Assembly: GCA_963823335.1 (NCBI GenBank)
Contig: CAWGLD010000001.1
Span: forward strand, 928,001-992,000
Direction of reading: 5' to 3'
Length of the DNA stretch: 64,000 nucleotides
Source of the DNA: an uncultured delta proteobacterium
GTDB taxonomy: Bacteria; Desulfobacterota; Desulfobacteria; Desulfobacterales; B30-G6
Part shown: positions 1 through 64,000 of the stretch, piece after piece
How positions within the stretch are numbered: the first letter of the stretch is position 1
Layout: each line of letters starts with the position of its first letter
Made by a program: the position numbers and the translations under genes
The notes under the pieces: generated by a model
Database searches by the model: none
The model's input: the letters and a program-made list of their open reading frames with translations, nothing else
What the model was told of the DNA's origin: nothing

Positions 1-251
1 ACCCAAAACTGTTGTGTATCGATGAACCCTCTACGGGCCTGGCTCCCATCATGAAGCATGAAGTGTTTACAAAAATCGGTGATATCAAAAAAATGGGTAT
101 TACCGTTTTGCTAGTGGAGCAGGAAGTTAAGGCCGTGTTTGAGATGGCCGACCGCAATTACGTACTTTCCTCAGGTAAAATAATTGCCGAAGGATCAGGA
201 AAGGAACTGCTTAAAGATGAAATCCTTCGCAAAACCTATTTAGGATTATAA
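1..251 (+). CDS. Branched-chain amino acid ABC transporter ATP-binding protein (LivF-like), C-terminal part
   Basis: Walker B/D-loop CIDEPSTGLAP, LLVEQ and the C-terminal YLG typical of LivF. The gene runs off the window start. Confidence 0.85.
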   Translation, partial: PKLLCIDEPSTGLAPIMKHEVFTKIGDIKKMGITVLLVEQEVKAVFEMADRNYVLSSGKIIAEGSGKELLKDEILRKTYLGL

Positions 252-374
252 ACGTTCCGCTCTCGTTGTTGTCTCAACGATATTACGCATGAAATTCAGA
301 GACAAAGACAATTCCATATTTCTATAAACTGACATATCATAAATCGTTTTCACCGATAACAGAGGATCTGTCCG

Positions 375-1073
375 TCATGAAAGGTGCTTTAACCCATAAG
401 GGCAAACCGACGAACATATCCCGCAGTTATGACCCTTGTGGAACTGAAGGTAATGCTCTTTTTTCCATCGGTCACAGGTTTCCGCATCCAGTATTTCCTT
501 TCTTTCAATACCGGGTTTCCAGTCTTTCCCGGACAAAGCGCCGGCAGGGCATGCTTCCACACAATCGCGACAGGTGCCGCAATATCCACGGTTGAAAGGT
601 GTTCCATAGACCATGGGCATGTCTGTAAAGACCGTTCCCAGGCGGATCCAGGGCCCGAAGGGTCGGGTAACCAGCTGGCAATGACGGCCGACCCACCCCA
701 GCCCGGAAAGCGTGGCCGCTGTTTTGTGAGGAAACTCGCCTCTGATCTTTTTCTTGTCCGTCCGGTCTGATGCTGCCAGGGGATAAGCGCGAAACCCTTT
801 TTTAGCAATGGCCTTTGAAAGGTGCTGTGCTATCTCAGTAATGCGTACATTGGTTTGGGAATAGGCATCGGCATATGCCCGGGTCGGCCCGTTTTTAATA
901 CCGGCCATGATCTCGGGGGACATGGGGAGGGTCCATGAGATGGCACCTGGATAGGGTTCGCGATTTTTCCCCATGCGAACGCACAGCTTGCAAATATCTG
1001 CAGCCCCCCAGAGCGGAACACCCTGTGATTGCATCCAGCCGTTCAACCACTCATTATTATTAGCTTTTTTCAT
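375..1073 (-). CDS. Epoxyqueuosine reductase-like 4Fe-4S dicluster protein
   Basis: HKTAATLSGLGWVG, GPWIRLGTVFTD, CGTCRDCVEACP and CGICSSVCP motifs. Start trimmed to ATG 1073 to avoid overlap with the upstream gene. Confidence 0.8.
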   Translation of the reverse strand: MKKANNNEWLNGWMQSQGVPLWGAADICKLCVRMGKNREPYPGAISWTLPMSPEIMAGIKNGPTRAYADAYSQTNVRITEIAQHLSKAIAKKGFRAYPLAASDRTDKKKIRGEFPHKTAATLSGLGWVGRHCQLVTRPFGPWIRLGTVFTDMPMVYGTPFNRGYCGTCRDCVEACPAGALSGKDWKPGIERKEILDAETCDRWKKEHYLQFHKGHNCGICSSVCPYGLKHLS

Positions 1074-1087
1074 GCAGTTAATCCCCT

Positions 1088-1480
1088 TTATTCTCGCCAA
1101 AATTTGCTGAACAACTCCACCACACCCACCAGCAATACCACCACGGCAATGCACCACAAGAGTATCTGGCCACGCATGGGCAGATCAGGGGATGACATCA
1201 ACAACCATCCCAATAGCGTCCCCGCCCCACAGAAATTAATGACAATCGCCCCGCCCATACCCAGCCCGCGAACACCTTTAGAACCACCCCACTCCTCCAG
1301 GAGCAGGGCAATACCTATGCCGAACAGAACCGCCCCGAGAACGCACGGGTATAAAAAGGAAACCGGTTCCGGCACCCCCAGAAAAGATGCCATGCCGAAA
1401 GGAACCAACAGGAGCAGAATACCCAGTACCAGGTTAATAATACCGTCTATTATCAATAGAGTACGATGTTTTTGTTCCAC
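1088..1480 (-). CDS. Hypothetical membrane protein (about 4 TM)
   Basis: 130-aa ORF with four hydrophobic segments, packed co-directionally with its neighbours. Confidence 0.7.
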   Translation of the reverse strand: MEQKHRTLLIIDGIINLVLGILLLLVPFGMASFLGVPEPVSFLYPCVLGAVLFGIGIALLLEEWGGSKGVRGLGMGGAIVINFCGAGTLLGWLLMSSPDLPMRGQILLWCIAVVVLLVGVVELFSKFWRE

Positions 1481-1498
1481 TGGATATTTCTTTCCGGA

Positions 1499-1909
1499 TT
1501 AGAACCCACCCAAAACCGATGACAGCTTACGCACCACCTGACCATACCCCTGGTCAACATACAAAGCGATCTGGGCGATACAGGAATATGCAATGGCAAA
1601 CTGGGCAATGGCGTACCCTGCAATGGTAAACTGACTGATACTGATCACACCGACACCGAATTGAGATATGTTGATAATCCCGGCCCCGAACTGGCCAATG
1701 GAAATGACACCCGTTGCAACCACCGGCATCCGGTTCATGCGGTACTTAAAGGATATATGCACCAGGGGCAGACCCAGAAAATTGGCTTTTGATTTGTATT
1801 CATACCCCCACCCATCCCACTTCGGCTTTGCCGGATGCAAGGCACCACAGTTGGGACACATATACGCCTGCTCGCTCACCTGATGCTTGCAATCTCTACA
1901 TTCTTTCAT
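1499..1909 (-). CDS. Zinc-ribbon membrane-associated hypothetical protein
   Basis: N-terminal CRDC...CPNCG, followed by YEYKS..FLGLPLVHI and I-x-Q-F repeats. Confidence 0.75.
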   Translation of the reverse strand: MKECRDCKHQVSEQAYMCPNCGALHPAKPKWDGWGYEYKSKANFLGLPLVHISFKYRMNRMPVVATGVISIGQFGAGIINISQFGVGVISISQFTIAGYAIAQFAIAYSCIAQIALYVDQGYGQVVRKLSSVLGGF

Positions 1910-1994
1910 GGTTTGACCCTCTCCCAGTTGCGAACACTCCCTTTGACAATATGAAAAATAGGATGCGGCTCCGGCATCCCGACATCACAAAAGC

Positions 1995-2157
1995 GTTTAA
2001 TCAGATACGCGGCGATGACTGGCGTTGAAAACGTTTCAATTGAGGGTGATGCCTGTATCCCACGGTGTTACCACCCAGCACCGCCTGGGCCAAAAGGCCC
2101 TCACGCCACAAGCCCTTTGCTGCCCAGGTATCTGGGATGTATGGTCCATAACCGCAT
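1995..2157 (-). pseudogene. Frameshifted, truncated pyrimidine-dimer DNA glycosylase (DenV/endonuclease V-like) remnant
   Basis: Manual translation: MRLWTIHPRYLGSKGLVA* (ATG 2157, TGA 2101-2103), then WREGLLAQAVLGGNTVGYRHHPQLKRF in another frame, then IAAYL after a further frame change. This matches the family N-terminal signature MRLW..HP.YL..KGLVALWREGLLAQ.VL.G...GY.HHPQL.RF. Confidence 0.8.
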
Positions 2158-2162
2158 GGCTT

Positions 2163-2762
2163 CTATTTATGGTCGGGATCCATGCCCATTTCTTTGATGG
2201 TTTCCAGATCTTTTGGCCAGTTCCGCTGTTTGAAATAGGCTGCAAGTTCCGCCCTTACGTTTTCCGGTTTCCCCTGTGCCAGCTCACTTTTGGCAGATGT
2301 CCTTTCTGGACGGATCTCGACGACCGCGCAGGTTTTATAATCCGCCATTTCTTGATGAACTTTTTTGAGAGACCTGCCTGCTTCGTGCTTTTCCACCAGG
2401 GCGTTCAAGGCATTGGTTTTAAGTTGTGCTTCATCCACCACCCGTGCCGTTCCGCGCATGATGACACACTGGTAAAACTGGTGAAGTTTGCAGGGCGAGC
2501 CATCATCGGAAAACTGTGAATCCAGATACGCCAAGGGTATATCGACCTGAAAACCGACCTTGGCATTACGCGCAATATTATCCAGTTTTTCACCGGTCAA
2601 TGCACAATGAAAATAGATATTTCCCTTATAGGACACAAAATTTACCGGCGTAATATAAGGGTAGCCATTTATATCAGTGGTTGCCAGACGACCGATGGTG
2701 GATTTTAAAAGAATTTTTTCTATACTCTCAGGGTCAGTCACCTCACATGCTTTGCGCTTCAT
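2163..2762 (-). CDS. Pyridoxamine 5'-phosphate oxidase-like flavin-binding protein (NimA-like)
   Basis: GRLAT...PYITPVNF...IYFHCA..GEKLDNI..N..VGF motif. Confidence 0.85.
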   Translation of the reverse strand: MKRKACEVTDPESIEKILLKSTIGRLATTDINGYPYITPVNFVSYKGNIYFHCALTGEKLDNIARNAKVGFQVDIPLAYLDSQFSDDGSPCKLHQFYQCVIMRGTARVVDEAQLKTNALNALVEKHEAGRSLKKVHQEMADYKTCAVVEIRPERTSAKSELAQGKPENVRAELAAYFKQRNWPKDLETIKEMGMDPDHK

Positions 2763-2812
2763 TCTGATTTATCTCCTTTGTTGTTCGTCCATCATTTACA
2801 AATTGATACCTC

Positions 2813-4036
2813 TCAGATGGGTTTCAGGGTTGTCTGTATTTTAACCTTGGATTCCAAGGTTCGGTGAACCGGGCACCTGTCAGCAATTTCCATCAATCGT
2901 TGTGACTGGGATGCATCCAGGGACCCCATCAGCTCCACGTCTCTTTCGATCCAGTCCACCATGGCCTGGTCTGTTTCACATGTTTTGCAGTCCCTGGCGT
3001 GAATCTTCTTATGAGACAAGGAAACCACCACCTCTTCCAGGGGCCATTGCTTGCGGTCCGCATACATGCGCAGGGTCATGGCTGTACAGGCCCCCAGCCC
3101 GGCCACGAGATAATCATAAGGTGTCGGTCCCATGTTCGTCCCACCAACGGAAACCGGCTCATCTGCAATCAAAGAAAGTCCATTGGCCATGATTTCCGTT
3201 CGAAATCCAGTATCACCGATACGTGCGACAATACGGTTTTTCTCTTTACCGTCTTCAGCGGGCTCCGTTCGTTCAATGGTGAGGTATTTCCGTACCCATG
3301 AAGCAATCATGGCACCCACATACCTGGCATCTTCCGCATTCATGAGCAGGTGATCTGCCTGATCCAGGGAAATAAAACTTTTGGGATGACGCGCATACTG
3401 GAAGATCTTGGCAGCATTGTCGATACCGACAGTCTTGTCCACAGGTGAGTGGAAAATAAGAAGGGCTTTTTTCAGGTTTCGAACCGCCTTTTCCATCTGA
3501 ACCGCTCCCAGATCATCCAGGAATTGCTTCTTTATCCTGAAAGGTCTGCCCTCTATGGCAATTTCCGCCTCACCGTCCAATGCGATGGTCTCCTGGTGCT
3601 CTTTGAAGTGACGCATGACATGTGCAGGATCTGCCGGCGCACCGATGACGGCAACCGCTTTACTGGATCGTATTTGCCCGGCTGCCTGCAGTACCGCCGC
3701 CCCACCCAGGGAGTGACCAATGAGAATTTTGGGCGCTTCGTACTCGCTTTCAAGAAAGTCTGCCGCCGCCACCAGGTCTGCAATGTTGGTCGAAAAATTG
3801 GTGTCTGCAAAATCGCCCTCACTTTCTCCCAGACCCGTAAAGTCAAACCGTAAAACTGCAACCCGTTCACGGGTTAAGGCCCGACTGATATGATTGATGG
3901 ATTTGAGATTCTTGGTGCAGGTAAAGCAATGGGCAAACAATGCGAATGCTTCGGGGCGACCGTCGGCAGGCAGATCCAAAAGCGCCGACAATTGATTGCC
4001 GCCGCTCCCTTTGAAATAGAGTTTCTTCAATGTCAT
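2813..4036 (-). CDS. Bifunctional alpha/beta hydrolase-OsmC family protein
   Basis: AHCFTC and GHSLGG in the hydrolase domain; DEP..GG...GPTPYD, LGACT and RCPVH in the OsmC domain. Confidence 0.9.
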   Translation of the reverse strand: MTLKKLYFKGSGGNQLSALLDLPADGRPEAFALFAHCFTCTKNLKSINHISRALTRERVAVLRFDFTGLGESEGDFADTNFSTNIADLVAAADFLESEYEAPKILIGHSLGGAAVLQAAGQIRSSKAVAVIGAPADPAHVMRHFKEHQETIALDGEAEIAIEGRPFRIKKQFLDDLGAVQMEKAVRNLKKALLIFHSPVDKTVGIDNAAKIFQYARHPKSFISLDQADHLLMNAEDARYVGAMIASWVRKYLTIERTEPAEDGKEKNRIVARIGDTGFRTEIMANGLSLIADEPVSVGGTNMGPTPYDYLVAGLGACTAMTLRMYADRKQWPLEEVVVSLSHKKIHARDCKTCETDQAMVDWIERDVELMGSLDASQSQRLMEIADRCPVHRTLESKVKIQTTLKPI

Positions 4037-4464
4037 GATGGCACCTTTTGTAATGCTTTCTCATTGATCTTTTTCTCAAATGTTGCCGCGTCAACAATAA
4101 AACGTTCGTGCATCCCTTTGCTGATAAGGTCAATCCCATCTGATGCAGAAACGTCGAAAACCAACCGCCGCCTGTCCACTTCCACAAGTTTCACAAACAC
4201 CGTCACCTCAAGGCCGGGGGGTGTCGCGGCCGTATGATTGATCTTGATATCGGTTCCCACAGTCTGTTCTTTTGGCCAGTCAATATACGGGTTGATGGCC
4301 TGAATGCAGGTCCATTCCATAAGACCCACCAGAAAACCGGTGGCCAGAACTTTGGGCATAACCTGAAGTTCCGCTGCTTCCGGGTATAGCGCCGGAACGA
4401 TTTTGGACTCGGGAACCAGGTATTTGAACTCATGATGAATTCCGGGCGTTAATGTCTCTTTCAT
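4033..4464 (-). CDS. Hot-dog fold thioesterase (fluoroacetyl-CoA thioesterase FlK-like)
   Basis: VLATGFLVGLME, TVGT.I...HTAATPPG and G.HERFIV. Start taken at ATG 4464. Confidence 0.85.
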   Translation of the reverse strand: MKETLTPGIHHEFKYLVPESKIVPALYPEAAELQVMPKVLATGFLVGLMEWTCIQAINPYIDWPKEQTVGTDIKINHTAATPPGLEVTVFVKLVEVDRRRLVFDVSASDGIDLISKGMHERFIVDAATFEKKINEKALQKVPS

Positions 4465-4532
4465 CGTTTCTCCTTGGCATTCAGAAGCTTTGCGTATGGA
4501 GAGGGTCAACTAATTCTCTTTTCTATTAAGGT

Positions 4533-5459
4533 TCAAAGACTGATGGGTGATCCCTGAGCGGCTGTGATATTAAAAAACTGCAAGGCGTTTTCCCTGAATA
4601 TTTTTAACATGGAGGCTTCTGAAAGACCGGCTTTCTGGATTTGCTTGATTTCCCTGTCCCAGGCATATGGGATATTAGGGTAGTCCGATCCATACATGAT
4701 ACGATCCATCCGCATATCAGCAAGCCGGATGACCTGTTCCGTGGGTAGAAAATCAGCGCAAGCCACGGATGTGTCGAGCCAGAGATTGTCAAATGTCTCC
4801 GTCATGCGCTGATATGCCGTATATTCGTCCATTCCCAGATGCGGTACACAGATCTTGAGAGCAGGATAGCTTTTCAGCACCTGTTCCAGTTTGTCTGCCC
4901 GGCAGAGCGCATAGGGATCACACATGTACGATTCGCTCTTGGGTTCTCTTCCCACATGCATGACCAGTGGTTTCCCTCTTCGTGAACAAACATCATAGAT
5001 AGGGTCCATGTCGGGACTGTTCATGTCAAAGCACTGAACATGGGCATGCAGTTTGACGCCTCTCAACCCGGCATCAAACGCCTCTTCCAGGATGATTGCG
5101 GCATCCGTCTCACCAGGGAAAACTGTGGCCATGCCGGTGATGCGCCCGGAAAATTTCCGGCACAGACCCAGCATATACAGATTGAGATCCCGTGCAATGC
5201 CAGGCTTGTGAGCATACTGGAGGGCGACAATATGGTCAACCCCACGTTTCAAGAGATATTCAAGAAGCTCGGGTGTGGTACCCTTGTAGCGGATGGGCCA
5301 TGCATTTTTCTCAAACCATTCCCACAGGGCCTTGAAAACCGGCTCCGGAAAAACATGAACATGGGTATCCACAATACCGGGCAGGCCCGATGGTACGATG
5401 TCACCCTCCTTGTCTCCCACGGCAGGAAACGGCAGATCCAGTTGGCGTGCATTATTCAT
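4533..5459 (-). CDS. Amidohydrolase family protein (Amidohydro_2)
   Basis: DTHVH, GVKLH, MHVG, PHLG and YGSDYP metal-binding motifs. Confidence 0.88.
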   Translation of the reverse strand: MNNARQLDLPFPAVGDKEGDIVPSGLPGIVDTHVHVFPEPVFKALWEWFEKNAWPIRYKGTTPELLEYLLKRGVDHIVALQYAHKPGIARDLNLYMLGLCRKFSGRITGMATVFPGETDAAIILEEAFDAGLRGVKLHAHVQCFDMNSPDMDPIYDVCSRRGKPLVMHVGREPKSESYMCDPYALCRADKLEQVLKSYPALKICVPHLGMDEYTAYQRMTETFDNLWLDTSVACADFLPTEQVIRLADMRMDRIMYGSDYPNIPYAWDREIKQIQKAGLSEASMLKIFRENALQFFNITAAQGSPISL

Positions 5460-5460
5460 T

Positions 5461-5934
5461 TTAAAATTCGTCCAGTGTCAACAGCATGTATTGTGCCTCG
5501 GGTAGAGGGTTGTGGTAATACGGCACTGTTTCTCTAAAGCCGTGTGATCGGTAGAGCGCTTGCGCATTCACCATCGTCGAGAGGGTGTCCAGGAGCATTT
5601 CCCTGTAACCGAGCTGCCTCCCTTTTAAGATGATTCTCCGGCAGAGTGCCTTGCCGATACCCTTGCCCCTGAATTGCGGCCGAACATACAATCGTTTCAT
5701 TTCACTGCGTCGGCTGTCAATTTTACGCAAACCCACACACCCCGCTGGTACGTCACCCTGTATGGCCAGAAGCAAAGCCCCCTCCGGTGGCATGTAGATG
5801 TCTGAGAGATGCATCAACTCCTGTTCAAAGTTCTGAAATGTCAGATCGATGCCGATGGAAAGCGCATATTCATCAAACAGTTCCCGTACGGTTTTAATAT
5901 CACTGGTTCTTGTCACTTCTATTAATTGGCACAT
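5461..5934 (-). CDS. GNAT family N-acetyltransferase
   Basis: [17 protein letters not shown] acetyl-CoA motif and A..LY...GF. Confidence 0.9.
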
Positions 5935-6752
5935 TCCTTGAAAACCTTTGCCAGCAACTCCATATGCTTTTTTTCCATTTGAGAAATTGAAAAAAAGATG
6001 TCCTGTGCTGTTGCATCCGTCAACACGTTGGCCATGTTTCTGTAGAGATCATAGGCCTGGATTTCAATATTGAGCGCAAATTCCATCAGGGCCGTACAAC
6101 CCTTGCCCGCTAAAGATGCCACACGTTGGATGGCCTCCATCAGTTTTTCACCCCCTTCAAGGATTTCCCCGTCCAGGCTTGCAAAGAGCTCTTTGAACGG
6201 CAGTGGGTTTTTCCGCGTCCGCTGCCAGTAGGTATAAATAGTCCTGGCGTGTGCCTCCTCGGCCCGGGAAAGGGTCTCGAGAATAGGTGCATAGGATGCT
6301 TGGGCATGGCTGTCAAAAACAGATTCATAGAATCGTAGAGCAGCCTTTTCCAGACCCATGGCTGTCAGCATGAGATCCGGCATGGAAGCATCCGCCTTAA
6401 ATACAGCCATCCGGGGAAGAGCTGCCAGAGACAGACCATCCCAGTCCATCATTCCGCCAATCAGATTGTGTACCTTCTGGAGCGCAATTCCGCTGTCCAG
6501 GGAAATAATGGCCGCCGCCTGGGATCGGGCACCGCTGCGGCAGTAAAAAAAGAGATCCTTGTCCTCAGGCAGTTCCGAAAGATGGGATTCCAGATCGTCG
6601 AGGGGCATCAACTTTGATCCGGGAATATGCCCCTGGATATACTCATCCGGTTGACGGACATCGACCAGAATATAGTCCTGCTCCCCATGGTCCTTCTGGT
6701 ATTGTCTGAATGTTTCCGAGCTTATGTTTTCAAAATCCATTGCATTCATCAT
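5922..6752 (-). CDS. Rhodanese domain fused to a ferritin-like (rubrerythrin-type) domain
   Basis: [13 protein letters not shown] and CRSGARS in the rhodanese domain; E...FY...EEAH and E...Y...EKKH in the ferritin-like domain. Confidence 0.85.
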
Positions 6753-6839
6753 TTCCCCTTATAACGCCAATCGATTATGGTCCAAAGTTAAAAAAAACGG
6801 ATCTTCTTCCAATAAGTTGTGAGAAAGGGTTCAATCCTT

Positions 6840-6874
6840 AATTTGGATCAACTCTTTGAGAGATGATCCAAATT
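6840..6874. terminator. Inverted repeat after the pirin gene (terminator-like hairpin)
   Basis: AATTTGGATCA-ACTCT-TTG-AGAGA-TGATCCAAATT directly at the pirin stop. Confidence 0.55.
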
Positions 6875-7758
6875 TATTTAAGAAAGGTACCTGCCTCATA
6901 TTCTTCAAATGCGATCCGTAGTTCTTCCTGGGTGTTCATGACAATGGGACCTTGCCAGGCAACAGGTTCTCTGATGGGCATGCCGGAAATCAATAAAAAT
7001 CTAAGCGCATCCTGCCTGGTGGAAACCGCCACCTGCTCGCCGTCCGCAAAAAGTACGAGGGTTTCATGGGATAGCATGTCAGCCGTGTCAGCATCCTCCT
7101 GTGCAGCTGATTTCATGGCATCCGGGCCGAAAAAACCCTGACCGTCGATGATGTATGCAAACACGGTATGCCCTGGTTGGGTCGGGTGCACAAACACCTG
7201 CCCCGCAGGCACTTGTACATCCAAATAAGATGGATCAATAAAAATGTCTTCAACCGGGCCCTGCTTTCCATATGCCTTACCGCAGAGGATGCGGATCGTG
7301 GTACCGTTGTCCAGCACCACCTGGGGAATTTGTTCCCGCGTAATATCCCGGTAACGCGGCTGGGTCATTTTATCGCTTGCCGGCAGGTTTGCCCAGAGCT
7401 GAAAACCACCCATGCGACCGTTTTTGTCCCCCCTGGGCATTTCCTGATGGACAATACCGCTGCCGGCGGTCATCCACTGGACATCACCGGAAAAAATGAT
7501 GCCTGAGTTGCCCAAACTGTCGCCGTGTTCTACCTGGCCATCGATCATATAGGTAATGGTCTCGATACCCCGGTGTGGATGCCAGGGAAACCCTTTCAGA
7601 TAATGCGCAGGATTATCCGAGCGAAAGTCATCCAACAGCAGGAACGGATCGAACAGTTCTGTATTGCCAAACCCGAAGACCCTCTTAAGGTGGACACCAG
7701 CACCTTCTAAGGTGGGCTGACTCTTTATAAGCCTTGCAATGCGTCTATTTTCAGGCAT
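6874..7758 (-). CDS. Pirin family protein
   Basis: DPFLLLD, GFPWHPHRGIETITY, WMTAGSGIVHQEMP, FQLWANLP and GPIVMNT. AGGAGG RBS upstream. Confidence 0.95.
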   Translation of the reverse strand: MPENRRIARLIKSQPTLEGAGVHLKRVFGFGNTELFDPFLLLDDFRSDNPAHYLKGFPWHPHRGIETITYMIDGQVEHGDSLGNSGIIFSGDVQWMTAGSGIVHQEMPRGDKNGRMGGFQLWANLPASDKMTQPRYRDITREQIPQVVLDNGTTIRILCGKAYGKQGPVEDIFIDPSYLDVQVPAGQVFVHPTQPGHTVFAYIIDGQGFFGPDAMKSAAQEDADTADMLSHETLVLFADGEQVAVSTRQDALRFLLISGMPIREPVAWQGPIVMNTQEELRIAFEEYEAGTFLK

Positions 7759-7969
7759 CACGGACCTCCTTGTTCATCTTTGGTGCAACGATCTCCCACT
7801 GGTCTGCATAATGATTCCAGCCTGTATCGTCGTGCAGAACGGTGACATCAAAACGATAGGTTCTCTCACCGGATATGGACACCTGCACCATGCCGATATC
7901 TGCCTTGCCGGCATATGTCGGCATGGCCGGAACCATGAGGGCCAGAATGAAACCCGCCATCCATTTCAT
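7751..7969 (-). pseudogene. Probably 3'-truncated secreted conserved hypothetical protein
   Basis: Signal peptide plus YRFDVTV.H.DTGW.HYAD.WE motif. The ORF then runs directly into the pirin RBS and stops at 72 aa. Relatives I recall continue with an HPH..EQPFTRS segment that is missing here. Confidence 0.55.
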
Positions 7970-7987
7970 CTGCTTCTCCTTTGGTTG

Positions 7988-9055
7988 TTACCATTTGTTT
8001 TTCTTGGATTTCATCACCGATTTAACCATCTTTCCGAACTGTTTGTCCTTTTTCTTTTTTTCCTGGTAGGACATTTCATGAAAAATCGATTCTTTGTTCA
8101 TTTTCAAATAGTTTTGATAGCGCTCTTCTAATATAATACCTGATTCCAGGGCTGAAAGGACCGCACACCCTTTTTCTTTTGTATGTGAACAATCATGGAA
8201 ACGGCAACCGGAAGCCAAGTCTTCAATCTCATGAAATGCGCTCTTTAACCCGCTGTCCACGGCAAGACTTCCAAGCTCCCGCATGCCGGGCGTATCAACG
8301 ATCATGGCGTCATTTTTCAGACGTATGAGCTGCCGGCGTGTGGTGGTGTGCCGACCCTTGCCGTCTTTTTCCCTTACCGTTTGGGTCTCAAACACACTGT
8401 CTTTTAGCAGGCTGTTTAGCAGCGTTGTCTTTCCAACCCCCGATGAGCCCAGCAGGCAATAGGTGTTTCCGGGTGTCAGCAGTGCCCATATGCTGTCCAG
8501 CCCTTCTCCGGTTTTATTGCTGAAGGCGATAACCCGCAGCTCTGGAAAGATGGCAGCGATTTCATTCAAGCGCATTTCAATGGCGTGGGTTTCAAGCAGA
8601 TCGCCTTTGCTCAGCAGCGCCACCGGCTGAATACCACCATCGTAGACCATGACCATGTACCGCTCCAGTCGTCTCAGATTATAGTCGGCATCCAGGGACT
8701 GGACAATAAAAGCCGTGTCAATGTTGGCGGCAATGAGTTGATGGGATATTTTTCTGCCGGCGGTCTTGCGCTTTAATACGGTTTTTCGCCGGCAGATAGC
8801 ATGAATTATGGCCCGGGACCCCTGGTCCACCATTTGAACCCGTACCCAATCACCCACTGCTGGATAGTCCAGAGGGCTTTCCGCACTGAACATGAGTTTG
8901 CCTGTAATTTCAGCCGTTGTTTCCTGGTTTTCATTGGCAACCACGTAATGCTCCCGGTCCACGGCAATCACCCTGGCCATGTCCAGTTCATCGTCCATGA
9001 CAGTATCGGCCTGTCCTGTCTGTTCTTCTTTTAAGCTGGGGGATTTCATTTTCAT
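7988..9055 (-). CDS. rsgA: Ribosome small subunit-dependent GTPase A
   Basis: PAVGDWV, AANID, GSSGVGKTT, GRHTTT, DTPGMRE and the CRFHDCSH..E.GC zinc finger. Start codon uncertain. Confidence 0.92.
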   Translation of the reverse strand: MKMKSPSLKEEQTGQADTVMDDELDMARVIAVDREHYVVANENQETTAEITGKLMFSAESPLDYPAVGDWVRVQMVDQGSRAIIHAICRRKTVLKRKTAGRKISHQLIAANIDTAFIVQSLDADYNLRRLERYMVMVYDGGIQPVALLSKGDLLETHAIEMRLNEIAAIFPELRVIAFSNKTGEGLDSIWALLTPGNTYCLLGSSGVGKTTLLNSLLKDSVFETQTVREKDGKGRHTTTRRQLIRLKNDAMIVDTPGMRELGSLAVDSGLKSAFHEIEDLASGCRFHDCSHTKEKGCAVLSALESGIILEERYQNYLKMNKESIFHEMSYQEKKKKDKQFGKMVKSVMKSKKNKW

Positions 9056-9275
9056 ATGGCTCGATGCTAAAAAATCCAACCATCATTGTCAAAATAATTC
9101 CGTTGAATTGATTTTAGTCCGAATATTTCAGGTTTGTGAAATTTCCGGGTTCGTAAACAACGGATTTTCCATGAACACGTGTGCTTCATTAGGCTTGTTT
9201 TTTCATGTCGGTTCTAATAATAAAATGGCTCAACTTAGTTTATTGAATCACAGTTACGCCAATACGGAGGTTGAG

Positions 9276-10082
9276 ATGAATGAGGACAGCTTTGTAAAAC
9301 TTGAAATGAAGGGACACGTTGCCTGGGTAACGCTGAACAGGCCTGAAAAACGAAACGCTTTGAATTTTGAGATGCTTGAACAACTGGTCGCCACCTTTCA
9401 GCAACTGGATCAGGATGATAACACCCGGGTCATCGTTATCAACGGAGAAGGGAAAAGCTTCTGCGCCGGTCTGGAACTGACCGCTCTGGCAGGCCTGATC
9501 GAAAAGAAATCAGCCGATTACAGGGAACGCCTGCGTAGAACCATTCTCCATGGGCAGACCAGCACCAATATTATTGAGCTGTGCAATAAACCGGTGATCC
9601 TGGCATCCCACAGCCACTGTATCGGGGGAGGCGTTGACATCGCCTGTGCCTGCGATATACGCTTGGCCTCCAAAGACGCGATCTTCTCTGTTCGTGAAAC
9701 CAGACTGGCCTTTGTTGCAGACCTTGGCACCACCCAGCGGCTGCACCGTATTGTGGGTGAACCCTGGGCAAGGGAGCTTTGTCTTACCGGAAGAGATTTT
9801 ACCGGCGAGAGCGCCCTTCGGATTGGATTTATCACCCACCTATGTGAAGACAAGGCATCCTTGTTTCAAAAAGCCCAGGAAATTGCCCAGGAAATTGCGG
9901 ACAACTCGCCCCTGGCTGTCCAGGGTGTCAAGGATGTTCTACGCTTTACCAGCGATCACGGCACCGTGGCAGGACTCAAGTATGTGGCCCAGAAAAATGC
10001 CGCCATGCTCATCTGCGACGATGGTATCGAAGCCGTCACCGCAGCCATCGAAAAGAGGAAGCCCGTATTCAAGGGCAAATAA
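9276..10082 (+). CDS. Enoyl-CoA hydratase/isomerase (crotonase) family protein
   Basis: LNRPEKRNA, FCAGLEL, CIGGG.D, CDIR and ADLGT. GGAGG RBS before ATG 9276. Confidence 0.92.
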   Translation: MNEDSFVKLEMKGHVAWVTLNRPEKRNALNFEMLEQLVATFQQLDQDDNTRVIVINGEGKSFCAGLELTALAGLIEKKSADYRERLRRTILHGQTSTNIIELCNKPVILASHSHCIGGGVDIACACDIRLASKDAIFSVRETRLAFVADLGTTQRLHRIVGEPWARELCLTGRDFTGESALRIGFITHLCEDKASLFQKAQEIAQEIADNSPLAVQGVKDVLRFTSDHGTVAGLKYVAQKNAAMLICDDGIEAVTAAIEKRKPVFKGK

Positions 10083-10119
10083 TATATTTACACGAATAAA
10101 ATTCGTGTGAATATATTAT
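10079..10119 (+). terminator. AT-rich 19-bp inverted repeat at the end of the crotonase gene
   Basis: ATAATATATTTACACGAAT-AAA-ATTCGTGTGAATATATTAT, with one G-U pair. Confidence 0.55.
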
Positions 10120-10326
10120 CGAACACGACATTGCCGTTTCAGGCGAACCGGTTACTTGGGCGGCAATGACATGGCAAAATCGACACCTCCTTCAATTGTT
10201 ATACAGGCACTGTCTGTTTGGGTTCTGCGGTTGTTACTTTACGTAAAATATTATATGTATGGACGTGTTCCATGTCACCATCCAGAACAAAAACCGCAAC
10301 CCTTGGATACCGATTTTGGAGGCCTC

Positions 10327-11967
10327 ATGAAAAAAGCCAGCCCGTACATCCTAATCGTTTTTTTCATCTTGTCGACCCTGGGTCATGCTTCTGAGTTCGT
10401 ATCGTCCCAAATTTCGGAAGTCACTCTTTTTTCCAACCAGGCCATGGTTGTCAGAGAAGGGCAGGCCCATTTAACGCCAGGCATGAATGAACTGCTTGTT
10501 GAAACCACTGCATTCAACGTGGACAAGGATTCCGTGTCCGCCCAGGTTTTTGGGAATGGAGAGATGGTCAGTGTCCAGATCAAGCAGATCCCCCTGGCTG
10601 ACTTCCCTCAAGATCAGGTCAATACCCTTTCGGAAAAACTCAGAAAACTGAAACAATCCCGAAAGAGTTTGTCCGACAAAAAGACGGTTCTCGGTAAAAA
10701 GGCGTCTTTCCTGGATGGTCTGATTGATTTTTCAAAAACACAACTCCCCAAGGATGTTCAAACCCGTTATCCCAAGATGGAAGACATCCAGGAAACATTG
10801 TCCTTTATCGGTTCCACATCCACAGAGATCCATGCGGAAAGCCAGACCCTCGATATTGCCCTGGAAGACATGGACAGGGAAATTGATAAAGCCCAAAAAG
10901 AGCTCGCCGCCGTAGGCGGTAGCAGCCGAGCCTCCAAACAGGCCATAGAAATCCTTTTCAATGCCACCCAGGAGGAAACCGTTCTGCTGAGTGTTCAATA
11001 TCTGGTGAGTAGCGCCCTTTGGCAGCCTTTGTACAAAATTTCCGTGCCCATGGATCTATCGGTATTGGATTTGACCATGTTTGCTCATATTTCCCAGAAA
11101 TCAGGGGAAGACTGGAAGAAGATAGCCCTTTCTGTGTCCAATGTCATTCCGGTAAAAGGGGTCCGATTTCCCGATATATCTCCCTGGAGACTAGATCTGC
11201 CAAGACCCGCCCCTGCACTTCTCATGCGGTCCCAGGCCAAGTCCCTGGCAGAAGTCTCTGATACCATGGAACACGATGAAGAAATTCAATTGGGTGCAAG
11301 TGTTCCCGCTGAATATATGTCTGCTTCGGCAAAAGAGCTGCCCCTCTCCTTTGAATACAAGATGCCCTTTCCCGTGGACATCGATTCCAGAGATCAATAC
11401 TCGATTTTACCATTGTTGACAAAAAAATTGTCCGCCGACACCTTTCACTACAGCGTTCCCGGGAAAACTAATCTTACCTTTCTTGTTGCAGAAACCAAGG
11501 CGGACAAGGAGTTGTTGGCAGGCAAGTTGAATGTCTATTTTGGCGGTCGCTATATCGGAAATACCTCTTTGTCCGAAAAAAAGCCAGCCGAACCCTTTTC
11601 CCTGAATCTCGGCGCCGACCGTGACGTAAAAGTTCATCGCAAAAAATTGAAAGACAAGATCAAAGAAACCTATTTTGGTACCATTCAGAGGGATACGGTG
11701 GTCCGGTCGTTTTCGTATAAAATAACTGCCGAGAATATCAAAGACCGACCGGTTACGTTAAAAATAGTTGACAGGGTGCCTGTTTCAAAAACAGACAAGA
11801 TCGAGGTTAAAGACATCCAACTCACCCCGGTGCCGACAGAAAGCAACTATCAAGACAAGGAAGGCGTCCACTTGTGGGTGCTCCAGCTGTCACCGGGGGA
11901 AACACGCGAAATTTTTCTCGACTTCACGGTTGCCTATCCCACGGGATCTAATCCCTTGGGGTTTTAA
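10327..11967 (+). CDS. Mucoidy inhibitor MuiA-like (DUF4140/DUF4139) exported protein
   Basis: Signal peptide, ISEVTLF...A.V.R, a coiled coil, W.P.Y, Q.SGEDW and L.LG.D..V.V motifs. GGAGG RBS before 10327. Confidence 0.85.
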   Translation: MKKASPYILIVFFILSTLGHASEFVSSQISEVTLFSNQAMVVREGQAHLTPGMNELLVETTAFNVDKDSVSAQVFGNGEMVSVQIKQIPLADFPQDQVNTLSEKLRKLKQSRKSLSDKKTVLGKKASFLDGLIDFSKTQLPKDVQTRYPKMEDIQETLSFIGSTSTEIHAESQTLDIALEDMDREIDKAQKELAAVGGSSRASKQAIEILFNATQEETVLLSVQYLVSSALWQPLYKISVPMDLSVLDLTMFAHISQKSGEDWKKIALSVSNVIPVKGVRFPDISPWRLDLPRPAPALLMRSQAKSLAEVSDTMEHDEEIQLGASVPAEYMSASAKELPLSFEYKMPFPVDIDSRDQYSILPLLTKKLSADTFHYSVPGKTNLTFLVAETKADKELLAGKLNVYFGGRYIGNTSLSEKKPAEPFSLNLGADRDVKVHRKKLKDKIKETYFGTIQRDTVVRSFSYKITAENIKDRPVTLKIVDRVPVSKTDKIEVKDIQLTPVPTESNYQDKEGVHLWVLQLSPGETREIFLDFTVAYPTGSNPLGF

Positions 11968-11981
11968 GAATCTACTAACCA

Positions 11982-12452
11982 TTACAGCAGTTTTTTTCGC
12001 ATAAAAACAGACAAGGGATCTTTTTGATACGAACCAAAGGGTCCTGTTTTTTCATATCCAAGCTTTTGATAGAGCCCCAAGGCTTCGCTTTGATGGATAC
12101 CTGTTTCGAGGCAGGCCTCTGGATAACCCTCTTGAACCGCTTTCTTTTCCAGGGCATTCATCAGCTTTATTGCCAGGCCCATTCCCCGGTTTTGGTGGGG
12201 CACATACAGTCGTTTTATCTCCACATACTTCCCGGGCATGCGTCTGAATGAGGCAATTCCCAGTAATTCCTGGTCGTTGCATGCGGCAATAAAATAGTAG
12301 TCAGGAGAAACGAGTTTTTCCAACGGTTCAAGGTGGTTGCTTTCCGGTGGATAGAGGGATGCCTGGTAATCATCCAATTTTAAAATCATCTCTTGAATGG
12401 AAGGCGTCCTCGGATCCGCAGGACCAATTTTAAGCTTTATTTTTTCTTTCAT
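11982..12452 (-). CDS. GNAT family N-acetyltransferase
   Basis: LYPPESNH, EIKRLYV...RG.GLA, LETG..Q.EA.GLY and Y..DPLS.FM. Confidence 0.9.
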   Translation of the reverse strand: MKEKIKLKIGPADPRTPSIQEMILKLDDYQASLYPPESNHLEPLEKLVSPDYYFIAACNDQELLGIASFRRMPGKYVEIKRLYVPHQNRGMGLAIKLMNALEKKAVQEGYPEACLETGIHQSEALGLYQKLGYEKTGPFGSYQKDPLSVFMRKKLL

Positions 12453-12456
12453 CCTT

Positions 12457-13008
12457 CTAAATCATTTTCTGCAATATCTGCTCTGTCGAGAGAACCGCTG
12501 CATAGGTGCCGGACAGTGCGGCCATAAAGGACGCATGCACTGCTGAGGCTGGGATGGTTGTATCGTTGAAATACAAATCACGGGTGGCACAGGCGTCTTC
12601 GGCGACCTCACAATCAAACCCCAGATCAAACCCGGCCCGAACGGTGGCGTCAATACACATGTGGCTCATAGCACCACAAAAAAGCAGACCGGTGATGTTC
12701 TCTTTTTTCAGAATTTCCAGGAGAATGGTATCACGAAAGCTGTTTGGGTAGTTTTTTGTTACAACCGTTTCACCTTCTTGAGCGGCCAACAGGTTATGGG
12801 TTTCGGCACCGCGGGTTTCCGGCAGGAAAAATGTCGCCTTCGGACCCATGGAAACATGCCGCACGTGAATGATTCGGGAACCCGTGCTTCTATATTTTTG
12901 CAACAGCATCTTTGCATTTGCGGCAGCCGTTTCCATGCCGACAAGCGCCATGCGACCATCCGGAAAATAATCATTCTGAATGTCAATCAATATCAAGCAA
13001 GTTTTCAT
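12457..13008 (-). CDS. Cysteine hydrolase / isochorismatase family protein
   Basis: [25 protein letters not shown] and DACATRD. Confidence 0.92.
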   Translation of the reverse strand: MKTCLILIDIQNDYFPDGRMALVGMETAAANAKMLLQKYRSTGSRIIHVRHVSMGPKATFFLPETRGAETHNLLAAQEGETVVTKNYPNSFRDTILLEILKKENITGLLFCGAMSHMCIDATVRAGFDLGFDCEVAEDACATRDLYFNDTTIPASAVHASFMAALSGTYAAVLSTEQILQKMI

Positions 13009-13438
13009 CTATCTGCTTTCCCATGCTGATTCGATCTTCCAGCGCATACCCATTGAACCGATAAAACCGCTGAACATCTTCATTTCCTCTCAATATCTGG
13101 AGGTTGATTTTAACACACCCCAGGGAAGCCAGACGTCTCTCCGCATGGGATAGCAGTAATGACGCTATGCCCTTTTTTCGATGCCCGGGATGAACCGCCA
13201 TAGCATAAATCCAGCCCCTGTGCCCATCGTAGCCCGCCATCACCGTTCCCACGATTCCCTCTGGGTGGACGGCCACAAAAAACAAACCATCGAGCATGGC
13301 AATTTTTTTGTCGATGACAAAACCTGGGTCGTTGCGAGCCGCTTCGTAACCAAAAATATCTCTCCAGAGTGTGACAACCTGTTCGCGGTGTTTCACGTTG
13401 TTATATGGTAGAATTTCAAATGGATAGTTATCCATCAT
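12983..13438 (-). CDS. GNAT family acetyltransferase (YpeA-like)
   Basis: [32 protein letters not shown] and ISMGK. Confidence 0.9.
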
Positions 13439-13557
13439 TTCATTGCCTGTTCAAGATCAGCCATAATATCATCGGCATCTTCTATCCCCACAGACAAACG
13501 CAACAAACCGTCTGTAATGCCCAGTTCTGCACGTTCCCCATCCGTGAAGTTTTGCAT
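13435..13557 (-). pseudogene. C-terminal remnant of a Cys/Met metabolism PLP-dependent lyase (MetB/MetC/Mgl family)
   Basis: Manual translation [40 protein letters not shown], the classic family C-terminus. Its stop overlaps the ATG of the next gene. No upstream part is present. Confidence 0.85.
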
Positions 13558-13577
13558 GGGCGGCCAATTTCAAACGT

Positions 13578-14072
13578 CTAAAGGGTATAGGCCAGTAAAG
13601 AAACCTTGAAAGGTAAGTGTGAAAATGTTTTGACTTCTTGCTCCACAAATCCCATCTTCTCGTACCACTTCTTCAATTCAATCTGTTCGGAAATGATGCC
13701 GATACCGATTCTATGAACCCCCGCAGCTCTTGCCACGTCAAATACATGGCGTATGAGTTCTTTGCCAAAACCATTATTTCGATATTGAGGCAACACCGCC
13801 AGGCGCTCAAGATAGCCCTCTTCAGGCTTGGCTTTTTCAAAGGCTGTGCACCCGATGGTCTTCTCATCAAGCTCAAGGCAATAGTAACTTACCCCACGGT
13901 TCATATCCTTCTTCACCCAGTTTATGCTGCAGTTGGACGGATGCTTGGGGCAGTTTTGATCTGTGAGATTAAACCGTTCAGCCACATCCCGGTAGGCGAC
14001 CCGGATGAGGCCGGCCAGATTGGAAGCTTCATGCGGTCCTGCTTCCCTGATATGTCGGGCGATTTCATTCAT
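13578..14072 (-). CDS. GNAT family N-acetyltransferase
   Basis: YLERLAVLPQYR.NGFG and WYEKMGF. Start trimmed to ATG 14072. Confidence 0.85.
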   Translation of the reverse strand: MNEIARHIREAGPHEASNLAGLIRVAYRDVAERFNLTDQNCPKHPSNCSINWVKKDMNRGVSYYCLELDEKTIGCTAFEKAKPEEGYLERLAVLPQYRNNGFGKELIRHVFDVARAAGVHRIGIGIISEQIELKKWYEKMGFVEQEVKTFSHLPFKVSLLAYTL

Positions 14073-14092
14073 GTCGACCAGGGGTGTTCCTG

Positions 14093-14668
14093 TTACCAGC
14101 TTTCGCAAAACAACTCGAAATGACCGGTCGGTCTTACACAGGCAGGACATTTCCCCGGAGGTTGGGTCCCTTCATGAATATACCCACAGTTTCTGCAGCG
14201 CCAACGCATCTGTTTTTCTCGCTTGAAAATTTTACCGGATTGCATGTTCCGGGCCAGGGCCAGGAAGGTTTTCTCATGCTGTACTTCGGCAACGATAATA
14301 GCATCCCAGGTGTCTGCCGCCCGCAGGTAGTTTTCCTCCCGCGCTATGGCGGCAAACCCTGGATATAGCGTTGTATGCACATTGTTTTCAAGCTCTGCAG
14401 ACGCTATCAGGTTCTCGTGGGTCGTTTTGATGACACCGGTAAGAAACGTTGCCGTAATTTCGAGTTCGCCGCCATTGAAAAACTTGAAAAATCGCAAGGC
14501 GTGTTCCCGCTCCTGATCAGCGGTTTCTTCAAATATTGCAGCGATCTGGGCAAATTCGTCTTTTTGGGCCTTGTTCGCAAAAAATTGATACCGCGTGGTT
14601 GCCTGGGATTCGAAAGCAAAGGACGTCAGCAGGTTTTTGGCTGTTTGGCTTTCCTTGAATTTCCCCAC
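14093..14668 (-). CDS. rbr: Rubrerythrin
   Basis: T..NLL..FA.ESQA..RY, E.EHA and E..HE diiron motifs; C-terminal WRCRNCGY...CPAC rubredoxin domain. GGAGG RBS and GTG start. Confidence 0.93.
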   Translation of the reverse strand: MGKFKESQTAKNLLTSFAFESQATTRYQFFANKAQKDEFAQIAAIFEETADQEREHALRFFKFFNGGELEITATFLTGVIKTTHENLIASAELENNVHTTLYPGFAAIAREENYLRAADTWDAIIVAEVQHEKTFLALARNMQSGKIFKREKQMRWRCRNCGYIHEGTQPPGKCPACVRPTGHFELFCESW

Positions 14669-14756
14669 ACCGCCTCCTCTTAAATAGCGATCGCACCCTC
14701 AACCTCACCCTGAGGGTTTCGCTATTGGAAATGTTCAATGCATATATTAATGGCTG

Positions 14757-14948
14757 TTACTCGATAATTTCAATCGCCTCGGCCCCGCACTCGGCAGCAG
14801 CCTGTCGAACAACTGCTTGCAGATGTTCGGGAATTTCATCGAATTTAACGATGGACATCAGCTGATCTTCGTCGTACTCAAAAACCTCCGGGCAAAGTTC
14901 ATTACAGTTTCTGTCTCCCATGCAATTCTTGGTGATAACAACTTTCAT
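14757..14948 (-). CDS. Monocluster ferredoxin (CxxDxxC type)
   Basis: CMGDRNCNELCPEVF...AAAECGAEAI. AGGAGG RBS before ATG 14948. Confidence 0.88.
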   Translation of the reverse strand: MKVVITKNCMGDRNCNELCPEVFEYDEDQLMSIVKFDEIPEHLQAVVRQAAAECGAEAIEIIE

Positions 14949-15109
14949 CTTTCCGCCTCCTTTTTTGATATTTAAATACATCCTTCGGGTTGCAGGCCCT
15001 CAGAATTTTGAGTTGTGCATTTCACGATTAACTTATATTGCTTAAAAACCAGATTTTGTGTCCTGTCAACAAAAGGATCCGATAATATGAACAATCTTCA
15101 TAAGCGACA

Positions 15110-15949
15110 ATGATACTCTCTTTTCACCCTTTATATACAGCAGACCTAAATCTGCTGTGTGCCGGGCGTGATCCCGGCAGGTCTGAACGGGCGGCACTCC
15201 TTCAGGCAAAGGCCGTGATTCTGCCCCAGGGCTGTCGGGAATCGCTGTATCGCATGGCAAAAAACAACTGCGCGTATGTGTTCCCAGACTATGATGCACG
15301 CTTTGCATATCCGGAAAAAATCGGCCAGGCCAAACTGTTTCATGAAATGAAGGCCCCCCATCCGCATACCGTGATTTATGACAAAGGCGCTTTGACCGAG
15401 GCAGAATATCAAGCCGTGTTGAACAATCCTCCCTTTGAACTGCCATTTGTTTTCAAGTTCAACTGGGGCGGCGAAGGTGAAACCGTTTTTTGCCTAAAAT
15501 CTCGGGAGGCCGTTGAAAAAACACTGAAAAATGCTATTTTATATGGAAAAACGGGTCAGTACGGCTTTCTGCTCCAGGAGCTCATACCATCCAAAGGGCG
15601 TTCGCTACGCGTGGTTGTAATCCATCAATCCTATATTTCCTACTGGCGGGTCCATGAAGATGACGATGGTTTCTACACGAACCTGACAAAAGGTGCTAAA
15701 ATAGACGCTGAATCAGATCCAGCCTTGCAGGAAGCTGCAGTAGCTGCAACTCGAACGTTTTGTAATCAAACAAAGACCAACCTGGCTGGGTTCGATTTTC
15801 TGTTTTCAGAAACGGACCTCGAAGCCGGTGTAATAAAACCGCTCTTTCTTGAAATCAATTATTTCTTCGGCCGCAAAGGGCTCGGTGGCTCTGAAAAATA
15901 CTATCAAATCCTGCATGACGAAATCGACAACTGGCTCAAACAGATATAA
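15110..15949 (+). CDS. RimK-like ATP-grasp domain protein
   Basis: PFVFK..WGGEG..V, LLQELI, LRVVV, TNL.KG, AGFDFL and FLEIN. Confidence 0.8.
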   Translation: MILSFHPLYTADLNLLCAGRDPGRSERAALLQAKAVILPQGCRESLYRMAKNNCAYVFPDYDARFAYPEKIGQAKLFHEMKAPHPHTVIYDKGALTEAEYQAVLNNPPFELPFVFKFNWGGEGETVFCLKSREAVEKTLKNAILYGKTGQYGFLLQELIPSKGRSLRVVVIHQSYISYWRVHEDDDGFYTNLTKGAKIDAESDPALQEAAVAATRTFCNQTKTNLAGFDFLFSETDLEAGVIKPLFLEINYFFGRKGLGGSEKYYQILHDEIDNWLKQI

Positions 15950-15950
15950 A

Positions 15951-16244
15951 ATGGACCCATACGCTTATAATCTTTCTGAAAACGACATCAAGCGGGAACG
16001 TCACAAGGCGCGCGAGATGCGAAGCTCCCAGTGGTGGAAACGAAAGTGCGACAAAGGTATCTGTCATTACTGCGGTCGCTCGATCCTGCCCAAAGAGCTC
16101 ACCATGGATCACATCGTACCCCTTGCCCGGGGTGGAAAAACCACCAAGGGCAATGTCGTTCCCTGCTGCAAGGAATGTAACACGCAAAAAAAGCAGCTTC
16201 TGCCATTGGAGTGGGAAGCCTACCTCTCCCGTCAGACGATATGA
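15951..16244 (+). CDS. HNH endonuclease
   Basis: CHYCG...TMDHIVPLARGG.....NVVPCCKECN..K. Confidence 0.9.
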   Translation: MDPYAYNLSENDIKRERHKAREMRSSQWWKRKCDKGICHYCGRSILPKELTMDHIVPLARGGKTTKGNVVPCCKECNTQKKQLLPLEWEAYLSRQTI

Positions 16245-16279
16245 TCTTACGTCATCTGCTGCGATCCAAATTAAAAAGA

Positions 16280-16308
16280 TTGACATCCTCTCCATAAAAG
16301 AATAGGTT
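16280..16308 (+). promoter_or_regulatory. Candidate sigma-70 promoter of the kinase pair
   Basis: TTGACA-17 nt-TAGGTT, about 290 nt upstream of ATG 16602. Confidence 0.45.
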
Positions 16309-16601
16309 AATTTCCCGAAATAACTTCATGTTCTTATGGTTGTGTCTCGTTGTAGTACTTGCGTTATCTCTGAATTCTCCTTTCGCCCGGTACCCACAGC
16401 GTGCCAGTCTGTGAACTGTTGTTGAATAAGCCCGTGGCTTATCAGAAAATCCGCTTTATCGGGGTTGCGGTTTTGACGAACGAATCTGAATCAGACATAA
16501 TTCCTTTCGGTCGCTTTTAAGCACCGCCGCACGGCAGAAGATTCCTCGCAACTTGTGGGAGGAATCTTCAAGTTCTTCTAAATGTATGGTCAGGAGATAC
16601 G

Positions 16602-18086
16602 ATGCGTACTGAAAAAGAAATCGAGTACCTTTTAAAAGCCATCGATGCATTCCAGAGAAAAATCCTTGTCGTCACATCTGACTTTAAAATCCTGGCCTCA
16701 AATGTCCCCCTCGACAAGCTATCCGAGTCCAAAGATAATGGAAACACCTGTCACGAACTTTTTTATGATCGCCCGTCACCTTGCGAGAACTGCGCTGTCA
16801 AAGCAACCAAAGAAAGCCTCTCGCCGTCCCTGTGTCCCAAGCCTGACAGCTTCATTCTCGAAGGCAGTTTACCCTGTTTTTACGCCTATCCCATCATGGA
16901 CGGCAATACCGTGGAGGCCTATGTCAGTATGGACTTTCAGATCCCCAGCATAGGGCTGTTGGAAGAAGAGCTGCACCGCACCAACGCGCTATTGGAAAAC
17001 CTCCTTCTGAGTGCCGTCGATTGTGTGATCGCAGCCGACATGAAGGGGAATATTTTTCTGTTCAACGCATCCGCCGAGGAACTCTTCGGATACAGCAAGA
17101 AAGAAGCCAGAAACAGTATCAATGTACGCGACATCTACCCGGGAGACGGTGCACGTCAAGTGATGAAACTGTTGCGAAGCGATACCTATGGAGGTAAAGG
17201 GCGTCTAAAAACCTATCATACCAATGCTCTTTCCAAATCAGGAACAGAGATACCTATCAGCCTTTACGCATCTGTCATTTATGAAGAAGGCAAGGAAGTT
17301 GCTACCATTGGATTTTTTCATGATCTCAGGGACCGGATCCGGATCCAGAAAGAATTAGACGACACGCAGGTGCAACTATTACAAGCCGAAAAAATGTCTT
17401 CCCTGGGAAAACTGGCGGCAGGTGTTGCCCATCAGATCAATAATCCCCTGGGGGGTATTACCCTTTTTGCCAAGCTGATGCTGGAAGAATACACCCTTGA
17501 AAAAGGTGCTCAAGAAGATTTGCACCGCATTTTAAGAGATGCCGAGAGATGCCAGAACACGGTCAAGGAACTGCTCGAGTTCACCCGCCAGACACGGCAT
17601 CTGATGCAACCCAACAACATCAACGAAGCACTGAATCGAACACTGTTTCTTCTTGAAAATCAAACTCTTTTTCAAAATATTGATATCAAGAAAGATTTTC
17701 AGCCGGATCTTCCCCTCGTTGTATCCGATGCACAGCAGCTGTATCATCTGATGATGAACATCATTCTCAATGCAGCCCAAGCCATGGATGGCAATGGTGC
17801 GCTTCACCTTAAAACCTATCATCTGGAAAAACAGGCTCGTGTCTGCATCGAAATTTCCGACACGGGTCCGGGGATACCCGAGGAAGCCCTGCCACATATC
17901 TTTGAACCTTTTTTTACTACCAAGGATGAAGGCAAAGGAACCGGCTTAGGGCTCAGCCTGGCATACAATATCGCCGAAAGCCACGGAGGTAGGATGTCCG
18001 CCAGAAACAACCGGGAAAAGGGCGCCTCGTTTATTATCGAGTTGCCATCTGCTTCTAAAGATCAGAAAGGAGACGAGCGTGAATGA
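16602..18086 (+). CDS. PAS-domain sensor histidine kinase (NtrB-like)
   Basis: Cys-containing N-terminal PAS-like region, a second PAS domain, H-box AAGVAHQINNPL, N-box NIILNAAQA, DTGPGI, FEPFFTTK and GTGLGL. Confidence 0.92.
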   Translation: MRTEKEIEYLLKAIDAFQRKILVVTSDFKILASNVPLDKLSESKDNGNTCHELFYDRPSPCENCAVKATKESLSPSLCPKPDSFILEGSLPCFYAYPIMDGNTVEAYVSMDFQIPSIGLLEEELHRTNALLENLLLSAVDCVIAADMKGNIFLFNASAEELFGYSKKEARNSINVRDIYPGDGARQVMKLLRSDTYGGKGRLKTYHTNALSKSGTEIPISLYASVIYEEGKEVATIGFFHDLRDRIRIQKELDDTQVQLLQAEKMSSLGKLAAGVAHQINNPLGGITLFAKLMLEEYTLEKGAQEDLHRILRDAERCQNTVKELLEFTRQTRHLMQPNNINEALNRTLFLLENQTLFQNIDIKKDFQPDLPLVVSDAQQLYHLMMNIILNAAQAMDGNGALHLKTYHLEKQARVCIEISDTGPGIPEEALPHIFEPFFTTKDEGKGTGLGLSLAYNIAESHGGRMSARNNREKGASFIIELPSASKDQKGDERE

Positions 18087-19575
18087 CAGCGCTGAAGCAT
18101 TGCAGGTTCTCATCGTGGATGACGAACAGGATATTCGAGAAGGCTCGGAACGAATCCTCATCCGTATGGGTTTCAAGGTGTCCAAGGCCGCCAATGGACA
18201 AGAGGCCCTGGATGTCTTTCCAAAGATAAAACCCACAATCGTTCTGCTGGATCTCAAAATGCCGGGCATGGACGGTATGGAAGTCCTGGAGCGGCTCAAA
18301 AAAATCGACCCCGCCATCATCGTCATCGTCATCACCGGCTATGCCACGGTGGAGACTGCTATCCAGGCAATGAAACAGGGTGCTTATGATTTTATCCCCA
18401 AGCCCTTTGAACCAGATCAACTCCGACTCATTGTCAACCGGGCAGCGGAAAAAATCCGTCTTGAAATGGAAGCGGAAAAGCTGACCCGGGAGCGCCAGCG
18501 AACCCTGCTGGACTTGGGAACTGAAAAAAGCCGTATCCGCACGATCCTCGAGTCACTCCCCAACGGCGTCCTGGTAACCAATACTCTGGGACGGGTCGTT
18601 TTAATGAACCCAGCCTTCAAGCAACTCCTGGGGTTCGATGCGGATTATCCCCTGGGTGAAAGCATCGAAAGATACCTTCCCGATGATGGCTTGTGCAAGC
18701 TTGTCATGGAAATTTCCAAAGGCAGGCATATCGACTTTGAAGACATTCCGGAATATGAGTTCTCTTTTTCCAAAGAACAGTATTTCATGGCCAAGGGGCG
18801 TCCGGTATTAGGACAGAAAAAGGAATGCCTGGGTGCTGTGGTAACGGTGGTGGACATTACCGCACTGAAAATGATTGATCTGCTGAAATCTGAATTCGTT
18901 GCCAAGGTGTCCCATGAACTGCGGTCTCCCCTCTCCACCATTCACGAACAGCTTGCCGTTGTTCTGGGCGACATGATGGACATCGCACCTGAAACCGACC
19001 AGAAAATCCTCGGCCGAGCCAAGGAAAAGACCCACAGCCTCATTTCCCTGATAGGCGACCTGCTTGACCTCTCCAGAATCGAAGAGGGCGTTATCTGCAA
19101 AGAACCCGTACCGGTCCAGGTCGACGTCTTATTGAAAAACATCATCGATTTCCTCAAGGACAAGGCCATTGCCAAGAAGCAGACATTGAGCCTGGAAATC
19201 ATGGGCGATCACCTCCCGGAAATGCAGGCAGACCCGATAGCCCTGGAAAGCGTCTTTGGCAATCTCATTGCGAATGCCATCAACTATACACCCGAAAACG
19301 GCCATATCCGCGTTACGGCCGAGGTGGCCGGCATCAATATCAAGGTGAATGTCATCGACAATGGGTTTGGGATAGAAGACAAGCATCTGGGCCAGATCTT
19401 TGAGCGGTTTTATCGCGTCAAAAACAATCAGACACGCTATATCACGGGAACCGGTCTGGGGCTCCCCATCGTGAAAGAACTGGTCCAGGCACTTGGCGGG
19501 TTTGTCGAGGTAGAAAGTGAGTTTGGCAAGGGGTCGGCATTCACGGTGCTACTTCCGGTAGCCTTGAACACCTGA
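18079..19575 (+). CDS. Hybrid receiver-PAS-histidine kinase
   Basis: REC domain (IVDDE, LLDLKMP, KPF), PAS domain, H-box SHELRSPL, NLIANAI.Y, DNGFGI and GTGLGL. Confidence 0.92.
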   Translation: MNDSAEALQVLIVDDEQDIREGSERILIRMGFKVSKAANGQEALDVFPKIKPTIVLLDLKMPGMDGMEVLERLKKIDPAIIVIVITGYATVETAIQAMKQGAYDFIPKPFEPDQLRLIVNRAAEKIRLEMEAEKLTRERQRTLLDLGTEKSRIRTILESLPNGVLVTNTLGRVVLMNPAFKQLLGFDADYPLGESIERYLPDDGLCKLVMEISKGRHIDFEDIPEYEFSFSKEQYFMAKGRPVLGQKKECLGAVVTVVDITALKMIDLLKSEFVAKVSHELRSPLSTIHEQLAVVLGDMMDIAPETDQKILGRAKEKTHSLISLIGDLLDLSRIEEGVICKEPVPVQVDVLLKNIIDFLKDKAIAKKQTLSLEIMGDHLPEMQADPIALESVFGNLIANAINYTPENGHIRVTAEVAGINIKVNVIDNGFGIEDKHLGQIFERFYRVKNNQTRYITGTGLGLPIVKELVQALGGFVEVESEFGKGSAFTVLLPVALNT

Positions 19576-19737
19576 GCTAAAAATTTCAAATTCCTATTTT
19601 TGGAACAACTTATAGTAAAATCGTCTTGTTCATCGGCTCTGCTGCAGGCTCTCGGCTGTTCTCGTTAAACCGGCCAACAACTGAGAACAAAGAGCGAAGG
19701 AGCTTGCCCCTTGAACCCTCCAAACCTCCACCCCTTT

Positions 19738-20553
19738 TTAATCCCCTTCAATAGCCGAAATAAACTCTTGCGGTGGTACCTGTAGGCCGGTCCATAGGGC
19801 AAAGGTTCTGCGAGCCTGATAGGCAAGCGGCATTAGACCATCCAGAAATCGAATCCCTTTGTCCTCGGCAGCCTTCTTCCAGAAGTTTTTCGGTCGGTCG
19901 TAATTGAGGTCCATCATCATTTCACAGGCTGGTAACTCCAAAGAGGCCACCAAGGCTGCCATTTCAGAAGATTCATCCATGCTCGAAACAGATGTGGCGT
20001 TGATGATGATATCAACCGGTATTCTCTGTCCCTCCAGGGAAGAGAGTGTTCTTGCTTCTCCCCCGAAGCGTTTCACCATCTGCTGCAATTTCTCATCGTC
20101 GCGCCCCGCTACAAAAATAGTTTTTGTGCGCAGCCAGTTCAGGATAAAAACAACCGCCCGGGCTGCTCCCCCGGTACCGAAAACCATGGCCGACTTGTCT
20201 TCGACGTCAAAACCGGCATAGGACAAGGCGTCCATAAATCCGATGGCATTGGTGTTGTATCCCTTGAGCTTGCCTTCAATGAGAACGATGGTGTTGACGG
20301 CCCCAATGATATTGGCACCCTCGGACAGGATATCCAGATAGGGAATGACCGCTTCCTTGTAGGGTATGGTAATGTTCGCACCGGCCATGTTCAGGATGCG
20401 AAGACTCTGAAGGGCCTGACCCAGATGCTCTGGTGCAACCTTGAACGGCACATAGATGCCTTTGATACCCATCCGCTTGAATACCATTGAAAATATCGCT
20501 GTGGATTTTGCTCGATATGCCCGTTCGTCAGAGATGATGCAATAGACTTGCAT
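19738..20553 (-). CDS. Shikimate dehydrogenase (AroE)-like protein with altered active site
   Basis: GANITIPYKE, IGAVNTI, GTGGAARA, INATS and DLNY are present, but NTD reads NTN and the HSxSP motif is absent. Confidence 0.8.
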   Translation of the reverse strand: MQVYCIISDERAYRAKSTAIFSMVFKRMGIKGIYVPFKVAPEHLGQALQSLRILNMAGANITIPYKEAVIPYLDILSEGANIIGAVNTIVLIEGKLKGYNTNAIGFMDALSYAGFDVEDKSAMVFGTGGAARAVVFILNWLRTKTIFVAGRDDEKLQQMVKRFGGEARTLSSLEGQRIPVDIIINATSVSSMDESSEMAALVASLELPACEMMMDLNYDRPKNFWKKAAEDKGIRFLDGLMPLAYQARRTFALWTGLQVPPQEFISAIEGD

Positions 20554-20603
20554 AATTTTTTGAGCCCGGTTTTATCAATACACACATGAAAAATCCATAA
20601 ATT

Positions 20604-21920
20604 TCATGAAGTTTCAGGGTTTGGGTACGGATTCACATCCACCAGATCCGGACCCAGATAAGTACGCTCGTTTTCTCCCAGAATGCCCATGGCCAGACAC
20701 ATGATGGTCCAGAGATGTAAGGTGTGGTAGTCCCCCTTGTAATGCTCTTTCAGGTCATGAATTTGAGAATGGCAGTTGTGACATGGTGTGATACAGTAGG
20801 TTGCCTTGGTTTCCGCTATCTGTTCAAATTTTCTACGGCCATAATACCGCCGCTCTTCCGGTAGCCCGGATTGAAGAAAACCGCCGCCGCCGCCACAACA
20901 AAAATTGTTGGAGCGGTTAGGTGTCATATCGATGAAATTCTCTTCCCCTACAATAGACTTGACAATAAAACGGAGGTCTTCCGCTATGGGATCCCCAAGT
21001 GACTTTCTCACCAGCTGGCAGGGATCCTGGACCGTGAATTTGACGCCCAGTTCCTTGTTCCAATCCGAGTTGACCTTCAACTTTCCTTCACGCATCCACT
21101 GCGCGTAGTATTCGATGATTGATTTGACTTCAAACGTATGTTCGATGTTGAACTTGTTCAGTCCGACCCGGACCGAAAAAAATTCATGCCCTCACTCCGT
21201 ATTGAGCCAGACCTTACACCCCAAATCCTCCACGGCCTTGGCTTTTGTTCGAACATTTTTTTCCCACTTCTCGTTATCGGCCAGAAACAGACAGTAATTC
21301 TCCGCTGCCCACCCTTTTGAACCATAGGTCCAGTCCGCACCCACCGTATGGAGAATTTTCCATAGTGGCACCATCTCATCCGGTTCCGTCACGGGCTCCC
21401 GGGAGTTCTGGTTCAGGAAAAATTCAGCCCCGGCCCTATTGATCGAGGCCTGCATCTCTTTGAATTCCGGTTGGGCTTCCTGATATTCTTCCAGCACATC
21501 TTCCACCACGAAGATAAAATCCTCTTCGGTTGCCCCCATGGCACTGCAGGTCTCGTTCTTAAAAGACATTTCACACGATCCATGAATGCCTTTCGGCAGA
21601 TCGTCCTTGGGCCATCGGTTTCTTACATTGAAAACAAGACCTGGAATATCGATTTTCATGGGGCAGGCGTAAATACACCGCTGGCACATGGTGCACATCC
21701 AGGCCCACTTGGAACTCAGGACCTCCTCATCGAGCCCGAGTGACGCCATTCTCAAAAATTTTCTCGGGTCCATCCCTTCCAGTCCAGTGGCAGGACACCC
21801 GGAGGAACAAAGACCGCAGGTCAGGCAGAGATTCAGGTTTCCGCCCTCGGGCAGAATTTTCATAACCTCGTCTTTGAAGATGCTCTTGCTTTTTTTTAAC
21901 TCCAGAACCGGCATTGACAT
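20604..21920 (-). CDS. HdrD/DsrK-like (Fe-S)-binding CCG-domain protein, predicted selenoprotein (Sec243, 438 aa)
   Basis: ORFs 21192..21920 and 20604..21095 are in the same frame and joined via TGA 21192-21194 (WLNTE-U-GHEFFSVRVG...QWMREGK). Two CxxCxxCxxxCP motifs, DPC, CCGGGGG and PCHNC. Confidence 0.9.
21157..21177 (-). promoter_or_regulatory. Bacterial SECIS-like hairpin of the HdrD-like gene
   Basis: UUCGGUCCG-GGU-CGGACUGAA, a 9-bp stem starting 15 nt after the UGA, with a G-initiated loop. Confidence 0.8.
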
Positions 21921-21993
21921 GCTTGACTCCTCACAGTTTCGGACATCAGAAATAAACCGTATGCTTCATCGAATCAGATCGGTCTTGCCCTGT

Positions 21994-22383
21994 TTACATG
22001 TTGAGCATCTGCCTGATACTTTGGGAAATCGCTTCCGCAGAGGCTGGTTTGGCGATATAATCATCTGCTTCCGTACTCATGCCGTCGGCATGGGAATAGC
22101 GGGTAGAGGTCACATGGGATGCCACGGCAGTCAGCAACAGCACCGGAATATCGCAGAGATTGCTGTCTGCCTTGAGTTCCTTGCACATCTCGTAACCATC
22201 TTTTTCCGGCATCATAACATCGAGCACAATAGCATCCGGGGGATTGGCTTGAACCTTTTCCATGCCCTCCACACCATTGTAGGCCAGTTCAACTTCGAAT
22301 CCTTCCTTTTCAAGCTGCCCCTGAACAATGGAGCAGAAGTCAGGCTCATCGTCTACCACCAGTATTCTTTTTTTATCTGTCAT
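21994..22383 (-). CDS. Single-domain response regulator (receiver only)
   Basis: LVVDDE, VLDVMMP, LLTA and YIAKP. GAGG RBS before ATG 22383. Confidence 0.92.
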   Translation of the reverse strand: MTDKKRILVVDDEPDFCSIVQGQLEKEGFEVELAYNGVEGMEKVQANPPDAIVLDVMMPEKDGYEMCKELKADSNLCDIPVLLLTAVASHVTSTRYSHADGMSTEADDYIAKPASAEAISQSIRQMLNM

Positions 22384-22480
22384 GGAAAACCTCCTCTTTA
22401 TAACGTTAAACACCGCACTGATGACCCTCGAACCTTTGACTGAGATCAACTTTTCAAGATGATCAACAACAGGCTTATTC

Positions 22481-23410
22481 CTAAATCTGGGGTCGTGGGT
22501 ACAGACCTGTCTTTTCTACGATCTCGGGAACCTTTTCCTCCCATTCGATGGCCATGACGTGAAATCCGCTGACACCCTCCACCTCTTTCAGGCGTTGAAT
22601 ATCCTCGATGCAGATTTTGATACCTTCTTCGGCCTGTTTTTCCTTAGGCGTATCTGACAGGCGCTTGACCAGTTCATCGGGGACATCCATTCCCGGAACA
22701 CGGTTTTTCATGTATTTGGCCATTCCCGCAGATTTCATGGGTGTCATGCCCGCCAGAATATAGACCTGTTCGTGCAGGCCGCGATCTCTAGCCAGCTTCA
22801 TCCACTCTTCAAACTTATCCAGATTGTAGATGCACTGTGTCTGAATAAATTCTGCGCCAGCCTTGATCTTCTTGGCAAGTCTCGGAACACGAATTTCAAA
22901 GGGATCTGCAAAGGGATTTGCAGCGGCGCCCACGAACATTTGGGGCGGCCGCTTGATATCATCACCCCCCAGAAATTTTCCTTCGTCTCGCATGTGGCGA
23001 ACGGTCTGGACCAGCTGCATGGAATCCAGATCGTGAACATTCTGCCCTTGTGCACAGTCTCCAAAACTCTGATGGTCACCTGAGAGACACAATATGTTGG
23101 CAATATCAAAGGATGCGGCACCCAGAATATCGCTCTGAAGAGCGATACGATTTCGGTCACGTGTCACCATTTGCAGCACCGGCTCCAGCCCCATGAGCTT
23201 GAGACGGATACAGGCGGCCAGGCTGCACATGCGGGTTACCGACGTCTGGTTGTCCGTGATGTTGATAGCATCCACATGATCCTTGATCAGCTCGGCTTTC
23301 TTGATAATGGTATCCGGATCACTGCCGCGTGGCGGACCACACTCTGAGGTTACGGCCAGATGTCCGGCGGAGAGAATTTTTTCCAAGCGACTCGGTGTCT
23401 TCGTTTTCAT
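22481..23410 (-). CDS. metF: Methylenetetrahydrofolate reductase, catalytic subunit
   Basis: ECGPP, NITDN, QMVTRDRNRIALQ, LCLSGD, KIKAGAEFIQTQ and GFHVM. Confidence 0.95.
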   Translation of the reverse strand: MKTKTPSRLEKILSAGHLAVTSECGPPRGSDPDTIIKKAELIKDHVDAINITDNQTSVTRMCSLAACIRLKLMGLEPVLQMVTRDRNRIALQSDILGAASFDIANILCLSGDHQSFGDCAQGQNVHDLDSMQLVQTVRHMRDEGKFLGGDDIKRPPQMFVGAAANPFADPFEIRVPRLAKKIKAGAEFIQTQCIYNLDKFEEWMKLARDRGLHEQVYILAGMTPMKSAGMAKYMKNRVPGMDVPDELVKRLSDTPKEKQAEEGIKICIEDIQRLKEVEGVSGFHVMAIEWEEKVPEIVEKTGLYPRPQI

Positions 23411-24075
23411 GGTTGCACATCCTCCCTCACGACTTTTCTGGGTCCACCTGCCCGGTCGGTGGACCAGTCTTTGATCGGACTCAGATCTTCATATTCTTCG
23501 AATCTGTCCAGAGCCTTGAGACGCTCGACAATCAGTTGCCAGGCACATACCAGTTCCTTGTTTATTTCACACATTCCCTTGCTGGAACCGCCGCAGGGTC
23601 CATTCATGACGCGTTTTGCACATCGGGAAACCGGACAGATACCGCCTGTTCGGGATAGAATGCACTGACCGCAGCCCTGGCATCGCTCGGCCCAGTGGCC
23701 TCGCTCTTCGGTCACGCCCATAAAACAGGTGTCCACCCCAGGATAAATGGGTGTTGAATGGTATTTTTCGGCGGCAAACTGGACACCCACACCACAGGCA
23801 ATCGACACGATGGCATCGTACTGATCAACGACATTGCGGATCTCTTCGAGATATTCGTGATCACACTGACGCTCAAGGGTGTTTTCATCGATCTTCATTT
23901 CCTTGCCCTGGTTCAGAAAATACATGCGCAGGGCCGAGGCCAGAATGCCTACTTCCTTTTTTCCTCCAGCTTCACAGACCGTTACGCACTCATTGCATCC
24001 CAGCACCAGGATTTTATTATGGTCCTTGATGTCCTCAATAATCTCTTCAATCGGTTTTTTGTCGGCGACAATCAT
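23407..24075 (-). CDS. metV: Methylenetetrahydrofolate reductase Fe-S/Zn small subunit
   Basis: GCNECVTVC, RQCD, ACGVG, CQGCGQC...GGICPVSRCAK..MNGPCGG...G.CE...CAW. Overlaps the metF start. Confidence 0.92.
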   Translation of the reverse strand: MIVADKKPIEEIIEDIKDHNKILVLGCNECVTVCEAGGKKEVGILASALRMYFLNQGKEMKIDENTLERQCDHEYLEEIRNVVDQYDAIVSIACGVGVQFAAEKYHSTPIYPGVDTCFMGVTEERGHWAERCQGCGQCILSRTGGICPVSRCAKRVMNGPCGGSSKGMCEINKELVCAWQLIVERLKALDRFEEYEDLSPIKDWSTDRAGGPRKVVREDVQP

Positions 24076-24119
24076 AATTTCATCCTTTTACTTTCCATAA
24101 ACAGATCGGTTATATGAGC

Positions 24120-24551
24120 TCACGCTGCTTTTTTTTTCTGCAACTTGATCGGATTCGGTCCGAGTTCCTTAATCCGTTCCACCATTTTGACCGCCACCTC
24201 TGCGAACAGGGGGCCTTCGCTCGACGCCATGTTGAACATCTCCACACGCTGGCTGCCCACACCCACGGTGTCGAGTATCTTCTTGGCCTGCTCGATCCGT
24301 TTTCGTGCCCTGAAATTCCCACTGGTGTAATGGCAGTCGCCTTCCATGCAACCCACGGCATAGACTCCGTCGGCCCCCTTTTCAAAGGCTTTTAAAATAT
24401 GCAAGATATCGACCTTGCCGGTGCAGGGTACACGAATGATTTTGATATTCGTGGGGTATGTCAGTCGCATGGAACCTGCCAGGTCCGCGGCTGTGTATCC
24501 TCAGAAGTTACAGCAAAATGCGATAATGATCGGTTCAAACAATTGACTCAT
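24120..24551 (-). CDS. mvhD: MvhD-type [2Fe-2S] subunit, predicted selenoprotein (Sec17, 143 aa)
   Basis: ATG 24551 overlaps the hdrA stop. Reads [17 protein letters not shown](TGA 24501-24503)-GYTAADLAGSMRL, in frame with ORF 24120..24470. VPCTG, GADGV and GCMEGDCHY motifs. Confidence 0.93.
24467..24488 (-). promoter_or_regulatory. Bacterial SECIS-like hairpin of mvhD
   Basis: GC-GGACCU-GGC-AGGU(U)CC-AU-GC, with the loop about 21 nt after the UGA. Confidence 0.7.
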
Positions 24552-27500
24552 AAGACCCCCTCCAGCAAAGCTTCTATCTTGCAGATCAGTTGATCATCTT
24601 GATACCAATTCAATTCTATGGCCTTGGCCGGGCATTCCGATGCGCATACCCCGCACCCCTGGCACATGGCGATGTCTATTTCACTCACCCCTTCCTGGTT
24701 GATTTTCGGGACCCCATAGGGGCACGAACGAACGCATACGAGACATGAAGCACATTGATCAGCGTCTACCCAGGCCGTAATGGCTGACAATGTCAGCTCC
24801 GGCTGGGCAAGAAATGTAATAGCCCGGGAGGCGGCGGCACTGGCCTGGGAAATGGTTTCAGATATTAATTTGGGGCTGTGGGCCGTACCGCAGACAAAAA
24901 TGCCTTCCGTGGCCATATCCACCGGTCTCAGCTTGACATGCGCTTCCATGAAAAAACCTTCCGGTGTTCTGGCAAGCTTGACGATGGAAGCGAGCTCAGA
25001 CGTGTCTTCGGCAACCATGCCTGCGCTCAGGACCAACTTGTCCGCCGTTACCATCAACGGTCGATTCAAGACATGATCAAAAAATGTCACCTGCACGCCA
25101 TCTTGCGATGATGCCACCTGAGGCGGGTTCTCCGGTGTATAGCGGAAAAACAGAATGCCCTGTTTTCTGGCCTCTGTATAGTACTCTTCCAGGAGTCCAT
25201 AGGTCCGAATATCCCGGTATAGGACATAAATGCTGGCATCCGGATGATCTTTGCGGATATGCAATGCATTCTTGATGGCGTTCTGGCAGCAGATACGCGA
25301 ACAGTTGGGGTTCTCGTCATTTCGGGATCCAACGCACTGAATCATGACCACCTGCTCCAAAGAACCCGACGGCACATCATCCAGGTGCTGGGCGAATTCC
25401 ACCTGGGTCATGACCCGGTCGTCTTCTCCGTACAGATACTCTTTGGGCTGATATTCCTTTGCGCCGGTAGCCAGTATTACAACGCCATGCTCGATTTTTC
25501 GTTCGTACATACCCGGTCCAACCAGAACTTCCGTGGTGAAATTGCCCTTGAAACCGGAAAACCCCACAATCAGGGACTGAGTCAGCACCTGGATTCTTTC
25601 ATGGGTCATCACACGGTCCGAAAGCCGCGTCAGATAAGGCTGAATTTCGGCGCCTTCAATGGTGGCCTTCAGCTGGTTGGCCATACCCCCCAGACGATTC
25701 TCTTTCTCCACCAGAAACACCTCGTATCCCTGGTCTGCAAGTCCCAGGGCGGCATTCATCCCGGCAATGCCGCCACCCACCACCATGGCTTTTTGAATGA
25801 CCGGGATGGTTTTTTCCTGGAGTGGATGGAGGGTTGCTACCCTGGCCACGGCCATGCGTACCAGATCCTTTGACTTTTCGGTGGCTTCCTCGGCTTGTTT
25901 GGCGTGTACCCATGATCCCTGGTTACGAATATTCGCCATTTCGAAAAGATATTTGTTCAGTCCGCATTCCCTCATCGTATCCATAAAGATCGCTTCATGT
26001 GTTTTGGGCGTGCAGGCGGCCACGACGATACGGTTGAGGTTCTGCTCCTTGATGATTTCCTTCATCTGGCCCTGAGAATCCTGGGAACAGGTAAAGAGAT
26101 TCTGCCCAACATATGTGACATACGGCAATGTTTTTGCATAGGCTTCCACGGCAGCCACATCCACGACACCGGAGATATTGATCCCGCAGTTGCAGACGAA
26201 TACGCCAATCCGGGGTTCTGCGTCACTCACATCGATTTCTTCCGGCAGATCGACCGAGCGGGTCAAGGTGTTTCGAACCGCTGCAAGGCTTGCACCCGCC
26301 GCACAGGCAGCGGCCGAGGCCTCCGTGACGGAGCTGGGAATGTCTTTTGCCTCCTGAAAGGCACCGCAGACATAGACACCGGGACGCGATGTCTCCACCG
26401 GTGAAAACGGATGGGTCACGGCAAAATGATTGTGATCCATCTCCACATCCAAGCGCCGGGCCAGATCAATGGTCTGCTCCGACACCTGAAGACCGACAGA
26501 AAGTACCACCATGTCGAAGAATTCTTCCTGCATTTCGCCGGCCTCGTCTGCATAGCGGATACGAAGATCTTTCGCTTCTCCAACCTCATCGATGGTATGC
26601 ACCCGGGCCTTGACAAAATTCACGCCCTCCTGGTCCTTGGCTCGAAGATAATATTTTTCAAAATCCTTCCCGAACGTCCGGATATCCATGTTGAAAATGG
26701 TGCAGTCCAAGTTGCCCTGGGCATGCTCCTTGGCCACCATGGCGTCCTTGATGGCATACATACAGCAAACAGAAGAACAATATCCATTACCGCACTGGTT
26801 GTTGTCCCTGGAGCCGATACACTGAAGCCAGGCAATACGCTTCGGCTCTGTTTCATCCGAAGGCCTGATCAGGTGCCCCATGGTCGGACCGGAGGCGCTC
26901 AGCATCCGTTCGAATTCCAGGCTGGTCATGACATTGGGATTCGTTCCATAGTGGTAATGCTTTTCAAGAACAGTGGGGTCGTACGGGCGGCTTCCCGGGC
27001 TGAGGACCACGGAACCCACCTGGATCTCCTTTTCCACGACAGCCTGGTCATGTTCCACGGCACCGGCCAGACATGCTTCTACGCACTGGTAGCATTCTGA
27101 ACAAATCCCGCAGGAAAGACAGCGATTGGATTCTCTTTGCGATATGGCTTCATCGAAACCGAGTTGAACCTCGTTGAAATTGGAGACTCTTTGATCCGGC
27201 GACATGCAGGGCATCTCTTCTTTGGGCAGTTCAGCTACACCCTCCAGGGGCACCTCGTCAATCGGAACCCATGCCTTTTCCCTACCGGCTGAAAGGTCTG
27301 TCCCGCAAACAAATCGATCGATGGATATGGCAGCCTCTTTTCCCGCAGCCACGGCTTCCACAACCGTTGCCGGCCCCGTGACGGCATCCCCGCCTGAAAA
27401 GATATCCGGATCATTCGACTGCAGCGTTACGGGATCCACATTGATGGTTCCCCAATCGCTCAAGGTGCAGGCACATTCATCCGTCAGACAGGCCCAGTCA

Positions 27501-29002
27501 CTTTCCTGGCCAATGGCCGGAATCACTGTATCAACTTCGATGGTAAATTCGGATCCTTCAATGGGTACAGGTCGGCGACGGCCGCTGGCATCGGGTTTAC
27601 CCAGTTCCATTTTAATACATTCCAGCGCTACGACCTTCCCGTTTTCACCGATAATACGCACCGGACTGGTGAGGGTCATGATGTCAATACCCTCTTCCCG
27701 GCATTCTTCGATCTCTACATCATTGGCGGGCATCTCCTCGAAGCTCCGCCGATAAATGACAAACGGTTTGGAAGAACCGGTCCTCAGGGCCGTGCGAACC
27801 GAGTCCATAGCCACATTTCCGCCGCCGATCACGGCTACCCGGTCTCCCAGCTGAACCCTGTTTCCAAGATTGACCTCACGCAGAAAATCAACGCCTGGAT
27901 AAACACCCTCCTGCTCTTCTCCTTCAACACCCAGGACTTTGCATTCATGAGACCCGATGCCAAGAAAAAAGGCCTTGAATCCGTCCTTGCGCAATTGGTC
28001 GATGGTGATGTCTTTTCCGAGCTCGACACCCGTTTTGAATTGAACCCCAAGATCCTTGATTATTTGAATTTCACTTTCGATGATATCTCGTGGCAGACGG
28101 TAGGATGGAATGCCGACGGTCAGCATACCGCCCAGCACCGGCAGTTTCTCAAAGACCGTGACCTGGTAGCCTTCTATGGCCAGGAAATACGCGCAGGTCA
28201 AGCCTGCCGGCCCTGCCCCGATAATTGCTATCTTTTCAGGTCGTTTTGCTTTCTGTTCCGGTACAAAGGGGGCTTTTGCTTCAAGATCCCTATCCGCCAG
28301 AAAACGATGCAGATACTGGATGGACAAGGTTTTGTCCACTTGGTTTCTGGTACAGGCGCCTTCACAGGGATGATGGCACACCCGGCCGCAGACCCCTGGG
28401 AAGGGATGGTCCTGTTTGAACAGTTTCAGTGCTTCCAAATATTTCCCAGACTGAATAAGGGCAATGAATCCCTGGACGCTTACATGTGCCGGACAGGAGA
28501 CCTTGCAGGGCGCCGTACCTCTTTTTTCGATGGCAAAAGCGCCTGGAATCGCCTGGGGATACTGCTTGAAGGCCGCTCTTTTGTCTGAAAGACGTTCATT
28601 GTAGTCGTCGGGCAGGGATACCGGGCAGACCTTTGTGCATTCACCACAACTTGTGCATTTGGCGATGTCGATATACCGTGGCGCCTGACGGATCCCGGCA
28701 GTTAAATTACCCGGTTCTCCTGTGAGAGACATGAGTTCGGTATTGGTTAGAAGTTCGATGTTGAGATGCCGGCCGACCTCGACCAGTTTGGGTGAGATAA
28801 TTCACATGGCACAGTCATTGGTTGGAAATGTCTTGTCCAGCTGTGACATCATTCCACCGATCGCGGAGGATGATTCAACCATGTACACATAATAGCCTGA
28901 ATTGGCTAGATCCAGGGCCGATTGCATACCTGCGATGCCACCACCGACCACCATGACCGAACCGACCAAATCCTTTTTGTGATCACCTGATTGTTTCGTC
29001 AT
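24548..29002 (-). CDS. hdrA: Large HdrA-family flavoprotein (HdrL type: two HdrA modules plus a GltD-like NAD(P)H module), predicted selenoprotein (Sec67, 1484 aa)
   Basis: ORF 28802..29002 ends [12 protein letters not shown] at TGA 28802-28804 and continues in frame ([23 protein letters not shown]) into ORF 24548..28732. Two GGGIAG and two QC.GSR...CS..CC motifs, GltD-like CGRVC..PCE/GAGPAG/GGGNVA, and several ferredoxin motifs. Confidence 0.93.
28769..28786 (-). promoter_or_regulatory. Bacterial SECIS-like hairpin of hdrA/L
   Basis: CUGGUCG-AGGU-CGGCCGG, a 7-bp stem starting 16 nt after the UGA. Confidence 0.75.
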
Positions 29003-29012
29003 TTTTGATTCC

Positions 29013-29882
29013 TTAAACCCTTTTCAGTATCGCCGGGAGCTTATCTTCCCACCCGATTGTGGAAAGCTGCACACCGCAAAAGCCTTCCTTTTTTAGTGTT
29101 TCAACCATTTCTGAAGCAATTTTAATACACTCAGCGACCTTGTCTGGTGCCTTTTGGAGACGCTGGATCAACGAATCGGGAATGAATGTGCTGTTTACAT
29201 TGCGGGATATATAGCGTGCCATTCCAAGGGATTTGAGCAGCAGAACCGTCGGGATTATTTTGGTTTCTGTGCGGTCCACACGCTTGAGAAACGGTTCGAT
29301 GGTGGACAGGTCAAACAAGGGCGGGGTTATGAAAAACGCCGCGCCGGCTTCTTTTTTCTGATCCATCTCTTCCCGTATCAGTTCCGGTGACTTGTCTCTT
29401 GCTCCGGCATCGACGGTTGATCCCACCAGAAAGGTGGGCGCACCATTGAGCTCGATACCGGCCATGTCTCTTCCATTCTGAAGCCCCCTAATGGCTTTCA
29501 ACAGCTCCGGTAAGTCAATATCATGCACCGCTCTGGCCTGGTGGTGATCGCCGAAACTTGGATCTTCTCCCCGGACAACCATTACATTTCGAATACCGCA
29601 ACCATTGGCCGCCAGAAGATCCGCCTGGATGGCGAGACGGTTGCGATCCCTGCAATTGACCTGCATGACCACATCCATGCCCTTAGACTGGAGGATCATA
29701 CCGCATCCCAGGGAACTCATCCGCATCACAGCGTTACGCATCTCCGGTACAACGAATGCATCGACGATTCCTTTAACTCTCTGCGCATTTGCAACCATTG
29801 CGGAAACATTCACCCCTTTGGGGGGTTCCATTTCTACAAGAACGGCAAATTTCCCTGCTTCTAATTTCTGTTTTAGACTCAT
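29013..29882 (-). CDS. Divergent MetF (methylenetetrahydrofolate reductase) paralog
   Basis: [26 protein letters not shown] and K.EAGA.FFIT, clearly homologous to metF at 22481-23410. GGAGG RBS. Confidence 0.88.
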
Positions 29883-30040
29883 GGGTTACCTCCGAATAAA
29901 GCCGGCGTCCGGTGCTATAAAACCCGCGGTTCCCTTCAACATCGGGACGTGGGCCATGCGAGAGAAATCTTGGGTCGTAAGGTATCGGTCTATTTCAGAT
30001 TCGCTCGCTGTTGCGGTTCAGATGTGTTAACAGACTGCAT

Positions 30041-30057
30041 AGCAATGACTGTGCCAA
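30041..30057 (-). promoter_or_regulatory. Sigma-54 (-24/-12) promoter of the metF'-hdr operon
   Basis: The minus strand reads TTGGCACAGTCATTGCT, matching TGGCAC-N5-TTGC(W), about 160 nt upstream of ATG 29882. Confidence 0.85.
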
Positions 30058-30163
30058 AGCCCCTGTTAATTGCGGAAGGCTAAAAGAACCTATACTATCA
30101 AACAACTATCTTCTTTTACGATCGAAAGTGCACACAAGTATCAGGTCTCGTGGATAGGACGGC

Positions 30164-30254
30164 TGTGCCATTTTGGAACATAGCTTCATATTTCTGTTGT
30201 ATTGTTGAGAGATTGGATGGTATGTGCCATATTGGCATACGCCAAAGTGGCAGG
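30164..30254. promoter_or_regulatory. Candidate enhancer (UAS) sites for the sigma-54 activator
   Basis: Related dyads TGTGCCA-TTT-TGGAACA (30164-30180), TGTGCCA-TAT-TGGCATA (30223-30239) and TACGCCA-AAG-TGGCAGG (30238-30254). Confidence 0.6.
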
Positions 30255-30325
30255 GCAGTGACCCCTTGTCGGCCGCACAGGTATTTCAACATCGTTTCAA
30301 CTGTTTCCCAGATAGGAGGAAAGGT

Positions 30326-31696
30326 ATGGAGCCACATATTCTTGTGGTGGATGATGACCGTGATTTTCTTGAAATCATGAAACGTCGCCTTAAAGATCTC
30401 CATTTCAGGCATGTACATCTCAATGAAAATCCATTCAAGGCGGCATCCCTCATAGAAACCGGTAAACATATTGACCTGGCACTGCTGGACATGACCATGC
30501 CCGACATGACCGGGCTGGAACTTCTGGATATCATAAAAAAAATAAGCCCTGTCACCGAGGTCATTATCATCACGGCGGTGGACGAAGCCAGAACAGCTGT
30601 GACATGCCTGCAAAAAGGCGCTTATGATTACCTGATCAAACCGGTATCAAAGGAAGATCTGGCCTTGTCCATTCACCGCGCTCTGGAGCACAAACTGTTG
30701 CTGGATCTCCGAGATATCGGAAAGCAGCAGGCCGTACCCCGTCTCAAGGACAAAGAGGCCTTCAAAGAAATCAATACCGTCTCAAAACGCATGATGCGGG
30801 TTCTCAAGGAGGCCGAGCTACATGCCGTTAGCGATGTTCCTGTGCTCATCACCGGTGAAAGCGGCACGGGAAAAGAGTTGCTTGCACGAGCCATTCACCA
30901 GGCCAGCCCCAGAAGAACCCACCCATTTACAGCTATCAACATGGCCTCTCTCAACGGAAATCTGTTCGATGCCGAGTTTTTTGGACACACAAGAGGCGCC
31001 TATACAGGAGCAGAAAAAGACCGGGCCGGATATCTGGAATACACCCACAAGGGGACCCTTTTTATGGATGAAATTGGGCTTCTTCCCCTAGAGGTTCAGG
31101 GAAAGCTTCTTCGGTTTATGCAGGACGGCAGGTATCTCAAGCTGGGAACCAGCGCCGACAAACACGCGGATGTCCGTTTTGTTGCCGCTACCAACACCAA
31201 CCTGGAAAATCGCATGAAGCAACGACAATTTCGGAAAGACCTTTTTTACCGTATCCGAGGTGGATGGTTGCATCTACCTCCCCTGCGGGAACGCAAAAAG
31301 GATATTCCGCTGCTGATACGGACATTTCTTTCGACCCATTACGACCTCGACAAGGGAAACAGTATTACACCTGAGGCTATTGATATTCTTGTAAATTATG
31401 ACTTTCCCGGCAATGTGCGGGAACTCAAAGCCCTTGTACAGTCGGCTGCTAATCTTGCCCAGGGAAAACCCATCTCGCCCCGATTTCTCCCGGAATCCAT
31501 CCGCCGTCGAAAACAGCTCAAGACCACGGCGCTGGCGCCAGGCGCAGCGCCCCTCACATCCCTGGGCGTGGTGGAAAAAATCCATATTCTTCATGCTTAC
31601 CGGCAACTGGGGAAAAACAAATCCCAGACGGCCAGGATCCTGGGGATCGGTCTGAATACCCTGCGAAGAAAACTCGCCCTGTATGGGGAAAAATAA
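30326..31696 (+). CDS. Sigma-54-dependent response regulator (NtrC family)
   Basis: REC domain, GESGTGKE, GAYTGA (GAFTGA variant), LFMDEI, FRKDLFYR, FPGNVREL and a Fis-type HTH. AGGAGG RBS before ATG 30326. Confidence 0.95.
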   Translation: MEPHILVVDDDRDFLEIMKRRLKDLHFRHVHLNENPFKAASLIETGKHIDLALLDMTMPDMTGLELLDIIKKISPVTEVIIITAVDEARTAVTCLQKGAYDYLIKPVSKEDLALSIHRALEHKLLLDLRDIGKQQAVPRLKDKEAFKEINTVSKRMMRVLKEAELHAVSDVPVLITGESGTGKELLARAIHQASPRRTHPFTAINMASLNGNLFDAEFFGHTRGAYTGAEKDRAGYLEYTHKGTLFMDEIGLLPLEVQGKLLRFMQDGRYLKLGTSADKHADVRFVAATNTNLENRMKQRQFRKDLFYRIRGGWLHLPPLRERKKDIPLLIRTFLSTHYDLDKGNSITPEAIDILVNYDFPGNVRELKALVQSAANLAQGKPISPRFLPESIRRRKQLKTTALAPGAAPLTSLGVVEKIHILHAYRQLGKNKSQTARILGIGLNTLRRKLALYGEK

Positions 31697-31697
31697 A

Positions 31698-32384
31698 TCA
31701 GATCACCAACTGTTTGAATATCTGATAGACGAGTGGAATAAAAATGGCTGGAAGCATATTGCCAATCTTGAGTTTTTTTATCTCCAGGAGGTTGATTCCA
31801 ATGGCCAGAATCAGCAAGCCCCCGACTGCTGACATCTGTACTACGACACCTGGAATCAGAAACTGTTTCAAAACGGATGCCGCCAGTGTGATGGTTCCCT
31901 GGTAGACAAAAACCGACACGGCGGAAAAAATCACCCCCAAACCGAGGGTGGAAGCAAACAGGATCGAGCCAATGCCATCCAGGAGGGATTTGGCAAACAA
32001 GGTCTGGTGGTTGCCGGACAGCCCGCTCTCCAGGGAACCCACAATGGCCATGGCTCCCACACAATAAATCAGGCTTGCCGTCACAAACCCATTGGCGATG
32101 CCCTCTTTGTCTCCTGACACCAGGCGCCCCAACCATTTTCCCAATCGTTCTAGCCGGTCTTCGATGCGCAGCAATTCGCCGATAGCACTGCCGATGGCCA
32201 GGCTGATGATAATGAGTAAAATATCATCGGTTTTGAGGGCTGTTTTCAGGCCGATCAGAATCACGGCAAGACCGATGCCGTGCATAATGGTCTGGCTGTA
32301 TTTTTCCGGAATACTGCCCTTGAAAAGAAGCCCGATGAGGCTTCCTGCGATGATTGCTACGGTGTTGACAATGGTCCCGAACAT
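31698..32384 (-). CDS. DUF554 family membrane protein
   Basis: GTIVN..AI..GSLIG, GFVTASL.YCVGAMAI.GS and KSLLDG. Confidence 0.88.
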   Translation of the reverse strand: MFGTIVNTVAIIAGSLIGLLFKGSIPEKYSQTIMHGIGLAVILIGLKTALKTDDILLIIISLAIGSAIGELLRIEDRLERLGKWLGRLVSGDKEGIANGFVTASLIYCVGAMAIVGSLESGLSGNHQTLFAKSLLDGIGSILFASTLGLGVIFSAVSVFVYQGTITLAASVLKQFLIPGVVVQMSAVGGLLILAIGINLLEIKKLKIGNMLPAIFIPLVYQIFKQLVI

Positions 32385-32538
32385 GGGAATCGTTCCTTTC
32401 AGTCAAATGTCATTGATGCACCTCGCATCAAACACTGTGACATACCCAAATATCTTGGAAAGAACAATCACTAAATAACATCGCTGCGTGCTGTTATCAG
32501 ACCCGTCGTTGCCGCTTTAAAACATGTGGTTATCGGCA

Positions 32539-32736
32539 TCATTTCTTCTTAAAGATCGGACATCGCCTACACATCTTTTTGAGTTGTAGTACGGTCTCAT
32601 CAGACAACAGAAAAAGATGATCCTGGTTTATAATACTCAGACCCATAATAGCGTTCGTCTGATACGGGCAGACCATAGTGTTCCAGTTTTCACAACGTGC
32701 AAACAACAATTCGGGGGTAATATAATGATCAATCAT
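32539..32736 (-). CDS. Small Cys-containing hypothetical protein (65 aa)
   Basis: AGGAG RBS 8 nt before ATG 32736. C-x7-C...CxxC pattern. Fills an otherwise empty gap. Confidence 0.5.
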   Translation of the reverse strand: MIDHYITPELLFARCENWNTMVCPYQTNAIMGLSIINQDHLFLLSDETVLQLKKMCRRCPIFKKK

Positions 32737-32894
32737 GTGGTCGGCTCCTAACCCGATCATGACTGCACGCAAATCTGAAATGTGCAGATAAAAAGACTGA
32801 TCACAAGATTGTCAGATTACGATAGGAATTCAATGCCGAATAACTGCGGTTTAACTACGGATTTTAATTAGGCAGACTGGTTACGCGGCGTAAA

Positions 32895-33815
32895 TTACCG
32901 TTCCCCGCGCTTATAGGGCTCACCCAGCATGGCAGGCGCATTCAGTTTTCGCCGATCCCCCAGACCAATGATCAGCAGCACCGCCAATGTCGTCAGATAG
33001 GGCAGCATGGCCAGAAAATTGGGCGAAACACCCAAGGGCTGCAACAGATACTGAAGCACGAATATTCCGCCGAACAGAAAGGCACCGATGATGGCCCGTG
33101 TGGGATTCCAGAGCGCAAAAATGGTCAGAGCGATGACGATCCAACCCCTGCCGGCTGTCATGCCTTCAATCCATGACTTGCTGTAGGACACAGACAGATG
33201 GGCTCCGGCCATGCCCGAAAAGGCTCCCCCTGCCAGAACACAGGCATACCGTATCCAGGAGACATGAATTCCCTGGGCCTCGGTGGCCTTCGGGTTTTCC
33301 CCGGTGGATCGAATCTTGATGCCGATCCGCGTATGTTCCAGGGTAAACCACGCCGCAACGGCCAGAAGGATCGCCATATAAAAAAAGGGGCTTTGGCTAA
33401 AGAAAATGGGACCCACAAAGGGAATATCGGACAGAACCGGTATGGGAAACGTCTGCATTTTGACCACAAGCGGTTTGCCCACATAGGGTTTGCCCGCCAA
33501 CCCGGAAATGCCAAGCCCCAGCATGGTCAATGCCAGACCGGACACCACCTGATTCGACTGCAGGGTTATGGATGCAAAGGCGTGAACCAGTGAAATCAGC
33601 ATGCCGGCCAACACGGCGGCATAAAGCCCGAGCCAGGGGCTGTTGGTATAAAACGTGACAATGAAGGCCGTTACCGCCCCGATGGACATAACACCCTCTA
33701 CGCCCAGATTCAGAATTCCGGACCTTTCACAGAGGATCTCTCCGATGGTTCCCAAGAGCAAGGGGGTACCGGCGACCAATGTACGCTGGGCAACAGAAAT
33801 GATGATGTCTTCCAT
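32895..33815 (-). CDS. ABC transporter permease (BMP/nucleoside-type)
   Basis: GE...ERSG.LNLGVEG, GENP.A....GI.V and GRGWI.IAL. Confidence 0.92.
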   Translation of the reverse strand: MEDIIISVAQRTLVAGTPLLLGTIGEILCERSGILNLGVEGVMSIGAVTAFIVTFYTNSPWLGLYAAVLAGMLISLVHAFASITLQSNQVVSGLALTMLGLGISGLAGKPYVGKPLVVKMQTFPIPVLSDIPFVGPIFFSQSPFFYMAILLAVAAWFTLEHTRIGIKIRSTGENPKATEAQGIHVSWIRYACVLAGGAFSGMAGAHLSVSYSKSWIEGMTAGRGWIVIALTIFALWNPTRAIIGAFLFGGIFVLQYLLQPLGVSPNFLAMLPYLTTLAVLLIIGLGDRRKLNAPAMLGEPYKRGER

Positions 33816-33830
33816 AAATCATACCCTATA

Positions 33831-34922
33831 TCATGAAATTTTCGAGTTGGACCAGACGAGTCTCACCTTGTTTTTGAGAAAGAACTCTCCCATGATCAGA
33901 AACACAAGCAGCGTTCCGTTAAAGACTTCCACGGTTGCCGCCGGAAGACCTAGGGAAATTTGAATGGCGTCTCCCCCCACCAGGATGCCGGCAAAAAAGA
34001 TACCCGAAACAATGACATAAAGCGGGTTCAATTTGGCTAACCAGGCCACGATTATGGCCGTATACCCGTAGCCCGAAGATATGCTGGCGGGATAACTCAA
34101 ATAGTGGTGAATACCCGCGACCTCCCCAACACCGGCTAGCCCGGCCACGCCGCCACTGACAGCCATGATGATCAGTGTTGTTTTAAAAAAATCGATACCG
34201 GCGTACTTTCCGGCATCAGGGTTTTCTCCGATAACCCTGACTTCATACCCAAAACGTGTCTTGTAGAGAACCACGGCCAGCAAGATAACCGAAAGAATGG
34301 CCAGAAACAGGGTAACATAGTGAATTCTGGACCCGGGCAGCAGACCCAGCGTTGCCGCGGCCGGCAGATCGTCCGTGTAGGGAAAACCGAATTTTGTCTT
34401 GCCTTTCCATGGGCCCACGATCAGAAAGATCAAGAACTCTGCGCAAATGTAATTCATCATCAACGTTGAGATTACTTCGTTGATGGCGTACTTAATCTTC
34501 AAAATAGCCGGTATCACGCCCCACAGTGCTCCCCCTGTAAAACCGGCCAGGAACATCAGGGGCACAATGACAACGGACGGTAGGTGCTGGGCCCAGGTGA
34601 GCCCCACCCAGGTACCAAAAATCGCTCCCATAAGGAGCTGACTTTCTGCTCCGATATTCCAGAATTTTGCCCTGAAAGCCATGGCCAGACCACCGCCAAT
34701 GAGAATCAGGGGAATGGCTTTTGTAATGGTCTCCTTGATCCCGTAAAAACTGCCAAACGAGCCGGAAAAAATTTTGTAAAAAGCAAACAAGGGATTCACA
34801 CCGGAAAGCAGGAAGATAAGCCCGATGGACAGCAGGCCTGCTCCCAATGATATCAGCAGGGTCAGTGCCGATATTTTGGGTGTGATCTTAATTCTGTCGG
34901 TTACGTTGATCCTCAACATCAT
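33831..34922 (-). CDS. ABC transporter permease (BMP/nucleoside-type)
   Basis: WNIGAESQ, NEVISTLMMNY, GENPDA.KYAGI and GYGYTAIIVA.L. Confidence 0.92.
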   Translation of the reverse strand: MMLRINVTDRIKITPKISALTLLISLGAGLLSIGLIFLLSGVNPLFAFYKIFSGSFGSFYGIKETITKAIPLILIGGGLAMAFRAKFWNIGAESQLLMGAIFGTWVGLTWAQHLPSVVIVPLMFLAGFTGGALWGVIPAILKIKYAINEVISTLMMNYICAEFLIFLIVGPWKGKTKFGFPYTDDLPAAATLGLLPGSRIHYVTLFLAILSVILLAVVLYKTRFGYEVRVIGENPDAGKYAGIDFFKTTLIIMAVSGGVAGLAGVGEVAGIHHYLSYPASISSGYGYTAIIVAWLAKLNPLYVIVSGIFFAGILVGGDAIQISLGLPAATVEVFNGTLLVFLIMGEFFLKNKVRLVWSNSKIS

Positions 34923-34940
34923 AAACCGCTTTGCAGGCCT

Positions 34941-36482
34941 CTATAAGGTCTTGTTTTTGAAATTCGACTCAACGCGTGTAGATCCTGTCATCATCATACC
35001 AATATCCGCCAGACGTGAATCGCGGGCATCCAGAATCCCCATGAATTCACCCTGAAAAATTACGGCAATCCGGTCACAAAGTTCAAAAATTTCCTCCAGG
35101 TCTTCAGAAACCAGCAATACGGCACCACCCTCTTTGCGGCGTTTCAATAGCAATTTGCGAAGATATTCCGTTGCCCCGACATCCAGTCCGTATGTCGGAT
35201 GAGATGCCACCAGCAGCGGAGGGGCTGCGTTGATTTCACGACCCAGAATCAATTTTTGAATGTTGCCGCCGGAAAGATTTTTTGTCTGAACCTGAATAGA
35301 GGGTGCCATCACCTGAAATGTCTTGATGAGGTTACGGGTGTGCTCTTTGATTTTTTTATAGGTCAAAAATTTATTGTTGGCGTATTTATCAAGATGGTGC
35401 TGTTTGAGAATCGCATTTTCATACAGATACAACCCTGGTGCAATCCCGAATTTGATGCGCTCTTCCGGCACATGGGAGATGCCGCTGTCATAGGCGACCC
35501 GGGGAGACACATTGGTGATATCCCGATCATGGATGTGCACGGATCCGCTATCGCTTTTTCTGAGACCGGTGATGGCTTCCACGAGTTCCCGCTGGCCGTT
35601 ACCGGAAACACCTGCAATGCCAAAAATTTCATTTTGATAGATATTGAAGGTGACATCATTTACCGCAGGAAGCCCTTTGTCACCCGTAACACAGAGGTGC
35701 TTGACCTTCAGAACCTCTGTGCTTCTGGGCATCTCGTCTTTTTCAATGTCAAAAACAACATCCCGGCCGATCATCATCCGGGCCAGTGCTTTTATATCGA
35801 CCGCTTTGGTTTCCGCATGTCCGGTAACCTTGCCCTTGCTCAGAACAGTTACCCGGTCACAAAGTTCCATGATTTCGCCCAGTTTATGGCTGATCAAGAT
35901 AATCAGGTGGCCCTCGGTCTTCATCTTTTGAAGAATAACGAACAGATCTTTGATTTCCTGAGGTGTCAACACCGAGGTCGGTTCATCCAGGATAAGAAGG
36001 CCCGCACCGTTGAAGAGGGCCTTGATGATTTCTATCCGTTGCTGTTCACCCGCTGAAAGCTGCCAGACTTTTTTCTGCGGATCGATTATTAAATTAAATT
36101 TTTTTGAAAACTGAACAATACTGTCGTTGATTTTTTTCTGAGGAAAAAAGAAAGGGGTCTGTTTGTATCCCAGGGCAATGTTTTCGCCGGCGGTATGGTT
36201 CTGGATCAGCATGAAATGCTGGTGGACCATGCCGATGCCCAACTGAATCGATTCCAGCGGTGACCGAATTTTAACGGCTGTTCCATTTATCCGAATCTCA
36301 CCTGAATCCGGCTGATACAATCCGTAAAGGATATTCATCAGCGTGGTTTTACCGGCACCGTTTTCGCCCAGCAAGCCCAAGATCTCCCCGGATTGTATTG
36401 ATAGACATATCCGGTCATTGGCCGGAATGCCGTTGAATGCTTTTGAAATGTCGACCATTTCCAGCTGTTCAATTTTCTTCAT
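34941..36482 (-). CDS. ABC transporter ATP-binding protein (tandem ABC domains)
   Basis: GENGAGKTT, LSAGEQQRIEI, LDEPT, LSGGNIQK and HPTYGLD. Start ATG 36482. Confidence 0.93.
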   Translation of the reverse strand: MKKIEQLEMVDISKAFNGIPANDRICLSIQSGEILGLLGENGAGKTTLMNILYGLYQPDSGEIRINGTAVKIRSPLESIQLGIGMVHQHFMLIQNHTAGENIALGYKQTPFFFPQKKINDSIVQFSKKFNLIIDPQKKVWQLSAGEQQRIEIIKALFNGAGLLILDEPTSVLTPQEIKDLFVILQKMKTEGHLIILISHKLGEIMELCDRVTVLSKGKVTGHAETKAVDIKALARMMIGRDVVFDIEKDEMPRSTEVLKVKHLCVTGDKGLPAVNDVTFNIYQNEIFGIAGVSGNGQRELVEAITGLRKSDSGSVHIHDRDITNVSPRVAYDSGISHVPEERIKFGIAPGLYLYENAILKQHHLDKYANNKFLTYKKIKEHTRNLIKTFQVMAPSIQVQTKNLSGGNIQKLILGREINAAPPLLVASHPTYGLDVGATEYLRKLLLKRRKEGGAVLLVSEDLEEIFELCDRIAVIFQGEFMGILDARDSRLADIGMMMTGSTRVESNFKNKTL

Positions 36483-36501
36483 TCGTATTCCACAAAAAGA
36501 A

Positions 36502-36530
36502 AATGGGGGCTGCCCAAGGTCAACCCCCAT
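36502..36530. terminator. Intercistronic hairpin after the substrate-binding protein gene
   Basis: ATGGGGG-CTGCCCAAGGTCAA-CCCCCAT stem between the BMP and ATPase genes. Confidence 0.45.
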
Positions 36531-36548
36531 ATATTTTTGAAAGGGTCC

Positions 36549-37703
36549 TTATTTGGGAATACTTCCCGCGACATTATCCACGAAATACATGATACTGAGC
36601 AAATCCTCTTTGGATGCCCGCGTACCCGCTTTAATCTGGAGATTGCCGGTGTTGTCATAAACAGGGCCATCATATGGATCGAAGACATCCGGGCCCTGCA
36701 TCATCTGGTCATATCGTTTTACCACCAGGTCATAGGCGGATATTTTTCCAAAATCCTTGCTGTCGAGCATGATGGATTTCAGGTCACCCTCGAACTTCTT
36801 GTTGACGATGCCATCAAAGTCACCACCCAGCAATACGGCTTTCTCTTTGGCCAACCACCAGTAATCCTTATTGGTCCAGGTTCCGTCATAGAGATCCTGA
36901 AGAATTTTAACATACATGACCCCCCAGTCTGCCAGTTGACCGGAAACAACCGAATCAACCCCGTAGGCCTGCATGGGGCTGTAATGGCTGTAAGTGTAAA
37001 TCTGTTTTCCCTTTTCGCTGTGTTCCTGACCGACTTCAATCACGGCCGGGGTGTCTTCCGTAAAAGCGAGCGTATCACAGCCCTCGGCAATAAGGGATTC
37101 CGCAGCCTCTTTGGCCTTGTCCGGGCCATACCAGGCATAGATCCACTTGACATGAACCTTTGCGGCTGGGTTGGTCTCTTTTATACCCAGGGCAAATGCG
37201 TCGATATGTCGAATCAGTTCAGGAATTGGAAATGCGGCAACATACCCGATTTTATTGCTCTTTGTCATGGCTCCCGCCATGAGACCATTCAGGTAATACA
37301 TCTGATAAAGATCGCCAAAATAGGTGCCGACGTTCTCGGTCTGCTTAAAACCGGAACAATGCATGAAGTGTTTGTTGGGGTATTTCTTGCCGGCTTTAAT
37401 CGTGTCGTCCATGTAGCCGAAGGACGTCGTGAAAACAACATCGCATTTCTCTTCCTGGATAAACCGATCGACTATTCTGGCTGAATCGGCCTCAGCCACC
37501 GATTCGATAAAAACAGTTTCAAGCCAGGGCAGTTTTTCCTCGGCAAACTTTCGACCAACATCATGGGCATGCGACCAACCATAGTCACCCACCGGGCCCA
37601 CATAGACGAATCCTGCCTTGAGTTTTTTGTCGTCTGCAGCCGCAATTCCAGTAGCTAGCAGCATACAAAGACAGACAACTAACAAGTGATAAAAACGTTT
37701 CAT
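36549..37703 (-). CDS. BMP family ABC transporter substrate-binding protein (purine/nucleoside-like)
   Basis: Signal peptide, GFVYVGPVGDYGWSHAH, TTSFGY and IGYVAAFPIPE. Confidence 0.92.
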   Translation of the reverse strand: MKRFYHLLVVCLCMLLATGIAAADDKKLKAGFVYVGPVGDYGWSHAHDVGRKFAEEKLPWLETVFIESVAEADSARIVDRFIQEEKCDVVFTTSFGYMDDTIKAGKKYPNKHFMHCSGFKQTENVGTYFGDLYQMYYLNGLMAGAMTKSNKIGYVAAFPIPELIRHIDAFALGIKETNPAAKVHVKWIYAWYGPDKAKEAAESLIAEGCDTLAFTEDTPAVIEVGQEHSEKGKQIYTYSHYSPMQAYGVDSVVSGQLADWGVMYVKILQDLYDGTWTNKDYWWLAKEKAVLLGGDFDGIVNKKFEGDLKSIMLDSKDFGKISAYDLVVKRYDQMMQGPDVFDPYDGPVYDNTGNLQIKAGTRASKEDLLSIMYFVDNVAGSIPK

Positions 37704-37971
37704 TTTCTGCTCCTTTTGGTTTAATTTGGATGGATTTTTATCTTTTCGGACCTGTCATTTTAAAAAATGGCGCAAACATCAGCTTTGCAGCTTAGCGCAT
37801 AAAACCGAAAATATTAAAGAGCATTCATACGATAGTCTCCTCACCGAAGTCAACCACTTGATGGATCCAAAACATACCTTTTCTTGCTTTGTTGTTGACA
37901 TAGAAAAAGATTGCGGTATAGAGCTTTCCTAAGCTTACACGATCATCTGTATAGACATGGAGGTACAAAAC

Positions 37972-38385
37972 GTGTACGGACTCGAAGCAATTAAGGCCTA
38001 CAACGGTTGGGCCATGGCCATTACAGGCGCCGTCATCGTCATGATAGGCCTCACCATTCTGTCATTTATTATATCCCAGCTTCATCGGATCATCGATATC
38101 GTCGACAATCGAAATAACCGCAAGGCAAAAAAAAAATCAGCCCGGAGCCAAACAGCTGTTTCGGAAACCAAAGCGGTGATGACGCCCCTTTCGGATCTGA
38201 GCGAAACAATGAATCGTTTCAAGCCATTGACACAGAAAGCCGGCGATACCTTCGATCTGGCAGCACTTTTTCAGATCTTCATTCACCATGACGACCCACA
38301 CCCGCACCTGACCATTCGTTCATTAAGAGAACAAGGTTTTTTGATTCCGGCCGGGGAAGGTCTTTTCTCCTGGAAACTTCAATAG
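37972..38385 (+). CDS. oadG: Na+-transporting decarboxylase gamma subunit (OadG family)
   Basis: A single TM segment (MAITGAVIVMIGLTILSFII), a linker and a His-rich C-terminal motif, directly before oadB. GTG 37972 follows GGAGG; ATG 37957 is an alternative start. Confidence 0.75.
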   Translation: MYGLEAIKAYNGWAMAITGAVIVMIGLTILSFIISQLHRIIDIVDNRNNRKAKKKSARSQTAVSETKAVMTPLSDLSETMNRFKPLTQKAGDTFDLAALFQIFIHHDDPHPHLTIRSLREQGFLIPAGEGLFSWKLQ

Positions 38386-38407
38386 TACGACCTAAAAGGT
38401 TAATTGC

Positions 38408-39535
38408 ATGGATTTATTTATCCAATTTCTAACCAACACCGGCTATTATCTGGCAGACTATCGGAACCTGATCATGCTCGTGATCGGCTGCACATTTGTT
38501 TATCTGGCCATCGGCAAGAAATATGAACCGTTACTGCTACTGCCCATCGGTTTTGGTGTTATCGTCGGAAACATCCCCTTCTTCAAAGGTTTCGGGCTGG
38601 GCATCTACGAGCCGAACAGTGTCCTTCACTACCTCTATTTCGGTGTCACGACTGGACTGTATCCGTCTATTGTCTTTTTAGGGCTGGGTGCCATGACCGA
38701 TTTCTCATCGCTGCTGGTACGTCCAAAGCTCATGATGTTGGGTGCGGCAGCCCAAATGGGCATATATTTCACATTACTAAGTGCCCTTGCATTCGGATTT
38801 CTACCCAAGGAGGCCGCCTCCATCGCTATTATCGGTGGTGCCGATGGACCAACGTCCATCTTTTTAACCGCCAAGCTGGCGCCCCATCTGATTGGACCTG
38901 TTGCCATCGCCGCCTATTCCTATATGGCCCTGATTCCCATCATACAGCCGCCCATCATGCGCCTTCTGACAACCAGGAAAGAGCGCCTCATAAAAATGCC
39001 GGACATCGAAAGAACCGTCTCACGCAAAGAACTGCTCCTTTTTCCGGTTATCGGTGTCATCCTGTGCTGCTTTCTGGCACCGGCATCGATTCCGCTATTG
39101 GGAACCTTCTTCTTTGGCAACATTATGAAAGTGTCCGGTGTGGTCGACCGCCTGGCCAAGACAGCCGCTTCTTCAATTATCGATACCGCCACCATCTTTC
39201 TGGGTCTTACCGTCGGTGCCAGCACCCAGGGAGATGTTTTTCTAACTCCAAAATCAGTCGGCATTTTCGTTCTCGGTGCCGTGGCTTTCAGTATTGCAAC
39301 AGCCTCGGGAGTACTTTTTGCAAAGCTGATGAATCTGTTCACGAAATCGAAGATTAACCCCCTTCTCGGGGCAGCCGGCGTATCCGCGGTACCAGGTTCT
39401 GCCAGAGAAGTCCATCTGGTGGGTCAGAAAGAAGATCCCAGCAATTATCTGCTCATGCATGCCATGGCCGCAAATTCGTCGGGTGTTATTGGATCGGCGA
39501 TCTGTGCTGGTATCTTGTGGAGTTTTTTAGCATAA
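38408..39535 (+). CDS. oadB: Na+-transporting decarboxylase beta subunit
   Basis: YEPLLLLPIGFG, GAMTDF, IIGGADGPT, AAYSYMAL and GAAGVSAVP. Confidence 0.95.
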   Translation: MDLFIQFLTNTGYYLADYRNLIMLVIGCTFVYLAIGKKYEPLLLLPIGFGVIVGNIPFFKGFGLGIYEPNSVLHYLYFGVTTGLYPSIVFLGLGAMTDFSSLLVRPKLMMLGAAAQMGIYFTLLSALAFGFLPKEAASIAIIGGADGPTSIFLTAKLAPHLIGPVAIAAYSYMALIPIIQPPIMRLLTTRKERLIKMPDIERTVSRKELLLFPVIGVILCCFLAPASIPLLGTFFFGNIMKVSGVVDRLAKTAASSIIDTATIFLGLTVGASTQGDVFLTPKSVGIFVLGAVAFSIATASGVLFAKLMNLFTKSKINPLLGAAGVSAVPGSAREVHLVGQKEDPSNYLLMHAMAANSSGVIGSAICAGILWSFLA

Positions 39536-39545
39536 GGAGGTTCCC

Positions 39546-39842
39546 ATGCTCGCCAAAATCTTGATCGAAAGACAGTTTACATTGGGTAACGAAAAAGAGA
39601 TTCTTTCCCTTCTCAACAAATTACGCTCCCTCGCTATGGATCAGACGGGATATATTTCCGGTTTGACCATGACGGCCCCTGATGATCCTGGAAACATGAT
39701 GGTTATCAGTACCTGGCAGACCCTTGACAGCTGGCATTCATGGAAAGAAAACATGGAACGGAAAAATCTGGAGGCCATGCTGGACATCTACCAGGAAAAA
39801 CCGACCTCATACCGGGAATATGTGGTGGGGATGGGCTTTTAG
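39546..39842 (+). CDS. Antibiotic biosynthesis monooxygenase (ABM/Dabb) family protein
   Basis: GYISG.T...VISTW....W..W. AGGAGG RBS. Confidence 0.8.
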   Translation: MLAKILIERQFTLGNEKEILSLLNKLRSLAMDQTGYISGLTMTAPDDPGNMMVISTWQTLDSWHSWKENMERKNLEAMLDIYQEKPTSYREYVVGMGF

Positions 39843-40177
39843 CATGAGCCATAACATCAAGCGGGTTTAATTTTCCATTCATTGATGACAGCATGCCTGC
39901 ATCTCTTCTGGAGTGAAGATTGACCTGCCGGATACCTTAATAGGAATGACACTGGCCCCGGGGTTCTGCAGGATAGTGTTTCTGCGCGTCCAGTCATGTA
40001 TTAGCTTGTATCCTTTTTTCCCAGACGATCCAAACAGCAGCGGGCTGAATTGTGCCTAACGCATTGAAATAACTGCTATTAAATGTCTGCTTTTGCTGCA
40101 GGCTTCCAAAGCCCCATAACTACGCTACCCGCGTTTCAGACGTTCATTGCGGGTCTACGATAAGGAGCACGTTTTTT

Positions 40178-40792
40178 ATGAGCCTACTTTCCAGCGCCGT
40201 TTCCATTAACCGCTACCGGGTCAAGGGCAAGTTAGATGACCCCATAACCGACTCGGTTTTTGTCGGATTAAAAAATCATATGCTACCCGATATTGACGAC
40301 ATTGAATCCGCCGACTCGGCAGGCTGGACGTCCTTCCAGGAGCCGTTTACCCCCAGCTTTGAAGGCTCTTCGTTTGTTTACGGGAATTATTTCGTTTTTG
40401 CATTGAGAATCGACAAAAAGACCATCCCATCAAAATTGGTTCAAAAGTATATGGCCATCGAAATTGCCAAAAAGTGCCAGGCCACCAGCCGGGAGTTTCT
40501 ATCCAGGAATGAAAAAAAAATGATCAAGGAAAACGTGATCAGTCTTTTAGGTCTCCGCATTCCTGCAACACCTAACATTTACACTGTGCTGTGGAATTAT
40601 GAAGCATCTCTCGTCTGGTTTTTTACCCATCTCAAAGGACCAAACGAAGAACTTGAAACACTTTTTAAAACCTCTTTTGGCCTGGTTCTGACCCGCATTT
40701 TTCCCTTTACATTTTCAGAATCGGCCCCTGGATTGTCCGGTTTTGACCTCGACCTGCTGACCACCCTATCACCAACAAAAATCCTGAGGTAA
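40178..40792 (+). CDS. Recombination-associated protein RdgC-like
   Basis: S.GW..F, FALRIDKK.IP, K..IKE.V...L.L and LF..SF.L.L pattern. Confidence 0.7.
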   Translation: MSLLSSAVSINRYRVKGKLDDPITDSVFVGLKNHMLPDIDDIESADSAGWTSFQEPFTPSFEGSSFVYGNYFVFALRIDKKTIPSKLVQKYMAIEIAKKCQATSREFLSRNEKKMIKENVISLLGLRIPATPNIYTVLWNYEASLVWFFTHLKGPNEELETLFKTSFGLVLTRIFPFTFSESAPGLSGFDLDLLTTLSPTKILR

Positions 40793-40796
40793 ACCG

Positions 40797-41342
40797 ATGC
40801 TTGACATTGCAACTGCCTATAATCGTTATAAATTTCTCGGCCATGAATTCCTGACATGGCTCTGGTATCTTGTCGAAACCGATGGGCACCGCTTGGGGCA
40901 AACCGAACCGACCGCCATCGTTCTGGCCCTTGGAAAACGTATTGTTCTTGAAAACCCCCGGGAAAATCACGCTGAAAAGGTTACCATCAAGGGGGATTAC
41001 GCCAATTTCGATGCCGGTATCTTGCCCCTGCGACAGGGCTCCCTCGTTACCGAACTTTCCCTCGAAGCAAAATCGACTGGGATGACATGGGATTTCAATC
41101 TCAAAGGCGAAAGCCTTTCTGTTTCCGGGATGAGAATGTCCTCTACCGGTCCCATAGAGTCGTTGGATGATGTCGAAGGAGCACTGCTGGAAAAGATTTA
41201 TTTGCTCGAAACTATCCTACAGTTTATCGACACCCTTTTTGAGCGGTTTATTAGAATGCGGGTCACAAATGAATGGGACGACAGGGTGGTTCCCCAAATC
41301 CGGCAGTGGATTATCAAAAATGAAGAGCGCTCAAACCTTTAA
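40797..41342 (+). CDS. Conserved hypothetical protein partnered with the RdgC-like gene
   Basis: FLGHEFLTWLW motif. 4-nt spacing from the upstream gene. Confidence 0.7.
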   Translation: MLDIATAYNRYKFLGHEFLTWLWYLVETDGHRLGQTEPTAIVLALGKRIVLENPRENHAEKVTIKGDYANFDAGILPLRQGSLVTELSLEAKSTGMTWDFNLKGESLSVSGMRMSSTGPIESLDDVEGALLEKIYLLETILQFIDTLFERFIRMRVTNEWDDRVVPQIRQWIIKNEERSNL

Positions 41343-42195
41343 TGGAAAAACCGGTTCCTTTCATTACATTGACTGGGGCGGAAACGGTCCCCTGGTCCAT
41401 TTCTCACATGCCACGGGATTATGCGCCCACAGCTATACCCCCCTTGCATGTCGAATGACCCCCTATCTGCGTGTCATCGGTATGGATGATCGGGGACACG
41501 GCAAAACGACAGCCCCCGCAGACGCCCGCAAACTTCATAGCTGGGAAACATTTATCGATGATCTGGATATATTTTTATCCTCACTCCAGGAACCGATTAT
41601 CGCCATAGGCCACTCAAGAGGTGCGGTTGTCAGCATGCTCCTGGCCTTGCGGCGACCGGATCTCATCCGTGCCCTCGTTCTTATCGACCCGACAATTCTT
41701 CCTTTTTGGGTCATGTGGCTGGTCTACCTGGCCAAACAAACCGGACTAAACAGATATATCCCCATCGCTGCCAGGGCTGCCAAAAGAAATGACGTCTGGC
41801 CTGACAGAAAGACCATTTTCGATACCTACCAGTCAAAAAGTATGTTCAAGACATGGAAAAAGGGGTTTCTGGAAGCATATATCGAAGACGGAACCAGAAT
41901 TGGGGATGATGGTCGGATACATCTCTCCTGTAAACCCGCATGGGAAGCCCGGTGTTTTTCAGTGTATCCCCATGATCTCTGGCGGCATATTCCCGCCCTT
42001 GAACAGCCCACGCTTGTTCTTTACGGAGAGAACTCGGACACCTTCCTGGAAAGTGCCGCTAAACGCTTTCGGTCAAAGGTCCCCCATGCCCACATACAGT
42101 GTTTCAAAAACACCAGCCACTTCGTGCCCATGGAAAAACCAGCCGAAACAGCCCGCGCCATACGTTCTTTTGTCAAAACGTATTACTCTCAGTAA
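41320..42195 (+). CDS. Alpha/beta hydrolase
   Basis: HATG, DDRGHG, GHSRG nucleophile elbow and HFVPME. Start ATG 41320. Confidence 0.9.
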   Translation: MKSAQTFNGKTGSFHYIDWGGNGPLVHFSHATGLCAHSYTPLACRMTPYLRVIGMDDRGHGKTTAPADARKLHSWETFIDDLDIFLSSLQEPIIAIGHSRGAVVSMLLALRRPDLIRALVLIDPTILPFWVMWLVYLAKQTGLNRYIPIAARAAKRNDVWPDRKTIFDTYQSKSMFKTWKKGFLEAYIEDGTRIGDDGRIHLSCKPAWEARCFSVYPHDLWRHIPALEQPTLVLYGENSDTFLESAAKRFRSKVPHAHIQCFKNTSHFVPMEKPAETARAIRSFVKTYYSQ

Positions 42196-42366
42196 AACCG
42201 CGTAACGACTTTATCCTTCCCCAAGAAGTACGATTGTCGAGGTTGGCGTAGCTACAAGCAAGAGACTGTTCCGCTACAGTCAGCTATGCGATATGGCACC
42301 TGACGCCGCAGATGCGGCAAGATCGGCAGTCCCAACGGGTTTCAAGTAAGAATAGAAACGGTCATC

Positions 42367-42708
42367 TCAGGGGTCGTATCCTTCACGCATCAGGAGATCC
42401 CGATACCAGCAGGAAAACTCATACATTCCCAGAAATCGGTCATCATCATTGACGATGCCGATGCTGATCTCCAGGACCCCCCTTCCGTATGAAGAGCTGT
42501 GGGTCTTCTTCTCTTGCAGAAATTCCCTGACCAGTATCTGTGCTGTGCGCTTACTTTTATCCTTTCGGATATCGATAGGGTCTTTAGGGTCTTGAAACGG
42601 TTCCCACTTGTCGTACCCTTTTTTCAGAATATGCCGCTGTCTGCGGGCTGACATGGCGTCAAAAATTGCCTTTTTCCTCTCTGTCTTTTGATCAGATGAA
42701 ATATTCAT
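42367..42708 (-). CDS. Conserved hypothetical protein
   Basis: GAGGGG RBS before ATG 42708. 113-aa ORF with protein-like composition. Confidence 0.65.
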   Translation of the reverse strand: MNISSDQKTERKKAIFDAMSARRQRHILKKGYDKWEPFQDPKDPIDIRKDKSKRTAQILVREFLQEKKTHSSSYGRGVLEISIGIVNDDDRFLGMYEFSCWYRDLLMREGYDP

Positions 42709-42807
42709 GTGAATCCCCTCTGGCCACACCTCCGCCCTTACGAATGGATGACAAAAAAAACAGGCGCGTGGCTTCAGTCCTACGATCCTTTTACAACAGG
42801 TGTATCA

Positions 42808-43491
42808 TCATTTTTCTTTGGTTTTTGTGTCCACTTGATCATCTTCAGCCCCCTTGACACCTAGATAGACATCGTCATATTCAGTCAGGAGGGCCATGGA
42901 TAACGGCACCAGCATTTCACCCATTCTGGAATGGTGGGACTGGATCGCTTCAACCAATTCAGCAGAAAGCTCAAAAAGTTTTTTCTGTATGACGTCGAGC
43001 TTAACGGTTGGATATGGCAATCCTTTCAAAAAACCCGAAAGGCCACAGGTGTGGCCCTCTCCGGCGATAGCGGTCGGTATGCCGTACAGCCGGCAGGTGA
43101 TCGGCCTGAATTCATAAAGAGCGCAGGTGTTCTGGTCATTCAAGAGGGGGCACTGTACTTTCTTTTCGGCAATTTCCCGGAAAATATCCTCTTCTTTTTT
43201 GCCCGCCTCCAGGTCTTTATAGGCTTTTCGTTTCAGCCTATATATCTCCCGGTCTATTTTATTGGCAAACTCAAGACGTTTTTCTCGTTTCAGTCCTTTA
43301 AAGCAGTTATCAAAGTGGTGCTTGATATAGAGCGCTTCAATCAGGGTCAGATCGAAGAGCGCATAGCAGCAATCAGCACAGCCCTGCTTACACTTGACCT
43401 CTTCTGGGTAGTCCTCTTTCACTTTGCCGAAGATGTCGTCTGCCGACTTCAACAATGCCTCATATTTTTTAAAAAATGGTTCCAAATTCAT
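42808..43491 (-). CDS. YkgJ family cysteine-cluster protein
   Basis: CKQGCADCC...CPLL....CALYEFRPITCRLYG. AGGAG RBS before ATG 43491. Confidence 0.88.
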   Translation of the reverse strand: MNLEPFFKKYEALLKSADDIFGKVKEDYPEEVKCKQGCADCCYALFDLTLIEALYIKHHFDNCFKGLKREKRLEFANKIDREIYRLKRKAYKDLEAGKKEEDIFREIAEKKVQCPLLNDQNTCALYEFRPITCRLYGIPTAIAGEGHTCGLSGFLKGLPYPTVKLDVIQKKLFELSAELVEAIQSHHSRMGEMLVPLSMALLTEYDDVYLGVKGAEDDQVDTKTKEK

Positions 43492-43509
43492 TAAAGACTC
43501 CTTGTTTTC

Positions 43510-43525
43510 TGTTCCACGTGAAACA
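43510..43525. other. parS: parS site (chromosome partitioning centromere)
   Basis: TGTTCCACGTGAAACA, matching the consensus TGTTNCACGTGAAACA. Confidence 0.9.
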
Positions 43526-43544
43526 TTGTTTACCACACAGAAAT

Positions 43545-43560
43545 TGTTTCACGTGAAACA
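43545..43560. other. parS: parS site (chromosome partitioning centromere)
   Basis: Perfect palindrome TGTTTCACGTGAAACA abutting the mnmE stop. Confidence 0.92.
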
Positions 43561-44967
43561 TTATTTTCCGATACAAAAGCGGCTGAAAACCTGATCGAGA
43601 ATATCCGGTGCGCAACGCTCTCCCAGAAGGCGGTCCAGTCCGTCAATGGCTGAAATGATATCTGTGGCTATCATTTCAGCCGGCAGGGAGTTTGTCAGGC
43701 CGCGCCTAGCCCGTTTACAGGAAACCAAACATTGTTCAAGCTCTCTTTTATGACGCAGATTGGGGACGATGCCCACTTCCCTGCTGATACCCGTGTCATC
43801 AACGATCATTTTCCAGATCATCTGTTTGAGTTCTTCGATATGTGTTCCTTTAAGGGCGGATATTTCAACGCAAGAAAGCGTCTGCCAAGGCTCAAGCAGA
43901 CCAGAACCATTGCCAGCGCAAGGCAAATCCATTTTATTCTTGACGACCAGTAGTCTCCTGTCTGCTATTTCACGAAATATAGCAACATCATCGGGGTGCC
44001 TCGGCTCACTGTGATCTACCATAAAAAGAATAATGTCGGCATCTTTGATGGACTGGCGCGTCTTCTTTATGCCAATTTTCTCCACCTCACCGGTGGCGTC
44101 GTGAAGCCCGGCCGTATCCATGATGACGACAGGAAGCCCCTTGATATGCAGAATTTCTTCTATGACATCCCGTGTAGTCCCGGGCACAGCGGTTACGATG
44201 GCCCTGTCTCTTTGTATCAGACTGTTCAGCAAGCTAGATTTTCCAACATTCGGGCGTCCGATAACCGCCATTTTGACCCCGTCCCTGTAAAAGTGTTTCT
44301 GCTCATAGTCATGAATCAGTCCTTCTATTTTTGGTAGAACCTCGCGTTCTATTTGTCCCGCCATGGTTTCGCTTTGAATTTCCGCCTGTGTGTCTTCAGA
44401 AAAGTCGATAGCTACTTCGAGTAAAGCACGTATTTCAAGCAGCGTCGCCCTGATACTGACAATCTTATCGGTCAATCCTCCAGCCAGCTGCTGATTGGCG
44501 ATCTTCAGTGCCGTGCCTGTTCTTGCGTTAATGATGTCCACAACAGCCTCGGCCTGGGTCAGATCAATCCTGCCGTTTAGAAAAGCACGCTTGGTAAATT
44601 CACCTGGCGCGGCTATTGTGGCACCGGCACATAAAACCATTTCATAGATTTTTCCCATTACGACGGGGCCTGAGTGGGAGTGGATTTCGACGACATCTTC
44701 TCGGGTATATGATCTTGGCGCCAGCATGCAGACAACCAGGACTTCATCGATATCTTCCCGGGTGTCGGGGTCACGTATCTTCCCATGGTAAACCCGGTGA
44801 GATTCAATTGACTCGTTTTGCAGGGTTAAACCGTTTACATCATGTTTATGCGTTCTCTGGAACAGAGACATTAGAATAGGGACGGATCTTTTCCCGGACA
44901 GCCGAATAATGCCGATACCACCGCTTCCGAAAGGTGTTGAGATGGCGGCTATTGTGGTGCTTTTCAT
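43561..44967 (-). CDS. mnmE: tRNA modification GTPase MnmE
   Basis: [44 protein letters not shown] and C-terminal FCIGK. Confidence 0.97.
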
Positions 44968-44983
44968 GAATGCTCTACGTCGT

Positions 44984-45745
44984 CTATGATGGGTTCTTTT
45001 TTCGCTTTCTTTTTGGATAAATTTTTAGCTTACGATAATATCCTTCGCCAACACTGTGGGTGCGCACTTCCCGGTCCTCTTTCAGGGCGATGTGGATAAT
45101 TCTGCGGTCATGGGCATTGAACTGACCGGCTGTCACGGGTTTTCCGGTCTTTTTGACTTTTTCACACAAACGTAAAGCCAGTTTTACGAGCCGTTCTCGC
45201 TGTGCCTGCAGATACCCTTCGATATCCACTTCAACCCGAATACGCTGTTCGTTCTTTTTATTTATAATTTTTTCAACGAGGTACTGCATCGCTTCCAAGG
45301 TCTGACCTCTTTTTCCGATAAGAACGGCAGTCTTCCCTCCGGAAACCTCGTAGACGAGCTTACCGTCGTTATGCGTCACGGAAACGACCGCATCGATACT
45401 GATGGCGTCGACAATTTTCTGCAGCGCTTGTTTGCCAAGATCAATGTTTTCTTCGGAAACCTCGGCTGGTGATGTTTTTCCAAAGGCTTCGTCCACAATC
45501 GATATGATCTCTTGGTAGTTATTCTTTGTCTCTCCTGTGGTCGTGTCGGCTTTTTCTGCCACAGCATCCTCCGGTACCGTCACTCGGATTTTCGCTTTTT
45601 TAGAGCCCACCAGTCCAAAAATGCCGGTTGACCCGTAAGATATGATATCATGCGCAAGTTTGCTGGGCGGAATGTTCAGCTCCTGGCTTGCTTTTTGAAC
45701 AGCTTCTTCCACGCTTTTACTTTCAAATTCTAAGACAGGCGACAT
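44984..45745 (-). CDS. jag: RNA-binding protein Jag/EloR (KH and R3H domains)
   Basis: KSVEEA, LIGKRGQTLEA.Q, RRIIH and S.GEG..R. Located between yidC and mnmE. Confidence 0.93.
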   Translation of the reverse strand: MSPVLEFESKSVEEAVQKASQELNIPPSKLAHDIISYGSTGIFGLVGSKKAKIRVTVPEDAVAEKADTTTGETKNNYQEIISIVDEAFGKTSPAEVSEENIDLGKQALQKIVDAISIDAVVSVTHNDGKLVYEVSGGKTAVLIGKRGQTLEAMQYLVEKIINKKNEQRIRVEVDIEGYLQAQRERLVKLALRLCEKVKKTGKPVTAGQFNAHDRRIIHIALKEDREVRTHSVGEGYYRKLKIYPKRKRKKNPS

Positions 45746-45759
45746 GGTCTTCCTCACTT

Positions 45760-47430
45760 TTATGCATATTTTTTCTGAATGTACGTCTGCTGTGCAATCG
45801 ACAGGATATTGTTAATCAACCAGTAGAGCACGAGACCTGAAGAAAAATTGATAAAGATTACCGTAAAAACGATCGGCATGAGCATCATCATTTTTGCCTG
45901 GGTCGGGTCCCCGGGTGGCGGGGACATTTTCTGCTGTAGAAGCATCGTCGCACCCATAATGACTGTCAACACGGGTATACCGTAGGGAGGTTGCATAAAT
46001 GGTATCGAAAAGGAAAAATGAAACAGGCGATCCGGGGCGGACAGATCGTTTATCCACAAAAAGAATGGCGCGTGACGCAGCTCGATAGCCTGATATAGCA
46101 TTCGATATAGGGCAAAAAAAACAGGTATTTGGAGAATCATTGGAAGACAGCCGCCCATGGGGTTGATCTTGTACGTTCGGTACAATGACATGATTTCCTG
46201 GTTCATCATTTTTTTGTCATCTTTATACTTCTCTCTTATCTCTGCCATCAGCGGTTGCAGACGCTTCATTTCGGTCATTGACTTATAGCTCTTTGATCCA
46301 AGGGGCCAGAGCAGGAGCTTGGTCAATATGGTCAGTACAATAATGGCAATGCCGTAGTTGGGAACCCTGCTGTAGATAAAATTCATAAACCAGAGAAGAG
46401 GTTTGGCGATGATGTCAAACATGCCAAAATGGATGGCCTTGTTGAGATCGTGGCCGACGTCCTTGAGGACCTGCATGCTTTTCGGGCCGAAAAAAATTTC
46501 GTAGTCAAAACGCTTCTGGGTGCCGGGTTGGATCGTGTTCTCTGGTCCAATGAAACCGTTACCCAAAATCCCATCACTGTCCAGGGAGAGTTTCATAATG
46601 CCTCTGGTCTCATCCAAAGGAATCAGACTCTTCATAAAATACCTGTCAACAATAGCTAACCATTTGATATTACCATCATATTCGCTTTTGTCTTCGATCT
46701 TCTTTGGCTTGATTTGTTCGAGCTTACCATCAATCAGGGCGCAGGGGCCTTCAAAGGAATATCCATCCTTTTCAGACCCTGGATCATTTTTGATGCCCAG
46801 AGCTAGCTTATCGACAATCGGCCGTTCGGATCCATTCTTAATATCGATGGCCAGATGTATAAGATAACTTTTCGGTGTAAACCTGTATCGCTTTTCAACT
46901 AGAACCCCGTCATCAGAACGCCAGCTGAAAACAAGTTCCCTTTCCTTATCCACCACACTGAGTCTGTCAGGTGCTTCCTGCGCGGTAAAAACAGCCTCTT
47001 CCAGGCCTGGAATGCTATTTCCGGCCAGTGACAGCGCCAGCATGTCATGACGGGTCGTCGGATCAATCAGCTCTTTATAGGCGGAATCCGGGTCAATGCT
47101 TTCCTTGTATTCTTTCAATACATAACTCTGAAATATGGCACCCTGCTCGTTAATGGCAACCGAATACAAGGGCGACTCGACCGTAATCGTCCGGGGAAGT
47201 GTCTTTTGTGAACCCGCGGATATCTCGGCGACATAGGGTTCGAGAGGTTTTTCTTTCACAGAGTTGTTGGCTGGTGTTTCCGGCTGGGCCAACGTTTCTT
47301 GATCGTTTTTCTGGATTGCAGTTTCTGCTGTCGGCGTTTCAGGCGTCTTTTTCTCGACAAAAAAGAAATTCCACAAGAAAAACACAAGAAAGGACAGCAC
47401 AATTGCAATCAACACACGAGCTTGCTCCAT
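45760..47430 (-). CDS. yidC: Membrane protein insertase YidC
   Basis: NYGIAII.LT, NPMGGCLP..LQIPVF, WINDLSAPD and GLVLYW. Confidence 0.97.
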   Translation of the reverse strand: MEQARVLIAIVLSFLVFFLWNFFFVEKKTPETPTAETAIQKNDQETLAQPETPANNSVKEKPLEPYVAEISAGSQKTLPRTITVESPLYSVAINEQGAIFQSYVLKEYKESIDPDSAYKELIDPTTRHDMLALSLAGNSIPGLEEAVFTAQEAPDRLSVVDKERELVFSWRSDDGVLVEKRYRFTPKSYLIHLAIDIKNGSERPIVDKLALGIKNDPGSEKDGYSFEGPCALIDGKLEQIKPKKIEDKSEYDGNIKWLAIVDRYFMKSLIPLDETRGIMKLSLDSDGILGNGFIGPENTIQPGTQKRFDYEIFFGPKSMQVLKDVGHDLNKAIHFGMFDIIAKPLLWFMNFIYSRVPNYGIAIIVLTILTKLLLWPLGSKSYKSMTEMKRLQPLMAEIREKYKDDKKMMNQEIMSLYRTYKINPMGGCLPMILQIPVFFALYRMLYQAIELRHAPFFLWINDLSAPDRLFHFSFSIPFMQPPYGIPVLTVIMGATMLLQQKMSPPPGDPTQAKMMMLMPIVFTVIFINFSSGLVLYWLINNILSIAQQTYIQKKYA

Positions 47431-47568
47431 AATCTTCTCCTACTGGTCGGTTTTCTGCCTACAACGTAAAGTGACACCGCTTGAAGTTTTTCGAACAGAT
47501 ACTCTGGGGAATAAAGCGTGTGGAAAGCGGCGAATAGGGCGCGGATAGCCATCATGCGCGGGAACCCA

Positions 47569-47814
47569 TCAGGGTACCGGATCAATTCCTCCCGCATGCC
47601 ATGGATGACACTTCAATACCCGCTTGATTGAAAGGAACAGGCCTTTTACTGTTCCATATCGCACGATCGCCTCATAGGAATATCTGGAACAACTGGGAGA
47701 AAATCGGCAAGCTGGACCCAACATCGGAGAAATCGTGTATTGGTATGCTTTTATAAGGATGAGAAATAGATACTTAATGACAACAAGCCCTCTTGATTTT
47801 CTCAAACAAACCAT
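47569..47814 (-). CDS. yidD: Membrane protein insertion efficiency factor YidD
   Basis: YQYTISP...CRFSPSCS.Y...R.LKCHPW..GG.DPVP. Start uncertain because it overlaps rnpA. Confidence 0.93.
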
Positions 47815-48130
47815 TTAAGGAATCAAACATTTCCTCAGATGTTAAATCCACAGCTTCTTTTTTCGCGATGACATTGATATCAAGATACGGTTGAGTGCAT
47901 TTCCGGGTTAACCGGAAGTGTTCGCGAACGATTCTTTTAATCCTGTTCCGTGTGACTGCTTTCCCGACCCGCTTTGTTACGGTGATACCAATACGCGATG
48001 CGCTATTTTGACCGGGGCAATAAAAGGCAGTAAAGTGTCTGTTGTATACTTTTCTACCCTGTTGAAAGACATGAACAAATTCGCTTCGCTTTCGCAGCCT
48101 ATCTGCTTTGGTATATGAGTTGCCGCTCAA
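47774..48130 (-). CDS. rnpA: Ribonuclease P protein component
   Basis: RLRKRSEF and [21 protein letters not shown]. Probable TTG start at 48130. Confidence 0.93.
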
Positions 48131-48238
48131 CAGAAAATTTCCGTAACCAATCGGTGCTCTTATTCCGCCAAACAAACGTTTTAATCCTGGTGACTAATCT
48201 TTTTTGGCAAAGCCATTGGTATGCAAACTGGATGGCGC

Positions 48239-48373
48239 CTAAGCGGCCAAACGCTTTCTACCTTTTTGCCGTCTCCTGTTGACAATTCTTCTGCCCGCCT
48301 TTGTGGACATTCGATGCAAAAAACCATGCGTCCGGGCACGTTTAATCTTGCTTGGCTGGTATGTTCGTTTCAT
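48239..48373 (-). CDS. rpmH: 50S ribosomal protein L34 (not in ORF track)
   Basis: Manual translation [51 protein letters not shown]. Confidence 0.97.
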
Positions 48374-48507
48374 TTTTTATTACCTCTTTGATACGTATTT
48401 AGTTTCCAACATGTTTAAACAATGGAAAAAATCATATAATTTATTATTTGTCAACAACGCTTTTATTCTTAAACCGTAAATATAAAAACATGACATCGTA
48501 AGCTCTT

Positions 48508-50046
48508 TCAAGCCCCCATGCTCTCCAGGATATCAAATTCTTCCATGTGAAACTTTGGGTTTGGGTAAATAGCGACACGTTTGCCGATTTTTTTTTCAAG
48601 GGAGCTGATCAGCGTACTTTCTTCGCCGTAAAGCAACTCAGCAATTTCCGGATTCACCCGTACCGTAAACCGGTTTCCTATCATGTTTCCGGCCTCTTTA
48701 AGGACAGCCCGATAGATATTATAGCTGATTGTTTTTCTGGAAACAATATATCCTTCTCCATCACAATAGCTGCAGGGTTCACAAAGCAATCTGGTCAGAG
48801 GCTTTCGAACACGTTTACGTGTCATCTGGATAAGCCCCATTTCAGACATCGGGAGCACATGGGTCTTGCTACGATCTTTTTTTAGTGCCTCTGTCAGAGC
48901 ATTGAACACTTTCTCCTGGTTGGACGTCTTTTCCATGTCGATAAAATCGATGATAATGATGCCCCCGATATCTCTTAGACGAATCTGATAGGCGATTTCT
49001 TTGACCGCCTCCAGATTGGTCTTTGTAATCGTCTCTTCCAGATTGTATTTGCCCACGTACCGACCGGTGTTCACATCGATTGCTACCAGCGCTTCTGTTT
49101 GCTCGATGACGATATATCCACCTGATTTTAACCAGACTTTTCGTTTGAGTGCCCGGGAAATGTCACCTTCCAGGTTATAGGCTTCAAAAATCGACTCCAT
49201 TCCATCATAACATTCCACCGACTCTTTTAGACTCGGCATTAACGTGTCCAGGAAAGAAAGAATTGATTCGTGCCCTTCCCGTGAGTCGATAACAAGCCTC
49301 TCCGCATCCTGGATAAGAAGGTCCCTGACAGCACGAAGACTTACCGACAATTCCTGATGAATCATGCTCGGACAAGATGCTGTTTCGTATTTCTTCTTGA
49401 TGCCCGCCCATATATTTCTAAGAAAACCCATTTCATAGGATAGTTTTTCCTGCTGAATCCCCTCGGCAGCCGTTCTCACAATGTAGCCAAGACTTTCAAG
49501 TCTCGAGGCACTTACCATTTCCTTGAGCCGGTCTCTTTCGATGTTCTCCTCTATTCGCCGGGAAATACCGATATGGTTGGAGGTCGGCATCAGGACCAGA
49601 AAACGACCGGGGAGTGAGATATAGGAAGAAATCCGGGCGCCTTTTGTTCCCATGGGCGATTTGACCACCTGAACCAGAAGTTCCTGCCCTTCCGAAATCA
49701 ACTCCTCGATATAGGTTGATTTTGGAACAAATGCTCCTTGGGGACCAGCGCTTTCAAGTGGCGGCATTTCATCTTCGTCGTCTATCGATTCGAAAAGGCG
49801 CTCTGTTTCCTTGAGGTTGTCCCCTAAAACATCATCCACATATATAAAGGCCGCCTGGTCCAGACCGATGTCCACAAAAGCTGCCTGCATTCCTGGAAGT
49901 ACTCGCTGCACCCTGCCTTTGTATATATTTCCAGCAATATCCGAGCCGTCGTTTCTCTCGATAAAAAGCTCTGCGATCGTTCCATCTTCCAGTAGCGCCA
50001 CGCGTGTCTCGTGTTCAGCCACATTGATGACGATCTGTTTATACAT
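48508..50046 (-). CDS. rng: Ribonuclease E/G family (RNase G-like)
   Basis: GNIYKGRV.RVLPGMQAAFVDIG, IDVNTG and RLRDIGGIIIIDFIDM. Confidence 0.95.
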   Translation of the reverse strand: MYKQIVINVAEHETRVALLEDGTIAELFIERNDGSDIAGNIYKGRVQRVLPGMQAAFVDIGLDQAAFIYVDDVLGDNLKETERLFESIDDEDEMPPLESAGPQGAFVPKSTYIEELISEGQELLVQVVKSPMGTKGARISSYISLPGRFLVLMPTSNHIGISRRIEENIERDRLKEMVSASRLESLGYIVRTAAEGIQQEKLSYEMGFLRNIWAGIKKKYETASCPSMIHQELSVSLRAVRDLLIQDAERLVIDSREGHESILSFLDTLMPSLKESVECYDGMESIFEAYNLEGDISRALKRKVWLKSGGYIVIEQTEALVAIDVNTGRYVGKYNLEETITKTNLEAVKEIAYQIRLRDIGGIIIIDFIDMEKTSNQEKVFNALTEALKKDRSKTHVLPMSEMGLIQMTRKRVRKPLTRLLCEPCSYCDGEGYIVSRKTISYNIYRAVLKEAGNMIGNRFTVRVNPEIAELLYGEESTLISSLEKKIGKRVAIYPNPKFHMEEFDILESMGA

Positions 50047-52564
50047 GAATACCCCCTTTGACTATCAATGCTTTTCGGATATCTTCCGTTGGCAATGCGA
50101 AAATCTGCTCTAACACGACTGCCGGCCGGATCCGTTTTCCGCCCTTATTTTGGATTGTTAACTGTATGCTGTTCGGCTCGACTAAATCAATACTTAAAAT
50201 TTCCGTTTTGAGATCAATGGTACCAAGAACACCTTTTTTATTTGTGAATGTATATTCGATCCGCTTGCTTTCAGCAAACCAGTCAAGCCGCTGCCTATCA
50301 AACACGCTCTCTTTGAGCGTAACTGTATAATGATCCACAGGGGGCCCCTGGGGTTGCTTGGAGCCTGCCTCTTCGCAGCCGTTGATGAAAAGTCCCTCGG
50401 GAAGCTCCTGGTTTGTTCTTCGAACCAGCTCATCACAAACCATATTGTTCTGCACAGAAACAAAGAAAAACTCATGCATGCCCTGCATGCCCATGGGTAA
50501 TGGATCGTCAAAAGAGATCCTGGGCATTGGGTGAAAGCCTTTAGAATAGGCCAAGTCTATACCTGCCCTTCTAAACGCCCGATTGATGATTTTGGCTAAC
50601 TCCAGGTGTCCGAAGAATCGGGCGTCACCTCTTTTTGAATAAAACAACTTCAGCTTTCTAAAAGACGTTTGCAGTACAGCATCCGTTTTCTCTTTCCAGA
50701 GGGGACCGGCTTCAGCAGCGTCGTCCAAAAGGTGCGGTAAGATGTTTTCAAAATCACAGGTGCCGCATTGCTGACAGGAATGCCAGCGACAGTCTTCTGT
50801 CTTGGCACCTTTCAGGGCGTTCTTCCATTCATTGATTAAAAACACTTTTTCAACACGGACATCGATATGATCCCAGGGAAGGGGCTCCTTGAGATCCTTT
50901 TGCCGCCGCGTATAAAAATCGATATCCAATTGCGATTCCGCAATAGATGCCTGCCATACGGAAAAACTGAACCGGTCGCTCCATCCATCAAACCGGCAAC
51001 CCTTTTCATAAGCCTTCACCAAAAGACGAGATAGACGCCGGTCTCCTCTTGCCCATAGTCCTTCCAGAAAACTGACCTCTGGATCCTGCCATTTAAACGT
51101 CACGCCTGGAAGTCGCAGTTTTGAGCGCAGCCATTCAATACGTGTTCTGGCTTCTTCTAGGGGCAGCTGGGTTACCCACTGAAAAGGCGTGTGCGGTTTT
51201 GGAATAAAGGTTGCGACACTTACATTCAGCTTGCCAAACTGGCCATTGGGGCCCTTCGTCTTCCTCAGTATTTTCACCAGATCCACGATGCCCTGGAGAT
51301 CTGTCTGAGTTTCTGTTGGAAGTCCGATCATGAAATAAAGCTTGATTACACGCCAGCCGGCCGAGAAAGCATCCTGAACGGTTGCGATAATTTCATCTGT
51401 GGTGATATTTTTGTTAATGACATCACGTAAGCGCTGACTGCCTGCTTCCGGTGCTATGGTAAAGCCCGTTTTTCGAACCTTTTGTATCGCCTGCATGAGC
51501 TCCGGTCCCAGCGTTCCGGCCCGGAAGGAAGGGAGTGAAACAGAGATATGTTGGGAAGAATATCTGTGCATCAGTGTGGTTATCAGGGGAGAAATACCCG
51601 TATAATCGCCGCTACTCAGAGAAAGCAGGGACACGTCTTCATGGCCGGTATTCTGAAGACACCGCTCTGTAAGGTTCATGACGGTATCCACTGAGCGCTC
51701 CCTGACCGGTCGGTAGATCATGCCGGCCTGGCAAAACCGGCAACCCCTGGTACACCCTCTTGAAACCTCCAGGCGTAAGCGATCATGAACCGGCTTACCA
51801 TAGGGAACCACCGGTTTGTCCGGGAACAATGCCTGATCTAGATCGCCCACAACGGCCCGCTTGATGCGCCCAGGGTCCCCCGGACCGTTTTCTTTCAGGG
51901 AGTGTGTAATCTGTTGCCCTTTTTCATTGTACCTTACCTGGAACAGAGACGGTACATAAACACCCTCCAACTGTGACCATTTTTCCAAAAGAGCCTTCTT
52001 GTCCACCCTGCCGTCACGATCCATCTGTATTCGAATGTCAGCCATTTCGAGGATGACATTCTCTCCGTCTCCGATCACGATGGCATCAAAAAACTCTGCC
52101 ACGGGTTCAGGGTTGCTGGCGCAGGGTCCCCCTGCAATGACCACTGGATCCGTATCGGCTCTTTGGGATGCATAAAATGGAATACCTGCAAGGTCCAGAA
52201 TCGTTAACATGTTGGTATAATTAAGCTCATACAACAGGCTGAACCCAACGATATCAAATTTTTTCAAGGGATATTGCGATTCCATGCTTGCCAGGGGTAC
52301 ACGGGATAACCGCATCAACGATTCCATGTCCTCCGCTGGTGAAAAAACCCTTTCAGCGGCAATATTCCGGCGTTGGTTCAAAATGTGATATAAAATCTGC
52401 ATGCCAAAGTGAGAGGTGCCGATTTCATATAGATCCGGAAAGGCCAATGCTATTTTCAGTTGGACCTTTGATAAGTCTTTTCTACTGGTGTTGACTTCCG
52501 TTCCCAGGTATCGACTCGGTTTATCCACCAGGGGCAAGAGGTCTTGAATGGTTTTTTGGGGCAT
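50039..52564 (-). CDS. B12-binding radical SAM protein (TIGR03960-like) fused to a TIGR03936-like domain
   Basis: PSRYLG.E.N, FPDLYEIG.SH, RGCTRGCRFC, TIAPEAGSQRLR, and a C-terminal F.GHLE...YSKGFHP.P.ISF domain. Confidence 0.9.
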   Translation of the reverse strand: MPQKTIQDLLPLVDKPSRYLGTEVNTSRKDLSKVQLKIALAFPDLYEIGTSHFGMQILYHILNQRRNIAAERVFSPAEDMESLMRLSRVPLASMESQYPLKKFDIVGFSLLYELNYTNMLTILDLAGIPFYASQRADTDPVVIAGGPCASNPEPVAEFFDAIVIGDGENVILEMADIRIQMDRDGRVDKKALLEKWSQLEGVYVPSLFQVRYNEKGQQITHSLKENGPGDPGRIKRAVVGDLDQALFPDKPVVPYGKPVHDRLRLEVSRGCTRGCRFCQAGMIYRPVRERSVDTVMNLTERCLQNTGHEDVSLLSLSSGDYTGISPLITTLMHRYSSQHISVSLPSFRAGTLGPELMQAIQKVRKTGFTIAPEAGSQRLRDVINKNITTDEIIATVQDAFSAGWRVIKLYFMIGLPTETQTDLQGIVDLVKILRKTKGPNGQFGKLNVSVATFIPKPHTPFQWVTQLPLEEARTRIEWLRSKLRLPGVTFKWQDPEVSFLEGLWARGDRRLSRLLVKAYEKGCRFDGWSDRFSFSVWQASIAESQLDIDFYTRRQKDLKEPLPWDHIDVRVEKVFLINEWKNALKGAKTEDCRWHSCQQCGTCDFENILPHLLDDAAEAGPLWKEKTDAVLQTSFRKLKLFYSKRGDARFFGHLELAKIINRAFRRAGIDLAYSKGFHPMPRISFDDPLPMGMQGMHEFFFVSVQNNMVCDELVRRTNQELPEGLFINGCEEAGSKQPQGPPVDHYTVTLKESVFDRQRLDWFAESKRIEYTFTNKKGVLGTIDLKTEILSIDLVEPNSIQLTIQNKGGKRIRPAVVLEQIFALPTEDIRKALIVKGGIHV

Positions 52565-52773
52565 GATATGTCTTTTAACGGTCGAAGATTCCATTCAGCT
52601 TCCTGCCAGGCTCTTCGCTCTTTGCTTGTCGGTGACTGGAATCGTTCTTATGTTATATTCCAATGGTTGTAACGCTTTCCCGAACAGAGTCATCTGTGCT
52701 AAATGGAAACGGTGACGGGTTGTACGGTTCAGGGATGATTATCTTCAGTACATTTTAATCACGAATAACAATT

Positions 52774-54165
52774 ATGCAAAAAATATCCTTATACTTCAAT
52801 CGGTTTCTATGTACGTTCCTGTTTCTTCTCTGGTTCCCGGTTGCCGGCAACAGCCATGAACTGGACCGCAGAAACGCCGTCGTGAGTACCATTCAAAAAG
52901 TAGGCCCGGCAGTGGTCAACATCAGCTCAGAATACCAGGTTCAGACACGGCGTAATCCCTTTTCCGGATTTGGAATGGACCCTTTTTTCGATTCGTTCTT
53001 CAAAGATTTTTTTGATCCGGGCTTGGAGCATCGTCAGAAACGAACCAGCCTCGGTTCCGGTGTCATCATCGACGGTAAAAGAGGGTTCATTCTTACCAAT
53101 GCGCATGTCGTCACCCAGTCGGAATCAATCTCGGTCGCTCTCAAGGATGAACGGGAGTTTCAGGCACAAATCGTGGGTGTGGACCCGGATTCGGACCTGG
53201 CTGTACTGAAAATCGGAAACCAGGAAGATCTGCCGGCCATAGAAATGGGGAATTCCGACGATCTCATGATCGGCGAAACCGTCATTGCCATCGGTAATCC
53301 TTTCGGTTTTTCACATACGGTAACCACCGGTGTCATCAGCGCGCTGAACCGCAGCATTCGAACCGATGATACGGTGTACCATAATTTCATCCAGACCGAT
53401 GCGTCCATCAATCCCGGCAACAGCGGGGGCCCTTTGCTGAACATCCATGGTGATTTAATTGGCATCAACACCGCCATCTATGCCAAGGCACAGGGTATCG
53501 GATTTGCCACCCCCATCAACAAGGCCAAGCGTATCGTCGCGGACTTGATTCAATATGGCGAAGTGGTACATTCCTGGACTGGGCTATTCCTGCAGGATCT
53601 CGACCAGGAACTTGCACGCTATTTGAAAATCCCCGCAGACAAGGGCGTCATTGTCAAGGAGGTCGAGCCCGACAGTCCCGCCACCGCTGCCGGTATCTTC
53701 AAGGGTGACATCATTCTTGCCCTTGAAAACATTCCGATTCGTTCGGTTTATGACTATCAGCAAGCCCTGAAAAGCTTCTCGGTGGGTTCCAGGATCAAAA
53801 TTAAAATATTTCAGAATGCTAAGCAGAAGACATGTTTATTGACAACATCTGTCTTTCCGGAAGAGCGCGCACTTGAACTGGCCGACAAACTATTAGGTGT
53901 CTCGATCGAAGCGTTGTCACCAACGAATCGCCGAAAATATCAAATTTCGGCCAAAGAGGGCGTCGTTATTTCCAAAATTGCTGCCCGATCATATCTTGCC
54001 GGTATCGGCGTTGATGTTGGCGATGTAATTCGGCAGATAGATGATCAGGTCATTTCCTATGTGGACGACTTTAAAAAAGCGATAATCAAGAGCCGCCAGA
54101 AAAACAACCTCGTGATTCTTGTACAGCGGGGGGAACAGGGATATTATATCACCGTAAAACCATGA
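52774..54165 (+). CDS. Do/DegP-DegQ family serine endopeptidase
   Basis: Signal peptide, TNAHVV, DLA, QTDASINPGNSGGPL and two PDZ domains. Confidence 0.95.
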   Translation: MQKISLYFNRFLCTFLFLLWFPVAGNSHELDRRNAVVSTIQKVGPAVVNISSEYQVQTRRNPFSGFGMDPFFDSFFKDFFDPGLEHRQKRTSLGSGVIIDGKRGFILTNAHVVTQSESISVALKDEREFQAQIVGVDPDSDLAVLKIGNQEDLPAIEMGNSDDLMIGETVIAIGNPFGFSHTVTTGVISALNRSIRTDDTVYHNFIQTDASINPGNSGGPLLNIHGDLIGINTAIYAKAQGIGFATPINKAKRIVADLIQYGEVVHSWTGLFLQDLDQELARYLKIPADKGVIVKEVEPDSPATAAGIFKGDIILALENIPIRSVYDYQQALKSFSVGSRIKIKIFQNAKQKTCLLTTSVFPEERALELADKLLGVSIEALSPTNRRKYQISAKEGVVISKIAARSYLAGIGVDVGDVIRQIDDQVISYVDDFKKAIIKSRQKNNLVILVQRGEQGYYITVKP

Positions 54166-54177
54166 GGAAGAAAACAT

Positions 54178-55560
54178 ATGCCGCGAATTAAAATCAACCA
54201 ATTGCTTAAATCCGGAAACAGGCTAGAAAATGTACTGATAAAAGGGTGGGTTCGAACCAAGCGGGATACAAAAACGTTTTCCTTTCTGGAAATAAATGAT
54301 GGGTCCTGCCTGAACAACCTTCAAGTCATTGTCGACAATACCCTGCCAAACTACGGAGAGACAAAGCAGCTCACCACGGGCTCGGCAGTTGCAATTCATG
54401 GAAACCTGATACCCTCCAAAGGAAAGGGACAGTCGTGGGAGCTTACGGCCACGACGGTGGAGATTGTCAGCCTGGCACCCGAAGAATACCCGCTTCAAAA
54501 AAAACGCCATACCGATGAATATCTGAGAACCATCGCCCACCTGCGGCCCAGGACCAACAAGTATGGTGCGGCCTTTCGTATTCGCTCCGAGCTGGCTTAC
54601 GCGATTCATCTTTTTTTTAAAGAACGCGAATTTCGATACATCCATACACCCATACTAACGGGATCGGACTGTGAAGGTGCGGGAGAGCTTTTCCGGGTAA
54701 CGTCTCTTGATTTAAGCAACCTCCCCCTCAAGGACGGTACCCCTGATTATTCCCGTGATTTTTTCGGAAAAGAAGCCAACCTGACCGTTTCAGGACAGTT
54801 GGCGGTGGAAATGTTTGCACTTTCTCTGGGGGATGTCTACACTTTCGGGCCCACTTTCAGGGCTGAAAATTCCAATACGCGAAGGCATGTGGCGGAATTC
54901 TGGATGGTTGAACCGGAAATGGCGTTTTGCGACCTGCAGGGCAACATGGATCTCGGAGAAGAAATGATCCAGTTTTTAACCGCCTATATCATGGACGCCT
55001 GTCAGGATGATATCGCCTTGTTTGCAAAATATGTCGACAAAAACCTTATGGCAACCCTGGCATCGATTGTTGAGTCTGATTTTGTCCGACTTCCTTATTC
55101 TGAGGCCGTGGACATCCTAAAGAAGTCCACGGCTAGCTTTGAGTTCGAGATTGACACTGGCAGGGACCTGCAGTCTGAACATGAGCGATATCTTACCGAA
55201 AAGCACTTTAAAAAACCCGTCATCGTCTACGACTATCCCAAGGAGATAAAAGCCTTTTACATGCGTCTGAACGATGACGATAAAACCGTTGCCGCCATGG
55301 ATGTTCTGGTGCCCCAGATCGGAGAAATCATCGGTGGTTCCCAGAGGGAGGAGCGCTACGAGGTCCTAGAAAAACGAATAGCCGCGGCCGGTCTTCCCAG
55401 AGACGCCTACTGGTGGTATCTCGACTCTCGAAGGTATGGCAGTGTGCCACACAGCGGTTTTGGCCTGGGATTTGAGCGGTTGCTGATGCTGTTGACCGGT
55501 ATTACCAATATCCGGGATGTGATACCCTTTCCCAGGACACCCAACAACATCGAGTTCTAA
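54178..55560 (+). CDS. asnS: Asparagine--tRNA ligase
   Basis: HLRPRTN, SDCEGAGE, LTVSGQL, FRAENSNT.RH..EFWMVEPE and GLGFER. Confidence 0.97.
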   Translation: MPRIKINQLLKSGNRLENVLIKGWVRTKRDTKTFSFLEINDGSCLNNLQVIVDNTLPNYGETKQLTTGSAVAIHGNLIPSKGKGQSWELTATTVEIVSLAPEEYPLQKKRHTDEYLRTIAHLRPRTNKYGAAFRIRSELAYAIHLFFKEREFRYIHTPILTGSDCEGAGELFRVTSLDLSNLPLKDGTPDYSRDFFGKEANLTVSGQLAVEMFALSLGDVYTFGPTFRAENSNTRRHVAEFWMVEPEMAFCDLQGNMDLGEEMIQFLTAYIMDACQDDIALFAKYVDKNLMATLASIVESDFVRLPYSEAVDILKKSTASFEFEIDTGRDLQSEHERYLTEKHFKKPVIVYDYPKEIKAFYMRLNDDDKTVAAMDVLVPQIGEIIGGSQREERYEVLEKRIAAAGLPRDAYWWYLDSRRYGSVPHSGFGLGFERLLMLLTGITNIRDVIPFPRTPNNIEF

Positions 55561-55666
55561 ATTCGCTGGCGTGAACCGAAAAAGCAAGCAAATTCCTCGT
55601 AGGTTCTGCCGTTCGGCAGTGCTTCGGCATGCTGCGGGGTTTTCAGTTTAGAAGATTAGAAGCCAA

Positions 55667-56539
55667 TCAATTCGATTGAACTAAAATAACGGTCAATATT
55701 TTAATCGGTGTTGTGTTGTGCGCATTCGCCAGATTTTTTATCTTGTCACCCTCCTTGGCCTCCATTCCGGCACCTTTTAAGCTCTGGTAGACCCTATCGG
55801 GTTCAAGCTGCATTTCTTTGATTATCTGGCCGATGGTTTTATTGCCCAGACCCGTACCGGAAAATGTTTCCTCTATTTTCTCAGCTGTCCAAACGGCGCC
55901 GGATGTCATCGCCACGGGTTTGGTCTCCAGTTTTTTTATGACTTCATAGACGCCCATTCCCGAACTACGCTTACTGTCGGCAATCTCTGCCAGGGTGTTC
56001 TTGGGACTGCCCACCGTAAAACCTGCCGCCCTGAGTTCCATCATCGCCTGGTCCAGAGGGATACTCTGCTTCTTACAAAAGGTTTGAAGGCTGACCATCT
56101 CCGCATGACCGAAAGGTGGCTCCAGTTCAGGAGCGGTGACCCAGGAGCTTTTGATGGCCTCTCCCAAGTCACTCACATAGACAAGCGGTGGCAAGGACCA
56201 GATACCACTGACGACAATCCAGAGAAATATCAGCGAGCTGAGCACCAGTTCACGTCTATATCGCAGAGTACTCTCGATCTTGCCGCTCAAATATTTAATC
56301 AAGGGTTTCCAGTTGTAATAGAGATGGAACCCACCGGCAATCAGAAGCAGAAGACCTGAAAAAATATGTATTGTTCCCCATTGATCTTTTTCTAGGCCCC
56401 AAAACTGCCACTTTATCCAGTAAGCCACCCTGCCATGGGGCTGAATATATAAAAGGATTCCCGAAAAACATAATAATACAAAACTCACCAGCGAACATAA
56501 TGAGGTAAATGCACGACCACTCCATCTTTTATCACTCAT
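55667..56539 (-). CDS. DUF4405-like membrane protein
   Basis: SGILLY..P.GRVAYW..W...GL.K.QW..IH...HLY.NW, followed by a soluble domain (PPFGHAE). Confidence 0.8.
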   Translation of the reverse strand: MSDKRWSGRAFTSLCSLVSFVLLCFSGILLYIQPHGRVAYWIKWQFWGLEKDQWGTIHIFSGLLLLIAGGFHLYYNWKPLIKYLSGKIESTLRYRRELVLSSLIFLWIVVSGIWSLPPLVYVSDLGEAIKSSWVTAPELEPPFGHAEMVSLQTFCKKQSIPLDQAMMELRAAGFTVGSPKNTLAEIADSKRSSGMGVYEVIKKLETKPVAMTSGAVWTAEKIEETFSGTGLGNKTIGQIIKEMQLEPDRVYQSLKGAGMEAKEGDKIKNLANAHNTTPIKILTVILVQSN

Positions 56540-56676
56540 TCTATAAATACCTTCTAAAATAAAGACGTTAGAACAATTCCATCATGTCGTTGTAGAATTG
56601 GTGAAGCTGATACGCTCTCTGCCGTCTCAAAGATTCAGAGCGGCGAAAGCGCGTTTCATAAATTCGCTACACGGAT

Positions 56677-57468
56677 TTATTCGCGCAAACAGCGCAGTTT
56701 GGCCAGATCCTCGGCATAGCCGTACAGATGGAGGCCCTTGCTTTCAACGATCATCTCGCCATCTTCGACACCGATTTCAGCAGCCATATAGCTCTTCAGG
56801 TTCTGGATGCCTGCCAGGTTGGCAGGCAAGCCCCCCCACAAATCCCAGGACCGGAAATAGACCATAAAATTGAGCCGATCATCCTGAATACGTGTGTCGA
56901 TGGAGCGAAGACAGGGAGGGTCCAGGAGGGTGATGTCCGATGGATGTGCCACCTGAAGCACCATCTGGTTGTTTCGGTACCCAAATTTTTTATAGGTATC
57001 GATCACCCACTCAATCTGATTCAGGTAAATCATGCCTTCTTTCTCAAAGACAATTTTACCGTCGATCTCCCTTTTATCGATGATTTCCGTATTGTCGTTC
57101 TGCCACCAGGTCAGTTTGTTACGGGTAATCGGTGCCTGTGTCAGCCGTTCGCCATACGTATAGGACTCGCCTGGTTCTTTATGGCCCGTCATAAGATATT
57201 CGATATAGGAGCGCTGGTATCCCTCGCCCCCATAAATATATGCTTCCTCCACCGGATTTGGAATACCACAAGAGGCTGGAATATCCGGCAACAACGGCTC
57301 GGTGTCGGGGTGCAGAATATGGCCGCAGAAATAATCGTATTCCAGGCGTGTTTGCCCGGCATAGGACCCCCTGTCAATGTTGAATCGCTGTCCATTGTCC
57401 AGAATATCGTGAACCGCCTGAAACCAGAGATCCGGAAGATCTCTGGCCTTAATCATATGAATCTTCAT
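56677..57468 (-). CDS. thyA: Thymidylate synthase (divergent ThyA)
   Basis: YTYGERL, catalytic PPC, FRSWD...GLPAN and LHLY motifs. Confidence 0.85.
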   Translation of the reverse strand: MKIHMIKARDLPDLWFQAVHDILDNGQRFNIDRGSYAGQTRLEYDYFCGHILHPDTEPLLPDIPASCGIPNPVEEAYIYGGEGYQRSYIEYLMTGHKEPGESYTYGERLTQAPITRNKLTWWQNDNTEIIDKREIDGKIVFEKEGMIYLNQIEWVIDTYKKFGYRNNQMVLQVAHPSDITLLDPPCLRSIDTRIQDDRLNFMVYFRSWDLWGGLPANLAGIQNLKSYMAAEIGVEDGEMIVESKGLHLYGYAEDLAKLRCLRE

Positions 57469-57825
57469 CTAATTCCTCACTATCCAGTTTTAATTTACAA
57501 TACTTTTACAAACACCTGCCACACCTCTGTGGCCAGCGATCATACGTATTCTTCCCATTTGTCTCGTTTTGAATCAAGGAAAAACATTCATCCATAGCTA
57601 TTGAAAACAGAAAATATTCTGGCTATCTTGAGCATATAGTGCTTATCTTGTACATCAATCTTTCTGTGTTCATCGAACACGAAATAAACAATCCCTGGCG
57701 CTTTGCGAACCCACTGCAAGGGTTCGACAACGCAAATCGACATTGGATCACCCATTTCGCTCTATCTATGATGAAATCCGAAAGTTGAGTTATAAACATA
57801 CTCTTTAATCTTAATCGGAGATATC

Positions 57826-59361
57826 GTGAGACAAGACTCTATTCTCGAAATAAAAGCGTATGGTGCCTGGAACGGCGGTACCCTTACCGACAATTCAATT
57901 TACGAAAACAAGGGTATGTTTTTCAAGGGCGACATCCCCGTAAACATGACATCCATTGAAGAACGCATCGGTATCAGAACCCGCATGGTGGCACCGGACG
58001 ATGCCAGGATCGGGGTCATTGCTCTTCAAAACCTGTTGGAAACATCGGATATAGATCCGGGTCGTATCAAAATGATTATCGGTGCTACCAATGTCGGAGA
58101 GGATAAATACGAAAAAGGCCCATTGATCCGACACTCTTTTGAAATCATAAAGGCACATTGCCCGAATGCAATTCCCTTTGATCTTTATGCCGGGTGCCCA
58201 GGTTACAACGTTGGCGTCGAATTGATCTTCATGCTCTCTTTGGCAGGTCAGCTGAAAGAAGACGATATCTCCATCGTAATCGGCGCGGAAAATATCCATC
58301 GTGCCAAAGCTTTTATGCCGCTTGATACTTCCAACATCATTTTCGGCGACGATGCACTGGCAACGGCGCTTGTAACAACGGCTACCCGTAGGCCTCCGAA
58401 AAGAAAGATTGTTACCGAGAAAACGCGCAGTTCTCTCTCTTCTGATTTTATCTCTGATCTTGCGGAAGCTATCCTTAAATTGAACGGGAATAAAAAAATC
58501 GATGGTATTATCATCGATAACCAACTCGGCAAACTTCAATACAGAGTGCCGGCCACTGCCGCAAGGGTACAGCACGAACTTGTCGTTCGGATGTTTCCGG
58601 AAAAAGTAAAAACCGGGCTCTTCAAGGATTTTAAACGTTCCCTGACATTCTACAACCGTCACGTAGATTCTTTCGCATTTGATATTATGTCGCTTTCAAA
58701 AAACACACAACTGGTAGAAAATATCGCCAGTGCCTACATTCAATCAGGCAAGCACACGTCGGTCGTAACTGTTTCTCTTGCTGAAGATATGACTGCAGAG
58801 ATCGCGATTCATCGTGGAAACGGTTTTGTCTTCGAAAGACCCCTTTCAGGTATTGTGGATACAAGGACACGGACGCATGGATGTTTTGGAGATTATATTC
58901 AGGCGCTTCCAACCGAAAATGATGTGTTTGGCGAAATGAATGGAAAGGGCGTTTTTCTATATGCCACCCGGGGGGCCGGAAGCCATTTAATCGACCTGTT
59001 GCAGCACAATCACCTTAGCATGGCTGATCTCGATTTGTTGATAGAACACCAGGCAAATTTTGCCATGATACCATTGACCCTTGAAAAAGTATTGGATCAT
59101 GGTCAGCCCGATTTAAAAAAAGATGTCATCGAATACGTCTCCAATAAAATGATCACCAATATACAGATGCGTGGCAATTGTTCGGTGGTGTGTATGCAGC
59201 GACTGCCCTATGATTTGAATCGGGGAGCACTTTTGCCGGACAGTATCAACGATTTCCCCATTAATCGGAATCTCGAAAAACTAAAAAGCGCTAAGATAAT
59301 TCTCAACGATTCAGTGGGTGCGGGAATGACAAGAAGTTCGTTTCTTCAAATAAAAAAATAA
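57826..59361 (+). CDS. 3-oxoacyl-ACP synthase III (FabH)-like protein with an extra internal domain
   Basis: IEERIGIRTR, FDLYAGCPG (Cys), IFGDDA, MNGKGVF, EHQAN (His), GNCS (Asn) and VGAG. 511 aa. Confidence 0.8.
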   Translation: MRQDSILEIKAYGAWNGGTLTDNSIYENKGMFFKGDIPVNMTSIEERIGIRTRMVAPDDARIGVIALQNLLETSDIDPGRIKMIIGATNVGEDKYEKGPLIRHSFEIIKAHCPNAIPFDLYAGCPGYNVGVELIFMLSLAGQLKEDDISIVIGAENIHRAKAFMPLDTSNIIFGDDALATALVTTATRRPPKRKIVTEKTRSSLSSDFISDLAEAILKLNGNKKIDGIIIDNQLGKLQYRVPATAARVQHELVVRMFPEKVKTGLFKDFKRSLTFYNRHVDSFAFDIMSLSKNTQLVENIASAYIQSGKHTSVVTVSLAEDMTAEIAIHRGNGFVFERPLSGIVDTRTRTHGCFGDYIQALPTENDVFGEMNGKGVFLYATRGAGSHLIDLLQHNHLSMADLDLLIEHQANFAMIPLTLEKVLDHGQPDLKKDVIEYVSNKMITNIQMRGNCSVVCMQRLPYDLNRGALLPDSINDFPINRNLEKLKSAKIILNDSVGAGMTRSSFLQIKK

Positions 59362-59385
59362 CCTCGCAGAGACGAGGTTATTTTT
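59354..59385. terminator. Bidirectional intrinsic terminator between the fabH-like gene and gyrB
   Basis: AAAAATAACCTCG-CAGAGA-CGAGGTTATTTTT between convergent genes. Confidence 0.8.
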
Positions 59386-59502
59386 ATTTCATTGTCTTTC
59401 GGACTTATAAATTAACGGACCTATGTACCAAATAAAGGTAAGACACTAAGGCTGTTAGATGATCCCTGAGCGATAGATGCGTTAAGATCAGCAGCGGAGG
59501 GT

Positions 59503-63050
<3,548 letters not shown>

Positions 63051-63324
63051 ATGTATTTCCTACCTTATAAATAAAGAAGTATTAATAAGGGCTGTTCATA
63101 ATGACAACAAGTTAACAATAAATTGATTTTATTAATATAATATAATCTTTTCTTTTACAATAAGGTGGTGAAAAACTGTTCAAAAACGGGCCATTTTCAT
63201 CTATGACAATCCCGTTGTTTATAAATAGAAAATTATGAACATTTTATCAATACAAAATACAAGATATTGTGTATAAGTATGTTTTAATTATATACATATA
63301 GCTGGAAGAGCCAAACAAAACAAG
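63051..63324. other. Candidate chromosomal replication origin (oriC)
   Basis: AT-rich spacer upstream of dnaN. DnaA-box-like 9-mers at 63093-63101, 63177-63185, 63216-63224, 63233-63241 and 63268-63276, plus a box-GCCC-DnaA-trio module at 63074-63101. Confidence 0.75.
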
Positions 63325-64000
63325 ATGAAATATATTGCCGACCTTCATGTGCATTCAAAATACTCCAGAGCCACTGCTAAAAATCTTGATCTGGAAAACC
63401 TCTATATAGCCGGTCAATTAAAAGGAATTACAGTACTGGGCACCGGCGATGTCACCCATCCTGCCTGGTTTAGGGAAATAAAAGAAAAATTAGTTCCGGC
63501 CGAAGCGGGGTTGTTCAAACTCAAAAAAGACATCACCCGGGCCTGCAGGGATCACATACCTGAAAGCTGTCGGGGTCCCGTTCGATTTGTCCTGGTTTCA
63601 GAAATAAGCAATATTTATAAAAAACGTGAAAAAACACGGAAAAATCATAATCTTGTATTTTTTCCGGATATTGAATCTGTTGAAAAATTTAATAAGGTGC
63701 TTGATAAGATTGGGAACATCAAATCAGATGGCAGACCGATACTGGGTTTGGACGCCAGAGATCTTCTGGAAATATCCCTGGAAATGTCGCCGGACGGTTT
63801 CCTGGTGCCGGCTCATATATGGACACCCTGGTTTTCCATGCTGGGATCGAAATCAGGATTTGATTCGATTCAGGACTGTTTTGAGGATCTGACACCCTAT
63901 ATTTTTGCGGTGGAAACCGGATTGTCTTCGGATCCCGAAATGAACTGGCGCGTTAAAAATTTGGATGGATTAACCCTTATATCCAATTCAGATGCACATT
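63325..64000 (+). CDS. PHP-domain endonuclease Q-like protein (often fused to UvrD helicase), partial; not in ORF track
   Basis: Manual translation MKYIADLHVHSKYSRATAKNLDLENL...GTGDVTHPAW...SEIS...HNL...DGRPILG...PAHIWTPWFS...ETGLSSDPEMNW...SNSDAH, open to the window end. Confidence 0.9.
   Translation, partial: MKYIADLHVHSKYSRATAKNLDLENLYIAGQLKGITVLGTGDVTHPAWFREIKEKLVPAEAGLFKLKKDITRACRDHIPESCRGPVRFVLVSEISNIYKKREKTRKNHNLVFFPDIESVEKFNKVLDKIGNIKSDGRPILGLDARDLLEISLEMSPDGFLVPAHIWTPWFSMLGSKSGFDSIQDCFEDLTPYIFAVETGLSSDPEMNWRVKNLDGLTLISNSDAH

Follow-up and report, generated by a model that had tools for sequence, protein, structure and literature searches.

Organization of the gene cluster

The window, meaning the whole 64,000-nt stretch of DNA that was analysed, contains on its minus strand, between positions 19738 and 29882, eight genes transcribed in the order metF', hdrL, mvhD, metV, metF, REC, hdrD-like and aroE-like (Table 1). 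An earlier note on this DNA had described these genes as co-directional and closely spaced; we found all of them at this place, with identities supported by their domains. Specifically, hdrL and mvhD (through ATGA) and metV and metF overlap by 4 nt each, and the other gaps are 10 nt (metF'-hdrL), 44 nt (mvhD-metV), 97 nt (metF-REC, or 31 nt with an alternative TTG start), 73 nt (REC to hdrD-like) and 50 nt (hdrD-like to aroE-like). The functional interpretation in that note is partly supported: its gene identities, regulation and selenocysteine codons stand, but its fixed HdrD-like component and its "degenerate" metF' do not.

Table 1. Genes and regulatory features at the locus
Feature	Position	Strand	Domains or basis
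HK1, PAS histidine kinase, convergent with the operon	16602-18086	+	PAS, HisKA, HATPase_c
HK2, hybrid REC-PAS histidine kinase, convergent with the operon	18079-19575	+	Response_reg, PAS, HisKA, HATPase_c
aroE-like gene, shikimate dehydrogenase fold	19738-20553	-	PF08501 + PF01488
hdrD-like selenoprotein	20604-21920	-	Two-cluster ferredoxin domain (HdrC-like) + single CCG domain
REC, receiver-only response regulator	21994-22383	-	PF00072
metF, methylene-tetrahydrofolate reductase catalytic subunit	22481-23410	-	PF02219, 126 bits
metV, iron-sulfur partner of MetF	23407-24075	-	PF12225 (DUF5981), 123 bits
mvhD selenoprotein	24120-24551	-	PF02662, 166 bits
hdrL, 1484 aa	24548-29002	-	Two HdrA-like units, the first with an inserted NAD(P)H module of NfnB/GltD type
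metF', divergent MTHFR-family paralogue, first operon gene	29013-29882	-	PF02219, 101 bits
Sigma-54 type -24/-12 element TGGCACagtcaTTGCT	30041-30056	-	Motif match, TGGCAC-N5-TTGC pattern
Divergent NtrC-type sigma-54 activator	30224-31696	+	REC, Sigma54_activat, AAA lid, HTH_8

Promoter and regulatory genes

Both the -24/-12 promoter and the divergent NtrC-type activator of the earlier description were found. From the promoter element to the ATG of metF', which lies downstream, there are 174 nt; 18 of 31 orthologous upstream regions contained a sigma-54 element scoring at least 13/14, as against 6 of 500 random windows, and none reaching 13 was found in the other 13 regions. The activator, which contains the sequence GAYTGA, likely starts at the ATG at 30326 (MEPHILVVDD), and rpoN is present in the genome. 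The convergent kinase genes, on which the earlier note was silent, belong to the same neighbourhood, HK1 lying beside the cluster in most loci and HK2 being conserved with HK1. The REC protein has a conserved insertion before beta-5, is 69-99% identical among loci and, with a dN/dS of 0.02-0.05, is under the tightest constraint among the accessory genes.

Selenoproteins

The three proposed selenocysteine (Sec) codons held up, every TGA being kept or substituted by Cys in relatives, and the genome encodes tRNA-Sec and SelA. In hdrL, Sec is residue 67 (TGA 28802-28804, context DCAM-U-I), with TGA in 36 matches and Cys in 7; in mvhD, the codon at 24501-24503 (CCNF-U-GY) is TGA in 19/20 sequences and Cys in 1/20; and in the hdrD-like gene, Sec is residue 243 (TGA 21192-21194, NTE-U-GHE), with an in-frame TGA in 17/17 sequences, and probably belongs to a degenerate CCG motif of the form E-U-G. 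Among solved structures, HdrA chains matched HdrL in four stretches and NfnB/NfnA/GltD chains matched its residues ~160-640, with the N-terminal FAD segment being repeated near residue ~1068; domain and solved-chain matches alike recovered the predicted GltD-like insert as an NfnB/GltD-like NAD(P)H module.

In NCBIfam, the HdrD-like protein matched the DsrC-linked families DsrK, HmcF and TmcB best (E 1e-51, 2e-48 and 8e-34), in agreement with the suggested DsrC-type partner, with all three scores far below the family cut-offs. It shares the ferredoxin and CCG architecture of these proteins, but differs in having Sec, in being encoded with no membrane partner and in having metVF as neighbours.

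Conservation of the cluster

The gene order was shared by all 20 assessable loci of the 23 fetched from relatives and was also met in other orders of the phylum, with metF'-hdrL-mvhD-metV-metF being kept in 7 of the 12 loci taken from elsewhere in the phylum. The predicted recurrence of the eight-gene order was borne out to this extent, but not for the hdrD-like gene, which is optional: 5 of the 20 assessable clusters lack it, as does most of the wider set. The second electron exit proposed below is therefore unexplained for those clusters. The dN/dS values obtained for seven genes (aroE-like, metF', metF, REC, metV, mvhD and hdrD-like) were 0.01-0.17.

MetF' and the aroE-like protein

Altered active-site residues had been noted in both accessory proteins, and we found them in each. 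In MetF', the Asp of the GD motif is replaced by Glu, the Gln of the TQ motif by Pro or a variable residue, and the TDNQT motif typical of MetV-partnered MetF is absent, while the conserved Glu and the GDH motif are retained; the correspondence to E. coli numbering is the one that we take to apply. The altered motifs thus stand but "degenerate" does not, since metF' is a subfamily spread across the phylum with a dN/dS of 0.06-0.08, and the strong purifying selection on metF' and on the aroE-like gene (0.04-0.17) indicates that neither is decaying.

The aroE-like protein resembles shikimate dehydrogenase AroE in both domains and in overall sequence (E 1.7e-39 to solved shikimate dehydrogenases), and retains the Rossmann loop and most substrate-contact residues. 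Most members keep the GxGGAARA loop, as well as Lys66 and the Arg predicted to serve the 2'-phosphate, with residues mapped onto E. coli AroE in what we take to be the correct way. Unlike AroE, however, it scores below all AroE equivalog cut-offs, and 55 of 56 loci have Asn in place of the Asp of the catalytic Lys/Asp pair (NTN for NTD), the single NTD relative (L056) being located in a genuine aro/trp (shikimate) operon; in two members (L126 and L128) the Lys is also replaced, by Gln, so that both residues of the pair are gone. Because NTN is fixed and Lys is lost as well in these two members, the protein is unlikely to be a conventional enzyme, and most likely is a ligand-binding protein for NADP(H) and a shikimate-like acid rather than a working dehydrogenase. 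The gene lies outside any shikimate operon and is linked to the receiver gene and the two kinases, REC being upstream of it in 46 of the 50 loci that could be assessed and at a greater distance upstream in 2 others. Both the host genome and 22 of the 23 genomes carrying the paralogue have a canonical aroE at another site.

Accessory genes and the core can occur apart. For example, four loci (L116-L119) have the core cluster without the aroE-like gene, and two (L046 and L048) have the aroE-like gene without the cluster. In three loci (L121, L126 and L128), metF', REC, aroE-like, HK1 and HK2 occur together but hdrL and mvhD are absent, and the reductase is a fusion of ~670 aa comprising a pseudo-receiver, MTHFR and DUF5981 (MetV). 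The N-terminal domain of this fusion matches the operon REC (27% identity, E 4e-12), including the unusual insertion, and has no acidic pocket. That the accessory genes and kinases stay linked even without HdrL points to regulation and not to extra catalysis.

A possible, if tentative, explanation is that MetF' and the aroE-like protein are non-catalytic ligand sensors, the former for folate and the latter for NADP(H) plus a shikimate-like acid. Together with HK1, HK2, REC and the NtrC-type activator, they would set the expression of the neighbouring reductase, of whatever kind, and also its activity, the latter through binding of REC to MetV/MetF. The three loci without hdrL, the REC-like domain of their fusion, the altered aroE-like catalytic pair with its preserved binding residues, and the constraint on REC are consistent with such sensing. 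However, MetF' could still be catalytic through its conserved Glu and GDH motif, the first position in an enzyme operon suits a subunit equally well, and the fused domain is recognized as a receiver by Pfam only weakly (E 0.004 and 0.12).

It is rather doubtful that MetF' instead represents a second catalytic or structural subunit, giving an asymmetric MetF/MetF'/MetV that docks on the asymmetric fused HdrL, with the aroE-like protein as a working NADP(H) enzyme for a new substrate that uses or supplies the NADPH of the NfnB-like insert. It would fit that metF' comes ahead of hdrL or hdrA in almost all such clusters, whether or not they have the aroE-like gene, as would the purifying selection on both genes and the retained Lys66, loop and Arg; but metF' is missing from a paralogous cluster whose HdrL is fused, the MetF' motifs are changed, and the whole AroE catalytic pair is gone in L126 and L128.

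Paralogous cluster and expression

The paralogous cluster just mentioned, hdrL-mvhD-hdrD-metV-metF, is simpler, lies elsewhere in the same genome and adjoins a selenocysteine formate dehydrogenase; its gene content lends support to the earlier idea that HdrL, MvhD, HdrD and MetVF may act together. Many relatives have two or three such clusters each. Four estuarine RNA libraries yielded contigs of 95-99% identity that covered 28-30 of the 30 bins of 16000-32500, the kinases and activator about as evenly as the operon. These contigs may include carried-over DNA, and a contig spanning two genes is no proof of a single transcript.

We consider it unlikely that the operon is the organism's main Wood-Ljungdahl methylene-tetrahydrofolate reductase, with the paralogue serving another purpose and the regulators only tuning expression. 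Among relatives, no MetF class is better conserved than the cluster type (81-97% identity in orthologous clusters), the genome contains an ACS/CODH gene, and the region is seen in the RNA libraries; but an own sigma-54 activator and two kinases are more typical of an inducible function, multiple clusters are common in relatives, and the ACS gene adjoins neither of the two reductase clusters. That the aroE-like protein is an ordinary biosynthetic shikimate dehydrogenase and a chance neighbour of the operon is highly improbable in spite of its match to solved enzymes and its substrate contacts, given the replaced Asp, the sub-cut-off scores, the canonical aroE copies, the aro/trp location of the sole NTD relative and the conserved REC linkage.

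Comparison with known systems

In the Moorella thermoacetica MetFV-HdrABC-MvhD methylene-tetrahydrofolate reductase (Mock et al. 2014, as cited in PMC5861303 and PMC6085437), metF, metV, mvhD and an HdrA-type flavoprotein are likewise encoded together, and coupling of the folate couple (E0' = -200 mV) to flavin-based bifurcation has likewise been proposed. Unlike it, the present operon lacks separate hdrB and hdrC, having instead an optional fused HdrC/CCG selenoprotein; its HdrA consists of two fused units and carries an NfnB/GltD-like insert; a receiver, an aroE-like protein and a paralogue of MetF are encoded in addition; and a sigma-54 two-component system of its own controls it. HdrL, MvhD and HdrD selenoproteins are also described for Desulfobacterium autotrophicum HRM2, in which HdrL is an HdrA/glutamate-synthase fusion followed by mvhD and Sec occurs in hdrL1, hdrL3, hdrD4 and several mvhD genes (PMC2702500); the main text of that report does not tie hdrL to metF, metF', a receiver gene or an aroE-like gene, and the legend of its figure 4 names a "CheY-like regulator", a "response regulator" and a "histidine kinase" but does not discuss them.

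According to bioRxiv 10.64898/2026.04.10.717634, BamDEF of Geobacter metallireducens contains a fused HdrA dimer (BamE) with bifurcating features in the first unit only, an MvhD-like adaptor (BamF) with Sec19 beside the [2Fe-2S] cluster, and an HdrBC/HdrD-like exit to ETF (BamD) with one non-cubane site altered, all of which have likenesses in our operon. The operon differs in having MetVF as the output/input enzyme instead of the tungsten enzyme BamBC, in NAD(P)H entry through the HdrL insert instead of BamGHI, and in an exit subunit with Sec probably in the degenerate E-U-G motif.

Proposed function

From gene content and conservation, we infer a complex, an electron path with its direction, and roles for the accessory proteins. 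MetF with its iron-sulfur partner MetV would interconvert methylene- and methyl-tetrahydrofolate, and MvhD, through its [2Fe-2S] cluster and nearby Sec, would relay electrons to HdrL, a putative fused pair of HdrA-like flavoproteins whose first unit has the Sec/Cys motif and a complete NfnB/GltD-like NAD(P)H-FAD-[4Fe-4S] insert. The chemistry would likely be flavin-based electron bifurcation or confurcation between the folate couple, NAD(P)(H) and a second partner. The second, higher-potential exit may in this genus be the HdrD-like selenoprotein, possibly leading to a DsrC-type thiol/disulfide or an electron-transferring flavoprotein, as modelled on BamDEF of class II benzoyl-CoA reductase. 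The two PAS histidine kinases would feed the sigma-54/NtrC control, and together with MetF', the receiver and the aroE-like protein they form one conserved accessory set. In this bacterium of the sulfate-reducer type, the tightly regulated operon probably encodes an inducible, sigma-54/NtrC-controlled HdrL-MvhD-MetVF reductase of the Desulfobacterales type, which would work with a conserved set of regulatory and accessory proteins.

Organization of the operon

The eight minus-strand genes run from 29882 to 19738 when TGA is read as selenocysteine where required, and are separated, from metF' to the aroE-like gene, by 10 nt, an ATGA overlap, 44 nt, an ATGA overlap, 97 nt, 73 nt and 50 nt. Scanning 19400-30400 for sigma-70 promoters and terminators gave counts not above those of shuffled sequences, which do not inform the operon limits. 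The host genome also encodes an ACS/CODH gene. Beyond the activator, the region 31698-37703 carries a gene for a DUF554 membrane protein, whose position next to the activator is not conserved outside the genus; next comes an ABC transporter whose binding protein is of the Bmp/PnrA type.

Features of the operon, its control region and the reductase fusion of related loci (window positions unless a locus is named)
Feature	Coordinates	Strand or orientation	Details
NtrC-type activator	30224-31696	divergent	REC, Sigma54_activat (PF00158, 201 bits), AAA lid, HTH_8
TGGCACagtcaTTGCT element	30041-30056	-	TGGCAC-N5-TTGC, sigma-54 GG/GC type; 174 nt upstream of metF' ATG
metF'	29013-29882	-	PF02219, 101.2 bits against cut-off 24, full-length cover
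hdrL	24548-29002	-	1484 aa; HdrA/HdrA2 models in four stretches; GltD/NfnB-type models, residues ~160-660
mvhD	24120-24551	-	PF02662; overlaps hdrL stop
metV	23407-24075	-	PF12225; overlaps metF
metF	22481-23410	-	PF02219, 126 bits
REC	21994-22383	-	PF00072, receiver-only
hdrD-like	20604-21920	-	two-cluster ferredoxin domain and one CCG domain
aroE-like	19738-20553	-	PF08501 and PF01488 (shikimate dehydrogenase domains)
Terminator-like hairpin	19697-19712		26 nt past aroE-like stop
HK2, REC-PAS hybrid kinase	18079-19575	convergent	downstream of operon
HK1, PAS histidine kinase	16602-18086	convergent	downstream of operon
~670-aa fusion	L121 2783-4810; L128 5006-7015; L126 ~4025-5878		MTHFR and DUF5981 (MetV-like) domains

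A sigma-54 promoter and a divergent NtrC-type activator had been proposed from the sequence, and every component was found: the element has consensus spacing, GAYTGA was read in the activator along with its PF00158 domain, and rpoN is present in the host genome (PF04552 match, 207 bits). Elements scoring at least 13/14 were located in 18 of 31 metF' upstream regions, as against 6 of 500 random windows, and were missing at that threshold from the other 13 regions. A second, TGGCACATACCATCCA-like motif near 30229 on the minus strand precedes the metF' ATG by 347 nt; several genomes of the genus have it at an equal distance, and it could be an activator site or belong to the divergent gene.

Parts of the stretch are held in sixteen RNA runs labelled estuary metatranscriptomes, and contigs from four of these, 95-99% identical, cover 28-30 of the 30 bins of 16000-32500, some spanning the metF'/hdrL, hdrD/REC and REC/metF junctions. 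Cover is similar over the kinases, the activator and the operon, and DNA carry-over is possible; because of this evenness the libraries cannot show induction or co-transcription, and their contigs show presence and no more, a single transcript not being demonstrable from contigs. All four libraries have a depth spike at 28673-29223, over the conserved HdrA N-terminus, which is probably the sum over transcripts or DNA of many organisms.

Selenocysteine codons

We found that the hdrD-like motif NTE-U-GHE has an in-frame TGA in all 17 compared sequences, that the mvhD motif CCNF-U-GY has TGA in 19 of 20 sequences and Cys in the remaining one, and that the DCAM-U-I position of hdrL has TGA in 36 N-terminal HdrA-type hits and Cys in seven. 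The host genome possesses a tRNA-Sec, on contig 6, and SelA (524 bits). Hairpins begin 8-18 nt past each UGA, with weak folding z-scores (-0.2, -0.7 and -2.0). The three in-frame TGAs are real selenocysteine codons, and the earlier note was right to call this a triple-selenoprotein operon. In Desulfobacterium autotrophicum, selenocysteine is likewise described for hdrL, hdrD and mvhD genes (PMC2702500).

Electron-transfer proteins

Solved HdrA chains match HdrL in four stretches and its N-terminal FAD segment is repeated near residue 1068, there without the Sec/Cys position, so that HdrL can be described as a fused pair of HdrA-like units. Residues ~160-640 match chains of NfnA, NfnB, GltD and dihydropyrimidine dehydrogenase; a complete NAD(P)H-FAD-[4Fe-4S] module therefore sits inside the first HdrA-like unit. 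The GltD-like insert suspected earlier is borne out by GltD and NfnB models as well as by these solved chains. As in the HdrL defined in D. autotrophicum, HdrA and a GltD-like NAD(P)H domain are joined in one polypeptide, with mvhD directly downstream.

The hdrD-like protein gave its best matches to models for HmcF, TmcB and DsrK, all far under cut-off. HdrD and HdrBC are recognized by two CCG domains (two non-cubane clusters), of which Pfam detected one, at residues 296-387; the region before it has the E-U-G motif and lacks the later Cys pair. When the hdrD-like alignment was searched as a profile against solved structures, the matches were confined to HdrC and to the C-terminal CCG half of HdrB, the latter over profile positions 256-413, so that the selenocysteine could not be placed on a known cluster ligand.

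The MetFV-HdrABC-MvhD type of Moorella shares with the window an adjacent metF and metV (PF02219/PF12225, overlapping, 22481-24075), as well as an mvhD and an hdrA-type gene in one cluster, but it has separate HdrB and HdrC subunits, whereas the operon has neither and carries one fused HdrC/CCG gene. A second comparison is offered by class II benzoyl-CoA reductase, for which bioRxiv 10.64898/2026.04.10.717634 describes BamE as a fused HdrA dimer with bifurcating features in the first FAD only, BamF as an MvhD-like adaptor with Sec19, and BamD as an HdrBC/HdrD-like exit, often disrupted at the distal cluster site, with ETF as acceptor. The BamDEF arrangement resembles the HdrL-MvhD-HdrD of the window and is its closest working model.

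The NAD couple lies at about -320 mV. For the folate couple, -200 mV is the value given in PMC5861303. Given this difference, oxidation of methyl groups with NAD(P)+ needs coupling to a higher-potential acceptor, and such coupling could come from a bifurcating HdrA unit that has HdrD as its exit. Our favoured reading, held with some though not high confidence, is that the operon encodes an inducible HdrL-MvhD-MetVF methylene-tetrahydrofolate reductase, in which NAD(P)H would enter through HdrL, the HdrD-like selenoprotein would form a second exit in this genus, and a dedicated sigma-54 two-component circuit would exert control.

Conservation across genomes

Orthologues of the aroE-like gene (51-96% identity) were present in 23 of 41 relatives' genomes, set apart from ordinary AroE hits, which reach at most 35%; an ordinary AroE hit was also found in 22 of these 23, the exception being a genome that is 74% complete. 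We compared all 23 neighbourhoods, three of which end about 50 nt or less upstream of the aroE-like gene. The order and orientation of aroE-like, REC, metF, metV and onward were as in the window in all 20 assessable loci, and metF', the NtrC-type gene and both kinases were likewise seen wherever the contig was long enough. The hdrD-like gene lies between REC and aroE-like in 15 of the 20 loci; the other five lack it, as do most loci of the wider set. The eight-gene order claimed earlier is therefore kept among relatives, with parts of it elsewhere, except that the hdrD-like gene is missing from many loci; similarly, a fused HdrC/CCG selenoprotein does stand where no separate hdrB or hdrC exists, but as an optional component rather than a general replacement for HdrBC.

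Scanning one genome per species yielded 28 further aroE-like loci (48-65% identity, the next values dropping to 35%), all in genomes labelled Desulfobacterales-type or related; the two sets of loci share at least one contig (L031 is the same as L041). Among the 55 loci whose aroE-like product carries NTN, 50 were assessable, and REC lies at most 3 kb upstream of aroE-like in 46 of these; L126 and L128 have it at a greater distance upstream, and L046 and L048 lack it. In one locus of the same genus, L012, hdrL, metF', HK2 and the NtrC-type gene each appear as two overlapping tblastn pieces, which suggests frameshifts or assembly errors in the record.

Altered accessory proteins

The aroE-like protein matches solved shikimate dehydrogenases (E 1.7e-39) and has the two-domain make-up of AroE, an N-terminal substrate domain and a Rossmann domain, although it falls under every AroE equivalog cut-off (best 182.6 bits against 252; TIGR00507, 174.1 against 200.2). 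Its GxGGAARA loop is kept, as are most contact residues and the Arg that follows the second strand. Lys66, in PYKE, is conserved in 54 of 56 loci, with Gln in its place in L126 and L128; we take this Lys and the Asp of NTD to be the catalytic pair of AroE. The altered AroE proposed earlier is indeed altered at the Asp, here Asn102, since the window reads NTN instead of NTD, as do 55 of the 56 loci. The sole NTD member, in locus L056, is 50% identical to the aroE-like protein of the window and its gene is flanked by those for EPSP synthase and shikimate kinase/dehydroquinate synthase; the aromatic operon around it (L056 1452-10399) comprises trpB, trpA, amidotransferase, DAHP synthase, aroA, aroE, an aroK-aroB fusion, aroC and aroQ. 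This relative, sitting in a true aro/trp operon, indicates that the aroE-like clade descends from a working AroE, and the Asp-to-Asn change marks the cluster-linked copies. A separate canonical aroE, 30% identical to the aroE-like protein, is present in the host genome.

A complex prediction for the aroE-like protein with REC scored 0.01, which counts neither for nor against binding. Searching for longer relatives gave one protein, P0004, of 499 aa with GGDEF and SDH domains (58% identity, on a lone 1.9-kb contig), which is possibly a real fusion or a gene-calling artefact. In L048 (3424-5519) the aroE-like gene comes after a GAF-GGDEF gene.

In comparison with the MetV-partnered MetF, MetF' retains the conserved Glu but differs at GD(H), which becomes GE(D), at QTQ (TPP or variable), at TDNQT (PEMxNA) and at LAGxTP (PTVxLL), the roles of these residues being presumed from E. 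coli MetF. Pairwise dN/dS was 0.04-0.17 for aroE-like, 0.06-0.08 for metF', 0.01-0.06 for metF and 0.02-0.05 for REC. The accessory proteins are altered, not decaying, and the degenerate MetF' of the earlier note is degenerate in its motif residues only. Across the phylum, 117 of the 401 genomes sampled have matches resembling metF' (E at most 1e-65); 40 are full-length with 52-100% identity, and ordinary MetF may be among the weaker ones. The only fused relative of metF' that we met was the known homocysteine-methyltransferase/MTHFR fusion type (36% identity).

Paralogous and alternative clusters

By tblastn, contig 1 of the host (1680349-1688215; locus L001, 8346-16215) also carries a paralogous hdrL-mvhD-hdrD-metV-metF cluster, with identities to the operon of 61% (hdrL), 62% (mvhD), 73% (hdrD-like), 50% (metV) and 63% (metF). 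It shares all three selenocysteine positions, lacks metF', REC and the aroE-like gene, and is divergent from the adjoining gene of a selenocysteine formate dehydrogenase, which is split by TGA (L001 4702-7491). Up to three MetF classes occur per relative. Loci L116-L119 have the same cluster type without the aroE-like gene, and nothing recurrent was found among the genes past REC in clusters of this kind. A third type, in L115 and L120, consists of hdrD, metF', a double HdrA that lacks the NAD(P)H insert, mvhD, metV, metF and REC, after which come two kinases and a gene resembling a sigma-54 activator but shorter.

In other parts of the phylum, seven of 12 loci keep metF'-hdrL-mvhD-metV-metF, two of them together with aroE-like, the kinase pair and the activator; of the remaining five, one shows no metVF within range, another is too short to judge, and three (L121, L126 and L128) have another layout, with metF', REC, a ~670-aa protein, aroE-like, HK2 and HK1 and with no hdrL or mvhD. 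Since metF', REC, aroE-like and the kinases accompany either kind of reductase, they form one travelling unit. The N-terminal domain of the ~670-aa protein resembles the REC of the operon (27% identity, E 4e-12, an unusual insertion included) and is a pseudo-receiver without the acidic pocket, matching Pfam weakly (E 0.004 and 0.12); a receiver-like domain is naturally fused to an MTHFR-MetV protein. In L121, a PF00809 pterin-binding methyltransferase-type gene (63-959) lies directly upstream of metF', hinting at a link to methyl-group transfer.

A possible sensing role and significance

The accessory trio of MetF', REC and the aroE-like protein is best read as regulatory or ligand-binding. 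A more specific proposal, which we put forward tentatively and regard as rather unlikely, is that these three and the two kinases constitute a device for sensing metabolites, made out of two retired enzymes: the first would read the folate C1 pool and the second NADP(H) or a shikimate-like acid. Such a device would control the central C1 reductase at the level of transcription, via NtrC and sigma-54, and at that of enzyme activity, via docking of the receiver protein on MetV/MetF, at which the natural pseudo-receiver fusion hints. The fixed loss of the Asp, the linkage to REC and kinases and the pseudo-receiver-reductase fusion together suggest phospho-dependent control of a folate enzyme, of which we found no report in the full-text literature searched.

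The metF'-...-REC-(hdrD)-aroE-like operon was not found described in that literature or in the accessible part of PMC5109826, figures and supplements excepted, and the same holds there for the fixed Asp-to-Asn change, the kinase pair with the activator, and the pseudo-receiver fusion; most subscription journals lie outside this scope, and Fig. 4, Fig. S3 and Table S3 of PMC2702500 and S10 Fig of PMC10553843 may show such neighbourhoods. Already in print are HdrL, HdrD and the selenocysteine sites (PMC2702500), the complex MetFV-HdrABC-MvhD, as cited by PMC5861303 and PMC6085437, and HdrA or HdrABC genes adjoining metF in sulfate reducers (PMC10553843).

Two unsettled matters are touched by the operon: how sulfate reducers of the complete-oxidising kind drive methyl-tetrahydrofolate oxidation, which runs uphill, and what the second electron partner of MetFV-Hdr enzymes is, that of Moorella being listed as unknown in PMC5861303. 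As a compact conserved system with NAD(P)H entry at HdrL, an optional exit subunit, up to three paralogous versions per genome and a dedicated circuit, it is an apt place to test the direction, partners and control of the reaction.
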